NCBI GenBank assembly: GCA_904063045.1
Contig: CAJFCJ010000006.1
Coordinates: 5,038,408-5,102,407, forward strand
Length of the DNA: 64,000 bases
Source: Dimorphilus gyrociliatus
Lineage: Eukaryota; Animalia; Annelida
Reading direction: 5' to 3'
Shown here: piece after piece, positions 1-64,000 of the stretch
Position numbering within the stretch: position 1 is the first letter of the stretch
Layout of the letters: each line of letters starts with the position of its first letter
Notes under the pieces: generated by a model
The model's database searches: none
What the model was told of the DNA's origin: nothing
What the model saw: only the letters and a program-made list of their open reading frames with translations
Program-made: the position numbers and the translations under genes

Positions 1-783
1 TTGCCAATGGAAACTCTAGACAGGCTCCTAAAAATAGCCTTTAGACTGGTTCTAAAAAATATTAATATTTTCTTTGACATAAAAGTAGGTCTTGCGTTTG
101 ACCTTAATAAGAGTTCAAAATTCAAGTTGATCTACTTGAAAACGTACTATTTTTTTTATAGAATAGGCCCTTGTTACTATAACTATATACAGTTTAAAAG
201 AAAGTATGATAATTTTTGTATAATTATTCAATTCCTTATATTCTTTATGATAAATTATTTATCTATTGCAATGGTGATAAGAGAACATTCTTTAATTTTT
301 TATACATACAATAATATAACTATATCATTTTAATAGAGGGTAGAATAGAATAGTCTGCAATTTACATGAATATCGTAAAATGGTTGAAAAAGTTGGAAAT
401 ATTGTTTTATTTACCAAATTAAAATAACAAAGAAGTGGAAAGGTAGTTTTTTTTATTGTGTAGCAATAGGACCACGTTTAGATTCTATATTATCTTTGAA
501 AGTTGTTTTTGTCCAAGTTGTTGTCATATATTAAATGTTGAACAGGTAGTTAAAATACTTTACTAGTTGATTAATTATTTAGGTTTGATACGTCTTCACG
601 AAATGGTCCTATACTTTACCTATCGATGTAAGTTTTTAATATCCTTATACCGCGTATTTTATTTAATTCTGTGTTTCAATTTTCAAATGTTTCTTTAAAT
701 TCGCTATTCTTAAAACAGATCAAAACTATTACATATTAGTTGGTTTGACTGCTGTGATACTGTTAATTGGTGCAAATTATAAT

Positions 784-2473
784 ATGGCAGTAAATAAATC
801 AAATACTGTATGTAATATTCAAACTATATATGCTGACATTGTCGCTTTAAATATTATATATTAATTTATTTACAAATAAAGGATTCAAATGTTTACGTTT
901 ACGAAAGTAGTAGTTTTATCGAATATTCAAGCAATTGGTCTGTTTCATCGTTCAGTAAGGTTAGTATTAAATGATAAAATTAATAATATAAGTATCTTAA
1001 TGATTACAGTAATTCTTATCTTTATTAATAGTTTGATGAACTACTAAGGTCAAGATGGGAAGAAAGAATGAAAGTAAATTGTTTCAAATATTCGTGGAAG
1101 AAGATAAAAACAAAGGTTTTGGGTGGAAAATATCATTTTGTCATTCAAGTTAGACTATTTAGCTTATTATATTTGAAAATATTACATCAATGAATGTTTT
1201 ATTATAGCTGAATCCCGATAGAGCAAATAAAAGAAAGGCGACTGTAACGGGTGTTTCTATGCCCTTCGATACATCGAAATTTCATTTTGGTAAAGTTCTT
1301 TCCAGTTGCGAAGTAATGTTTGAAATGTATTCGATAGAGAATGATAAACATTTCTTACAAACTAAATATCCTTATGCAATAAATGAGCTAAACGAGTTAA
1401 GCGTATCGCAATCGCCAGTAAATAATTAACTAATAACTCATTAATTATTTTATTTAATAAACGGTTTTGAATAGAGTCCAGCAGATAAACACTACCTCAT
1501 TATCAATGTTAATCCTTTCGATTTTGGACACTTTTTAATAGTACCTAATCTGCATATGAACTTTCCACAAAGGTTATCAATTACCGGAGCAAGAATGGGA
1601 ATTGAAACAATATTAATGACGAATAGCCCGTAAGTATAATTAAGTATGAACAATATTAATATTTAAGATATTTATAGTATATTTTGTTTGTATTTGCAGG
1701 GCATTCAGAGTTGGATTCAACAGTTTAGGTGCGGTTGCTTCAGTGAACCATCAACATTTACATGGATGGTATTTAAATCATCCATTATATATTGAAACAG
1801 CTGTAAATACTTTCATAGATTGTTGTTTACTTATTTTGTGTATATATTTAAAAAGTGAAAAGAAACCTAAGGTAGACTTTAGATAAATATTGTTTGTATG
1901 TTTATCAACAGAGAGGTAGGAAGATAAGTAAAAACATCTTTGAAATTGTTGACGCGCCTATACCGGCTATAGCCCTTCAGAAGAAAGATTTAGATGTGAT
2001 GAAACTTGCAATGTTGGTGTTGATATTCTTCTTTTTAGATATATAGCTAAGAATATATCTATTTATTTATTTATTGTAGCTTAGTTCATTCCATAACTGA
2101 ATACCTTTACACAAATGAAATTGCTCACAATTTACTCATGACAAGAGGAACTAATTTTGAATCTGATGAGGATGATAGGCGAATAATTCGAATAATAATT
2201 TGGCCTAGGAAAAGTACATTTCATAGCACAACAACTGCAATGCCTAAATTCTATGCAGCTCTCCTAGAATTTGCAGGACAAATACCAGTTTATAGTAATA
2301 TTAATAATTTAATATAACATACAAATTAATTGATTATTTTTAACACAATAGATACAGAAAGTTTTGAAGATATAACAGAAGAGGAGATTATCTCTGGCCT
2401 TCAAGAGTATTCTTTGACTGGAGAAAAATGGAATACAGTTATAGAGGATATAGTAAAATTTGACACATTCTGA
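784..2473 (+). CDS. GDPGP1: GDP-D-glucose phosphorylase 1 (HIT family), multi-exon
   Basis: Spliced exons give [16 protein letters not shown]|[61 protein letters not shown] (HIT motif), [11 protein letters not shown] and [13 protein letters not shown]. The start at 784 is inferred from a short first exon with GT-AG intron 808-881. Confidence 0.92.
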
Positions 2474-3338
2474 AAAAATATTTAACAGAGAGAGGCATTC
2501 TATCACGTTTTCAGCTAAAAAACCTAATCAATTTTGCTAAAATACAATAATTAACTATCTAAATACAAAACAGCACTTGGATTTTGTAATCTATCACTCT
2601 TTGACGTAGATGTTGTATATATCGATAGAAAAATTAAAGGCAGTTCAATCAATAAGATATTAAATCTAAATTTAAGCTTTAACTACTATAATAGGAAGCA
2701 TTGATATATAGAATTAATACTAATTGGCGATAATTAAAGATCTTAATAAATTATTATGTTTCTCAATGTCGCAAAATGATGCGTATATGAGAAAAGATCG
2801 AAAAAATAAGAAATATCTTGTTAAAGCAATATAATGTATATATATAGTATATTTATATATATCATCACTTAATATAATATAAAAAACAACACTTATTTGC
2901 TTTTCGTTTTTGTTATTATACGACTCTCTACAATTTTACTGTTCGATATAACTCTATACAGTATAAAATTTATATATAATATAATGAATATCCAGAATAT
3001 GTACGATATATTGTAATTTTATGCTACGAACAATGAAATTTCAAATCAATATCTAAAATGAATGCGGGTTCACAACATGAATTAAATTTTCGTTTAATTT
3101 AAAGAAAAAGAGATGTTTTTATTCGCTTTTTCCATCTCTGTCTTTTCTCTCTCTATTCATATACTTTTTTATATTATTTGGAATACTTTAGTGTATCGGA
3201 TAATGTTGAAAAAGAAAATATAATATCTCTTTATGTTACAGTTTGCATTGCTTTACAAATTATTAATGAAGAATAGTTTATATATTGAAATGTATTCAAG
3301 TTAGTTGTGATACTATATGTATTATAATTAATTTTTCA

Positions 3339-3362
3339 AGAGAGAGAGAGAGAGAGAGAGAG
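3339..3362. repeat. (AG)12 microsatellite
   Basis: Perfect dinucleotide run. Confidence 0.95.
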
Positions 3363-4114
3363 GAAAAGAGATAGAGGGAGGTGAGTGACAGAGAAAGCAT
3401 AGTTTTTAATTAGATCTGAGGCCGTTGTGTGTCGTCGTTGCAGCTGTGAAACATGTTCTATTTTTATTTTATATGCAGGTATTTAACTGGAACGAGCTCT
3501 TCCCACAAAGTTTCCGTTTTTCCATTCTGTAAGGACTACTCCGAGTAAAACAGCAATTACAATAGAAAGATAATTCAATACAAAAGGATACTCGCTTTAA
3601 CCTGAATAGTAGTCAGAGGACAAAACTACAACAAAGGCAGAAAAAAGAGAAGAATAATAATAATCTTTCTAGTATAACAGTAATGAAAATAATAATGTTC
3701 TGATAAATAAAAAGAACAGTACTTTTATATAATTTCAACGAAGTAATTAATTAATTGATGATTTGGGTTCGTTATTAATAAACAAAAAGAAACGATTTTT
3801 TAACAGTTGAAGCGAAAAAACAAGAAATAAAGAAATTGATTAAAATGAAAAGGTAAAAGAAGACAATTGAAAATTGGAACAATGATGAAAAAAAATTAAA
3901 AAAAGAGAAAAGGAGAAATTGAAAAGATAAGAAGAAAAATTTTTTTCTTTTTTATATTAAAAAGGAGCTTCCTTTATTGGATAATGTATTAAATAATTAA
4001 ATAAGCAATATTTCATAGTGCAAATGGTAATTAAAATAACCTAGAAATTGCAATTGATATATATTATCTGTTATTCAACAAAAAATCTGTCATTTTTTCA
4101 TGTAGCTTGACAAG

Positions 4115-7100
4115 ATGAAAATGAAAGTTGAAAAAGGATTATTTCCGTTAATAATCTTTATTCCTCTCGTACTCTCTACAAATTTAAAACTAGGTGAGTA
4201 AAGACGAAAGGATTTATACATTGATAGTTTCTCTATCATATATCAAGAGAGGAAAAGAGGGTGTAATTTTCTTCTCTCTTTCTTCCTTGTAAGTAGGTAT
4301 ATCTTGTATAGATAATATTCTATTCTTCTATATACAAGCATATTAAAAGACAAGAATGGTTAACACCTTTTGAAATATCTTTAGCGGATTAAGTTATTTT
4401 AATTAAAAATAGATTCAAATCCTTTGATTAGAAGGTTTTTTCCTGTAATCACTCAACGTTATAGATATAATATCAAAGGCTTCCTTGTCCTATAGCTTTT
4501 CCTGTCGTAGTTTGATCCTTAGCCAATCTGGCCTGCGTAATTATAATAATTTGAATAATGTACACTTATCCATTTGCTTGCGTTGACTATAGTGTAAACA
4601 GTAGTACATACTCATTCATATACACACAAATATACAGTATATACTGTATATTTTATAAACGTTTACACCACACGAATGAACATATTGATTTGAATAAAGA
4701 AAAAGATAACTAAATTTTATATATGGTAAATGTAAAAGTATACAAAGTATGTGCATTTAAACATTCATTGAGCTATAGTAATTATATAAAAGTTATAAGC
4801 AATTTATCCGTTTTCATATATGAGTAATATTTAATCAATTTTTCTATATTAATTTTTATTCGTTAAGTAACTTCAAAGGAGTTAAATACATAATTAAGTA
4901 TTACTTACTACAGATATTAGTGGAGATACCGAAGAAAGGGAATTGTTAATAAGAAATATACTAAAAAATGTATCCGAATATACAAATACTAGCTGTTTGG
5001 ATGTTTCTTATAGAACTTTTGAAGATGCATTCCAGTTTTTGGAGACGGGATGTAGTTCGTTAAGAGATGGATCAGCAATATTCTTATCACATGCATATTC
5101 TTGCGCAAACCATGAAATATTCCTAAGCTTTGCAAAGTATTTGAATATTCCATTTATATCTTTACCCTCAAAATGTGATGAGATAGCCTGGACAAAGATT
5201 ACTTTCGGTTTAATAGATTATCTAAACAGCTCTGAGATTATTGTTATATACGATAAGAGTGCCGGTAACTATACATTTACATTAACAAAAATTATAGAGA
5301 GTTTACAATAAGACTTTAATAATCTCTTTCAAATTGATAGAGTCTCATTGGAAATTACAAGTATTCCTCTCTCAGGCTGCTCGAGAAAAGGTCTCTTTAT
5401 CATTATTGAGTATCAACGAAAAACTATCAAACATTGACGATATTCTAAGCAGTAGCTATATGGAACCGCAAATGGCAATTCCCTATATTCTTCTATGTAA
5501 TTTTAATTCAACGAAAATTCTGTTACAAAAGGTAATCGAGATATTATACAAATAATATATAAAGTTACGGCTATTCCATAAAGTGTAAACTCGAATATTA
5601 TTGATTTTTCATCAGATACGAATACCATAAATAACAAATTAATTTACTCAAACTAATACTTATATATTATATATAAAGAAATAGGAAAGCTTGTTGATTA
5701 CATCTCGATTAGAAGAAATATTACCTGATACTTAGGTTATAAATATATTTATTTAAGATAAATTTTCCTTGAAATTAGGTTCATCAAAAAAAAATGAGCA
5801 GATTGGAATATAAGTGGATTATTCACGGTGATGATATTACAATAGAATCCATAACTCCCCTGCTAAGAGATGAAATTAATGTTGCTGTATTAACTGTAAA
5901 TACAGGATTGTCAGATTTTTCACTAATTAAAGTAAATATTAAGTAGTTTATATTTGATAAGAAGGATTTTCTAAGAAGAAATTTTCACATTTAAGGCCTA
6001 CATCAACGCAACAATAGCTACATCTAATGAACTTTGCAGTATTTTACCGACAGTTTCAAAAATTGACTCAGACGAATGTGTATCACCTTTGACACTTGAT
6101 ACAAGACGCTTGATAAATGCAACACTACACAAGGTATGCATTTAGCATAGGATGCAACTATTTACCAATAGATATCTAATTTAAAGTTAATCATTAGAAT
6201 ATGGAAATCTTCAAGAACGATCTCTCTTTAAAATGGGTTATTCATAGTTCAGTTTCTCATTTGAACGGAAAGCCTAGTATGATTGAAACTGGTAATTATT
6301 CAAACGGTCAGTTGAATCTCTACAGAGATCATTTATATCCGAACGATCATTCTGGATTAAATGGGAGACGTTTTTTAGTTACCAGTCTGCCAGTAAGGAT
6401 ATATAAATGATATTTTTCGGTAAATGTTATACTCAGTCTTTTATTCTCTTTTTAGTATTCCTTTTTCCAAAAAAAAACTGTTATTGGTAATTTAACAATC
6501 TGGGAAGGCTTAACGTTTGACATTTTGAATCAATTGGCGCAAGATCTAAATTTTACCTACGATGTCATTGAGCCAGCTGATGGAAATTGGGGTATCGACA
6601 TTGGAAATGGATCTTGGAATGGTATGATGGGTCAAGTTATAAGAGGAGAAGTAGATTTTGCCTCGGCGTCATTCTCAATTACAGCTGCTCGTCAATTTGT
6701 AGGCGATTTTGCAGCTCCATATTTTCGAGATCAGTCAGTTATAATTATGAAATTACCTGAGGGAAATGATAAACTCCGATTATATTTAAAGCCATTCAGG
6801 CCAGAAGTATGGTAAGAATACATTGTCTTTTTCATATTAAAAGAAATCAACTATTTTCTCATTTTATTAGGCTTAGTTTAGTTTCGGCAGTCCTGATAAC
6901 CGGAGTTTTCTTTTGGCTAATATCAGCTTACAATCCTTACTATAAAGAACGCCATTCGAAGATAAAAAAAAAAGAATCCTTTTTCTACGGTCCCACTGCT
7001 CTGTTGTATGTTTATGGATATATTCTTCAACAAGGTAGCGACCATATGCCAAAATCTTCATCAGGAAGATTTCTAATAGGATGCTTTTGGTTTTTCAGGT

Positions 7101-8020
7101 AGTAAATAGCTACTATTTTATTTAATTAATTTTAATAATAGACGTCATTTGAATATTGCAGCTTGGTTATTGCCGCAACATATACAGGAAATTTAATTGC
7201 TTTTCTAGCCATCAGTACTGTTGATTTGCCATTTAATAGTCTTGAAGAGCTTGTTCAACAAGACGCTATGTCATACGGACCAGCTAGGGCTGTGGCTCTT
7301 GTAATGTTGTTTAGGGTAAATGTAACAGAGGAGTTAAATTAAATGTTTAATAATCCAAATCTTACGAATTTCAGGATTCAAAGCTATATCCATACACAGA
7401 GGTTGCAAAAACAATGACTGAAGTTAAAAATTACGAGATAGCAATGAAACAGGTTAGAACTGGAAAATTTGCCTTTATTGCTGAAAAATCCTACTATGCG
7501 GCTGTATCCGCTGATGATTGTGATTTGGTAATGGCTAGACAGGAATTTTATCCCACAGATTATGGGTGGTTTTTTCCTAAAGGGACGCCTTATATAAAAA
7601 AGTTTAATGATAGGTAATCAAAAAACATTCTCTCGATAGTATATTATTTATTACATCAGTATCTTGAAATAGTCTCTTATTAGATATGAATAGATCTTAA
7701 TTTTTGGTTTTAAATATTTATGCTCTAGGATAACAAAAATGAGAGAAGGTGGTCTGTTAAACAAGTGGATGAAGAATAGAATACCTAAAAATTTACAATG
7801 TAAGGGGCTAGGACCAGTAACGAAGGCTAAAGTGGCAACTCTGGAAGATTTTCAAGGAGTCTTCTACGTATTTTTAGGAGGAGTTGTTTTAGCATCATTG
7901 GTTCTTTCAATAGAAATATTAATAACTTTAAAGCAAAGAAGGTTTTTCAGCAAAAATTTTTTGAAAAGAAAAGAAAGAATATCTAACACGACAAACGGAA
8001 TTGAGCAGTGTAATAAGTGA
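4115..8020 (+). CDS. Ionotropic receptor (variant iGluR) with signal peptide and a divergent N-terminal domain, multi-exon
   Basis: Signal-peptide exon 4115-4193 splices in phase to 4914. S1 reads YDVIEPADGNWG..GSWNGMMGQV..SFSITAARQFVGDF. Pore reads GYILQQG; M3 reads ATYTGNLIAFL; S2 reads AFIAEKS..YGWFFPKG; M4 reads FQGVFYVFLGG. All junctions checked are GT-AG and keep frame. Confidence 0.9.
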
Positions 8021-8531
8021 ACATCTATATACGAAAATGATGCACTATCTATAAATGCTATCATAGAAGCTATAATCGTGTATAGTTTTGTAAAAATGAA
8101 ATTTTTATTTGAAAATAGACAAATTCACAGCCATTGCCTAAAGTTTGATTACTATTACCTATCTGACTAAAGATAGAAGCGGAGGAACTACTAAGTGATA
8201 GATTAATTAAGCAGCCTAAACAAGATAAGGAGATCAGGATTAAAGACTCTGAGAAATGAATGGTAAAGATATTCAGAAAGGTATAGACCACAATCTTAGT
8301 ATTTACAACTATTTATGTACAGTAATATTTATCACCAGTAATAATTTCTATGTTATTTGTATAAAACGCTCCATACGCATCTGAATACTTGTCTATATAT
8401 ACTGTATACATCATAAATAATGCTACAATCACTATGCTATGTTTTTAATTTTGAAAACTGTAAATTTATTAAAGAAACGCTTTAATGCGTTAACAAATAT
8501 ATACTTGAATCGATATATGTGTATATTACTT

Positions 8532-9849
8532 CTATTCATCATGATCTTCAGCTGTGTTTCCTGGGCAATTTTCCAGCATGTCATCGTCGTCTTTATGATG
8601 TAAAAGGAAAACAAAAAAATTATGAAAATTTAATGACTATGGATAGGCTTTTATAGTATATAAAACATTTTTTATAGCTTACCATTAAAAGATGTTCCAC
8701 ACCATATACAATATATGTACTTACTGCGTAAGTAGTCAGTAAGGTCTGCTAACTGTTCCTCTGGCTTTTAAATGAAATTATAAAGATGTTTTAATTTTGT
8801 TTAAATGATATAAATCTATATTTTCTGGGAGGGGGGGGGAATTTGTTCTTTTTCTTACCTCTGGTAGATCTTCTTCCTCTTCAGCTTCATCGTTATCTTC
8901 TGCTTCGTTTCCTTGATCTTCAGAGAGCTTTGGCCAGAAGAATGATTTATGCGGTTGAGTAATTTGCTATTTAGAGAAAAAGAAGCAGTTACATTAGAAT
9001 AAAATTTTTGTATAAATCAATTACAAAAAATTAGAAATATACCATATTAGAATCCAATTGCTCGCAAACCTTTTGACTTTTCCTAACATAGCCCATAGTT
9101 TTTTTGTCTCTTAAAAGCTTTGACTGATGAGAACGAAAGTTTTCCCGTGAACGCTCTTCTAACTTAATTCTTTTTTCATCAATAATTGATCTTAATTGGT
9201 TGGTTTTATCAGTTTTACGCTTAATTTCAGTATCATGACCTAATCCAGTTCTATTACTTTTTAATGATATGGGAACAGGTTCAAGGCGACCTTTACCTAA
9301 AATATTTATTGAGTTAATAAACAAGAAATGAATTAGAAAGAGATGGTTTTAATAATATAGGATAATTATCTACCGTCTTTTCCAATGCTCATGCCTGGTT
9401 TATATCCCATTTTGGATAATAGTGAAAAACCTTTATTATTCGAGCTTAATGTTTTATTTAAAGCTTTCTCTCTTTCTTCTTTTTCCATAACATGTCTTGG
9501 TTTAGTTCTATGGGTAGTTAAAGCAGAAATTTTAGCATAATAATTAAAGATCTCCAAAAGATCCTAGTTATAATATTTGATTACCTATTTTTGATATCAA
9601 CTTCTTTCTTCTTAGCATCTTGTTTGTAGAGTCTAGCAACGCTTTTGGGTACTAACCCAGGACGAATATCATCTTTTTCTGCACTGAAACAGAATTGAGT
9701 ATTCTAATTAAACACAATTTCGCTATTTTACACGGTGTACGAAATTAATAAGCCTATCGAAAAGAGCACAATCTTAAAAAAATAATACTGTACATTTTTA
9801 AAAAAGCGTCGGACATATAATCATCTTCCTCGTCATTATCTACACTCAT
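8532..9849 (-). CDS. GPATCH11: G-patch domain-containing protein 11 (CCDC75)
   Basis: MSVDNDEEDDYMSDAFL, DDIRPGL, G-patch SNNKGFSLLSKMGYKPGMSIGK..GRLEPVPISLKSNRTGLG, SQKVCEQLD, DYLRSKYIYCIWCG and CPGNTAEDHDE*. Confidence 0.93.
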
Positions 9850-12256
9850 TATAGATATAACTGATGAAGATGGGACCACTGTTTTGATTAAAATATTTCC
9901 TTCATTCTTGTCAATAATTATAGAACTACAAAAGTTTAAAATAGGCCCTTATTATCACTCAAAGAATAGAATACTTTTCGCTTAGGAATACTCGGACTGA
10001 TTTTTCGTTAGCGCCTTTAGCCTAAATAAACTTCAAATAGACAATATATTACAGCTATAGAATTAAGGAGATTATGACAAATTATTTCAAAATTATGATT
10101 TTTTTCAATATTCGTCAAAAAGTTTCACTTCCGGAATAATGGTTGAATATATTCTACGCATTACTATACAGTATTTATTTTATTGATACTGTTATAACAG
10201 AAACATTTCATTTAATAAAAACATTTTCTATACTTTTAAATTAGTTTTGTTTAATTAAAAACTATATTTAAACATTTATAATTAATAGAAAAAAGTACTT
10301 GAAATTGAATATTGAATGTTCTGTACAAAAGATAAAATTATTCAGGTTTATTTAAAGACTATCTTTTAATAAAAGAAGAAATAAGATTCTGACGCAAGTT
10401 CGGTGTATTTCAACGAATCAACTGTTTACATAAAAAAAGCCTTAAAGTCCTTTATCTCTTTTTAAAAGAGACATATAGAGAAGAGTTTTAAAATAGTACA
10501 CTTGTTCAACGATGGAAGTATTGTTTAATATATTAAGTCGAAAAAATAGGTTAAATTATATAAAACAAGAGAAAAAAATAACAATTTTATATAAAACGTA
10601 AAAATTAGAGATGAATTGATAGCAGACACACACAATTAGACAATGTATTGGCTTGAATGGATTTCCTTAGATAAGCTTTAAATTATAATATTTGACGTAT
10701 GAGTTTTGAATGACTAGTATAGGCACGCTTTGTTAATATTTCCCTTATAGATTACGACATTCTGTTGCTATATTTTGCCACATAATCAATTCGTTAAGGT
10801 ATAAAAACGTAAAGTACTAGAGATTTATCGGCCAATTATTTATACAAGTTCACCCAGTGTTCGTGTCTGCAGGTCCTATTCATCAAATATACATTTAAAG
10901 AAAAAAAAGAAAGGAAAAAGCTCTTCATTGGTCAACTTTCTTAGTGTTTTCTCATTTTTATCAATCGTTCTCGTAAACGAGGTGATATAGGTTTTGAAGA
11001 AATATACAGTATATACGGGAAGAATAGATCATGAGAATTTTTGAATATCTTAGATATTTGATAAGGCAAGGTAAAAATCCATTCTCGGGAATTGCGCTTT
11101 CTTTGAGGAGAATATTTAAATTGTTTTGTTTCTGATGGGAGAGAGGATACGATAGTGAAAAAGAGAAGAAAATTATGAAGATAGAAAATGACATATCATT
11201 AAAGGCAGTAGTAGATGATAAAAATAGAAAGGAACAACATACCCTTATTTGTAGCTCTTTAATATAAATCAATTATTTGAAATTCGTTTATCTACTTTTT
11301 ATTCTGTTATCATTGATTCTACGTATACTGATAGTGTACAGTGTGTATCTTGCTTGTTTTCTTAAACTAAAAAACGTTAATAAAACTTTTTCTACAATGA
11401 ATATACATGTGAAACAAAATGAAAAGAAACGAAAAAGGTCCATTATCCTTTGTTACTTTCTTCATGACCTTACATGACCTTTAATACAATTTTTTTTTAA
11501 ATTATTCACGAAAGAAATTGAAAAATGACTTGTTTTCTCATACATAATTAGAACATATATTTTTCCTTTAGTTAGTGTAGAAAACGCCCTCGATATCAAA
11601 GGAAAAATATGTAAAAAATTCATTAAAATTGACATAGAATTTTATTTCTCTTAACCTAGCAAATACTTTATACACATATATATTATAATATATACTAGAC
11701 TTTAGTGCCATCTAGTAATCCAATAGTTCTGCTTTTTTGAAAAGACTATAAAGAAGAAAAAAGTGAAATGAAGAAATCTAAAGTCAAGTTTTAGTGGACA
11801 TTTAGAAAACCTTTACCATAAATAATTAGTAGTATAAATCAAAAAACAAAAGAAAAGAAAGAAAGAGGAAATAAGAAAATATAGAGATAAATAAAAAAAT
11901 GGAAATCTTAATCATTTAAAGTTTTTTAGAGTCTAAAAGTACTCTTCAATGCTCGCTAATTATTTCAGAAGATCGATGAAATATGAATTAATTTAAAACA
12001 GTTGCTTTTGTGTTTATTGTTGATTACGAAATAAAAGTTTGTCATGCGTATGAAAAACAATTAAATCTCTAAAGAGCTTTGAAGTTGAGATCGCGTTTAT
12101 ATATTTCAACATTAGAAGTACCTGAGGCCATTTAATTATTGTATAAATGGTTAGGTAATTAATCCTATACACATTATTTAAAAGGAGGGAGATTAGAGAA
12201 GCAGAAATTGCGTAGAAATTAATCCGACAATAGCAGTTGGCACTCAAACTCCAAAC

Positions 12257-13063
12257 ATGCCTCAAGTACGTGGCAATACAACTTGGCTAACGAATCCTCG
12301 AGTGATCCAACAACCTAAAATGAAACCTGTGAGAATCGATCAGAGCTCTCAAAAGATTGAGAATGGTCGAATGGACGATAATTTAAGAGAAGAATTGAGT
12401 AATCTTCACATGGCACAACACAGGTCATTTGCTGATCGAAATTGGATGATAAAAGAAGTTCGAGGAGACGTTGAAGAAATGCATAGGATTAAACGGGAAT
12501 CTCGAAATTGTAAGAGTGCAATAAGGTCTCTAACTGCAGGAACGACTAGAGGAAACTCTCAATCACCGAATAATAGTTCTAAATTAAACTCTTGGGTTCA
12601 CATAGATGATGATGAAGATGACTACGTCGAAATGAATAAAGAAGTTTATAGGCCAAAAACAAGTAAACGAGTAAAAAGAGTTAGTCCAACAAGGAGAGCA
12701 AGAACAGCTTTGGAATTGAAAAGGGACGAGGCAAAAATGAAGGAGCAATTAGCTTCTGAACAGAGAACGCAAACTGCGTTAGGTTTCGAAAGAGATTTAG
12801 AGAAGCAATCTTTTCAAGAGTTATGTTTTAATGGTAAAGGGCGGAAGCTATGCGATGACGAAGCAGATATGAGAAGAATGGCTATTAGAAATGCAAGAAA
12901 ACGAATGCTTTTAGCTGATGAGGATAGGCTGAAAGGAAAAATTCGTCAATTTTATCAAGATTTAGAAAAACTACAGCTCAATCCTCAATCAAGAACAAAT
13001 TCAACATCGCATTCTTTTCTATTGCCCAAAAGACAATACAAATCTTGCTTTAGAATCTTTTGA
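12257..13063 (+). CDS. Intronless hypothetical protein, charged and probably coiled-coil (268 aa)
   Basis: An 807-nt open frame is very unlikely by chance in this AT-rich DNA; GC is higher than the flanks; start context is CAAACATG. No family recognised. Confidence 0.7.
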   Translation: MPQVRGNTTWLTNPRVIQQPKMKPVRIDQSSQKIENGRMDDNLREELSNLHMAQHRSFADRNWMIKEVRGDVEEMHRIKRESRNCKSAIRSLTAGTTRGNSQSPNNSSKLNSWVHIDDDEDDYVEMNKEVYRPKTSKRVKRVSPTRRARTALELKRDEAKMKEQLASEQRTQTALGFERDLEKQSFQELCFNGKGRKLCDDEADMRRMAIRNARKRMLLADEDRLKGKIRQFYQDLEKLQLNPQSRTNSTSHSFLLPKRQYKSCFRIF

Positions 13064-13721
13064 CCAATTATTTCCAAAAAATAAAGGAAAAGGTAAATTA
13101 AGTATCTTAAAAAAAGGTGGATTAAAGCAGTACATGCAATAGGATTAAACGGTTACTTAGGATTAATAATAATATTTCCTTTTTAAATTTAAACTAAATA
13201 AAGATAATGCTTAAGACGTAATATCTTTTAAAGAAGTTTCTATAAGCGTTTCTTGTTTTATCTTCTTATTTATATTCTTCTAAAATGAGAATGCAAAAAA
13301 AAAACAAAACAAACAAAAAGGCTAAAACGTAAAATAAAAGACTGAAATGTTTATCATTGTTAAATATTACCGAAAGTATTATAATTCTCTATATTAAACG
13401 ATGAATTGAATATAGATTATTAATAAATTTTCAACGTTTTTCATGCAAAATTCGTAATAATATTCTTTCGTATAATACAAATACTTATATTATATAATAT
13501 ATCGACATTTATACAATATTGTATATACAAAAATAAATGTATCATATTCTAATACATATTTGTATTAATAGTTTAGTGGAATATTCTATTCAGTTTGTTG
13601 TTTTGTATGGGTAAACTGGTAGTCTATGCCATGCAACATTAATTTTGAAAAATTCTATAGCAAAATGAAAGTAAAAATAGAATGCTAAGCGAAGAGATCA
13701 AAATGTATCAATTTTGAAATA

Positions 13722-15763
13722 ATGTATAAATTTATTAAGAGCAAGAGAAGAGAGGATTATTTCAAGTGTTTGATTGATATATTTACAGGAGCGCAGTTGC
13801 GTGTAATATATCTAACAGATTCTGATGGTGATGAAGAAGATAATTTTATTTATAATTTCAAAAATGGACTAAAATCGCTACTCAAAGATAATACTACCGT
13901 TTTCGACAAGCGATTAGATTTAACAAATTATGTCTTTAGAAAGGAAATTGATAAGCCAAATGTAAAAGCAATATTTGAAAATTTACTATTAAAATGTTTT
14001 GATGATAATTACACAAGGAATAAAGAGTTTAGAGAGATTTTAAATACAAGGGAGCTAAAAGACTCTTATATTATTTTAACTTTTCAACATTTAGAGGAAA
14101 TACTATCACCAAATTCAAATACTTTGGATTTATTTAAAAAGTATATAAATGAAATATTAAAGATGTTACCAAAATGTTATATTATCTGTACAAGTACTAT
14201 GAAATTGGAGTGTTCAGATAAGGTATAGGCTATTTTCTTTCTCTTTTACGTATTCAATTTAAAGATTTCTACGTAAAAATTCTAGAGATTGAATAGTGTT
14301 TGTCTTAAGAAATTTATACGAAAAGAAGAAGAACGACGCCTTGAAAAATTGAGCAAAGATATTCCCAAATTGAAGAAATATAGCGAAAGTCGTATTCTAT
14401 TATATAATTATTTACCAGTTTACTTCTCAATGGAGGGTAGAATTAATATATTAAACAAACAAGTATTATAACTAAATACTGTTTATAAATATCTAGGAAA
14501 TATTTGGCAATGTTTTAATAATGTAATTTATAAAAGTCTTCAACAATTTATTAAATATACACAAGACGCATCAATACTTAAAGTTCTATCAAACAAAGCT
14601 ATTCGGAATAATCATCAAACTTGTAAAGTTCATTTTGTTTTATATAAAACATAATAGATATATAACAACATTGAATTATCCAAAACAGTGAAGACAATTG
14701 AGAAAGCATTTGAAACTATTGATGAACATTTAATATCATATTCACTGATAATTTCATACATTCCTGGAAGTTTTTCGAATGAGTCTGTAAAAGAAATTCT
14801 AGGTTATTATATTAAAATATTGAATTATGTATTTCTTAACAAGGTTTTTCATTCATATTTTTTTCTCATTTTAGATAAAAGAATAAATGAAAAATATAAA
14901 GTAATGAATATTTTAACAAAGAATGAACAATGTCAAAGATACTATTTTCCAAGATCGAGAATAGATTTTATAAATAATTGCATAGTTTATAATTTTCCTT
15001 ACGAAAAGAGATTAAGTATATAAAAGAGAGAATATCTTTAAACGTATATTCTTCTATATCTACCTATTTATATTTAGTTATTCAACTTAAATATGTTAAA
15101 TTGTTTGGAAAAGTTCAAAATATTATGAATTCCAAAGAAAGAGATAAAATATGTTTACCATTTGGAATGGATTATGAAAAATTAAAGGTTTTCCTTACAT
15201 TTCTTAATCTTTAATTATACGTTACATAATTTTTTAATTTATTTCCATTTTCCTTTTAGATATATCTAATCAAAGCTGTTAACTGTAATAATGAATATCA
15301 ACCATATATCGACGCTTCTATTCGGACAAGCTGTATTATTTTACTATCTTTACAAAGTATTATATGTTCATTGAGCAATGAATATCTTAATAATGCATTT
15401 ATTTATATATGAAATCTAGAAGATTCGTTAGAATTGTACGAAAATATGCTAAAGGCCAGCAGACAGATGGGCACAATTAGAGAGCAAGCCAGTCTTTTAA
15501 ACGTGATTGCAACAATATATTCTACTTATTATGTAACTAGAATTTTCTATAAATAGAATTAAAGTATATAATACTAATTTATTAAATAGCTCGACTACGA
15601 TAAAAGCAGAGAATATGCGTCTGAAAGTTTAACTACGTTGGAAAAGTGTAATGAAGATACTAAACTTGAAAGGGCTACTACTCTAAATAATCTACACAGC
15701 ACTTATCTAACCATTGAAAAGAAACAATTGGAGTTATCAGAATACACGAAAATAGCGAGATAA
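13722..15763 (+). CDS. STAND-NTPase-like/TPR protein, short paralog with no Walker A
   Basis: Exon-by-exon homology with 16060-19085 (LPKCYIICTS vs LPKCYIIFTS; SYIPGSF vs TYIPGTF; YQPYIDA vs YQPYINA; DSLELYENMLKAS vs DSLEFYENLLKAS). The spliced frame is open to TAA at 15761-15763. Confidence 0.75.
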
Positions 15764-16059
15764 TATATGTCAATAACATTGATGTTTTATGTCAACAATC
15801 AAAAATAAAAGTATACAGCTATTTTAAATAAATCCTTTGAAATTATTCTTTCATGTTTTTAATAGTAAAAGCAAATAGATAATATAGGAAACAACATTGT
15901 TACAGAAAAGTCCATAAAAACTGGTAGTTAAAAAACAAAATAGACAATAACGAAACTAGAAAATATCAACAATTTGTTGAATATAAAATTGACAAATTAT
16001 AATCTTGAGATATTGTATTTATTCCGACAAAAGGAAATTAGTACACGTAATAAAGAAAT

Positions 16060-19000
16060 ATGAATTTTATTGAAAGAAGAGAAGAGCCAACAAAAGCTCT
16101 TGCTAAGTTTCTTAAAGCGAAAGATATAAGATTGGTATATATAACCGGGCCAATGGGTATAGGTAAAAAGACGTATGGTACAAGACTAAGAGATCGGCTG
16201 AAAAAATTGATAAATCCTTGTTTAACGTCTGAAGGAGATTTCAGACATTATTGCTTCAAACAGCCATCAGAAGCGCCAGACTTAGAAGTCATATTTAAGA
16301 GCCTTTTGATTTCCTGTTGCAATACACATAATATGCAACACTTGAGTTTAGAAGAGATATTAAAAGATAACGATCTGAAGAATCAAAATATAGTCTTATC
16401 GATATATCATCTGGAAAAATTATTGGGAGAATCTTTAAAGTTTCTCGAATTAATAAAAACTGGTACAAACATGATTTTAGATGCTTTGCCTAAATGTTAC
16501 ATAATATTTACAAGTGACATACAATGCAACATCTTTGACGAGGTAAATAATATGATTTAGTATATAGTATACATATATATTATATTAATATATATTCTAT
16601 ATATATATTGATATATACAGAAACAAAAAAGCATCTGTTTAAAGAGATTCATGAAACATGAATCAGTAGAATTCCTGAAAAATTATGTTAAAAATCATGA
16701 AGAATTAGCACAATATGGAGACAGGATGGCAAAAATATGCGATTATCTACCAATTACACTTTCGTTGGCGGGAGCCGTTTGGTCAGCTATCGATAGTCAA
16801 TTCTACAAAGATGTTCAAGAGTTTATTAATTATTTAGAAGATCCTGAAATATATTTAAAGATATTATCAACAAAAGATTTCGTGCTGGACGATAGAATTC
16901 GTAAGATATTATTAATTGAAAATAACATACATTACTAAAAAAATAAGACTATATCATTGCAGAATTAAAGATTAAAAGGAGTTTAGAGAATTTAAATGAG
17001 GAGAGTCTTGCCGATTTAATAGCAATAACATACATTCCTGGAACTTTTAATGATGAAGCCATAAGCGCAATCTTAGGTGATTTATTTTTATTTATTTATT
17101 CAATATCTACTTTTCGTTCCAACGTTTTCTTCGTATAGGAAAAAGAGTGCAAGAAATAAAAATCCTTAAAGAAAAACATCTTGTAGTAACCGAAAGTAAT
17201 GAAAGATATGATGTCCTAAAATCAGTTCGAGATTATATAAACACTGTTATAGGCAACGATTATCCAAGCGAAAATAAATTAGGTTATTATTAGTTAATTC
17301 TAAAGTATTTGTTTAATAATATTATTAATTTTTAATAGTTTTGCATTTCCGTTATGTAAGATTCTTTGGTGATATTTTGGAACAATTTCAAAGTAAAGCG
17401 GACTCAAAAGACTGTGGTAAAGCGTTATTACCAATAGATCAGGAATATACAAATTTGCAGGTATAGTTTTAATATATTCATAAAAAAAACTGTTGACAAG
17501 GAAACTAAATGAAATTTCATAGAAATTCTTACAAGAAGCTATTCACGCCAACAATTCTTATCAACCATATATAAACGCTGCCATAAATGCTGAAAGTCTA
17601 ATTGTCAGTTTCTTGCAAAGTAAATAAATTTGAATTATTAATTGAATATTATATTAAAATAGGTCATTATTCAATTTATATAAAAATAGAGGACTCGTTA
17701 GAATTTTATGAGAATCTATTAAAAGCTAGCGAACAACTTGGAAGTCTTAAGGAACAGGGACAGATATTTAGCGCTTTGTCGAACATATACTCATCATCTT
17801 TTGTAAGCTAATTAATTGATTTATTTGTTAATTTATTGATTATTAATAAACTCTTCATAATTCCTGTTTTTTTTCGTTTAGTACGATTATAAGAGAGGTA
17901 AACAATACGCCATAATTGGTTTAGAAAGACTTGAAAAATCCGCTGAATCAACTCAACTGGAATTGGGAATGATAAAGAATCGGTTAGGCTTTGCAAAATT
18001 TAAGCAGGGAGAAGTTAAAGACGGTATAAAATATTTAGAGATGGCTGATAAAATCTTTGATTCGGAAGGAAGAAAACAATTTCATAGTTTTAAAATAATG
18101 ATGAAACACTCCAGCGTTCTTGCTAATCGAGGAATCACAGCCATTCTTGCTGGTAAGTCTCAGACTATCTATTTTATCATAAATTATAACTTGAAAATCA
18201 AAAGGGGATTACGAAAAAGCTTACGAATTGCACCGAAGAGTTCTACATATGAGAAAGCCAATTCTGGGTAAAAATCATGGAGATGTTGCTCTCCAATACA
18301 ATAGTTTTGGTTTAATTGCAAGAGAGAGGAATAAATATCAGGAAGCTTTGCGTAATTTTTCAATAAGTTTGAGAATAAAAAGAAAATTATATCCAAAGGG
18401 AAATACTGCTGTTTTAATTGGATATTATAATATTATAGACATTTTTGTCAAATTGGATAAGTTTGACGAAGTTGAAAAATTATTTAAACAGGCGGTAGAA
18501 TGTTTTAAAATGCTTGGAGAGGGTGGCAACAAAACGTTGATTGGTGCAATCTATACAGCTTATGCTTCGTCTTTTGTTAAAAGGCAACAATATTCAAAAG
18601 CTTGCGAAATGTTTCAAATATCATATGAAATAAGAGAGAAATACTCCAAGAGTCCAGCTTTCCAATTTCACACTCTTGTTGGTTACGTTAATGCGTTACG
18701 ACTTTCGAGAAATTACGAATTAGCCATGGAAATTGGTAGAAAAGGTAAGAGCGCTATCAATGAGTTGATGAAACAAAGGCCAGAGCATACCCTAATACCA
18801 ACCTTGTATAAGGAAATATTTCTTGTCTATAAAGGCGTGGAAAATATTAAAAAATGTAAAAAGTATCTCAGAATCTATGTAAAACACGTCGATGGATTAA
18901 TGCACACAGATATCAGACATAAAGAACAGGCAAGTAAACACTCTTCTCTGATTGAGTTGATTGATTGTTTAAAGGATCTGGACGACGATTTAAAATCATT

Positions 19001-19085
19001 ATTTTACGAAATGAACGATATTATTGATTGCTCGATATGTAGCTTTAATTTGAAAGAGCACATTCGTTCCCTAAATATTCTGTGA
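16060..19085 (+). CDS. STAND (NB-ARC-like) NTPase with kinesin-light-chain-type TPR array
   Basis: P-loop-like YITGPMGIGKKT, sensor-1-like CYIIFTS, GxP-like ICDYLPITLSLAG, followed by TPRs (GDYEKAYELHRRVLHMRKPILGKNHGDVALQYNSFG; YQEALRNFSISLRIKRKLYPKGN). Confidence 0.85.
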
Positions 19086-19737
19086 TGCTACTTTTCTAAT
19101 CTTATTAATCAATGTTTCTTTTTTCCAGTTTTTCTTCACTACTAACTTTCTTTTCACAATATGTGACACACTTTCCTTGATGAAAAGGTAGCTCAATTAA
19201 TCAATATTTCTTTCATGTTGTTTTGTAACTTGTTCAAACAAAGACATAAGAAATTTTGAACGAATGAAGGCAGAGAGGTGCAGTATCGAATGTATATCGA
19301 TAAACAGAATATATATGTAGAATCTTAAACAAATATACACTAATGGAAGGAAAAAATGCTCCTTTTCTAAGATATTAATGTAGATTATAAAATGATACGA
19401 ATGATAAAAAATATCTGTTCTCGTTACCAATAGAATACTATAAAGTGTAAAGTATTTTTGGACCAAATGAACAAATTACTAAGTAGTTAACATTGATTAT
19501 TCATAATGTACATTTCGATTTGACTGTTGTTTTCATCCTGTTACGTATATCATTTCTTGAATAATTTATCAAGATTTCCAATTTACGTAGAGAAAGTAAA
19601 CAACCGTATTGATCATGCTGGAAATTTTCTTTCACTACCTTAAATAACATTCGTATGTCAGAGCAATATCATCTTCAATTCTCCGATTGCTTGAAGAACT
19701 TTCAACAAGATTGCTTCAAATTGAAGATAATAATATC

Positions 19738-20391
19738 ATGCAACTTGTCATATTGTTAATTGCGTATGTAGCGTACGTTGACTCAAAAGGTATTAAACTA
19801 CCCTGGCACGATGGAGGAAAAGCTTGTACCTCTTTAATAGCTTTGTCAACGGAACAGTCATTTACCAATACTTTAATCTATCCTGAAGGAAGAGATGAGT
19901 GTTGGAGAATTAGGCCAAAGGAACCGTCGGCGAAGCTTTTTATAGAAGTTGTCGAAAGTCGTTTAATGCCTTACGACGTATTCTCGCATTGTAGCGAAAA
20001 AGCCGCTATTTACGGAAGTGATAAAGTAGTTGGTGACACGCTGCTAAAAAAATGGTGTGGATTTGGCAAACAATATAACCTAAGTACATTCAACGAAGCT
20101 TATGTCCTTTTATACGGAGGATACGGAACTCAATTTAAGAGAAAATTAAAGGTAAATTATTATCAGGATGATCGTTATGATGTAAAAGAGTCGAAGAAGA
20201 ATTCAACTGAAGATAGTACCTTTTCGGATGTGAAAGAAATAGCTATTGTTGGTGGGGCATCTGTTGGAGGTGCATTATTTATATTCACTATACTCGTTGT
20301 CTATTATTCAATGAAGAAAGGTCTCTGCATTTGCTACCAAAAACCAGATAATCCGAAGAAGGCAAAGAAATATTTATCATTTGATAAATGA
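19738..20391 (+). CDS. Type I membrane protein with one CUB-like domain (intronless)
   Basis: Signal peptide MQLVILLIAYVAYVDS; CUB-like pattern C..CWRI..C..IYGS..LLKKWCG; TM segment IAIVGGASVGGALFIFTILVVYY; short basic tail. Confidence 0.8.
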   Translation: MQLVILLIAYVAYVDSKGIKLPWHDGGKACTSLIALSTEQSFTNTLIYPEGRDECWRIRPKEPSAKLFIEVVESRLMPYDVFSHCSEKAAIYGSDKVVGDTLLKKWCGFGKQYNLSTFNEAYVLLYGGYGTQFKRKLKVNYYQDDRYDVKESKKNSTEDSTFSDVKEIAIVGGASVGGALFIFTILVVYYSMKKGLCICYQKPDNPKKAKKYLSFDK

Positions 20392-21052
20392 TAATTGCGC
20401 ATCAAATATTTTAATATGAACCATCAAAATAAATAGAAACCAATTAACGGTCATTAACTCTTGCTATATATCTATTCTGTGATGTAATAATAATAATCAA
20501 TCTGCAGGATAAATGAAATGTTAACATGAATTTGAATAATTAATGAATATTAAACTTACTAATTTGTGATTTAATAAATCAATTTTTTCAATTATTATTA
20601 AAAATTATCACAAATATACTTAAGATAAAATCCGTACTCGATACTGTTATTGTTGTCCATGATAGATCTTCCCTCTTCTTCTGTCTATTTCCTGGTCAAG
20701 AATCAATGAGAAGGATAACCTTTTTTTTCCATTTTTTGATGTATAGTATATATACTGTATATATATTAGTATATATATATATATATACTTATCCTCTCTT
20801 TAAAAGGTTAGAGTTATTATGAACAATTGACCAATCGGGAAGCCCTTATGATCCTCTTTATATTTTGTATGTTAAGACGGTTAATTGATAAAAACTTAAT
20901 GCCAATATTTATATCTATGAAACCGAATATGCGCATGTCTCTTCAAAGAATAGGATTTAAAGAGATAAAAACTGAGAAGAGAGAGACACGCACGCACAAA
21001 CACACACAGAGAGGAATAAAGCGATTGGGTGAGTGTGTTCAAGTTTCTTATA

Positions 21053-21054
21053 TA

Positions 21055-21090
<36 letters not shown>

Positions 21091-21100
21091 TATATATAAA
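21053..21100. repeat. (TA)n microsatellite, imperfect
   Basis: TA run between the two CUB genes. Confidence 0.85.
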
Positions 21101-21257
21101 TATACACACTATATTATATATACAATATATGCAGTATATATATATATATGTTAAGAGGGAATTAAAGTGAATATGCTAATTTGAATATTATTGATCATTT
21201 ATCAACAGAAAATGAATTTTTGCATAGTTCAACTCATAGAGCCATTGAGATAATACA

Positions 21258-21926
21258 ATGGAGGTTTTGAGAAGTCTTCTCCAAATTTTGAGTATGTACA
21301 TCAAATATTTAATAAAACACTGTTACTATATTTAAAATTCAGGTTTTCTCATTATATGTAATTCAACAAAAATTACTTGGAGAAGAGGAACAGAAGAATG
21401 TATAAACCTATTGTCAGATAACGAAAAAGGAATTATCAAATTGAAAATTGCTGATCCAGATGCTATAAACATTTGTTGGAGGATTGTGCCAAAAGTTCTA
21501 TCGTCCAAAATATTTATCTCATTAACTGGAGGACACATTCAAAGAATTTTGCCTTATACCACTTGCTTTGAGACATTATCCATATATGGAAGTAAGAAGA
21601 GAGCCGGAGATACTTTATTAAAAACTTGGTGTGGTTATGAGAAAAATTTTACTTTAGAATCTATCAATGAAATCTATATTTATTTTTACGGAGGTTTCCA
21701 GTTCGATAAAAATAGACTCTTATATATTACATATTATTCAACTACTGAACAGGTGGAAGATAAATCAAAAGAGCAATCGAAACAAACCGTAAAAGTAGAT
21801 GGTAATTCAATTTTTGTTGTATTTCTTTCAATTATTGGCTTTGGTATATTTCTTTTCTTATTTTTTCTGGCAATTGTCTATTTTAAAAGTAATAAGGAAG
21901 AAAAATATAAAATATATAAGAAATAG
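21258..21926 (+). CDS. Type I membrane protein with one CUB-like domain, paralog of 19738-20391
   Basis: Exon 21258-21291, 51-nt intron, then exon 21343-21926. Shares CWRI.PK and IYGS...GDTLLK.WCG; TM segment IFVVFLSIIGFGIFLFLFFLAIVYF. Confidence 0.8.
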
Positions 21927-22056
21927 ACCTAATTATTTAAAAATATCTGACTTTGTATTTTTTTCAAATAAAGATATAAGTGTAATTGTAAATTATCACA
22001 TTTCTGTTTCTGTTTGCGTGAAACATGTAAAAGATAAAAGAAGACAAAAAGAACAT

Positions 22057-25000
22057 ATGAGAAAGTTAATGTTTGTAAACTATTATAACTATCTTGTACT
22101 AATCTCTTCTTTATATTATAAACTTTTGTCTACGACAAGTGTTGATAATGAATTATCAATGTTACGTATTTACTCTTCAAATGGTACGAAAATACAAACT
22201 AAATTGAAAAATATTGATGGTGAATTATCTTATCTAACTGATAATAATTTAAATACTTGCTTAACGGCAACTGATTTAAATAATGCTTGGTTTAGTATAT
22301 TACTAAGCAAACTTTCACTAGTTAAATTAATTCGTATTGGTTTTCAAAGTTTAGGTAATAAAAAATTAGAGATTTAGTCTCCTTTCTATTTCTATTTGTT
22401 AATAATTTAATTAAAAGAATATTCATTAAGGTCATTATTTAAAAAGACATACTCTAAGAGTTGGTATTAGTAATAGTTTACCAAATTCGTATAAAGGAAT
22501 AATTGATGGTTTTCACGAATGCTTTCGTACGAAATATTTCACTCTAAATACAATTGATAAAGAAATAGAAAATCACTGTAAAACAAACTGGACAATTGGT
22601 CATCAAGTTGTTATTATATCATCTGACAAATTATTCAGATTATGCGAAATTTCAATTATAGGAAATGTATTAAATGAACAAGTAAAAATTCATAATCATT
22701 CTTCACTGTTTGCTAAAAGTATTCTATTTATAATATAGTTTTTTTTTTTAAAAAAATAATATTTCTATTTTTTTCTTTCTCCTCATAAGATTTTAATGGA
22801 AGCTATTCAATTTCTTTTATAAATATTCGTAATTCGACTACAAAATATAGAAGGCAACAAGATAATTTAACAACAAATAAATCGACCAATTATTATAAAG
22901 AATATAAGCCGGCAGCAAATGAAAATAATCTGTATAAAGATAAGTCAAAATCTATGAAAAAACATAGATCTGAACAGAGAGAAAAATATCTTAAAAAACA
23001 ATTTAAAGAAGATTTCATTCAATTTCCAACAGCAAAAATATTTAAGACAAAGAAAAAGTATATTATGAAAAATAAACTTCAAGATATATTTGCTTTTAAC
23101 AATCAATCTAACATCTCTATGACAACGATAATGTATATTAAACCCACAACAATTGTTAAAACGACAAATACAACTGCTACTTTGACTATAAATGACACTA
23201 CAACGATTAAACCATTATCCTATGTATTGGAAAATGTTGTAAATAGGTATAATTGGTCCTTACTTTCCAATTTTTATAGAATAAACTTACAAGAGTATAA
23301 TAAATTTAAAAAGAAAAAAAGAACGCCAAAGAGACATAGAATGAATTTAGCTTTACATAAAAGAGGCAGTCAAATAAATACCATAAAAGATTATAGACTT
23401 AGCGTTGACGGATTCAAGAATACCTGTTCACTTATACAAACTATAGTACCCTATATCGAACCCTGGTGGTCAATAGATTTACTAATAGATTATAATATTG
23501 ATAGAGTATCTGTTATCTTCAATAAAGAGTACATGGGTGAAAAATCAGCTTATAATATTAAAATAGGATCATTAAATATTCTGCCAAGATCCCTAAACAA
23601 ACTAAAATTTCTAACAGTTTGCCTTGAAAATAAGTTTCGTCTAATAGAGTCAAATGTTATTTTTATATGTAGAAGAAACTTTAATGCAAGATTCTTAGGA
23701 TTAACAATAAATTCGTTAATTTTAAGTATTTGCGAAGTGGAAATTTATAAAACAATAAGAAATAATAATAATAATAATCTGGAAACAATTCAGAGAAATA
23801 ATGAAAGTATGTTAGAGTATATTAATACATTATACGAACGATCTAGAAAATATATGCAACTTTTTCAATTTTCAAACAATACTATAGCAAACTATGTTCA
23901 TCAATCTTTTATTGAACCAAACAGGATTAGACAAAATAAGGAATTAAATGAAAAAGGTATTGAATAAATTGATATTTCAAAACATTTATAATCCGTCATT
24001 TATAGATGCTGATAAACTAAGTAATACTATAACTAATAATTCTATTGAATTTGGGAAAAGTACTCCTAAGACTAATCGAAAAACTTTAATTGTTTTAAAT
24101 GCTACAACTCCATTTCCGAAATTATCCTCTCCTTCCAATTTAAATATTCAAAGGTTATTACTAAACGACGATGGTAATGATGTATTTACTCTTGAATTAA
24201 AGAAAAATAGAAATAAAAGATATATAAACAATAACTATCGTAAACAAATTGTCTATGATAAGACATTTGAAAGAAACTCGAAATCGTTCATAGTAGATGT
24301 ATTCGATAATGTTCAAAGTGCTTATTCAATTAATAGAGATAATGACGATATGGGTAAGTTTTATAATGATTTACTTTAGTCTAGTAGTGTTAATAGTCTG
24401 ATTCTACTCTATTTAGGACCAGAAAAGGCTCTAGATGGAAATTTGATGACTTGTTTGAAAACAAAAACTGTTAATGATCCAAAACAATTAAGTGTTTATT
24501 ATCCTTGGTGGTCAGTGGATACGGAGAATATTGATACAGCTCTTTCTTGGGCGAGAATTATGTCAGATTCCTTTGATTATGAGCATCTCGTAATTGGAAT
24601 GTCTAAGAGGTTACCGGGAAATGATTGGCCTAACACTGGTAGTTTAGATTTCAAGTAAGAGAGGGGAGAGATGTTTATCTTCCCTGTAGGAGAGCTATTC
24701 TCGACCTATTTCATGATTGTTAAAAAATGTTTTATAACAGACCGTGCTATGACTATGTCAGTCGAAATAAGACAAAACAAGTTGATCTTACTTGCGAACA
24801 GGTGTCAAAAGGACAATATTTACTTCTTTACGCTCCATATAGGCCTTTCTTAAAAATTTGTGAAATTTTAGCCTACACAAACTCAGCATCTCTGCAAGGT
24901 AACAAAACATAATTCTGTCTACATAAAACAGTAAAAAAGAACCGCTGTAAATTAAAGATATAGCTAAAAGGGAGTCTAAACAGCCTAGAAAAAGTTTACA

Positions 25001-27142
25001 AAAGCTGTTAGAGGGTATTGTCATATCGAAAGAAAAGAGTGAAGATAATGAATCATCAAATTTAATTACTGAAGAAGCTCTATTACGAAATAATAATAAT
25101 TTTATCAAATCAATGAATGAGGGTGACGAAAACATCAATAGAATTTTTATGACGAAATCACTATTAAATAATCGAGGCGATGACGTTCATGGTGCTATTT
25201 TAGCAATTGATGGTTATATTTTATACAATTATATAGGCAAAAAAAAGACATTTATAAACATTTCAATTTAGGCCTTTTATCAACTTGCTCCTTGACTATA
25301 AATACAAATCCAATGTGGGCGGTAGAATTGGGAAGAATTATTACAATTGAAAGAGTGTTAATTGTTAATAATGATAACAGTTTAAAAAATATAAATGTTA
25401 ATCTCACTCAGAGAATACCTATCCGTAATATTCAATTTTCTAAAAGATGTTTTGTGAAGAATGTTACATCTAAACAACAGGTATAGCTAACGTTACTTAA
25501 TAGAGTCTATTTATTTGTGCTATACGTATCCGATATAAAAAAATATGTATGCAAACATATATACAGTATAGATACATATACATATATATAATGCATGTGT
25601 ATATATTGTACATTGACATTTCCATGGATAAATTTATAATGAATAAATCAATTTTTGTAGATCTCGTTTGTTAATGAAACTTGCCAAAGAGAGAATGGCG
25701 AATATCCTTCGGGTAAATTTCTCGTTATCACCTCGAACAATCAAGTGCTTAAGATATGTGAAGTTACCGTCTATGAATATAATAAGCCTTCTTCCGGTTC
25801 AAAATATAACTTTGACAGAGTAGTTATTAAATTATTAATTACTATTTTATTATTTAGATTTAAATAAAACTAATAATCAGCTAAATGAATGGAAAAATAA
25901 ATGGGAGTATGAAAATTTAGCAACCAATACAGTTACATATCAATCGTCAACTCATGGAGGTTTAAAAGCTTTAAATCTGTATAGTTTGTAAATATATATA
26001 TCAATTATTATGTCATTGAGTTTGCCTCTTTCTTTTTATCATTATTTAGTTATGGTCCTAAAAATGCTATAGATGGTTTGGAGAGAACTTGCGCAAAAAC
26101 AAGCGAATTGGCAACAGTTTATAAAATATGGTGGGCAGCGGATATGAGAAGAGTACAGGAAATAGATCGTGTTGTCATTGTAGGAGAAGGTATTAAATAA
26201 CAGCTCCCAAATGCGTTTATTCCAATTCTTTTATTGAATTACACAAATAAAATAAACAATTTTCTAAAAGATGTAGGCAGCTTTAAAGAATTAACTGTAG
26301 GCGTCTCTAAAAGATTACCGAAAGATAATCAATGGAAGAAGATAAGAATGGACCGCTGTTTTCATTTTCGAAATGTTAGCGGTAGTAAATTTATAATCAA
26401 CAATTGCGAAAGACCAATTTCTGGAAGATATTTTATTATAACATCTGAAAAAACACCCTTAAAGATATGCGAATTAGCTGTTTACAGCAGATTGACAAAC
26501 TTTACTGGTTTGAATCTTTTTAAATGATGTTATTTTTTAGCAAACATCAAAAGTAATAAATTACAATACATATATTCTTATAGCAATTAGCAAGATAAAG
26601 CGAATAAATACGAATAAACAAGATTACAGAATAAAGAAAATAAATCTTCGTGATGCCTACACAGAGCAAACTAGATCCAATAGTTATAACTCTTGGCGAT
26701 ACTCTGCAAATATGGCCATTGATTTGAAATTTTATACTTGTTCTATAACCGATTTAGACACGAATGACAAAACTAAACCTTGGTGGTCTGTACAATTATT
26801 AAACAGAACAAAGATTGTTAGAATAGATGTATTTGGCAATAAAAGAATCGGTAAAGGGTTTAACAGTTTAAAATCAGGTGTAGACAATCAGAAACCGGGT
26901 ATAAATTACCCTAATAAATCATCTATAACAATCTGTTGGAGTGTTCATGCTAAAGGGTAAACAAGGAATACATTTATTTAATTTCTACAACTGTAAGAAG
27001 CTTAAATCTTCATTTATTCCCTAGATTTAGAGCAATAAAGAAGAACTGTTATCAAGAAATAACTGGTAATTGGTTAATAATTGTCGAAATGAAAGCAAAT
27101 ATATTAATTCTTTGCGAAATAAAAGCCTACACTAGGATATAA
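22057..27142 (+). CDS. Large secreted protein with six F-type lectin (FTP/fucolectin-like) domains and low-complexity linkers
   Basis: Six recurrences of hhDG-(x)-C..(P)WW.V/ID..L.ICEh.hY, e.g. ENLATNTVTYQSSTHGG|YGPKNAIDGLERTCAKT..WWAADM..LKICELAVY. Most junctions are GT-AG and in frame; one or two donor positions are uncertain, and a split into two genes is not excluded. Confidence 0.75.
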
Positions 27143-27692
27143 AACTTTTAATATTGTAACATATGTTTACCATTCCTTTTATTGTGGTTTTACCTTATTT
27201 GCCGCTTATTAAGTTATTTAAATAATACAATTTCCTATTTATCCATATACTGTTTTGATATATAGTTAATTGAAGACACCTTTCTAAGTTCTCTTTCTCT
27301 TTTTCTTTTATTTTATAGTTCCGGTTGGAATTTGACCTATATTAATACCAAATGAGCATCCTTTATGCTCTACACTACGTACTATACCGTAGAGTCTATA
27401 GTTTATCTAAATAATATAATCTACCAGCTACCACCGAAGCGTATAAGGGCACGTTCGGCAGATGTAACGATGTAGGGGGGGGAGTCTAGCTTATTTTTCT
27501 TCCACTTTTCGTTCTTTGTTCGGAGTAATAGAAAAACAACGCAATCAAATGAATATTCATAAAGCTTTGAAATTAACAAGTAGTTTTTGTTTTCAAAAAC
27601 CATTACGTAATAATCCAAGCAATTCATATTTTAAATAAATTGAATAAAGATAAGAAAAAAATTCCAGTTTAGTTGCAACTTAATAGATAAAA

Positions 27693-28846
27693 ATGAAATA
27701 TTCAAATATTTCAAATACTATCTTATTACTATTTATAATGTTTATTCAATCTTTTACAAACGAAATTACGGGATCAATCTGCTATGAAGATAGCCATTGC
27801 GGATCAAATTTTCTTTGTGATAGAAATGGCACGAAGAGCGACGAAATGTGCGATTTGGGAATATGTCTATGCCCTTTAGGTTATTATGAGAATGACTTTC
27901 AATGTCAGCCATGTGAGCAGTTCTAGAACGTTATTATTCCCATCTCCTAAAGATTACATTTCAAAATTTTTAGATAAAACTCTTAATCAATTTTGCGGAG
28001 AGGGGAGAAGATGCAATCCAAAACATAACCTTCATTGTCGAAACTTTACCTGCCTATGCAAAGATGATAGATATAAGGAGGATGGTAAAAGGTGCATCCT
28101 TAAGAATCCAATTCAGTTAGGGGGAAATTGTACATCAACATATGCTACGTGCAGTAATGGAGGTGCAGAATGCGAATCGGATATATGTAAATGTAAAAGA
28201 CATTACGTTCAACCCAAAAATGAGACCATTTGTCGCCATGGTTAATTATTCAATTTTTTAATTTTTGGTTCTTCAAATTGATAAATGATCTTATAAAGAA
28301 TAATAATTTAAAGCTAGAATAGACGAATATTGTAGAAGAACGATGCAATGCGAAGGTCCTCTAATATGTAATGAAAATAATACATGTTCGTGCAAGCCAG
28401 GAGAAACTTATTCAACAGAGATATTCCCTTTAGGCGTTACTAAATCCTTTTGTAAGAAGAGTAAGTTCTCCCAAAAAATAGCTCCCATAGTACAATTATG
28501 TAAGATTTCAATCACTCTGCTTTCATTTATACTGTATATATGTAATGAATGCGGAAATTTTATATAGATATCTACATTTCTTACAGAGACCATTTACGAA
28601 ACTATAGCAAAAGGAGAAAACTCTTTCTGTGGTTCTGTAGATTATAGAAGAACAGATGGAATACTTATCGTAAAAATATCCTGTCCAAAGAATTTTATAT
28701 GTACAGGTTGTCTTAACTTGAAAGGTAAAAGGGAATTTATCTGCAAAAGAAGAACAAAAAGCATTGTATCGAATAGAGTTGGGGGCATATTTATTGATTA
28801 TAAATTATTTATAGTCATCTTAATTTACAATCAATATATAAAATGA
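27693..28846 (+). CDS. Cys-rich EB-like surface protein, outlier family member (CRP0)
   Basis: Same four-exon, all-phase-1 layout as the 42-61 kb array: signal peptide, 7-Cys module, two 6-Cys modules joined by NPIQLGGNC, one 6-Cys module, TIAKGENSFCG 5-Cys module, and a weakly hydrophobic tail. Confidence 0.85.
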
Positions 28847-29399
28847 ATATAAAAGATTTTGTAGTGTTGTTGATAGAGAATTGTTGTAGTATAGAATATA
28901 AAGAATAATAAGATAAACTACCTATGTTTTTTATTATAAACTCGATAAAAATCTCTTGTATAAAGGTTGTATGCGTTAAATGACCAAAAGGGAATCGTTT
29001 CCAAATAGTATTTTCAGGCTATTGTCAAAAATAGCTCTGTTTAGAAAAGGTAAATTTGTTTTCGATAGACGAATATAGATTAAACACTGATAATTTATGT
29101 ATAAGCATGAACGGTTGAAAGTCAAAATTCCCCATAATTCCTTCTTTATCGTTATACTATTGAAAAAGAGAGATAAGTATCTTCAAGAGAATAAAATTCT
29201 TTTTATTAAAGATATTTCAAATGAAAACAGTTACGATAATGACAAAACATGACCTAATAAATTTTTTTTCACCGGAAGTGATAAGTGTTTTCTTTTTAAT
29301 ATTAAATTATTTCTTTTTTTATGTATTGAATAGATATTTTTTCTTTGTTTTTAAAATGAATAAACATTAAAACATAACAAAGAAAGGAAATGTGACTAT

Positions 29400-29402
<3 letters not shown>

Positions 29403-29432
<30 letters not shown>
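29403..29432. repeat. (AG)15 microsatellite
   Basis: Perfect run just downstream of the PINCH stop codon. Confidence 0.95.
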
Positions 29433-29438
<6 letters not shown>

Positions 29439-29540
29439 TAAATTTTGTAATTTTATTTGTTTTCAAGCTAAAAACTTTGAAAATAAAAGAATGTTTTCAA
29501 AGGCTAAAGATTTGTGACAAAGAAATAAAGATAAAACTTC

Positions 29541-32231
29541 CTATTTTTCTTCAATTTTCATACTCTCGAAGGCGTTTCTTAATCGTTTCCTCAATTCATT
29601 AGGTAGATTATTAAAACATCCTTTACAGACTGGTTTCATATCAAATTCATAAAATTTACTCCTGTTGTATAAAGAAATTAAATCTTATTGACTTCTTTGT
29701 TAATTTAAATATGCAAACTTACTTAAGACCCATGGCTTTTTCGCATATTGAACAAGTAAAGTGTTCAACGCAGTAGTTTTTATTTAAAGCAGTAAAAACT
29801 GTAAAAAGTTGAAGAGAGAGATAATTAAAACATTTTTAAAATAGTTCTACTTCATACCTTCATTTGCGTTAATTACTTGATTACAATGAAAGCAAATGTT
29901 GCCAAATAATTGATGAAAATGTAATTCACAATAAGCTAGACCTTTTTTCTCAAAATACGGATGACCAAGAAAAGGTTTTTCGCATTTGGCGCATGCAAAA
30001 TGCTATAAAACATAAAAAAAACAAAAAAAGTTGATTTATGCCTAAAGAGAATGATATTGATAAAAAGAATAATATAAATAATTTCACCTCTATATGCCAA
30101 GTTTTACCTAATGCAAAAACGACTCTTTCTTCTATCGGTCGCCTTTAAATAACAAAGAGAGTGAATGGAAAAAGCATTCTTAGGTTATAAAAGGAAATAA
30201 TAAGGATTGAATAAATCTCCTACCGGCAAGCGCCACAAATAGAAACGCCCATTTTATCAAAGCAACGTAAACAAAATAATTCACCGTCCTTTTCACGAGC
30301 ATTAGAGCTTAATTCTTCACTATAAACAGTCTAGAATAATATTTGTTCAGTATATTTAATTATACTATGTACCTGCAATTAAAGCAACTAAAATGATAAC
30401 AATGGTAGGATTCCCCTTTATATTTAATATGTCCTTCGTCAATAACCGAACTAGTTTAATAAATAAAATATATTAATTATTCAATTAGAGTCAATTATCT
30501 ATTAGCTAACTTGCATCTACTGCAGATATATCTTCCTAACATTTCATCTTTTTCCTTAGCTTGGCATTTGGCGCACAAAGCCCTTAGATTATTAAAAATT
30601 AAATATTATTTCTTATCAAACTTATCTTAATAAGATATTAATTTTATATATTTTTGACTTACTTTCCATTAAACCACTTAAAAGAGTCGGTTAAATCTGC
30701 TGTACATTTTTCACACTTAAAGCAAGCTGGATGCCATGTTTTGCCGATTGCTCTAACCATACGTCCAGTTATAAAACTCTCTGTAATAAATCGTAACAAA
30801 GAAACATATATACTTTATATATATATATATATATGTTATTATTATTATAAACAACTATTACTTACTGCAACTATCGCATGTTGGTGCGAATAAAAAATTG
30901 AAATCATCTACACAATACTTTCTTCCTTCAAATTCATAGAATTCATTACTTTGCAATTGTTGGAAACAATGGGCACAGCTGTTTTTTTTGATATTTTGGT
31001 TGTTTTTTAAGAAGAGGAATAAAAAAAATATACAATTAGTAACAATGATTTTTGATTTCTCCGAAAGAGTAAGATACATATAGAAGGATAGAAAATGTAG
31101 GATTTATAAATAGATAGATAGATAGATAGATAGATTGAGAAAAATATAAGCCAGGTGCAAAATAAAATAAGGGATAAGGCTAAGAGATAAGGTAAAAATA
31201 CTGGAGTAGTTAAGTGTGTTTAATTATGTTAATTATTAATTGGAATAATTAATAAAAGAGAAATAAATGATTAAGGTACAAAAATTAAGGATAGGAATCG
31301 AACTCCGTAAGTGTTAATTGGAATATTTATAGTGTTTTAATAATTATATAACGGAGAACTCACACAAAACATCTAGTATGCCAAACTCGGCCATTGTAAT
31401 TAGCCAGTGCATCATCCTTTGTGGTTGGTTCTTGACAATGATTGCAATAGATGTCCGAATCGAGAAAAGAAGCTGGGGCATTCTGATGCGCGCTAAATAT
31501 TCATAGGCACATGCATATATATACAGTATATATCTTTATGTATATACACATATATATATATAAATTAATTTTAATAGACTTCAAGATAAATGATTACGTA
31601 ATTCTCATTAATTCAATAACATTATATATATATATATAAAAGAATAAAGCGGAGAAGAGAAGAAAATAAGGTTTTTTTCTGTTTTTAGTATAAAAATAAA
31701 AGAAAAGGAAAAAAAAACCACAGTAACTTTCTAAGATGATGAACTTACACAAAACATTCCTGGTGCCAAAGATATCCTTCCGCTTTTACAATCTCTTCCG
31801 CTTCGGTGAATGGATCTTTACATTTTACGCAGAATCTATCCATCAGATTTTCTCTGTTTTTCATATAAAAGCGTGTGATGAATTAAGCTTTTCTATAATT
31901 AGTATAATTCGTAGCATACGCTATTAATTAATGATAAGAATATAGAATGTTCTATATTAAAGCTAACTTAGGTAAATTGTGAATAAATAAGCTTAAAATG
32001 ATAAAAGATTAAGGAGAGTAGAGAATGAGAGTTTTCCAAGATAGAAACGGAAGCAGAGAGTATAATGTAATACATAGGAATTCAATGATGTATTGCTCAA
32101 TTATTAGTTTACCTCTTTCGCCGCCTATATAAATCACTAGTATTATCCTGGTCCAAATTTTGCAAGGCAAACCGATGGCGGGCGGGTTGCTGCAAACTAC
32201 GCAGACCGCGATTTGGGCCTCTATCCTGCAT
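29541..32231 (-). CDS. LIMS1: PINCH (LIM and senescent cell antigen-like, five LIM domains)
   Basis: [91 protein letters not shown], and [13 protein letters not shown]...LP.ELRKRL. First coding exon 32231-32113 (MQDR..ALQNL..DLYRRRK). Confidence 0.96.
31110..31135. repeat. (TAGA)n tetranucleotide repeat in a PINCH intron
   Basis: Tandem TAGA units. Confidence 0.85.
31364..31492 (-). other. PINCH alternative exon B (second copy of the first zinc finger of LIM1)
   Basis: 129 nt, phase 2-2, TAG acceptor and GTGAGT donor. Encodes [43 protein letters not shown]. Confidence 0.85.
31749..31853 (-). other. PINCH alternative exon A (first zinc finger of LIM1)
   Basis: 105 nt, phase 2-2, CAG acceptor and GTAAGT donor. 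Encodes [35 protein letters not shown]. Confidence 0.9.
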
Positions 32232-34078
32232 ATAGTATTTAGTACACGCCTTTTCGTATAAACTAGACAAAAATTTTCCACCACTGTATCCTGTGTCACG
32301 GTCGGTTTTTACACAATCGCTCTTTTTTATTATCTAAATTGCTTATTCTGTATGTATCGATAGCTGGCCTGCAGCATATCAATTAAATTGGCTAGAAAAA
32401 GCCATTTTTTGTACTTTGCTCCATTATATCACATGTCTTAAAAATCATTGTTCAGTTTGTTGGCTGACTTTAAACATAAAGGAGAAAATGATCAGCCTTT
32501 ATTTTTTAAACATTCTTCAATGGCCTATCTATTAAGCTTACGAATTTGATCATCTACTACATCGTAAGGCCAACTCGTAGTAAACTCTTGGGTTTTTTTA
32601 TCAATTGAACACTCGAATATCGTTGATCGATGAATGAATTAACAGAATATATATTTTACTTACCTAATTTGATAAATCCACCGTTTGTAAGGGATTTAAC
32701 AGCGTGATTCGGGTGGAAAATACTTTCTAATTAGGATTTACTCGGACGTCCATACAGTGAAAGCTGTGCAATGACTAGAAGCGCCATCTATTTTATTATA
32801 TAATCCCCACTGTTTGTATAACAAGATACAGTGAAAAAAGGGTTATACAATTTTACAAAATGTAAATAAAGTAAGTTTATAGAAGATTACAAAGATCTTT
32901 TTACTGCTTCATATAGAATAAATATTGTATAATAATTACATTTTTACTCTCGCTTGGGGCGCTTATAGCACATTTTTATTAAGGCTATCTTTGGCTCATT
33001 CAGCGAATTGCATCTTTATAAATATAAAAACCGCCAAAAATTCTTCTTTAAATAGTTTAATTAATAATTATTCATTATATACTTATAGTTTAAATAGACT
33101 AGAAACAAATCCATAAATAAATAATCTTTTTATTGATAGAAAAAGGCCATCTTTTAAAAACATAACATAACCGAGAAAGTAAATCAATCTCTTATTTTTT
33201 ATATTTTCTTAAGGTTTTTATCATACTTTTACGTTTTTTTATAAGAAATTGCCAATAAACTTTATCTTATTATAGGAGAAGGAATACCTTACATATTAAT
33301 TTATTATAAAAATGTCCTATTAATATCGTTAAGATAAACTATATGAGCAGTTAAATTTTGATACTGATTGTATCCTATTTTCGTTCGCTACAATAAATTC
33401 GTATATAGGCGTTTAAAAAGTTAACAATATGACTTTTTCAAGTACTTCTTTAGCCTAACATAGATAATTTACTGATTACTACTCTTAACCTGGATTATTA
33501 CTATCTTGTAAATTACTTTTTAAGCTATAACTACTGGATTAATCCTTATCTATATTTTCCTATGTATCATATTATCTTAAGAAATAAAACGAATATTCGT
33601 TAACGAATTACCTTTTTAATTAACATATATCACAATATTTTGAAATATTTATAAACTAAAAAGAATAACTAATTTTCTATTTAGGTCGGTATAGCCAAAG
33701 AAAAAGAAACAAGAATTTAGCAAGTCCCATAGGCGATTGTTTACTTTTAAACGCCCACATAAATCATGCTTACAGAGCTTTTAATTGGTCTTCTGTTTTG
33801 TATCAAATGTTAAAAAAATAGAATTTACCTAGATTGTTTTATAAATTAACCTTCCATTTATTTTATTTACATGTACTACTAGAATACTTTTATAAATTTC
33901 CTGGTAAGCCTAATCAATAATATCTATCTTAAGCACCACCCCTTTACCTCCCTTATTTTTTCTCTGTCATTAGAAAGATAGCAAAGCGCCTTTTCAAAGG
34001 CAATAAATAATAATGAATATTGTAATAGATAAATTAATTGGTATAATTCAATATATGGATGGGAAAATTCTGTTTGAT

Positions 34079-35001
34079 TCAATAGTTCACAGTCTCTAAT
34101 AATTCATTCATGTTCGTTTCTTCTTCTTTTAGATATTCTTCGTCAAATTCTCTTTCACAAAAACCTCCACATGAACATTCGTAATTGCCTGTGTCAATAC
34201 TTAGATAACTGGCATATTCGTCACCATAATAGACAAGAAATTCTTGTCCTGGTAAAACATCTTTTATAGTTCTATAGTAAACTCTTCCATTACAGTATGA
34301 AAATTCAACATTTTGCTCTATACAATCTCTTGCACAATTAATATATCGTAACCAATTAGATTGAGCTATATTCTGACCATCTACATAGTATACAACATAT
34401 CCCTTTGATGTTATCTGTAAAATATAAATGAATAAATTATATATTATGATATAAATTTATAGCTATTTTATATCGATAGGAATTGTATATAAGTATATAG
34501 TAACCATCCATGCATAATCATAATCGTGATCTTCCTTATCTATATCAACGTAGTAGCCCTCGTATTCGGCAAGCCAAGTATTACGAGGCATAAAAGTTTT
34601 AGAGAATGCTCCATATCCAGCATTAGGTATTGTTGAATTTTTTATCTCAATTAATCTAGGATTGGCAGTAAGATGTGCTCTATTCGTTATATTCCATGGA
34701 ACCTATTATTATTAAATTATCATTTCATAGTTTTAAAATTAATTATAAATATCCTAATAGATTACAAATTGTGAATAAGCAAATAAATCCGAATCGACTA
34801 GATTAGGACAATCTAACTCTTCGTGAGAAGCGTCGAAACCTTGTAGGCGAATTTCTTTACGAAATTGAGGAACTTTTTTTTATAAAAAAAATAGAATAAA
34901 GTTAAAATAATAATTATTTATTATTAATAAGGAAAATTTCATAAATAGTCAAACTGCAATTGGTTAAAACTTACTTGGTTCTATTGGAGAGTGAAATGGA
35001 A
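34079..35001 (-). CDS. PRDM7/9-like PR/SET-domain protein without a C2H2 array (5' end unresolved)
   Basis: Hand-spliced exons give NRAHLTANPRLIEIKNSTIPNAGYGAFSKTFMPRNTWLAEYEG..YDYAWM|ITSKGYVVYYVDGQNIAQSNWLRYINCARDCIEQNV..GRVYYRTIKDVLPGQEFLVYYGDEYASYLSI, stopping at 34079. Missing from the ORF track because the exons lack an in-frame start near their 5' ends. Confidence 0.88.
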
Positions 35002-35159
35002 CTGTAAAAAAATAACAAAAAAACAATATTTATTGTATGGAATTGTTTCATCAGATACTCTCTTTCTCTCTTTTTCTAATACCGATTATTGAATATCATT
35101 TGAGAGAAAACACGATAAAACTTTTGAAAGATAAGACGATACACTAATGAAAAATATAT

Positions 35160-35620
35160 ATACTGTGTATACAGATAGGACTTTAGAAAATTGTCCCTGG
35201 GCGTTTCCCTAAGCCAAAAAAATAGCCTAGAAGACCTAACAAAGTAGATAAGTCACACAAATTTCGTGGCGATCATCTATCTATGTATTTCTGATTTTTA
35301 ACTCTCAACTCACCTTTTTTCGGCTCTGCTAAGACTAGAAATATAGCTTGAACATAAATTAGTTTCATCTTGAGGTTACATTGAGTTCAAACTCAATAAT
35401 CCTCTGCGATAAAAACCTATTATTCTACTGGTGAATGTGGAGGCCTACATCGATTTTTTTTGCATACATTATAAAAACTGTCATATCAATATTTCTACCC
35501 TCAGAGTTCTTGAATACTACGACTTAAACAAATTCTATATTCTCAATTCTCAGCCTATTTTACAATACGTCCCACGCATTTTAATCGAAATATTAATCAA
35601 TTCATGGGGTTCTTTATTCT
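35160..35620 (-). mobile_element. Decayed Tc1/mariner DDE C-terminal relic
   Basis: Minus-strand frame reads P*ID*YFD*NAWDVL*NRLR, resembling SPDLNPIEN.W..LK..L; a TA/CAG-like boundary lies near 35160. Heavily degraded. Confidence 0.4.
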
Positions 35621-35662
35621 ATTAAAAAAAAAAGAAGCAGTATCAATTATATTATTTCATTC

Positions 35663-38600
35663 TTAATAGTTTTCAAAATCAAGAATGCTTCCATATCGTA
35701 CGAATTGATTATTATGATATTGACCGGTAAAAACTGATTTTAATTCGTAATTTGTTGGTGTATTATCGACAAGCCATTGTCTTATATTTCCGTATTCTTC
35801 AGCTACCCAGTTTTGATTATCATTCAAAATATCCCATAGATAGTCAAAATTTTCGGGTCTTTCTGATAATATTCTTTTAATCTATTTTTTTTTAAATTAT
35901 GCAATAATTAATATTCCTAAATGGAAAATATGAAATAGTTCTTACTTCGTTGGCTTTTGATTCTTGAAATGTTTGTTCACATAGTTTCACTAAGGTGAGT
36001 GAGATTTGACCTTGTGGACTGTTTAGAATAGTTAAAGAAATTACAACCAAATTAGAAATAACTTTTAAACAAAATATTTACTAATCTCCAATCCAAAAGT
36101 CATTCAATCTCGGGATAAGAGTTGCTCTTCCCCTTTCATTGTCAAGTAGATTAAACATTCTTGCAACTCTTCCGGCATCATCATAATAAGTAGTTGAATT
36201 CAATAGTAATCGATCTAAGTATCTGTTTTTTATTTCGAATAAATTTCCTTATCTTTTGTGCATTCAGGAAAGAAAAATTCAATTTTACGTACTCGTTAAC
36301 AAGGCTCACTGAAGAGACGCAAGCTAATGAACGGAATAAGGCGTCGCCTTCGGGAAGAGAATTTGTTTCTTCAAGTAGTTCCTCGATGAAAAAAAAGTTT
36401 TCACGTGTATTATCACCATATGATAACGACGTACAATAAGCGTTAAGTCTTTGGTCTGCGGGTATTCTAATTTGAATAAAAGTACGATTTATGAGAATAG
36501 TTTTTCTTAGAATGTTATCTTAGATAGCTTACGGATTATTATCCTTATCTCCCCTGTATTGATTGACTAGCTCTAAAGCTCTGTCAATACATTGTTGATT
36601 TCCAAATCCACAGGCTAGTCCACTAACAACCTCTCTCGTTAATTTAGTCAATTCTGCTTCGCCAACAACAGGTTCAAAGTTAACTTTGCCATACATATTA
36701 TCTACTAAGTATCTTGTATAGTCCCTAAGGGCTGTATCGTTTGAAATATCAACGATGTTACTATAAAATTCCTGAAAAGATTGTGAAAAAATATTCCAAG
36801 GTCCAGCTGTTTCTTCATTTCTTAAGAATTTTGTAAATCTTAAAGCTTCTACTTCTTTTATTTCTGATTTATCAAATCGAAGAAGATTATCGTCCATAAT
36901 TATTAATCTTTGATTGTCATCCACTTTAGAGATATCATTTTCTAATGTTCTTAGCAAATCATCTTCTCCGGCTTTGTCGTATAGAGTTCTATAATAACCA
37001 CTACCTCTTGAATTAATACCATACCAATTGCCAAGGTTATTTGGAGTGAAATCATCATTTCTTTGTCTAAGGGTAAATTGGACGTTATTATTTCCTGGAG
37101 CTTCGCCCTCAGTGACAACTGTAACGGGTACTGGCCACAAGTAGTTATCATCTCCGGAAAAGTCCGGATAACGATTTTGAGTTAAATCAAGGTTATTTGA
37201 TTTACGTTCAACTTGGATTCTTGAAATACCTCGCTGATTAACCCAAGGATTAAAATTTTCAGTCACATTAAAGTTTGAGACGCCAGATTCTTCCAATTCA
37301 TCTTGAATACAATCCCATAAATCTTGAGTAACAACACTCTTAAAGGCAAACTTCTTTAAATATCTCTACAAAAAATATTGATAAAAAATGATAAAAGATA
37401 AATAAATTCGATTTTCTTACTCTGATGGATCTTTGGAAGATTGGTTTACCAATCCATTGTTGGAACATTCGTAATAGAGCTCCTCCTTTAGAATAGGTGA
37501 ATCTTGAGAAGGCAGATGGTGCTTGAGAAGGAAGTTGAACATCAGGTCTGTAGACAGGTAGTGCACTTTCTAATTCGTCCATTCCTTTTATGGAGTTGAC
37601 AGCCCGTATATGTTGCATCATACCCTGATGGGATATAAATTTTTTCCCTTAAAAAAAGAAATGCTGTGGCAAGTTGTAGTTACGTGATTCCAATTTAACA
37701 CATCTCCCAAGGGTTCCCATTGGAAGAACGCTGCGAATCCCTCATTCAACCAAGTATCACTCCACCATTCGCAAGTTATCAAGTTACCAAACCAGAAATG
37801 GGCGACTTCGTGAGCAATAAGAGAGGCTGCTCTCATTTTAAAAGATACAGGTTCATTTTCTGGATCGAAAAGAAGAGCGTTTTCGTCGTAGAGAATGAGT
37901 CCCCAATTTTCCATAGCGCCACCCTTATTTGGTAATCCAACATGATCTTATCGTAAAACGGAAGATTATAAAAAAAAGAAAACACAACACTTTATGTTGC
38001 ATTTAATCTATTTTACCTGTTTTGGAAGTTTGGTGTTCATAATCAGTCCAATCTTCGAACCAGTCTTGAATTTTGCCAGCAACAGATACAGTAAAGTTCA
38101 CTTTGTGAATATAACTTCTTTGAACCCATACTCTGATCTGGAAATATTTTTTGTATTTATAATCAATTTTTATCCCAATGAAAAGAATTATTCAACATAC
38201 TCTTCTTCCTTTATCAGAATTGAATTCAACATGTTCAAAGTCGCTTATTACAAATGCAACCAGATAACAAGACATATAAGGTGTTCGCTCAAAGATATCT
38301 CTTTTCCATCCATCTTCTAAATCAATCGTTTGAACTAAATCGCCATTTGATAAACTCGTTCGACTCTCTCTTCGTTCAAGTTCAATGTTGAAATTAGCTT
38401 TGAATTCAGGTTCATCAAAGCACGGAAAGGCTGTTCTTGTAGCGTCTCTTTGAAACTGTGTAGCTACCAAATGTCTTCTTTCTCCATTTTCCGTATAGTA
38501 ATCAACATATATACCAGATCCTCCCATAACCTGAATTATATTTATATTGTTAAGTTTATTAAACAAATAAGATATATATCTGATCTTGGAAATGTACCGG

Positions 38601-39074
38601 CATATCTCCTTTAAATATTAATAGCATTCTATATTTGGCGTTTTGTACCAAATCGCCATTTAGTAAAATTTCGAAGACCTCTTCAGTATCTTTAACAATC
38701 AATTCCTGTAATCTGGGAACATTTGCTGGAATACTATCAGGAGCCAAAGTCAAAAAAAAATTTTCTGGAGTTAAACCCCTTTGATTGACAACGATTTTAT
38801 TAGTTGTTTGAACAACATCAAAGTCGATTAGAACGGATCCACTAAAAGTGAAATCAGTTTGAGAAGAATAAATATCAGGTCTCAATCTAACTGTATAGTT
38901 ATAAGGTCTTAGATTTTTTGGTAGTCTTATGGCATCTCTGGCCAAAGTTATTTCAACAAGACAGCATACTAAAACAAAAGGATAGATGAGACTTTTAGAT
39001 AGCTAATACTCAATAAATTGTCTGTATATACCTGCTATTAATGCAGTTATCGAGAATAGTCGATCGGCAATCAT
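35663..39074 (-). CDS. M1 family aminopeptidase N-like metallopeptidase, multi-exon
   Basis: RLPKNLRPYNY, ATQFQRDATRTAFPCFDEPEFKANF, TPYMSCYLVAFVISDF, GGAMENWGL, HEVAHFWFGNLITCEWWSDTWLNEGFA (HEXXH-x18-E) and TYSKGGALLRM. First exon 39074-39032 followed by a 63-nt intron gives the signal peptide MIADRLFSITALIAVCCLVEITLA. Confidence 0.93.
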
Positions 39075-39469
39075 CGGCTAACTGTTTTTAAAATTATTTA
39101 AATAACTACAGAAGTAAAAAATATAAACACAGGAGCCGATATATATACACAGTCATATCCTGTAAAACTGTCCATATGTCATCTCTATAACTGTGTGGGA
39201 AATGACAGAGGCTCTGTTTTACAGAATTGAGGAAGATTTTTAAAACTTATTATGACAAAATAGAAAGTACATACTTTACGAATGAAAAATATACACTTCC
39301 CAATGTATAGCTTTAACTTAACATTTAAGCTAGGTATTCGTTTTATTAAGTATTTTATTTAACCAAAGACATGAAAAGAAACAATTGAAGATTGGTGTTT
39401 TTTTTGCAAAGTCATTCTTCTTAAACACAAGGTGAAATGTTCAATTTCCAATTTTTATTTTTATATATT

Positions 39470-41206
39470 TTATCTTCTGAAAAGCAAAACCAATTCTAAA
39501 TGTTTCGTATGAGGAAAGAGGTCAACGGCAGTTACACTCTCTAATTTGAATGGTTCACCAATAAATTTGTTTGTTCGTAACCTCATAAAGTTGATAAAAT
39601 CGTCACAGGCAAGTTCATAATTGCAACTAACATACACAACAGTCTTAATATTTTCCGTTCTCCTTATTGCTTTGATAACGTTATTGTGCAAACCAGCTCT
39701 TGGAGGATCGACGACCGCGATAAGGTCATTTTGAACAAGGTTATCATCTTTTAAAAGGTCAAGTAAAACATGTTCAGCATATCCGCAATGTACGTCAACA
39801 TTTGTAATATTGTTAAGTTCTAGATTAGTTTTTGCATTTTTTACTGATTCTTCAACAAGTTCAATTCCTATTACTTTTTTTACTTTTCGCGCCAAACTTA
39901 TACCAATTGTTGCGCTACCGCAACAGACATCGAGGACAACACTTTCTGAATTGCAGTTGGATTGCTCATAGATTTTATTATACAAAACTTCAGCCGCTTT
40001 TGTGTTTACCTATCGTGGAAAAATGCAAGTATATTAGTTATGTAACAGTTAATGATATATATGTGATAGATATTTCCTACCTGGAAGAATGCTCCAGGAC
40101 TTATAACAAATTTTGACGATAAAAGTTCTTCATGAAGTACCTCACTCCCAAATACATGATGACAGTTTCCCTCCATACTATTTGCCATGGTCTCTGCAGA
40201 GGTAACTTGCAAATACGCGCAAACTATGTTAGCGGCGGCTGCATGTTCGTCAAGGAATGCTCTGATCTTTTCTTTTTCTTTTTCAAAAATTTCATCACTA
40301 AGATTTTGTGGATGCATTGTCAAAACAGCCATCTGCTCATTAGATTGAACTATACGAATAGTTAGTAATTTCCAATTTCCTTTATTACTTAATTGGTTAA
40401 ATGCATCTAAAGTTGAAACATTTTTTAAATAATTTTCCATAGTTTCAACTGCTTTTATTGTTAATTCATGTATATTCTTGCATAGAGTAGGCGGTCCAAC
40501 GGTAACGTTACCGTGCTTGTATCGACCATGACGAAAACCAATTGATTTATCGGGACCAATTGTAAACTCATTTTTGTTTCTATAACCTACAGAAAAAGAT
40601 AAATTTGTTTAGTTATATGAAAATAATAATATCAGATATCTTACCTTCAGTAATTGGAGATGGTTCAATTGGTTTTAAAACATTTCCTATGTCAAATCTA
40701 CAATCCGACTTGGAAGATAATTTCTTTAGAAATTTACCCACAGCTTCCTGTTTTGTTTCTAATTGCTCCTTGTAAGATGTGCTATAAAAAGGAGTTACAG
40801 CTTTAGCAACCCTTTCCTCTGGAGTTAAGTTATCTTCTTCCTCATTATTATCGTCACCTTCTCTTTCTTTATGAGAATCTAACCAAGGATCAGTCTTAGG
40901 ATTTGCCTCAGTAGCTTTAAGAGTTTTTCCTTTCCAAGTTACAGCATTTATTTTCTCTATAGCTTTCTGCCTTTCTTCTTCGTTTGATAAATTTATATAT
41001 ACAATACCATCCTTGTGGGGTTTTATTTTCTTAGTAGCTATACCCATTTTCTTTAAACGCTTCTTAAGTTCATTAAATCCGAAGTATTTTGGTAAATTCT
41101 TTACTTTTATCTTATAAATTTCCGATGTATAGTTTGAACGGGAGTTAATTAATTTAACTTCCTCGGCAGGTTCTACGACTTTCACTGGCTCTTCTGTCTG
41201 ATCCAT
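39470..41206 (-). CDS. TRMT2A: tRNA (uracil-5-)-methyltransferase homolog A
   Basis: N-terminal RRM (YKIKVKNLPKYFGF), YRNK.EF, ISPGAFFQVNT, SAM motif LDVCCGSATIG, DPPRAGLH, catalytic VYVSCN, and DLFPHTKHLE. Confidence 0.94.
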
Positions 41207-42357
41207 AGTTTCTATTAAAAAATATCATAGTATCATAATATCGCTCAGTTAGGATGCATGTAAATATGTCTCTTTTAACTCCTCGTTATTATTGCACAAC
41301 GATTTAAGTCATCATTCACCTAGTGTTTTGCATTGTTAGCATTATGGATCATTCTGTATCGTATAGGCCTAAATGTTAATTATAAAATTGTCCTTTTTTA
41401 CAAACCTTCACGTGCCGTTAGTTAGTACACATGCACATGAAAAATCTTAAACAGGTTACTTTTTTTGTTAAAAAAAACAACGCCACCTATAGGCAATATA
41501 AACTTTCTTAAATCGTATAAAAGTAATAAAAGCTACGAAGAATAAGTTAATAAAGAAAATTAATGAAAGTAAAATATTAATATATTAATCATTAACTTAA
41601 TTTATTAATAAAATTGAAAAAAAAATGGTGAAAAATGAAAATTTGAATTAATTAGTTAAAAATACTAAATTAGAATTAAAACATAAATTATCTTTCTATT
41701 TTAAAACGGAGAAAGTATGAAAGAAAGAACAGTATATTTCTTTTTTTTTTGTTTTATCTCTTCCCTTCTTTGTTTATTAATCAAACATTTTGTATTTGGC
41801 TTCTTCAATTTCTTTCTCTTAAAGTTTACTTGTCGATTTTATTCCAATTTTAGAATGAAGAAAATACACCTGTCTAACTAATAATAAACCAATTCTTTGT
41901 TTTTTTCTGCTGACTATGTAAAAATAGGATAACATAGGAAAATAATCGAAATTTTCCATTATAAAATAAATATATAACACTTTTATATTAAAAAATAGAA
42001 AAACATCAAAGACGAGAAAGAAACACCATCAATAAAAAAATCCTTTAGATTTTTGAAAATTTTGTTTTTATAAAAAAAAAAATAAAACAAATTAAAATAG
42101 ATAAGAATAGAAAGATAGCTTTGTAAGTAAAACAGTATGATTCATATTTTCACTATTAGGCATTTCATTTATAAATATGTACAAAGAGATTTATGCCGTT
42201 TCTAACTTTAACAAGATTTAAGTGAACTTCAAACATATATTTTTATGCCCTTACCTAAGCATAGAAGCCTGTTTTATTTATTTAAACGTAATCGTGCTGT
42301 TTCTGTGAAACAGGTTTACAAAGTATACGTTGCTTAGCTATCATAATTTTAAAACCC

Positions 42358-42385
42358 TATAAAAGAGAAGTTGGTATGTTCAGTT
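42358..42385 (+). promoter_or_regulatory. Possible TATA box and initiator of CRP1
   Basis: TATAAAAG at 42358 and TCAGTT at 42380, about 100 nt upstream of the ATG. Spacing is slightly short and the background is AT-rich. Confidence 0.3.
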
Positions 42386-42463
42386 TTCAAGCGAGTTCAG
42401 GGGTTCGAACGAAAACTTGTGCTTCCCACGTTTGTTTCAGGACATCTAAAGAAAGAAAGAAAA

Positions 42464-43453
42464 ATGAATAAAATGATTGCTTTAGCTATTATTGGAATGG
42501 CTCTTGTGGCATCGTCTTTTGCCGCTTTAGAATATAAGAGTGGTGATATTTGTGCTTTGAATAGCCAGTGCCCAACAGGTTTTATTTGTAATAGAAAGAG
42601 AGATCACTATAATTGTGAATTAGGAAAATGTGCGTGTCCTGATCATTACTATCAGGATTCTGATACTTGTAAGAAAAGTAAGTCTTTCAATTATACATTC
42701 GTTCCATTTTATATTTATCCCTTTTTAAATCTCAGAGTCAACTGAAGGACAGTCTTGTACTGTTAGTTCCACTTGCGACACTGATTTGATGTGTATCAGC
42801 AGTAAATGTACCAAGCTGGTTGAAAAAAAATTAGGAGCAACTTGTGATCTATCCAAAGATATATGCCTATATTCTTCTTGTATCAGTAGCAAATGCGACT
42901 GTATAACTGGTTACTTCAAGGATGGGGAAAAATGTAGATTAAGTAAGGAGAAATAGAGCTAGAAAAACTTTAAAACAACTTTTATATCTTTTTTTATTTA
43001 TTTAGAGAAACACAAAGAAAGTTGTAAGAGTGATAATACGGAAAACTGTGAAGCTAATCTCCAATGCAAAAGCAGCGTTTGTGAATGTCCAGATGATTAC
43101 GTTTGGAGAAAGGTCAAGAATGAAGATGGAGAAGATAAGGATATGTGTGAACACAAAGACGGTAATAATTTGAAAAAATATTTATAAAAGTTGATTATTT
43201 TTTACATAAAAATTTGTCTATGTTAGTTGAGAGAGTTATGACTTCTGCGAAAGAAGGTCAAAGTTGTGGAACAAAATCGTACGGTGGCTCAAGAAGCAAT
43301 CAAATTTTCCTTAGCTATTGTGTAGAAGATTTAAAATGCAACAGATGTTACGGAGTTGATGGAGATTACAATGTTTGCAGAGGAACAGCCGCATCAATTC
43401 TCGGAAGTATTTTCCTATTAGTGTCTTCTGTAGTTATAGGAAAATTATTTTAA
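42464..43453 (+). CDS. Cys-rich EB-like GPI-type surface protein CRP1
   Basis: Four exons, phase-1 introns; signal peptide MNKMIALAIIGMALVASSFA; C-terminus RGTAASILGSIFLLVSSVVIGKLF. Confidence 0.9.
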
Positions 43454-44564
43454 GGTATAAAATCTAATATAAACTTCAGAAGAAGAAAATATTTATGGAA
43501 CTGTTGATAAAACATCAACAGTTCATTCTTCCCTGTAATGACTAAATCAATTGATTTTAAGTTTTGTACATATACATATATGTTTATGTTTATGTTTATG
43601 TACTTCTTAATGTATCTAACAAATTAATAATTACATCTATAATAAAATTCAATCATAAATAAAACAAAAAATGAGCTAAATACATGCCAAATGTTCATGT
43701 TAAATAATCGTATCTATGACGAAACTTATGATGTATGTATTGAAATATATGTGCAGAAGTTGTTTGAGATTTTCAACATGAATGTTCTGTCTTGTATTCA
43801 TCCAATAAAAAAGCTTTTGTCATTCATAAATAATTTGCTTACTTTTAAAAAATTAAACTTGGAATAATTTAATAATAATTAACAATAGAGTATTTTTAAA
43901 TAGTGAAAATATAGGTTTAAGCACTCTAAGTTAGAGTCAATATAAAAAGGAATAAATATGTTATTGGATACGTGAGGTAACCATGGAGAAGAAGTCGTAA
44001 TGACTGAATTGTTTGAAGTATTTGTACAATGATAGTAAATTAATAAAAATTTTTGATGACAAGGAAGAATTAAAACAAATTTATGGCTCTATGATAAATA
44101 GTTGCAATTCTCCAAATCCCTTTCTTTCTAATATATTAAGTTTTTTTTGTAGGTCAATGGGGACAGGTAAAAAAAAGTGTAAACTGTTTCTAACTTTCCC
44201 AAAGGAGATATCAACCTCTGATAAATATTAGACAATATAAAATAACCATAATCATTCACAATGAATGACTTTCTTTTTACGACATTTACTTTCCTTTTAC
44301 AAGTTCTAATTGGGCTATACGCGAAAACTTAATTGGTAATTTTATACAAAGCGAGGGAGTGGCTTTAATAAATTTACTAAATAATTATTATACCTTTTGT
44401 ATTCGTAGAAATTATACCTTCAACAATGAACTTTAAATCTAGGCCTAATGAAAATTTCTCCTTTATGCTAATTAATCAGCTTATTTAGCAAATTAGTAAC
44501 ATATATAAAGGGAAAATTTATGACATTCGAAAATATTTCCAAGTATAGTTCATTTTAAAAAGAT

Positions 44565-45642
44565 ATGAACAGAATCATTTTTAAAGGATTCTTTACATGT
44601 ATCATATCCAGTCACATTGTGCAATCCGAGTATGACAAAAAATTAGGAGACGTTTGCACTAAAGATTGGCACTGCCCTGCTAGTGCCTTTTGTGATAAAT
44701 CTTATTCAGGTGGCAATTTGGCTTGTGAAATTGGAAGATGCAAATGTAAAAAGGATTTCTATCCTCAAAATTCCGAATGTAGAGCAAGTAAGAAGATAAT
44801 TTTAAATCAATCTCTATTAATAAATTCTATGTATGCTTTCTATTTAGCAAAACCTTTTGGTTCCACCTGTACTTACTCCAATGAGTGTAGTGCAAACATT
44901 CAATACGGAAGATGTTTAAATAGAAGATGCTCCTGTATCAATAACAAATTTTATGTAGAAAGGAATGGCGTTTGCGAAATTAGAAATCCTAAAAACTATG
45001 GACAAGAATGTCTTATTTCTTCGGATTTGTGTTTGGGAAATAACGTTTGGTGTAAGCTTGGAAAGTGTGCTTGTAGGACAGGCTATTCTCGTATTGAAAA
45101 TGTTTGTAGATTAAGTAAGCACACATCTAATCCTGTAATCTCCGATTAAGTAAACGTGTAAAAAAGTTGTGTAATATATACAAATTTAACAGAAAAATAT
45201 CAGGAATCATGTTCAACTAATGACATTCGTTGTGAATCGAATCTTCAGTGCAAGGCTAGTGTGTGCATCTGTCGTAATGGCTATCAATGGTCTAAATATA
45301 AAAATGCTCATGGTAAAGATTTTCAAGGCTGTATATTGTCTACCAGTAAGCACGTTCAGCATAAAATATTATATTAACCAGTTTTATAAGTATTCTGATC
45401 TTTCAGCGGAATTTGTGTTAAATGAAGTTCAGAATAATGAAGCCTGTGGTGAATATACTTTTAATAGAAATGGGAAATATATAACATTTCTGTCGTATTG
45501 CGCAAGAGATCTTAGCTGTGTACAGTGTTACTCAGCAGGTTTAAACTCAAATTATAAAGTCTGTAGGGGAAGCTCTAGCTACTTTTACCCCAATTGTTTT
45601 AATCTAATTGTTTTCTTATTAATTTTTTTTCTCCTATGTTAA
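44565..45642 (+). CDS. Cys-rich EB-like GPI-type surface protein CRP2
   Basis: Four exons; NPKNYGQEC linker; tail RGSSSYFYPNCFNLIVFLLIFFLLC. Confidence 0.9.
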
Positions 45643-45923
45643 TTTCTCATTTTCTTAAAAATAAAATGATAATAATACACTTGAATTAGCAAAATCAACT
45701 ACAAAACGAAAGGATAAGTAGCCATAATTTATTGGTCATGCACCAAGTTATCTTTATTCTTCTATTTTCCTTTTACGTTGAAAAATTTTATCTAAGTTGG
45801 ATATAGTATTTTTATCAAGTTTATGCAAATAGACATTATCATGTTCCTTATAAACGCCAGTAAAAGCATTGCGATTGTTATTATGGAAGAAAGTTTTGCA
45901 AGAAGAATTGAAAAGTTTCTCGA

Positions 45924-46963
45924 ATGAGGATGACAACTTTTGAAAACAATTTCTATAAATGCCTTCTGGTTTTTGGTATTCTGTTTTGCTATGTTAATGC
46001 AGATGCAGATTGCTATAATGACAATCACTGTGGTACAAACTATTGCTGTGACAAGACTAGTAGAAACAACGAATTGAAATGCGATTACGGATCATGTAAA
46101 TGTAAACCTGGTTATTTTAGAATAAATGATACATATTGCAAAGAATGTGAGTTCTTTAATCATATACTTTCTGCTATATATCTTGGTTTTTTTTTTAAAT
46201 AGCTATAGGGCATGGAAAAGACTGTGATAATAATAATCAGTGCAATCTTGAAAAATACCTCACTTGTATAAATTCAAAATGTCAATGTCCAGATAAGTAT
46301 AAATTAGAGGGAGACAGATGTGTTTTAGAAATGCCAGTAAAGTTAGGACAATCTTGTACAGATAGTAAGGCACAATGCGAAGGAAATACAGAATGTAACA
46401 ATGGTAAATGTGAATGCTGGTCTTGGTTGATTGAAAAGGAAGGAAAATGTGTCAAAGGTAAACAGAAATATTTAATTAGCTCTCATATTTGTTTTAATTA
46501 GCTAAGTTTCTCAGGTGAGTTAGACGACAACTGCGACAGGGATTCACAATGTGAAGGAGGTTTAAGATGCAAAATTTCAAAATGTGGATGTGATGACCAA
46601 GAAACCCCTTTCCGTAAATTTGAAGCGCATTATAATCAACACACTTACATATGTTTAGATAAAGACGAATCTGGTAATAATTTTTAATTATTTTTTTTTT
46701 GATAACTTAAACGTTAACGTACACTTCTTACAGCTGAATCGGACGATAGAACAGCTAAAGGAGAAAACTATAATTGTGGTACTTTTAAAGCAGAACCTAG
46801 CCCGAATCATTACGTGTACTTTGCAACTAAATGTCCAGGTGATTTAAAGTGCACTGACTGCCGAGACGCTATATCCTCATCATATGTCTGCAGAGGTGGA
46901 GCTAAGTCTCTAATGAGTAGCGTCGTTTTAATAATCACAGTTATATTTATGATTTTAATATAA
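45924..46963 (+). CDS. Cys-rich EB-like GPI-type surface protein CRP3
   Basis: Four exons; TAKGENYNCG; tail RGGAKSLMSSVVLIITVIFMILI. Confidence 0.9.
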
Positions 46964-48068
46964 ACAAAATAAAAATGCCAATGATTAACAAAAAATCTCT
47001 GCAAGGAACTAAATAAATAAATCAATAAAGAACGAAATAATAAATTTTCATGATAAGAGAAAACGCCTTTATACATTAATATTTTATAACATTGAACATG
47101 TTACGTAATTACAAACAGATTAATCATTTCAATTCATTCAAAGTATTTTATTAACAAGATTATAATTATGATAATTAATTTGAGCTAAGAAGGAAGTAAA
47201 TTTTATAGACTTGAACAATTTCCGAGATATATCGCTATCAGAAAAGAGAAATTCCCTTTTATCTTCCTCTTTTTTTTTCACAGTATTTTATATTTGAGAA
47301 GTGATTTCATGCTTTAAAATCTTTACTGTAAAACAATTAAACAATCAATCATTCAATATCTATTTGAACAAAACTTAAGCTCTTCTTTTAATCTCTTATG
47401 ACTATCAGTTGCTCACATAATATATTCTCAAAAGATACTCTTTGATTCATCTTTCCTTCTTTCAATCAAAACAATCAATATAAAATAATTTTAACCAATA
47501 ATAGTAGTGCCATCTATAATTCGATTTAAAGTCTTTTCTTTTTTAATTTTTCTTTCTTTTTACCTAAAGTGGAATTGTGAACAAAATAACTCGAAAATAT
47601 AAACAATTTAACCAAAGTAATAATATAAAAGAAAGCTTGATATGATGACAAATCTGATAAAAAAATGACACAAAACCGAATCAAAAGTTTAATTTGATGG
47701 CAAATAATGGTAAATATATACAGTATTTTACGTTGTTCTTAATCTTGTTTTATCTTCATATTATATCTTATATAAGCTCTTTATTGTCATATATAGATTT
47801 TGTTGAAATATTAATATTTTCTTAGGTTTAAGTTAACTTTTAACTAGTTTTCAATTAAAAGTTACAATATAAAAACTATATTAAATTTTATAGTTTAACT
47901 TGAATTAATTATCAAAGTTCTTAAAGAAAATAAATGCAATAGATAAGAATGCTATGGAATATTATTGTATTTTTATATTTTAAGAAATTTTTAAAGGGCT
48001 CAAGTAAGGAATGTGGAACCACTTTACGCATCTCATTTGGTTCTAAATCTGTAAGAAGAAAGAATATA

Positions 48069-49147
48069 ATGGGACTGTTGAAACACTTATCTTTTATTTT
48101 TCTTTACACTGTCATATTAATAGAGTTTGCCGCTAGTAAACTATGCGAAGAAAATAATGATTGTTCTTTTGGATATTGTAACAAAGTGAGTAGAGGGTCA
48201 ATAAAATACACATGCAATTTGGGCATTTGCCAGTGTCCCAAGAAGCAATTTCAAGAAAATGGAAAATGTCTGCCGCGTAAATATGAATTATTTTAATTAA
48301 TATAGAATATAGTTATATTGTTTTATATATACGTATATATATATATTTATATAGAAAAATCTGAAAATGAAGAATGTAATAAATCTAAAGAATGTTTAGG
48401 AGATTTGAAGTGTTTGTCCAAAAAATGTACATGCTTGGGATTTAAATTATCTCCAACTTCTCAATGTCAAGAAAGGAATAAGAAAACTTTAGGTCAATTA
48501 TGTGAACGTGATGGGATGCCTTGCAGAAATAGAAATTCGTTATGCTCCAATGGGACGTGTATTTGCCAAAAGGGAAATATACTGGAAAATGGTCATTGCA
48601 GACATGGTTAGTATCTTTCTTAAATAAAATAAACCGCAATGCAATCAGTTTTTTCTTTCGTTTCATTTTTTTTATTCATAAAAGCTCTGTATATGGAACG
48701 GTGTCAGTCTCCAGATATTACCTGCACATCACCATTAATGTGTATAGGTGGGCTGTGTAAGTGTAAGAAGGGAAATTATTACAACTATACTGTGCCAAGT
48801 GGCAAATTAGTTATGAGATGCGATAAGAGCAACAGTAAGATTATATTTTTAAAGTCTTTTTTGTCAATATTAGTATATTAATTAAAAAATAAACTTTAGT
48901 TGCCCTATTTGAAAAGGAGGTTGAACCTTATGAAAGATGCTACTGGACTCTAGAAAAGAAACTTCCTGGACAAAAGTTAATGATGTTAAATCAATGTCCC
49001 GAAGGATTCACGTGTAAAAAGTGTCCAAAACAGAAAGAGATTTGTTTGAATGTAACATCTATCATCTTGTCAGATGGAATCAATCAACTCTCGTATAATT
49101 TTTTATCAACTTTCCTGATTATAGTAATAACTGTATTATCTTTATAA
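48069..49147 (+). CDS. Cys-rich EB-like GPI-type surface protein CRP4
   Basis: Four exons; tail SDGINQLSYNFLSTFLIIVITVLSL. Confidence 0.9.
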
Positions 49148-49585
49148 ACAAAATACTCTTATTAATGAAAAATCTTGAATGCTTATGTTATGTAAGACTA
49201 AACCTGTAGAAATCTTTTACATCTGTACATCTGCTATTATTTACATCAAGTATACTTTTGAAAAATGTGGTGTCTCTACTTGCATATAGTTCTTGGATAG
49301 GATAACTTCGTTTGTTATCTTTTAGCATTATATAAATAAAATGACAAGGTAAACCATTGGTCAATATTTCAATGTTTTTACGTTACCTTAATGTTTGGAG
49401 TAGAAAGCAGATAAACATAAGATAGTAATCTACAAAAAGTATCTATGTATCAATTTATAACTAAGCTATCTTTTCTCTATGCTACTCACTTCTATAAGAA
49501 TGAACCCTATGATACAATATGGAAAAAAAAACAAATTATCTTAAACTTAGTTATCTATTCATTTCCCTTTTAATCTCGCCTAAAA

Positions 49586-49602
49586 GAGAGAGAGAGAGAG
49601 AG
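49586..49602. repeat. (AG)n microsatellite
   Basis: AG run in the CRP4-CRP5 intergenic region. Confidence 0.85.
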
Positions 49603-49739
49603 AAAAAAAACTTCAATCGTCGTCGCATTCGTCTAATTAACAACCATACTGACCTGAATAGTATAATAGAGAATAAAAAATATTGCCACTTATTATTGTA
49701 GGAGAATCCTTTATTATCCTTCCAAATGAAAAAGAGAGA

Positions 49740-50015
49740 ATTTTATACGACTAAGGATAAAAACCTTTTTTCGCATTTTCCATTTACTGACGTTAAGTAC
49801 TCAACAAAATTACAAGTTCCATCCGTATTACTTTTGGTAAAAAAAAATCGTTACAAACGGCATCATTTGCAGTACATTTACTGTCCAATCGCTCTAGATT
49901 CCTAAGGATAAACTTTTCATTAACTGTTTTTGTATTTATTCTTGTCGCATTGACATTTAGAATCGATATATTTTAAATTAGAGGGCAGAAAAAAAAAGTA
50001 CAACGTTCTCTTATC
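49740..50015 (-). pseudogene. Decayed CRP-family copy
   Basis: Frameshifted and stop-interrupted fragments ERCTFFFC/PSNLKYIDSKCQCDKNKYK**../RAIGQ/KCTANDAVCND/TDGTC..VNGKCE match exon-2 modules of the neighbours (e.g. SNLKCMSFRCECENDFYK). Confidence 0.5.
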
Positions 50016-51029
50016 AATTATTCTATGTTTCGTAACTCATTTTTTTGTAGCTGCAACTAAATAGTCTTACTATTTTATTCTCTGTAAAAAAAAAATGCCA
50101 CGAAAGTTGGTATGATTTATTTGAGGCTACTGTGTAAGCGTTTTAAAAGATTAATCCTTGTATGTTATTTATAATTGTGTATACTTTGAAAAAGATGGAT
50201 TACTAGGAAAGTAACATTTTAGAGAAGGTAAATCTATTGTAAGAACTGAAAAATTCTGCGTATTGTAAAAATTATAAAAAGTACCTCTAGTGAGTGGATT
50301 AAGGGAAATTTATGTCGAAAGTAGAGCAGTTTCATTTAAGTTATTCTATTATGTGACAAACAACAGACGCTTTTGTAGGCCTACCATCAACACAATGAAT
50401 AAACATAACATTAAATAACGACGTAGTGTAAAGCAATGATAGTAGAAAAAGACTTAGTATCACACAAGCCATTTTAGAACAAGAGCAATTGTTATAAATC
50501 TCTTAAATGCGTGTAGATGTGTTCTTTTAATAGAGAATTACAACTGTCTATCCAAAGTATTTGCCAACGGGAAATTTGTATAGATGTAAAAGACTTCTGC
50601 TCGTATAAAAATGAGTGAGATAGACCTAAAGACATGAAATATTCATTGTATTTTTAAAGCTGAAGGGACCTAATAAATAGAATATTTACGAGAGTCAAAG
50701 AATTAGTACGCTTAATAAGATCTTAGTACAATATCACAAGTACGAAGTATATTGACAAAACTCTGGTATATTCCTTATTAGTCATACCATCTCGTTTATA
50801 TAATTACAAGAGATAAAAATAAACTATTGTGAAAATATATACAAATATTATTAATTAAGAGTATTTAGGGCCTGAGCTTGTTAATTAATTAATAATCTAT
50901 ATATATATATATATATTTATACTAGTATTTTTAATAACCAACTGCTAAAAACAACACATTTGTTTGAATAATATAGGAATAACTAACTTTTCGCTAATAT
51001 TTATTGAAGAATGTAAACATTTCTTTAGT

Positions 51030-52106
51030 TTAATATATTAATAATAATAATAAACAATTATAAATAATTACAATAAGTGGAAATAGCGAATTGTAGTTAC
51101 TTTCTCCAGAATTTTCGTGTTGTATACAATGATAATGATAATCGAGATTAACGTCATTGCATTGAGCGCATGTAGAATGTTTAGGACATTTATTTATTAG
51201 TACGCTATCCTCAATATTCGACAATCCACAAGATTCATTTATACGAGCATAACTCCAATAAATGGTAGCTTTGTTGTTATTTAAAAAGTTCTTAATTGGA
51301 AATTTAATTATAATCATATAATTATACTTACGAAGTTTTGTTCTACAATAAACAATAGTCTTTCCTTCTGGTGAATTTAATTTCATATAGAGCTTGTTGT
51401 CTACACAATTGCATTTTCCTTGAATACATTTAAAGGGTTGAACGCAATGAATCGAATCTGTACACTCTTCTTGATGATTTACTGGTATTTTTTTAAAATA
51501 TTATATAATTGTTATCAAATACATTTCTAATTTATAACTTACATAATCTACATTTATTATCTTTTCTTATATAATTCAATCGACATTTGCATTTATTATC
51601 AATGCATGTTGTTTCATCGTCAATACAACTTGAATTCATTTCTTGGCAATTTTCTCCATACTTTTTAGGATTTAGGAGAACGCAACTCGTTCCATTCCAA
51701 GAGTATTTATCGATTCTGCATAAACACTTTGAACGTGTAATTGCATTGGAAGAACAATATAAGTTTAATTCAGTTAAACAATTGTCATCAGTAACACAAG
51801 GGTCATTAAATGTTTTCTCTGTAAGATGTTTTTGTTTAACGTTCATATTGACATCATAAAAATAATCTTAATTATCTACTTACGAGGGAAACATTTCGAA
51901 TCTGTATCATATTTCTTAAAATATCCTTTTGGACATTCGCATTTACCATAATCACATTTCACCCTCTCATCACTTGAGTTTTTATTGCAGTATCCAGTCT
52001 GACAATCGCTATTTTTTGTACATACTTGGCCACCGTACAGTGCTTCAGAATGAAATATTTGTATATAGAGCATTAGAGATACATATTTAAACTTTTTAAT
52101 TTTCAT
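51030..52106 (-). CDS. Cys-rich EB-like GPI-type surface protein CRP5
   Basis: Four exons; NPKKYGENC; tail NSGESNYNSLFPLIVIIYNCLLLLLIY. Confidence 0.9.
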
Positions 52107-52391
52107 TTTAAGCTCTTGATTCTCTCAATCTTTTTGGTTGAATGGAAATGTCACAATGTAAATAGACATAATATGATAATTAACCTAATGAAAACGATTT
52201 ATAAAGTACGCATGCGTACCAAGTAAAACAGACGTTTTTGAATAGTGTTCATACGTTTCCTTTTTCATAAATGAGTTTCACTTGAATGAATAATAAATTA
52301 TGATAACTTGTAATAAATTGTAGAGTGGAAGAAAAGAAAAGAAAAGGTGTATGTCAGTTAAACATACTAATATATGTAATTTTATTTACAT

Positions 52392-52422
<31 letters not shown>

Positions 52423-52619
52423 TTATTATACTACATATATACAGTATATATCATATTTATTGAATATACTAAACTGATCTACAGAGACATTTGTTTAACT
52501 AACTAATTGTTTAATTTTTTAGTTAACTACTGTATATATCTTAATAGGCCGAAAATATTGTACTGTTACTAGTTTATTTGACAATTCTGATCATATTGCA
52601 ACAAATATAAAAAAAACGA

Positions 52620-53749
52620 ATGAGGATTTTTCGTTTAACAATAACAATTTTGTTTGTATATTATATAAAGCTTGAATCTATTAACGGTTATCTGTTTGAA
52701 TGTACAGACAATGAAGCTTGTTCATCTGGAGTTTGTTATAAACATTCTACTAATATTTTAGGTAAATGTAATTATGCTACCTGTTGCCGTTTGGGTTTCC
52801 TCATTGATTTTGATACAGAAAGTGCTAAATGTACCCGCTGTAAGTTTAAGTAAAAAAGCCCTTATATTGTGTCTATATGAACCATATACTAATATTTAGT
52901 AAGAACCATAAATCAAGTTTGTGGAATTGGTATTCATTGTGATCAAAGAAAAAATTTAGGTTGTGTATACGAAAATAGTGACAGAGGTAAATGTAATTGT
53001 CCGGAAAATTATAAATGGAATGGTGAAAAATGCTCTCATAGAAATCCAAAGAAATTTGGTGAAAATTGTAAAGATAGTGATGCTAGATGTATTGATTATG
53101 GTAATATATGTAAGAATGGGAAATGTCAATGCGAATCCGGTTTAAAAGCAGATGGGAATATTTGTAGACATTGTATGTAGATTTATGATTATCTTACTAT
53201 ATTCAATTTTAGTATAGAGATTTTTTATATCTTTAAGTACGAAATGGAGAGAAATGCGGAAAAGATGGATTTTGTATGGATTTTCTTTCTTGTATAAAAG
53301 GTAGATGCCAATGTAGTGGAAATAAGAAATACTTTTCAATACGATCTCCAACAGAAGGAAAGAAATATTATTGCGAAAAGAATATTCGTTAGTATTCTTG
53401 TGTATAAAAAAATATATTACAGACAATCTAATTAAGGATTATATGTTAATCTCTATCAGCAAAGATTAATTTGGAAAAAGTGGGATCAAAGAAAGTTTGT
53501 GGAGTTTTCAAAAATTCAACAACGATAAACGTAAAAGAATGTGAAAAAGATTTAATTTGTTCTCAATGTATCTCGTTGAAAGGTAAAAAAGAGTGGATAT
53601 GTATAGAATCTGCCGACTCCAGTCATTTGGTTAGTGGTTCTGGATCAAACTCGAATAATTATTGCAGTATCTATTCTACATATTTGATTGTAGGAATAGC
53701 CCTTATCTCTGTCTTTTTTCATACTATTCATAGTAAGAAATGCTATTAG
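52620..53749 (+). CDS. Cys-rich EB-like surface protein CRP6
   Basis: Four exons; NPKKFGENC; Ser/Gly spacer followed by YLIVGIALISVFF and a short HSKKCY tail (GPI or TM). Confidence 0.9.
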
Positions 53750-54039
53750 CAAGATCATCTGAAAATATATTTACAGTATTGATAAATTAATAAAGTTATA
53801 TTTGGAATTGTGAAGATTCTTTGCTAATAGTGAATTTTTTCATGAATATTCAAAATAAACAAATATGTAAATGTACTTTGAAGGGTAATTAAAAGGGATT
53901 ACGAGAGTTTATTAACTAATTACTATTTTTGTGTTAGTATCGTCTACTCTTCACTTCTACAAAACAAAAAATGTTAGATAGGAAAATTATGTAAAAAGCT
54001 AGTCTTTTAATATTCTTCGTTCGATATCCAAAACTTAGC

Positions 54040-55028
54040 TTAAGCTTTCCTACAAACAAAACTATGTTTCAATCTTGGATTTAAACATCGAACGCACTGT
54101 AAATCTTTAGGACAAGCTGTAAGAAATAGACGGATACCATTTCCGTACACATTGAATCTATGAGAGTGGCCGCAGGAATAATTTTCACCTCTGGCAGTTA
54201 CTTTATAAACTATTTCTGTATGTTTAAAAGAATGAAAATCATTAATTATTAAATTTTATCTATTTGAATTTACATAATTAGTAATTAATTGTCTTACCGA
54301 GTCTTGCACATCTTGTGATTTTACTACCGTCTGGTAATTCATTTTCAAAAAAAATTTCTCCTTTTGGGCATTGACATGTTTCATTGATACATTTAACAGA
54401 CGATTCACAATCGACTGTATTCGAACATCCAGCTTCATTATTTCGAACTTTATAGAAGATATTCAATTTAGATAACTTTAAATATAGGAACTTTTTTTTA
54501 ACTTACGACGTCTACAGACCCCATCTTTTCTGGTATATCCAGAGCTACATTTACATAGACTATCCAGACAATTTGTGTTCTCTTCTACGCATTGAGCATA
54601 TGGAGAATTACAATTTTCTTCGTATTTTTTGGGGTTTTTAAGCACACATTTGTTATGTTCAAATTTATAAAAGTCATTTTCACATTCGCATCTAAATGAC
54701 ATACATTTTAAATTACTCATGCACGTATCGAGTCCAAAGCATTGTTCACCTTTACCTCTTTCTGTTAAATGAAAAATAATAGAATATACAAATATTACTA
54801 TAAATTATTTAATATACTTGGTTTACAGTTTTCACTTTCCAAATACTGATCATCAGGACATCCGCAATATCCGTTTTCACAGTATATATCTTCAATATTT
54901 GATTTTTTTATGCATAAACCGGAAGTACAATCTTCATTTGTAAAACAGAGTGAATTTGAATTTGCTAAACACACACATGTATAAAAAATTAGATAGCTTG
55001 GAAAGGAAACTATGACATATATATTCAT
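54040..55028 (-). CDS. Cys-rich EB-like protein CRP7, lacking the C-terminal anchor
   Basis: Four exons; NPKKYEENC; TARGENYSCG; frame ends VCRKA* at 54040-54042. Confidence 0.85.
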
Positions 55029-55313
55029 AGTTTACTTTTTGAAACGTTGTATTTAGAATAAGTTACGAGAATGAGGGAACACATTCAACATTCAACAGGA
55101 TATTGACTAAACAAAAGATAAGAAAGTGTACTTATCGCGTTTTGTATTTAGTATTTAAACATAAAAGGCATACCATTCATGTATAAACGTACTTTTATCT
55201 TCTTGCTCTTTGATGAATAACAATGAGTAAAAGTCACAAAGAAATAATAAAATAGTATAACATGTACATTTTATCAAATTTTTATTTGCCAAAATCTTGT
55301 CCTAATTGAAACT

Positions 55314-56381
55314 TTAATGCAGAATTAATAAGAAAACTAAAGATACTATAAGTAGAGTTTTCATACAAAAGATACGATTAGAAATTGATGGTTTGTTTGA
55401 AAAATTTTTAGATTTTGAGCAAAAATTTCCGATTAAATTATCAGCCGTAAGACACGCAGAGCATAAGTAACCCTTCGGACAATGTGTTACCATTAGAGAT
55501 CCCTTTGACATTTCGCTTTTTTCGTATCTATAACCGCATTCCAGGTCCTTTTTGGTTACTTTTTCTCTTATAGTAACTAAGTTTTTTAAGTATTATTCAT
55601 TAGTTAATTAATATTTATATCTATTGTTTTACTTACAATCCTTTCTTTCACAAGTTTTTAATTTTTCTCCATTAGGCAAATCATATTCAATATATTGATG
55701 GTCTGCTAAACATTGACACTTCCCATCTCTACATTCGAGTGGAGTATAACAAGGTTCTTCACTCGAACATTCGTCGTTATGTCCCACTATATGTTTGCAA
55801 GGGTTATTATTATTAATATTTCGTTTCTAAATTAATTATATTTACGTGGTTTGCATACTCCATCCTTTCTACTATACATTGGCGAACAAACACATTTGTC
55901 GGATATGCACGAATTATTTTCCTCTTCACAAAATCCAAAATTGTCTTTACAATTTTCTCCATATTTTTTTGGATTTTTCAAAATGCACTTGCCTCTATTT
56001 AATTCATAAAATTCATTTGGGCAATCGCATTGTTGAAGAACGCATTGGAGACCATTTGATTTTAAACATTGGGTATCATGGGTACACGATTCACCTGCTT
56101 GTTTCTCTGTTTTTTTTTTCAGAATGAAAGAGCTTAATGCTATTTAAATAAAAGTATAAGGAAAAAAAAACATACTGGGTTGACATCTAAAATTGTCATC
56201 AAAGTATTGTTCGCCGGAACAATCGCATCTTCCATAATAGCAGGTCTCTTCTCCAAAAACAGATTTCCTATTACAAAAGCCGGGTGTACAATGTATATCG
56301 TCGGAACAGAGATCGAAGCTTTTACTCAACAGAAACAACTGAAAGCCGATAGAAAAAATGAAAGAGAGTTTAAGCTGCATG
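55314..56381 (-). CDS. Cys-rich EB-like GPI-type surface protein CRP8
   Basis: Four exons; ATG at 56381; NPKKYGENC; tail RIFCMKTLLIVSLVFLLILH. Confidence 0.9.
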
Positions 56382-56786
56382 TTTAACACTATTTTATTTC
56401 CAAATGATAAAAATATATAAATAGGCTTACGGTCACAGCTATCGATAATGTATTAGTCAGTATCGGTGATTAAAAACTTCAAAATTCCCCTTAAACTTTC
56501 TTTATTAAATAGTGAGGAGGCTATTCCCATTTGTTAAATAACAATTGCAATATTTTGTTACCTCTTCTAATATCTATATATATATATATATAGGAAATTG
56601 GACAAAAAGGTAGTTCAATTTTATATTTTCTATTATCAGATAACATAGTTAAATGATCTGTTTGCGGAAACTTCATTATAGTTAGAGATATTAAGATAAA
56701 TATTTACAGTACTTGAATTTGAATAAAGACCGGAGAAGACAAAGAACACTGTTTCGATAATGTAAAATATTGTATGTTGAAATTTT

Positions 56787-57847
56787 TTAAAATCTGACTG
56801 CTAATGAACAAACAGCTGATAAAAATATATAAACAACACTAAAAACTAGAATATTTGCTTCACTTGATGAACTTTCTTTGGAAACGCATATATTCCTTCT
56901 TGAAGAGCTTATGGCTACACAATTTAAACAGTCAGAGTCTTTTGGGCAATTCTGTTTGAATAGATAAGTGTCACTTCCTTCCTGTGATGTAAAAACATGG
57001 CCGCAACCGTGTCCTTCTTCAACGTCGAGGTTTTTTACAATCACTGTTGCATGAATATCATTTGAAATTGAGATATATTGTTAATCTATTATAAGAATTA
57101 ATCTTACTATTTTTATCACTGCACATAACATGTTGGGTGCCATCTGGTAAGGTTTCGTTGTAATATTTCCTATTATTCGTACAAATACATCTTCCTTGAG
57201 AACACTCAAAAAATACCCCACATTCATATGATTCTTTGCATTCCTCATTGTAGTTGACTAATCATCAAAATATTAATTATAAATTAACAAGCAGAAAGGA
57301 TTTACTTACGAGCTCTGCATTCATTTCTTATTCTAGGTACTCGATATAAACATCGGCATTTTCCCTGCTCACAAAATTGATTTTTTTCATAGCACATATC
57401 AGTAGGTGAATTACAACTTTCTCCGTATTTTTTAGGACTTATCAAGACACACTTTCTATTTTCATATTTATACTTATTGTTCTGACATCTGCACTTTCCA
57501 TGAAAGCACCGTAAACCTTGTTGGATCGAACAATGCATTTGATGAGAACACAGCTCATCGTAGCTTTTTTCTGTTTTAAACAAATAAAAACTTTTTCAAA
57601 TAGATACTTACTTATTTAAATACTCAAACTTACGTTTTTCACAAGTATTTCCTGAAAGATAGGTTCCATTTGGGCAATTGCAAGTGCCGATTGCGCATAG
57701 TTTTGCCCTATTATTTAGAGCAGATTTATCACAATAGCCTGTTTCGCAATCACTATTCTCAAAGCAGATAAATGAACTAGCCATTTTTAATTTTATCGTA
57801 AAAATTAAAACACATATTTGAATGAAAAATACGATTGAAGCTTTCAT
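56787..57847 (-). CDS. Cys-rich EB-like GPI-type surface protein CRP9
   Basis: Four exons; SPKKYGESC; tail SSSSEANILVFSVVYIFLSAVCSLAVRF. Confidence 0.9.
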
Positions 57848-58285
57848 TATTGTGTCTAAGTGAATAAATGAGAATTTTTTTAGACTGGTATGGAAGTCTA
57901 GCTTTTCTCATATTTAGTATCATATTGTTTAACTACGATATCAGCCAATCGATAAGTCATAAAGTTAGAGCTTGATGAAGGCTTATGAATAGCAAAATAT
58001 ATCCTGTTTTACTATATGTCATCTTTTAACAAATTTGCAAATTTTGCAGTATTTTTCCTAATCGTGTATTGCGTACAAAACAATTTTAATAGAAAGTCTC
58101 ATTGGAAAAAAGTAACGAAATGTATTTATCATAGCTTAAAAATACATACACGTTTATACTAATATTAAATATTACCTTATTAAAACAATCAATTGTTCAA
58201 CTGTAAAATATCTAATGTGACACTTCTCATATACTTTTTTTAACTAAAGCAAGTTAATATTAAAAGAAATATTGTACTTTACAAA

Positions 58286-59315
58286 TTAGGTAGCTTTCTT
58301 TCTACAAACACTTTTCACAGAATCGTCGGCATCCGTACATGAGGCACAAGTCATATGATCCGGACAAGAGATGACCCATATTTTGATCTTCTTCTCCATA
58401 CTGCCAGCCCATGCTGTACCACAAGAATGATTTTCTCCTTTTGCTGTACTCTTAATTATTTCAGCTAAAATTTGACCATGCATTATTATATATACATATA
58501 ATAATTTCATTTTCATTTCATGTGATAACTTACCGTCTTTAGAGCAGACATTCCACGTTTCACCATTGGGTTTAGTTACTTTAAAGAGTTTTTTATCTTG
58601 TCGACATTCACATTTTTTATTAATGCATGAAAAAGGTGGCGGACATTTTTCTTTGGTTGAACATGCTTCTTTATATTGACCTATTAAATAAGTAAACTTT
58701 CTAATAGTAATGTAGTTATTTTACATCTTGAATTACTTACGACGTCTGCATATATTACCATCTCTTACTAAAGGTGGAATGCACGTGCATGTGTCATATT
58801 TACAATATGAACTCTCTACGATACAGAGTCCCTCTACTTTATTGTTAAATCTACATTTTTCTCCAAGTTTCACAGGTTTTTTTGGTACGCATTTCCTATT
58901 TTCTACTTTATAAAGATCATGTCGACATTTGCAAATGTTCTGTATGCAATTAAGATTATCCTCCTCAGAACATTCATTGAAGCCATGACAAGCATCTCCG
59001 TGTTGACGCTCTTTAAAATTTAAATATAATCTATTTCATTAAACTTATATATACAGTATATATATATATATATATATAAGATTGTATATATTGTTAATAT
59101 TATTAATTGATAGACTTACTTGGGAAACACTTGTTATATCTCATATATTGTCCCTTTGGACAACCACACTTGCCGTATTGGCACACTATCTCTGATTTTA
59201 ACAATTTAACGTCACAATACCCAGTTGAACAATGCTCATCCTTGTAGCAAAACAGATAGCTTTCAACAAATCCAGCTAGAAGAATTAAACTTGTAAAAGT
59301 ATTATAAACTTTCAT
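58286..59315 (-). CDS. Cys-rich EB-like protein CRP10, lacking the C-terminal anchor
   Basis: Four exons; ATG at 59315; TAKGENHSCG; ends VCRKKAT*. Confidence 0.88.
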
Positions 59316-59891
59316 CTTCAACTATAGAATTAATAATGTGGTTCTTTGTTCATTTCCACACTGATCTATAGGTCTAAATATTATTGACGTTGATAAGCTT
59401 ATATGATATATAAATGTATATAGTCTCTCTTTAAGTAAACTTATATTTAATCTAAAGTGTAGATAAGATTTCAGGTATATCCTTAAATTTGTAATAGGGG
59501 AGATAATAGTAAATTAACAAAAATGTCTGCTATTAAGAGAGAACTTTCATAAAAGTATTATTTTATAGATAAGAAAGTACCTCCAGAGTAGAAAAGTAGA
59601 AAAAATGCACATTTAAACTGGTCTAGAAGCGAGAACTTTTCAAGTTTTGAATGATAAAAGGCGAGAAATGATTAAGTATTATTCAAAGTGGAGAAAAAAT
59701 ATTATTAAACAATGAAGTATTAGTCAAATGACTATTTATTCAGTTAATAACAACTTAATTCTCAGTTTAGTGTAATTTAATGACACATAACATAGACTAA
59801 ATGTTTAATGAGATAAGATATCGTATAAATGAATTAATGAATACAAGTTAGTTTGTTGAACTAATACAGTAGAAAAAAATATAGTATAACA

Positions 59892-61574
59892 ATGTTAAAT
59901 GGGATTTTTATTTCATTTTTATTGATTACAGTATATCAAATAAACAGAGTTTCTTCCAGAACGATATGCTTAAGAAATGAGCATTGCTCTTCTGGTATTT
60001 GCAACTTTAAATCGAAATTCAATTTAGGCATTTGTAATATTGGATTTTGCGATTGTAAAGAAGGATATTATCCCATTATTGGCCATTTGACAACCGATTG
60101 TAAGAGATGTAAGTATTTAGTGATATAATATTGATATAACCATTGATAGCCACCGTCATCAATTTAAATTTAGTAAGACTTTATAACGAATCTTGTGAAA
60201 ATGACGAACTTTGTTCGGATAGTAAAAGACTAGCTTGCCAAGCCACGAAACCAAGGAAATGCCTGTGTAATAGGAAAGATAAATGGAATGGTCAAGAATG
60301 CGTACCGAGAAATCCAAGAAAACTAGGAGAAAAATGCTCCGATCTTCGAGATGTTTGTATTGCTAAAAAATCTTATTGTAAAAATGGAATTTGTTCTTGT
60401 CAAAATTACTTTAGACATGAGGGAGATAGCTGTCGACCAGGTTAGTTATATATATAACTCTTTATTTTGTACATTGTACGAAAAAAATTGTGGCCACACT
60501 AAAAATTTGTGTGTAATTGGTTTTTGCCTGATTGCATTAAAATTTCATGACAATTTTACATTGCTATTATTAATGATGAATGTATGAAAATTGCAAAAAA
60601 TGGACTTATATATATATATATATATAGGGGAAGAAAGAAAAAGCGTGTTATTAGGAGGGAGATTGTAGGTACTGCCCTTAATTAGCAGATTTTGGCTAAA
60701 TGAACACTGCTTCTGCCTAGCATCAATCAAAGGATTAGAAATATCCTACAGTATCAAGAACTATTAAAAAAGCCAAAACTTAATTCAAGACAAATAGAGA
60801 TAAGAAAGAAGTTCTGCTACACGTATCATGCCCTTGAATCACGGCATAGATTCATTTTTACCAATGAAAAAAAGTCCAATCTAGACAGGCCTGATTACTA
60901 GACTTCCTTTTAGCAAAGCCTTTCTTAGAAAAGAGAATTTTTTTCCAAGTGGGACTTATTGGGAGTTGTTAGGGCCGGGTTTACTATATTCATCATTACT
61001 AAAAGTGATATACTGTATAATTGTTAACAGGTTTAAAAATTTTCAGTGTGGTTACTTTAGATATACAATGTAATAAACAGTTAATTTTTAGTTAGGATGG
61101 GAGATACCTGTTTCACAAATAAATCTTGCCAGTATCCATCTTTGTGTGTTAACAATAAATGTAAATGTCCAAATGGAACGGAAGTGTTTAAAGATAAGAT
61201 AATTGGTGAAGACTGGACAGAATTTTGTAAAAGGAGGAAAGGTATAATAAACTTTCTCTTCTTATTCTTTTAATTAAACCTTTCCAGTTTAAAATATTTT
61301 ACTTTTAGTTAGAATTACCTATCAGAATAGGCAATTGAATGAAACTTGTGGTTATTTATTGGCTGAAAATGAAATAACTATAGAAAGATGTCAAAAAAAT
61401 TCGATTTGTGATTATTGTTATGGAGCTCGAAACGAAGAAAAATCAATTTGCATACGACCTTGGAATTCTAACCATTCAAAGACAACAATTCTACCGGCCC
61501 ATCAGAATTCTAGGGCTCCACTGCTTAATAGCTATTTTACAATAACTATTCTCAGTTTCGTGTTCTTTTTATAA
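59892..61574 (+). CDS. Cys-rich EB-like GPI-type surface protein CRP11 (enlarged intron 2)
   Basis: Four exons; NPRKLGEKC; intron 2 is about 650 nt; tail NSRAPLLNSYFTITILSFVFFL. Confidence 0.88.
60627..61017 (+). mobile_element. Tc1 transposase relic inside CRP11 intron 2
   Basis: 60731-60901 reads LLKKPKLNSRQIEIRKKFC..FIFTNEKKSNLDRPD*, matching Tc1 KKP.L....R..F/VIFSDEKKFNLDGPD. Ends in ..ACTG-TA and begins in a TA run. Confidence 0.75.
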
Positions 61575-61920
61575 TGAGATGGAATTTCAAGAACTTAGTT
61601 CACCATCTTTATTACCTTCTGTTGATACAATATAAGCTAAGAGTTTGAAAATTCATCTATTTGCTAAAAGCTTTTATGATCATTTCTTTGGTGGAAGAAA
61701 AAATTGTCTCTCCTTCATATTCTAAGTCTTCTGCTTGTCGACAGTTAAATTTCAGAGTTTCTAGTTATTCAAATAGAAATAAACTTTATAAAATGTTTAA
61801 ATTGTGCTTAAATAAATAAAAGAATAATTATTCATATCATTTATTCAGTTATTTTCAAATGCTATCATTTTAGGTTTGTTTAGAGAGAATTACTTGAAAC
61901 GTCTATAGACTGGTAATGTG

Positions 61921-62506
61921 TAAAGTAATCGACAAAAAATTCCGGACACCGAAAAAGTTTTTTCGGCCGTATATTACAAATTTATCTTTTTAGTTCTTAA
62001 CTATTAAATATTGCGTTTATATATCGATTTATATATTCATTTGTTACTCTATGGTAACCTGCATCATTTTATTTGAAGATGTACTCCGTGTCCCATTTTG
62101 AGTGATTTTCGAGTCCAGATTATCCCTTATTTTTTAAGGCATTACTTTTTCTTCTTTTAGAATCCTGGGATGTGGAACCAACTCTTTTATACTGCAAATT
62201 TTGTCTTTTCATCTCCCTCTGAATTGTATCAACGCTTACATTTACATCTAATTCCTTTAAAATTTTTCCTGCTGTCACCTTTTCTTTGTGTCTTTTAAGT
62301 TTCTTGACAATCTTTTTCATCTTGCTTATGTCTTTTTCTTTAAGACATTTTGGACGACCCCTATTCTCTTTTTCTGGTGGCTCATACCTGATCATAGCCG
62401 AAACTGTAGATGGTGCCATTCCCAAAGCTCTAGCTGTTGCCCTTAGTTCGCCCAGTTCATTAAATTTCTTGATCACAAGAGGCCTAACATCTTTGCTCCA
62501 TGCCAT
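61921..62506 (-). mobile_element. Internally deleted Tc1-like element (DNA-binding half only) with one TIR-like end
   Basis: ORF 62506-62120 has HTH (RATARALGMAPSTVS), the GRPK linker and a second HTH (VTAGKILKELDVNVSVDTIQREM), but no DDE domain. TA-aAGTAATCGACAAAAAATTCCGGACACC at 61921 resembles Tc1 TIRs; the partner TIR was not clearly found. Confidence 0.8.
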
Positions 62507-64000
62507 AATTAAATAAATACAATAGAAATGATATAATGTAATTAAAATAGAAAATAATTGAGAAGCCAAACTTTGAAAAGTAAATTTATCTAAAAAAAAC
62601 TGTTAAACGTCTATTTGAACGCAAAACCGGATGTACGTTAATTAAGTCTCGCAGCCAAATAAAGAAAAAAAAATTATGTAAATTAGTAAAAAGTTTGTCC
62701 TAGTAATATTCATAAATACGATAGTTTGTACCAATTTTTTTCAATATTACATAAATTTAAATCTTTTTGGATATAAATGTAGACAAAAAAAAACTAATTT
62801 TGAGGGTTTTTTAAAAATTGGCTTATCAATTGTTTGCTGATTATATTTCTTTATAAAGAAGAAGTTTCTCGTATGAGAACATAGACGATGAGCGTAATGT
62901 CTAATGAAACATTGGCCAGAAAAGTTGAAATAAGTTTATAGAGCTACTGCTAAACATTGATAACGTTTAAGGATATTATTCCTTTACAAAAAATTCCAAT
63001 TTCCTCTTCTTTCTTAATAATTCTTTGCAATGAAAGAATTGAAAACTGTCTTTTAACGTATTATGCAATATTCAATTCACAAAGTTCACGAATGCCTAAG
63101 CTGGAACAGATTTTATCAAGTCATTTCTCTTTCAATTTATGCGGTTTTATTAATTAATTTTCACAAAAATAAGTGTAATAAGGCAAAAACAAAATGGAGG
63201 AAAATGTAAGATAAAAAGCGTCTTACTAATAGTTTTTCTATGTATTAAAATGAATGTTAAATTAAATGCCGAAAAATTTTAGCCCTCCTCCGCAATGATA
63301 AATAGTTCGAACAATAAAATTTTCTTTTTGTCATTTTTCTTTTCTTCATTCAAGTAAATGACGTACATTTGGCATAAAAGGGGAAAGAATAGAGCTTTTA
63401 TTGTCTGGAAGGTATTTTATTATGGTAAAAAAAGTTTTTAAAGGATATTTTTAGATAAAAGTTGTTTAGAAATTAGAAGATATATAATAAAAACTAGTTT
63501 TAGAATAATCCACTCGTGTAGGCCATTTTGCTGTGTATAAAAAAGAGAATTTTTTCCACTGCTCTATTTAATACTGTCCAACTGCATCTGAAATGTATTC
63601 TTTCCAGCTCTTTTTGAAACAAAGGTTAATAGTCTTATGTATATATGTATATAATATAACTATGTCTCTTCATTTAACAGGAAGATGTATTTCTTCATAA
63701 AAGTAAAACGAACTAGCCATATTTGATGAAATACTTCATTTTGGAAATGTTTTATTTATCTTCAAAGTCTTATCCGTTGCATCATTTTCTTCTGTATCAA
63801 TGTATACAAGAACTTTAAATTAGCGATCTTCAGGTAAGAGATATTAAATTATTATACATCTCAAGAAATTTTAGCTTCTTCGACAATATTTGATTACAAA
63901 CTTTCAAAGTACAAATAGAATTTATTAGCATATCACATAATTTTTAGTCTGACATTTCATGCATCCTTAACAAACACAATAACATTTCATTTCAAACAGA

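Follow-up and report, generated by a model that had tools for sequence, protein, structure and literature searches.

PINCH is a scaffold protein of cell adhesion whose first LIM domain (LIM1) holds ILK in the integrin adhesion complex, and the textbook PINCH is a fixed five-LIM protein. Each LIM domain needs two zinc fingers, separated by two residues. In the annelid Dimorphilus gyrociliatus, a PINCH gene on the minus strand of the window (the whole stretch of 64,000 nucleotides that was analysed) carries two exons, A and B, each of which encodes a first finger for LIM1, upstream of a common exon C. Which of these fingers ends up in LIM1, and is the second one a regulated part of the protein, a recent accident, or a replacement? 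A preliminary description of this DNA had proposed that A and B are mutually exclusive. The best explanation of the evidence below, and one that we consider quite probable, is instead an ancient origin for exon B, as a tandem duplicate of A that has since diverged from it and now serves as a frame-preserving cassette exon.

The gene spans at least positions 29541-32769 of the window, in an AT-rich and compact animal genome, and its earlier identification as PINCH (LIMS) is borne out by three kinds of evidence. In tblastn comparisons, the PINCH proteins of Lingula and Ostrea align collinearly with positions 29400-32800, from finger A to residue 369 of 373. In one public RNA run (X4), a single 908-nt spliced contig spans the downstream exons, and every junction in it reads CT..AC on the plus strand. 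Finally, exon I (48 amino acids), when used as a search query, pulls out PINCH loci. The encoded protein has five tandem LIM domains and a tail at the C-terminus, in an order collinear with PINCH proteins described before, and its stop codon, TAG, lies at 29543-29541 (minus strand). Exon C opens with C-A-H-C-F-Q-Q, the second finger of LIM1 that it encodes reaches to F-E-G-R-K-Y-C, and the exon is 60-62% identical to the PINCH of Lingula and Ostrea. The minus-strand sequence and its translations place exons U, A, B, and C exactly where the preliminary description had put them (Table 1).

Table 1. Exons and splice junctions of the Dimorphilus PINCH gene (positions in the window), and the corresponding region of PINCH loci from other animals (positions in the locus named). 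Within nucleotide strings, a slash marks the splice site.
Feature	Position	Strand	Description	RNA runs
Exon U0	32664..32769	-	alternative non-coding 5' exon; at least 106 nt seen; donor gtaagt	
Exon U	32113..32231	-	alternative coding 5' exon; ATG at 32231; donor AAAGAG/gtaaac, phase 2	
Exon A	31749..31853	-	105 nt, phase 2/2; acceptor aaaaacag/A, donor TTTTGT/gtaagt; first finger of LIM1	
Exon B	31364..31492	-	129 nt, phase 2/2; acceptor atatttag/C, donor TTTTGT/gtgagt; cassette	
Exon C	30866..30978	-	common to both forms; second finger of LIM1 and beginning of LIM2	
Eight further constitutive exons	29541..30780	-	LIM2-LIM5 and C-terminal tail; introns of 53-85 nt	
Junction A-C	31749/30978	gene strand GT..AG	B skipped	X4, X2
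Junction A-B	31749/31492	gene strand GT..AG	both exons together	X4, X3
Junction B-C	31364/30978	gene strand GT..AG	B included	X4, X1
Junction U-A	32113/31853	gene strand GT..AG	coding 5' exon in use	X3
Lingula anatina	locus L003, 23195-23320		A exon ends TGCTTTGT/gtaagt; separate 126-nt B exon, phase 2/2	
Ostrea edulis	locus L006, about 35441-35560		intact 120-nt B exon, phase 2/2; the isoform retrieved skips it	
Helobdella (leech)	locus L004		A-C intron 136 nt; no B exon	
Elysia (sea slug)	locus L007		A-C intron 1.9 kb; no B exon	
Priapulus	locus L005		A-C intron about 280 nt; no B exon	
Apostichopus (sea cucumber)	locus L008		A-C intron 266 nt; no B exon	

Exons A and B are both bordered by phase-2 splice sites, and each encodes C-x2-C-x18-H-x2-C-F, with the final V completed by the next exon, as the preliminary description had read them. 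It had also called the two sequences very divergent, which is accurate: the fingers have just 10 of 28 residues in common, and the duplication would accordingly be old. Against the Pfam LIM model (58 positions), both exons match positions 1-27, A at 25.4 bits and B at 22.8 bits. The top matches of exon A in the PDB are the LIM1 domains of PINCH1 and PINCH2 (25-26 bits); for exon B the top match is FHL1 (29.8 bits), and PINCH reaches just 13-16 bits. The donor sites of A and B are nearly identical (TGTTTTGT followed by gt[a/g]agttc), and the G+C content of exon B is 44%, versus 21-27% in the flanking introns. Exon B encodes a linker of 15 residues, followed by a B-type CCHC finger with N-Y-N-G-x-V-W-H. 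A scan of positions 29400-33000 returned A and B as the only uninterrupted open reading frame segments with a CCHC first finger, and found no third copy in the introns. Judged by its sequence, exon B arose by duplication of the exon that encodes the first zinc finger of LIM1, and has since diverged.

To see how the exons are joined, contigs from four public runs (X1-X4, from four studies) were aligned to positions 29400-32400. All of the RNA evidence consists of assembled contigs rather than raw reads, from which rare junctions (such as U-B) could be dropped. Run X4, which matches the window at 99% identity or more and yields the 908-nt spliced contig, therefore includes RNA from this organism. 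The A-B, B-C, and A-C junctions are all present in this one sample. Exon A is found in every transcript form that we saw, joined to U, U0, B, or C. In run X3, record 6 is a 179-nt contig in which exon B is flanked by 29 nt of A on one side and by 21 nt of C on the other; the C part is a string of loose letters at the 3' end of B, 18 of which agree with exon C, and it reads C-A-H-C-F-R. Because of this match, we take the single contig to span C-B-A. Neither a U-B nor a U0-B junction appears in the contigs of the four runs, and since the contigs with B extend 29 nt into A without branching, a U-B form, if there is any, must be rare. Exon B, whose length is a multiple of three and so preserves the reading frame upon inclusion, is a cassette exon that is used alongside A, not swapped for A.

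The preliminary description had made its case depend on finding exon B in RNA, where the A-B and B-C junctions now place it, and on the conservation of the exon, to which we return below. Two of its other proposals survive as well: splicing does yield two versions of LIM1, with both A-C and A-B-C mRNAs found, and the joint inclusion of A and B, which it had noted would stay in frame, does so and occurs in two runs. Its statement that either exon splices in frame from U to C is correct as far as the phases go, but the U-B junction that this entails is absent from the RNA contigs. Mutually exclusive splicing, with A or B in each mRNA and hence two clean LIM1 variants, is what one might expect from adjacent homologous exons of identical phase that would each splice in frame to U and C, but it is very improbable given that A and B occur together (the A-B junction in two runs and the C-B-A contig), that A was seen alone between its flanks and B without A was not, and that about 190 PINCH proteins include no B-only isoform while four other genera have isoforms with both fingers. 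The locus thus offers a clean case of a duplicated exon that has turned into a cassette rather than becoming mutually exclusive.

How often is exon B included? The depths of the junction contigs in run X4, which are rough measures only, are 327 for A-B, 255 for B-C, and 177 for A-C, compared to 569 for the downstream constitutive exons. This corresponds to a share of roughly 60% of the junction depth for exon B, and suggests that a little over half of the transcripts include B. In related runs, exon B differs at 0 of 89 nt (X1) and at 3 of 129 nt (X3), which is no more than in the neighbouring exons.

To search for relatives of the A+B arrangement, we used as a query the unchanged open reading frame of an arthropod-like PINCH transcript contig. 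This contig had been found by the search with exon I, which gave that contig and one weaker locus but no annelids. The new search returned 120 PINCH proteins. A scan of their N-termini showed that nearly all have a single first finger, but three have two tandem first fingers: isoform X1 of Lingula anatina (XP_013382896.1), isoform X2 of Patella vulgata (XP_050389046.1), and isoform X3 of Haliotis rufescens (XP_046381595.1). In all three the order is A, linker, B, and second finger. When the A+B region of Patella was used alone as the query, these three scored 188-270 bits and all others scored 137 or less. Cluster members add A+B isoforms from Gigantopelta (X1, XP_041355158.1) and from two further species of Haliotis, for a total of three Haliotis species. 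In two cases, a pair of isoforms has the same N-terminus and differs by B only: X2 (379 amino acids) and X8 (342 amino acids) in Patella, and X1 (373 amino acids) and X3 (333 amino acids) in Lingula. Gigantopelta has A-only isoforms too. (One human protein in the match lists was excluded from the comparisons and motif scans.) No second first finger was found in the PINCH proteins that we examined from arthropods, nematodes, vertebrates, echinoderms, priapulids, or sponges.

Dimorphilus sequence was used as a query one exon at a time, and searches with exon B by itself were less informative. A phmmer search against 1.84 billion representatives gave three matches, none of them with a Pfam LIM domain; this blank means little, as clustering at 50% identity hides isoforms. 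We rejected these matches as relatives: one of the three is clearly a repeat protein, and the score of the strongest match was summed over 17 short stretches. A word search with exon B among proteins of 23-73 residues gave no match.

The genomes of Lingula and Ostrea place the second finger in a separate exon. In both, as in Dimorphilus, the B-type exon lies between A and the exon for the second finger and is in phase 2/2 (Table 1). The Ostrea exon ends with N-F-N-G-R-V-W-H-T-T-C-F-V. The leech is the only annelid locus that we compared to Dimorphilus. With B exons in Lingula and Ostrea and A+B isoforms in four genera, exon B is conserved. The A+B isoforms in RefSeq resemble the Dimorphilus product in having A, a short linker, B with N-Y-N-G-x-V-W-H, and a shared second finger. 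Lingula, whose genome we read, also shares the exon position and phase, and Lingula, Patella, and Gigantopelta share the cassette logic, with A-only partner isoforms. Unlike the Dimorphilus exon, these RefSeq entries are automatic gene models. The Dimorphilus linker is also longer (15 residues versus 9-12), and both of its fingers are much more diverged.

Is exon B of Dimorphilus the same exon as in molluscs and the brachiopod? The motif N-[YF]-N-G-x-V-W-H is present in every B finger, as is the complete set of four zinc ligands. In a maximum likelihood tree of 23 fingers, a branch with support of 97/98 sets the five B fingers, including that of Dimorphilus, apart from the others; with 28 columns and Dimorphilus B on a long branch, we consider this to be moderate evidence. 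Finger A of Dimorphilus has an equally long branch, yet stays among the A fingers. Dimorphilus B also has B-type states: Y17 (where 95% of 158 A fingers have S), V21, R20 as in Ostrea, and no F8. The linkers of Dimorphilus, Patella, and Ostrea have a small H...A-P...S pattern in common. From these sequences, it is most likely that B arose once, before the split of annelids, molluscs, and brachiopods, and was lost later in several lineages. Exon B could then serve as a clade marker, and losses such as those in the leech and the sea slug would be traceable.

Alternatively, exon B could be a recent duplicate that is specific to this lineage, or functionless splicing noise, with the likeness to molluscs and the brachiopod due to convergence of independent duplicates of A. 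A shared position and phase would come automatically with any tandem copy of A. Furthermore, Dimorphilus B is nearly as close to A fingers (a mean of 11.8 and a maximum of 13 identical residues of 28) as it is to B fingers (12-14 residues), the sole other annelid locus that we examined lacks the exon, and the phmmer search found no significant true relative. However, a recent origin does not explain why Dimorphilus B joins the B group while the equally long Dimorphilus A stays outside it, why B-type states and the linker pattern are held in common, or why A and B have so little identity to each other. Noise is hard to reconcile with the inclusion of B at about 60% of the junction depth in run X4, or with a rate of change in the related runs that does not exceed that of the neighbouring exons. 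We consider this alternative to be improbable, and prefer a single ancient origin.

What would a cassette that has been retained for so long do to the protein? If B is skipped, as seen in RNA, then A joins C directly, and LIM1 is the canonical A+C of a five-LIM PINCH. If B is included, as in the A-B-C mRNA, then the finger that adjoins C is B, and because a two-residue spacing is required, LIM1 would be B+C. Finger A would then become a separately folded orphan, a CCHC half-LIM on a flexible linker of 9-15 residues, and the predicted product would be a "five-and-a-half LIM" PINCH. As a stand-in for the Dimorphilus A-B-C product, the A+B isoform that occurs naturally in Patella was modelled with AlphaFold2 from a 32-sequence alignment. 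The mean pLDDT of the model is 85.9; finger A reaches 76-86 and B+C 81-91, with 62 in the linker between them. This fits with a folded finger A, a weak linker, and a normal B+C LIM domain.

More speculatively, inclusion may swap half of the surface of the ILK-binding domain and add a spare finger, and the assembly or the choice of partners of the ILK-PINCH-parvin complex might be tuned in this way. Residue Q40 of human PINCH, whose mutation abolishes ILK binding, lies in the second finger, which is common to both forms. The strongest version of the idea is that a splice switch over 500 million years old re-specifies the ILK-binding LIM1 (B+C for A+C) and frees A as a new docking module. We view this as a tentative possibility that is, on balance, doubtful. 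If it is true, then lophotrochozoans build two distinct ILK-PINCH-parvin complexes from one gene, which may be compared to the separate PINCH1 and PINCH2 genes of vertebrates. The two forms would also serve as a natural experiment to tell which parts of LIM1 are important for binding ILK. In any case, an optional exon that is kept in an annelid, in molluscs, and in a brachiopod is predicted to replace the finger that adjoins the shared half of LIM1.

Another way to read these data is that the form with B is the main working PINCH in Dimorphilus and that finger A is decaying into an N-terminal appendage, with no regulated switch. Dimorphilus finger A has lost the N-S-N loop, whose residues are conserved in 98% (N), 95% (S), and 73% (N) of 158 PINCH fingers, while finger B keeps N-Y-N-G. 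This is a hint that, in this animal, much of the canonical role may fall to B+C. In run X4, the junction contigs with B are also deeper than the contig that skips it. But finger A retains its four zinc ligands and the A-type residues F8, E12, I14, and V15, and it matches LIM1 of human PINCH better than B does (26 versus 13-16 bits). The skipped form is well represented, and contig depths are a poor measure of relative usage. This reading is more plausible than the other alternatives but still rather unlikely.

The form without B is an ordinary PINCH: it is collinear with the canonical five-LIM proteins, namely human PINCH1 and PINCH2 (LIMS1 and LIMS2), Drosophila Steamer duck, and C. elegans UNC-97. 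These canonical proteins have a single first finger, unlike the Dimorphilus A-B-C product. The nearest analogy to that product is found in the FHL (four-and-a-half LIM) proteins, which also have an orphan zinc finger N-terminal to full LIM domains. It is an analogy only, as FHL proteins belong to another family with no collinearity, and their half-LIM is constitutive rather than controlled by splicing. The halves differ too: the half-LIM of FHL corresponds to the second finger of a LIM domain, and the orphan in Dimorphilus would be a first finger (CCHC). In a survey of the LIM superclass, PINCH is described as having five tandem LIM domains (Koch et al. 2012, PMC3305314), and our literature searches turned up no account of an additional finger in PINCH or of an A+B form. 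What is new here is a conserved and clade-restricted cassette exon that leads to a predicted PINCH of five and a half LIM domains, in which the first finger of LIM1 is exchanged.

The 5' end of the gene is alternative as well. Exons U and U0 were seen only in runs X2 and X3, which are 95-99% identical to the window (related strains or species), and not in run X4. Exon U encodes a conserved N-terminal motif, LQxL...S-D-L-Y-R-R-R, that matches the N-terminal extensions of PINCH from Ostrea, Mytilus, Elysia, Babylonia, Priapulus, amphioxus, and a bird. An alternative N-terminal exon with L-[YF]-x-R-R-R is thus a feature that Dimorphilus has in common with PINCH isoforms from vertebrates and molluscs. 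The G+C content of exon U is 50%, versus 27% in the next intron. Because its motif matches this conserved alternative exon, U is, by comparison, a real coding exon. In run X2, exon A is instead preceded by 106 nt that match positions 32666-32695 with 3 mismatches (0 such matches are expected by chance) and map beyond them as well; the 3' end of this exon, U0, lies at 32664, in the sequence ...aaattag/gtaagt. The frame from U0 into exon A is closed by stops, so U0 transcripts would start at an ATG inside A. The preliminary description had pointed out such an internal ATG, and it is present in the sequence. Transcripts that begin with U0 would then encode a short N-terminus, as in most PINCH proteins.

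In the Dimorphilus gyrociliatus PINCH gene, the two copies of the first zinc finger of LIM1 differ in their loop residues. At the positions where PINCH has N, S, and N, which are found in 98%, 95%, and 73%, respectively, of 158 PINCH proteins, finger A (encoded by exon A) has K-A-E, whereas the optional finger B (encoded by the cassette exon B) retains N-Y-N. On sequence comparison, this suggests that finger A is under relaxed constraint, or that function has shifted to finger B, in the Dimorphilus lineage. The tyrosine at position 17 is not by itself proof of a B-type finger, because it is also found in the A-type finger (I-V-N-Y-N-G-E-L-W-H) of P0023, an arthropod-like PINCH protein from JGI that has a single first finger.

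Features of the PINCH gene and their positions in the window.
Feature	Position	Strand
Alternative 5' exons U0 and U	32113-32800	minus
Finger A	31754-31831	minus
Finger B	31369-31446	minus
Introns flanking exons A and B (three)	30979-32112	minus
(TA)n and (TATC)n runs in these introns (examples)	near 31120-31140 and 31540-31640	
(CT)n run in the 3' UTR	~29400-29440	

Exons A and B are bordered by three introns of 256–385 nt, as compared to 53–85 nt for the remaining eight PINCH introns. Simple repeats are present within the long introns and in the 3' UTR.

Of the two upstream exons, U0 (ending at 32664) is non-coding, and U is coding and bears an L-[YF]-x-R-R-R motif that is conserved across bilaterians. 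In one public run (X3), the contig that covers U extends upstream, unspliced, beyond 32400 (~290 nt further), so U may be reached via read-through from the U0 promoter instead of from its own promoter.

In the Priapulus caudatus locus (L005), a degraded and partial second copy of the PINCH 5' exons (5640-7190 of that locus), containing finger A, the second finger, and the start of LIM2, lies downstream of the intact 5' exons, at a distance of a few kb; the copy stems either from tandem partial duplication or from an artefact of the assembly. An arthropod-like PINCH transcript (metagenome contig Ga0063136_1053630) has an S/P/D-rich N-terminal extension of ~190 residues and retains one intron of 46 nt, located where Dimorphilus has the intron that follows exon I (a downstream exon of 48 amino acids).

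Follow-up and report, generated by a model that had tools for sequence, protein, structure and literature searches.

Tandem genes of Dimorphilus gyrociliatus predicted to encode proteins with EB/EGF-like modules and a knottin-like end module

EB-module proteins occur widely among invertebrates and, to our knowledge, have not been assigned a function. Among them are clusters of arthropod proteins resembling the 'prion-like-(Q/N-rich) domain-bearing protein 25' (255–286 residues) which, like the predicted annelid proteins described here, are extracellular and contain tandem six-Cys repeats; when features were compared, these were the nearest Atlas clusters (0.89 and 0.86), which are to be taken as leads only. 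EB modules have been described as grading into the EGF, WR1 and Lustrin types (10.1101/2024.07.08.602367). A possible functional analogue is provided by the Plasmodium proteins P25/P28 (Pfs25, Pfs28 and Pvs25), compact, triangular proteins of the ookinete surface (PMC9664031) that combine a signal peptide, four EGF-like domains plus one GPI tail. The annelid cluster differs from other EB proteins in that it (i) exhibits a 7-Cys first module, (ii) exhibits a 5-Cys end module seen in no other family, (iii) comprises 12 clustered genes and (iv) is devoid of Kunitz or LDLa partners. It differs also from P25/P28, which constitute a two-gene parasite family with 20–22 Cys residues and no fifth module, and neither Pfam nor PDB searches revealed homology to these proteins. 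As the earlier note had surmised, no described family with the same layout was found.

Within the window, that is, the entire 64,000-nt stretch of DNA analysed here, a splice-aware search reproduced the 11 intact four-exon genes with mixed orientations (++++-+----+) and phase-1 introns which had been proposed for positions 42464–61574. A 12th paralog (g0), located 13.6 kb upstream, had, however, been missed. Located on the plus strand are g0 (27693–28846; exons 27693–27912, 27974–28240, 28314–28460 and 28587–28846; 297 residues), g1 (42464–43453; exons 42464–42677, 42736–42942, 43006–43161 and 43227–43453; 267 residues), g2 (44565–45642; exons 44565–44787, 44848–45114, 45193–45345 and 45407–45642; 292 residues), g3 (45930–46963; exons 45930–46146, 46203–46457, 46515–46673 and 46734–46963; 286 residues), g4 (48069–49147; exons 48069–48276, 48355–48606, 48685–48834 and 48900–49147; 285 residues), g6 (52620–53749; exons 52620–52839, 52900–53172, 53238–53387 and 53460–53749; 310 residues) and g11 (59892–61574; exons 59892–60108, 60174–60440, 61092–61241 and 61309–61574; 299 residues; model identical to DgyrCDS5504). 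The minus strand carries g5 (51030–52106; exons 52106–51884, 51818–51543, 51481–51332 and 51268–51030; 295 residues), g7 (54040–55028; exons 55028–54818, 54761–54507, 54447–54298 and 54215–54040; 263 residues), g8 (55314–56380; exons 56380–56176, 56106–55846, 55786–55637 and 55576–55314; 292 residues), g9 (56787–57847; exons 57847–57634, 57570–57310, 57257–57108 and 57043–56787; 293 residues) and g10 (58286–59315; exons 59315–59120, 59010–58741, 58680–58534 and 58464–58286; 263 residues; model identical to DgyrCDS5502).

Each of the 11 array genes, with open reading frames of 263–310 residues, contains three GT-AG introns in phase 1, which are 52–109 nt long except for the 651-nt second intron of g11; introns 1 and 2 are located two codons and one base past the last Cys, at identical positions in all genes. 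The core Cys residues are distributed over the exons as 7/12/6/5, and this layout of 30 holds in general, with the exception of exon 2 of g1, which has only 10 since its first module lacks the last Cys pair, and exon 1 of g3, which has 8. To call the paralogs barely alignable was somewhat overstated: they share 20–34% identity (10–26% after removal of the Cys residues) and each exon can be aligned across all 12 genes. Fast divergence of the proteins as such is supported. A scan of the window for extra exon remnants or pseudogenes found none, recent conversion tracts between paralogs were not seen (the longest coding repeats comprise 44–71 nt with at most 80% identity), repeats in the window are confined to TA microsatellites and short paralog similarities with none of a rearrangement type, and Rfam yielded no match for the window.

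Pfam and alignments classify modules 1–4 as EB/EGF-like, four per predicted protein. PF01683, for which the Pfam gathering cut-off is 24.3 bits, scores 25.5–49.7 bits in all ten exon-2 pieces and 39–43 bits in all three full-length proteins scanned, so that the EB-type modules claimed earlier are borne out. EGF-like modules are usually encoded by class 1-1 exons flanked by phase-1 introns. The uniform intron phase is thus to be expected from the EB/EGF-like nature of these modules and does not represent a special feature. PDB sequence searches gave no significant match and hence no solved relative with which to compare an EGF-type 1–3, 2–4, 5–6 disulfide pairing; a spacing reminiscent of scorpion toxins (E 0.11), seen in module 1, was dismissed as chance.

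Judged by hydropathy, the surface or secreted design suggested before is well founded, as tandem Cys repeats are preceded by an N-terminal hydrophobic stretch in all models and a hydrophobic tail, formerly said to be 'usually' present, is found in 10 of the 12 genes. In these, a C-terminal stretch of 15 residues exhibits a hydropathy of 1.7–3.0, follows a polar spacer and has 0–6 residues beyond it without a cytoplasmic tail. In g7 and g10 the stop codon is located 3–5 residues past the last Cys, and this tail-less state is conserved in the orthologs of a related species (species 2). The ten tailed members are probably lipid-anchored at the cell surface in a GPI-type manner, a feature which had been presented as established but which we infer from the terminal hydrophobic stretch, and g7 and g10 are probably secreted.

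The array of species 2 is syntenic, and its genes are for the most part 1:1 orthologs of 34–50% identity. Eight array positions and g0 have syntenic orthologs there with saturated synonymous sites; synteny, orientation and a tree identify 1:1 orthologs for g4 to g8 (h10, h9, h8, h7 and h6, in this order) and g11 (h1), and the ortholog of g0 (in L006) adjoins the 3' end of PINCH, as g0 itself does. In the tree the genes are interleaved by species (9 label changes) without clustering by species. Only the lineages of g9 and g10 show turnover, with two extra copies and one pseudogene in species 2: h3 and h5 are co-orthologs of g9, and the tail-less h2 and h4 as well as the pseudogene belong to g10. 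Whole-gene dN/dS ratios, computed from few sequences, are 0.21 for g1 and roughly 0.3–0.5 for saturated pairs, and purifying selection thus dominates. Birth-and-death evolution as originally proposed is therefore apparent for g9 and g10 and otherwise minor. The species-specific clades, many pseudogenes and lost orthology expected of a rapid birth-and-death recognition locus are not observed, given the interleaved tree and the localized turnover. Judged by these comparisons, the cluster is best viewed as an old, fast-evolving yet stable family, and not as a variant system with rapid turnover. Word-based searches for homologs, which started from the open reading frame of g2 exons 1–2, from DgyrCDS5504 and from an alignment and covered proteins of 0.55–1.75 times the query length, returned only the present locus and fragments from species 2. 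The family thus appears so far to be limited to Dimorphilus and close relatives, in line with the earlier view of a lineage-restricted family: relatives were found only in dinophilid-like samples, and no direct homolog by sequence was detected beyond Dimorphilus-like samples.

The fixed 30-Cys scaffold, within which loops seem to drift fast, and the preservation of each paralog's identity across species make a set of specialised surface proteins the most likely interpretation. With moderate confidence, we thus favour an old tandem family of EB/EGF-like module proteins with a knottin-like end module, which would act as a specialised, non-enzymatic surface set. According to Pfam, the alignments and an AlphaFold model, each gene encodes a protein in which a signal peptide is followed by four EB/EGF-like modules and a knottin-like end module. 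Ten members are probably tethered to an epithelial surface by a GPI-type tail and two lineages are probably secreted; a spare Cys of module 1 would most likely bond with a spare Cys of module 5 to yield a compact ring; and the proteins would most likely coat epidermis, gut or glands with a protective or adhesive layer that binds ligands. Our best guess for the function is a disulfide-rich surface coat or a ligand-binding panel. The cluster represents a compact and tractable set in a laboratory annelid, and its unclassified 5-Cys module as well as the conserved split into anchored and secreted members lend themselves to specific tests of EB-protein function. As an observation which stands against this explanation, ortholog identities of 34–50% may also result from recurrent positive selection for a role in recognition.

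A repertoire that diversifies for immune, self/non-self or gamete recognition and is shaped by birth-and-death evolution and positive selection is conceivable, if rather unlikely. It would account for orthologs that diverge far faster than a single neighbouring control, a PINCH exon of 39 residues with 97% identity, for the g9 and g10 lineages having been duplicated and inverted in species 2, and for the coexistence of anchored and secreted forms, which recalls receptor/decoy pairs. Moreover, the very few expanded families of the D. gyrociliatus genome, nine in number, are mostly local, immune-related duplicates (PMC7854359). However, order and orientation are kept at most positions despite saturated dS, the window is free of pseudogenes, none of the members carries a signalling tail, and five sequencing samples of species 2 showed no coding differences, although these may all derive from a single culture and rare variants are lost from contigs. 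We do not regard the cluster as pointing to a new immune system or to a new system of variant surface proteins.

Returning to the specialised surface set, its proposed ring closure would involve two spare Cys residues, located in modules 1 and 5, respectively, both of which all 23 full models retain. Profile comparison aligns module 1 to module 4 (probability 89%) with the third Cys of the former falling within an insertion, and this residue is thus the spare one. Of the 23 models, 22 possess an even number of core Cys residues, namely 28 for g1 as well as its ortholog and 30 for the others; the exception is g3 with 31. Judged from these patterns, the two spare Cys residues may close a ring within the protein or link chains; the full-length AlphaFold model of g10, calculated from a single sequence, has a pLDDT of 39, and ring closure is thus not supported by structure. 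We consider it unlikely that the cluster constitutes an undescribed annelid surface system in which disulfides between the spare Cys residues of the first and the end module close or chain EB proteins and ten anchored and two secreted paralogs co-assemble, either as a cross-linked coat or as a layer that binds ligands combinatorially. A disulfide-linked extracellular polymer, in which the spare terminal Cys residues join chains head to tail so that anchored members seed and tail-less members extend a network into cuticle, mucus or egg capsule, appears quite improbable: each end module does offer one spare Cys, anchored and secreted members coexist in both species and the genes are tightly clustered, yet an intramolecular bond explains the even Cys count more simply.

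Module 5 corresponds to no Pfam family and gave only scattered chance matches, and profile comparison did not detect it as a degenerate EB module. Its profile, compared with 1.84 billion proteins, retrieved six matches, of which five belong to the family and one is weak and partial, and none from any other locus of the D. gyrociliatus genome. The AlphaFold model (pLDDT 90) is all-beta with a knottin-like sheet and superposes weakly onto the second subdomain of Dkk1/Dkk2 (Dickkopf CRD2), draxin, colipase and mini-IGFBP (Z 2.1–3.0) and onto ICK peptides (Z up to 3.7); DKK1 is a structural neighbour in the Atlas (TM 0.55), and Argos and spider knottins are further weak ones. Such scores lie within what a common small-disulfide arrangement would give, and module 5 differs from colipase-fold and knottin proteins in having five Cys residues with a CxxC motif and in lacking significant sequence matches in Pfam or the PDB. 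An ICK toxin was rejected owing to five rather than six Cys residues, the best Z-score of 3.7 and its being part of a protein of 263–310 residues; likewise, the Dickkopf/prokineticin/colipase fold was rejected because no member exceeds the Pfam cut-off and a single half-like module is present instead of a ten-Cys unit with two subdomains. That the proteins modulate growth-factor or ion-channel signalling via this module, in the manner of Dickkopf, Argos, IGFBP or prokineticin, is highly improbable, since the structural neighbours just named and a weak match (E 0.013) of one exon-1 piece to the profile of Dickkopf C-subdomain 1 are outweighed by a pattern lacking the third knottin disulfide and the colipase inter-subdomain Cys, and by the fact that modulators of signalling, unlike this family, tend to be conserved from phylum to phylum. 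A CC doublet at the Dickkopf-type position occurs in g3 alone.

As to expression, a spliced transcript of the g1 ortholog (L005) from a related strain or species confirms all three junctions, for one of the 12 genes. The public annotation misrepresents much of the cluster: three genes are fused, one is partial and one, g5, is absent. The fused 624-residue model of g9, g8 and g7 was rejected, as in both species each of these genes begins with a start and signal peptide of its own and ends with a separate stop. Family counts based on this annotation would have under-counted the cluster.

The gene family is real. Within a region of 22-33% GC and short introns, a six-frame scan for Cys-rich segments combined with a splice-aware search recovered eleven four-exon genes (g1-g11) at 42464-61574, in the orientations proposed in the earlier note. 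As claimed there, every array frame is open and all introns are of phase 1; all are likewise GT-AG. The core Cys residues are distributed as 7, 12, 6 and 5 over exons 1 to 4 (one Cys pair is missing from module 2 of g1, and g3 has one Cys more than the standard), and introns 1 and 2 lie two codons plus one base past the last Cys in every gene, a placement that cannot have arisen by chance. The hydrophobic, GPI-type C-terminal tail, described earlier as usual, is indeed present in most members but missing in g7 and g10. Identity between paralogs is 20-34%. Public annotation of Dimorphilus gyrociliatus contains proteins identical to our g10 and g11 models (DgyrCDS5502 and DgyrCDS5504), presents g9, g8 and g7 as a single fused model of 624 aa (54040-57784, - strand), holds only a 118-aa partial of g6 (52774-53180) and has no entry for g5. 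Intron 2 of g11 (60441-61091) measures 651 nt, whereas that of the ortholog has 68 nt and every other family intron lies within 52-109 nt; the extra length is an insertion. At its C-terminal end (53735-53749, + strand), g6 exhibits a KKxx-like motif after the hydrophobic stretch, which is probably due to chance since the ortholog is devoid of it.

The genes encode EB-module proteins, in agreement with the EB-like Cys modules noted previously: exon 2 exceeds the Pfam EB cut-off in 10/10 genes scanned, and EB is also the main Pfam match for exon 1 and for the full-length proteins. The repeat unit, C-x5-C-x5/7-C-x4-C-x-C-x10-C, has EGF-like spacing, and because phase-1 introns classically flank modules of the EGF-like type, their uniform presence here is to be expected. 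When the profile of module 1 is compared with that of module 4, its third Cys falls within an insertion, which makes this residue spare. EB, WR1, Lustrin and EGF were treated as a single continuum in a recent nematode study (10.1101/2024.07.08.602367). The nearest Atlas clusters, which are leads only, comprise pqn-25-like EB proteins from arthropods, which are similar in length.

Module 5 (C-G-x13/19-C-x5-C-x2-C-x6/11-C), having five Cys, likewise contains a spare one. It has no match in Pfam or among PDB sequences, and profile comparison detects no similarity to EB modules. Its model (pLDDT 90; 23-sequence alignment as input) is a small five-stranded sheet whose structural neighbours (Z <=3.7) are (i) knottins and (ii) the second subdomains of Dickkopf, draxin, colipase and IGFBP; an Atlas structure, that of DKK1, matches with TM 0.55. 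The model thus loosely suggests a small-disulfide knottin-like class, an assignment that says nothing on function. Identity as Dickkopf/colipase or as knottin toxin was rejected, the defining features of neither being present. Searching 1.84 billion proteins with the module-5 profile yielded six matches, among them DgyrCDS5502, DgyrCDS5504 and three from sequencing-run assemblies. In P0005 (JGI/IMG, 182 aa), a hypothetical, lipoprotein-like and probably bacterial protein, three repeats resemble the N-terminal half of module 5 (E 8e-5; 83% by hhalign). Database queries were single exons, natural ORFs and public proteins, and word-based homolog searches covered relatives with lengths near the query's; EB modules and module 5 together were found only in Dimorphilus-like samples. 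Nor did a literature search find a paper on this combination, in line with the earlier view that no family of this exact layout had been described.

Spliced models served to check reading frames, to build trees, to estimate dN/dS and to compare the genes with ortholog loci. In a related species, L001 and L014 (17.8-kb contig, run SRR23372229), with 27% GC and short introns, carry ten intact genes (h1-h10) built alike, with four exons, phase-1 introns and 30 Cys, and a further copy that has decayed. Order, orientation and tree (support 95-100 in four pairs, 86-89 in the remaining three groups) identify g4 with h10, g5 with h9, g6 with h8, g7 with h7, g8 with h6, g9 with h5 and h3, and g10 with h4 and h2 (inverted); g11 was assigned to h1 by best match, and the orthologs of g1-g3 fall past the contig end. 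Ortholog identity is 34-50% (dS 1.1-2.1, saturated and thus rough), versus 97% for a neighbouring 39-residue PINCH exon. At non-Cys positions, orthologs share ~30-38% versus 20-25% for non-orthologs in every exon, and each paralog has therefore kept its own character over its whole length. The division into tailed and tail-less members is conserved, since h7, h2 and h4 lack the tail like g7 and g10. Family turnover is genuine yet local: in the g9/g10 lineages the related species has two additional copies and one pseudogene, the latter a copy from the tail-less h4/g10 lineage in which stops and frameshifts interrupt several exons (L014 about 2340-3220, +, equal to L001 about 8180-7300, -). An intronless contig from run SRR30211050 (L005) carries a g1 ortholog (75% identity; dN/dS 0.21) whose three junctions all agree exactly with the g1 model. 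Five samples of the related species exhibit no coding differences among them, which is weak evidence.

The genes are hence intact, conserved and at least partly spliced, and encode extracellular proteins that combine EB/EGF-like modules with a knottin-like one at the end; GPI anchoring is predicted for ten members and secretion for two. We somewhat favour a role without enzymatic activity, as a specialised surface coat or a panel of ligand-binding proteins. A diversifying recognition repertoire appears possible at a clearly lower probability. The spare Cys residues of modules 1 and 5 would pair within one chain to yield a putative compact ring, for which the nearest functional parallel is the GPI-anchored, four-EGF tile of Plasmodium P25/P28 (PMC9664031), not a homolog of the worm family; that they instead link the proteins into a disulfide polymer is doubtful. 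Least probable is a role as signalling modulators.

A twelfth paralog, g0 (27693-28846, + strand), lies outside the coordinates of the earlier note, and the genes between it and the array include PINCH, an aminopeptidase and a tRNA methyltransferase-like gene; profiles of the four exons revealed no further family remnants in the window. Its ortholog in the related species likewise adjoins the PINCH 3' end, so that the position is conserved. A segment of ~140 nt (28989-29129), flanked by g0 and the last exon of PINCH, is 87% identical across the two species. It has no open frame, Rfam match or convincing consensus structure, and is possibly a conserved 3' UTR element. Immune-like neighbour genes occupy 13722-27150: two small CUB-like single-pass proteins (judged by eye; no Pfam match), an NTPase-TPR pair and F5/8-type lectin-like domains.
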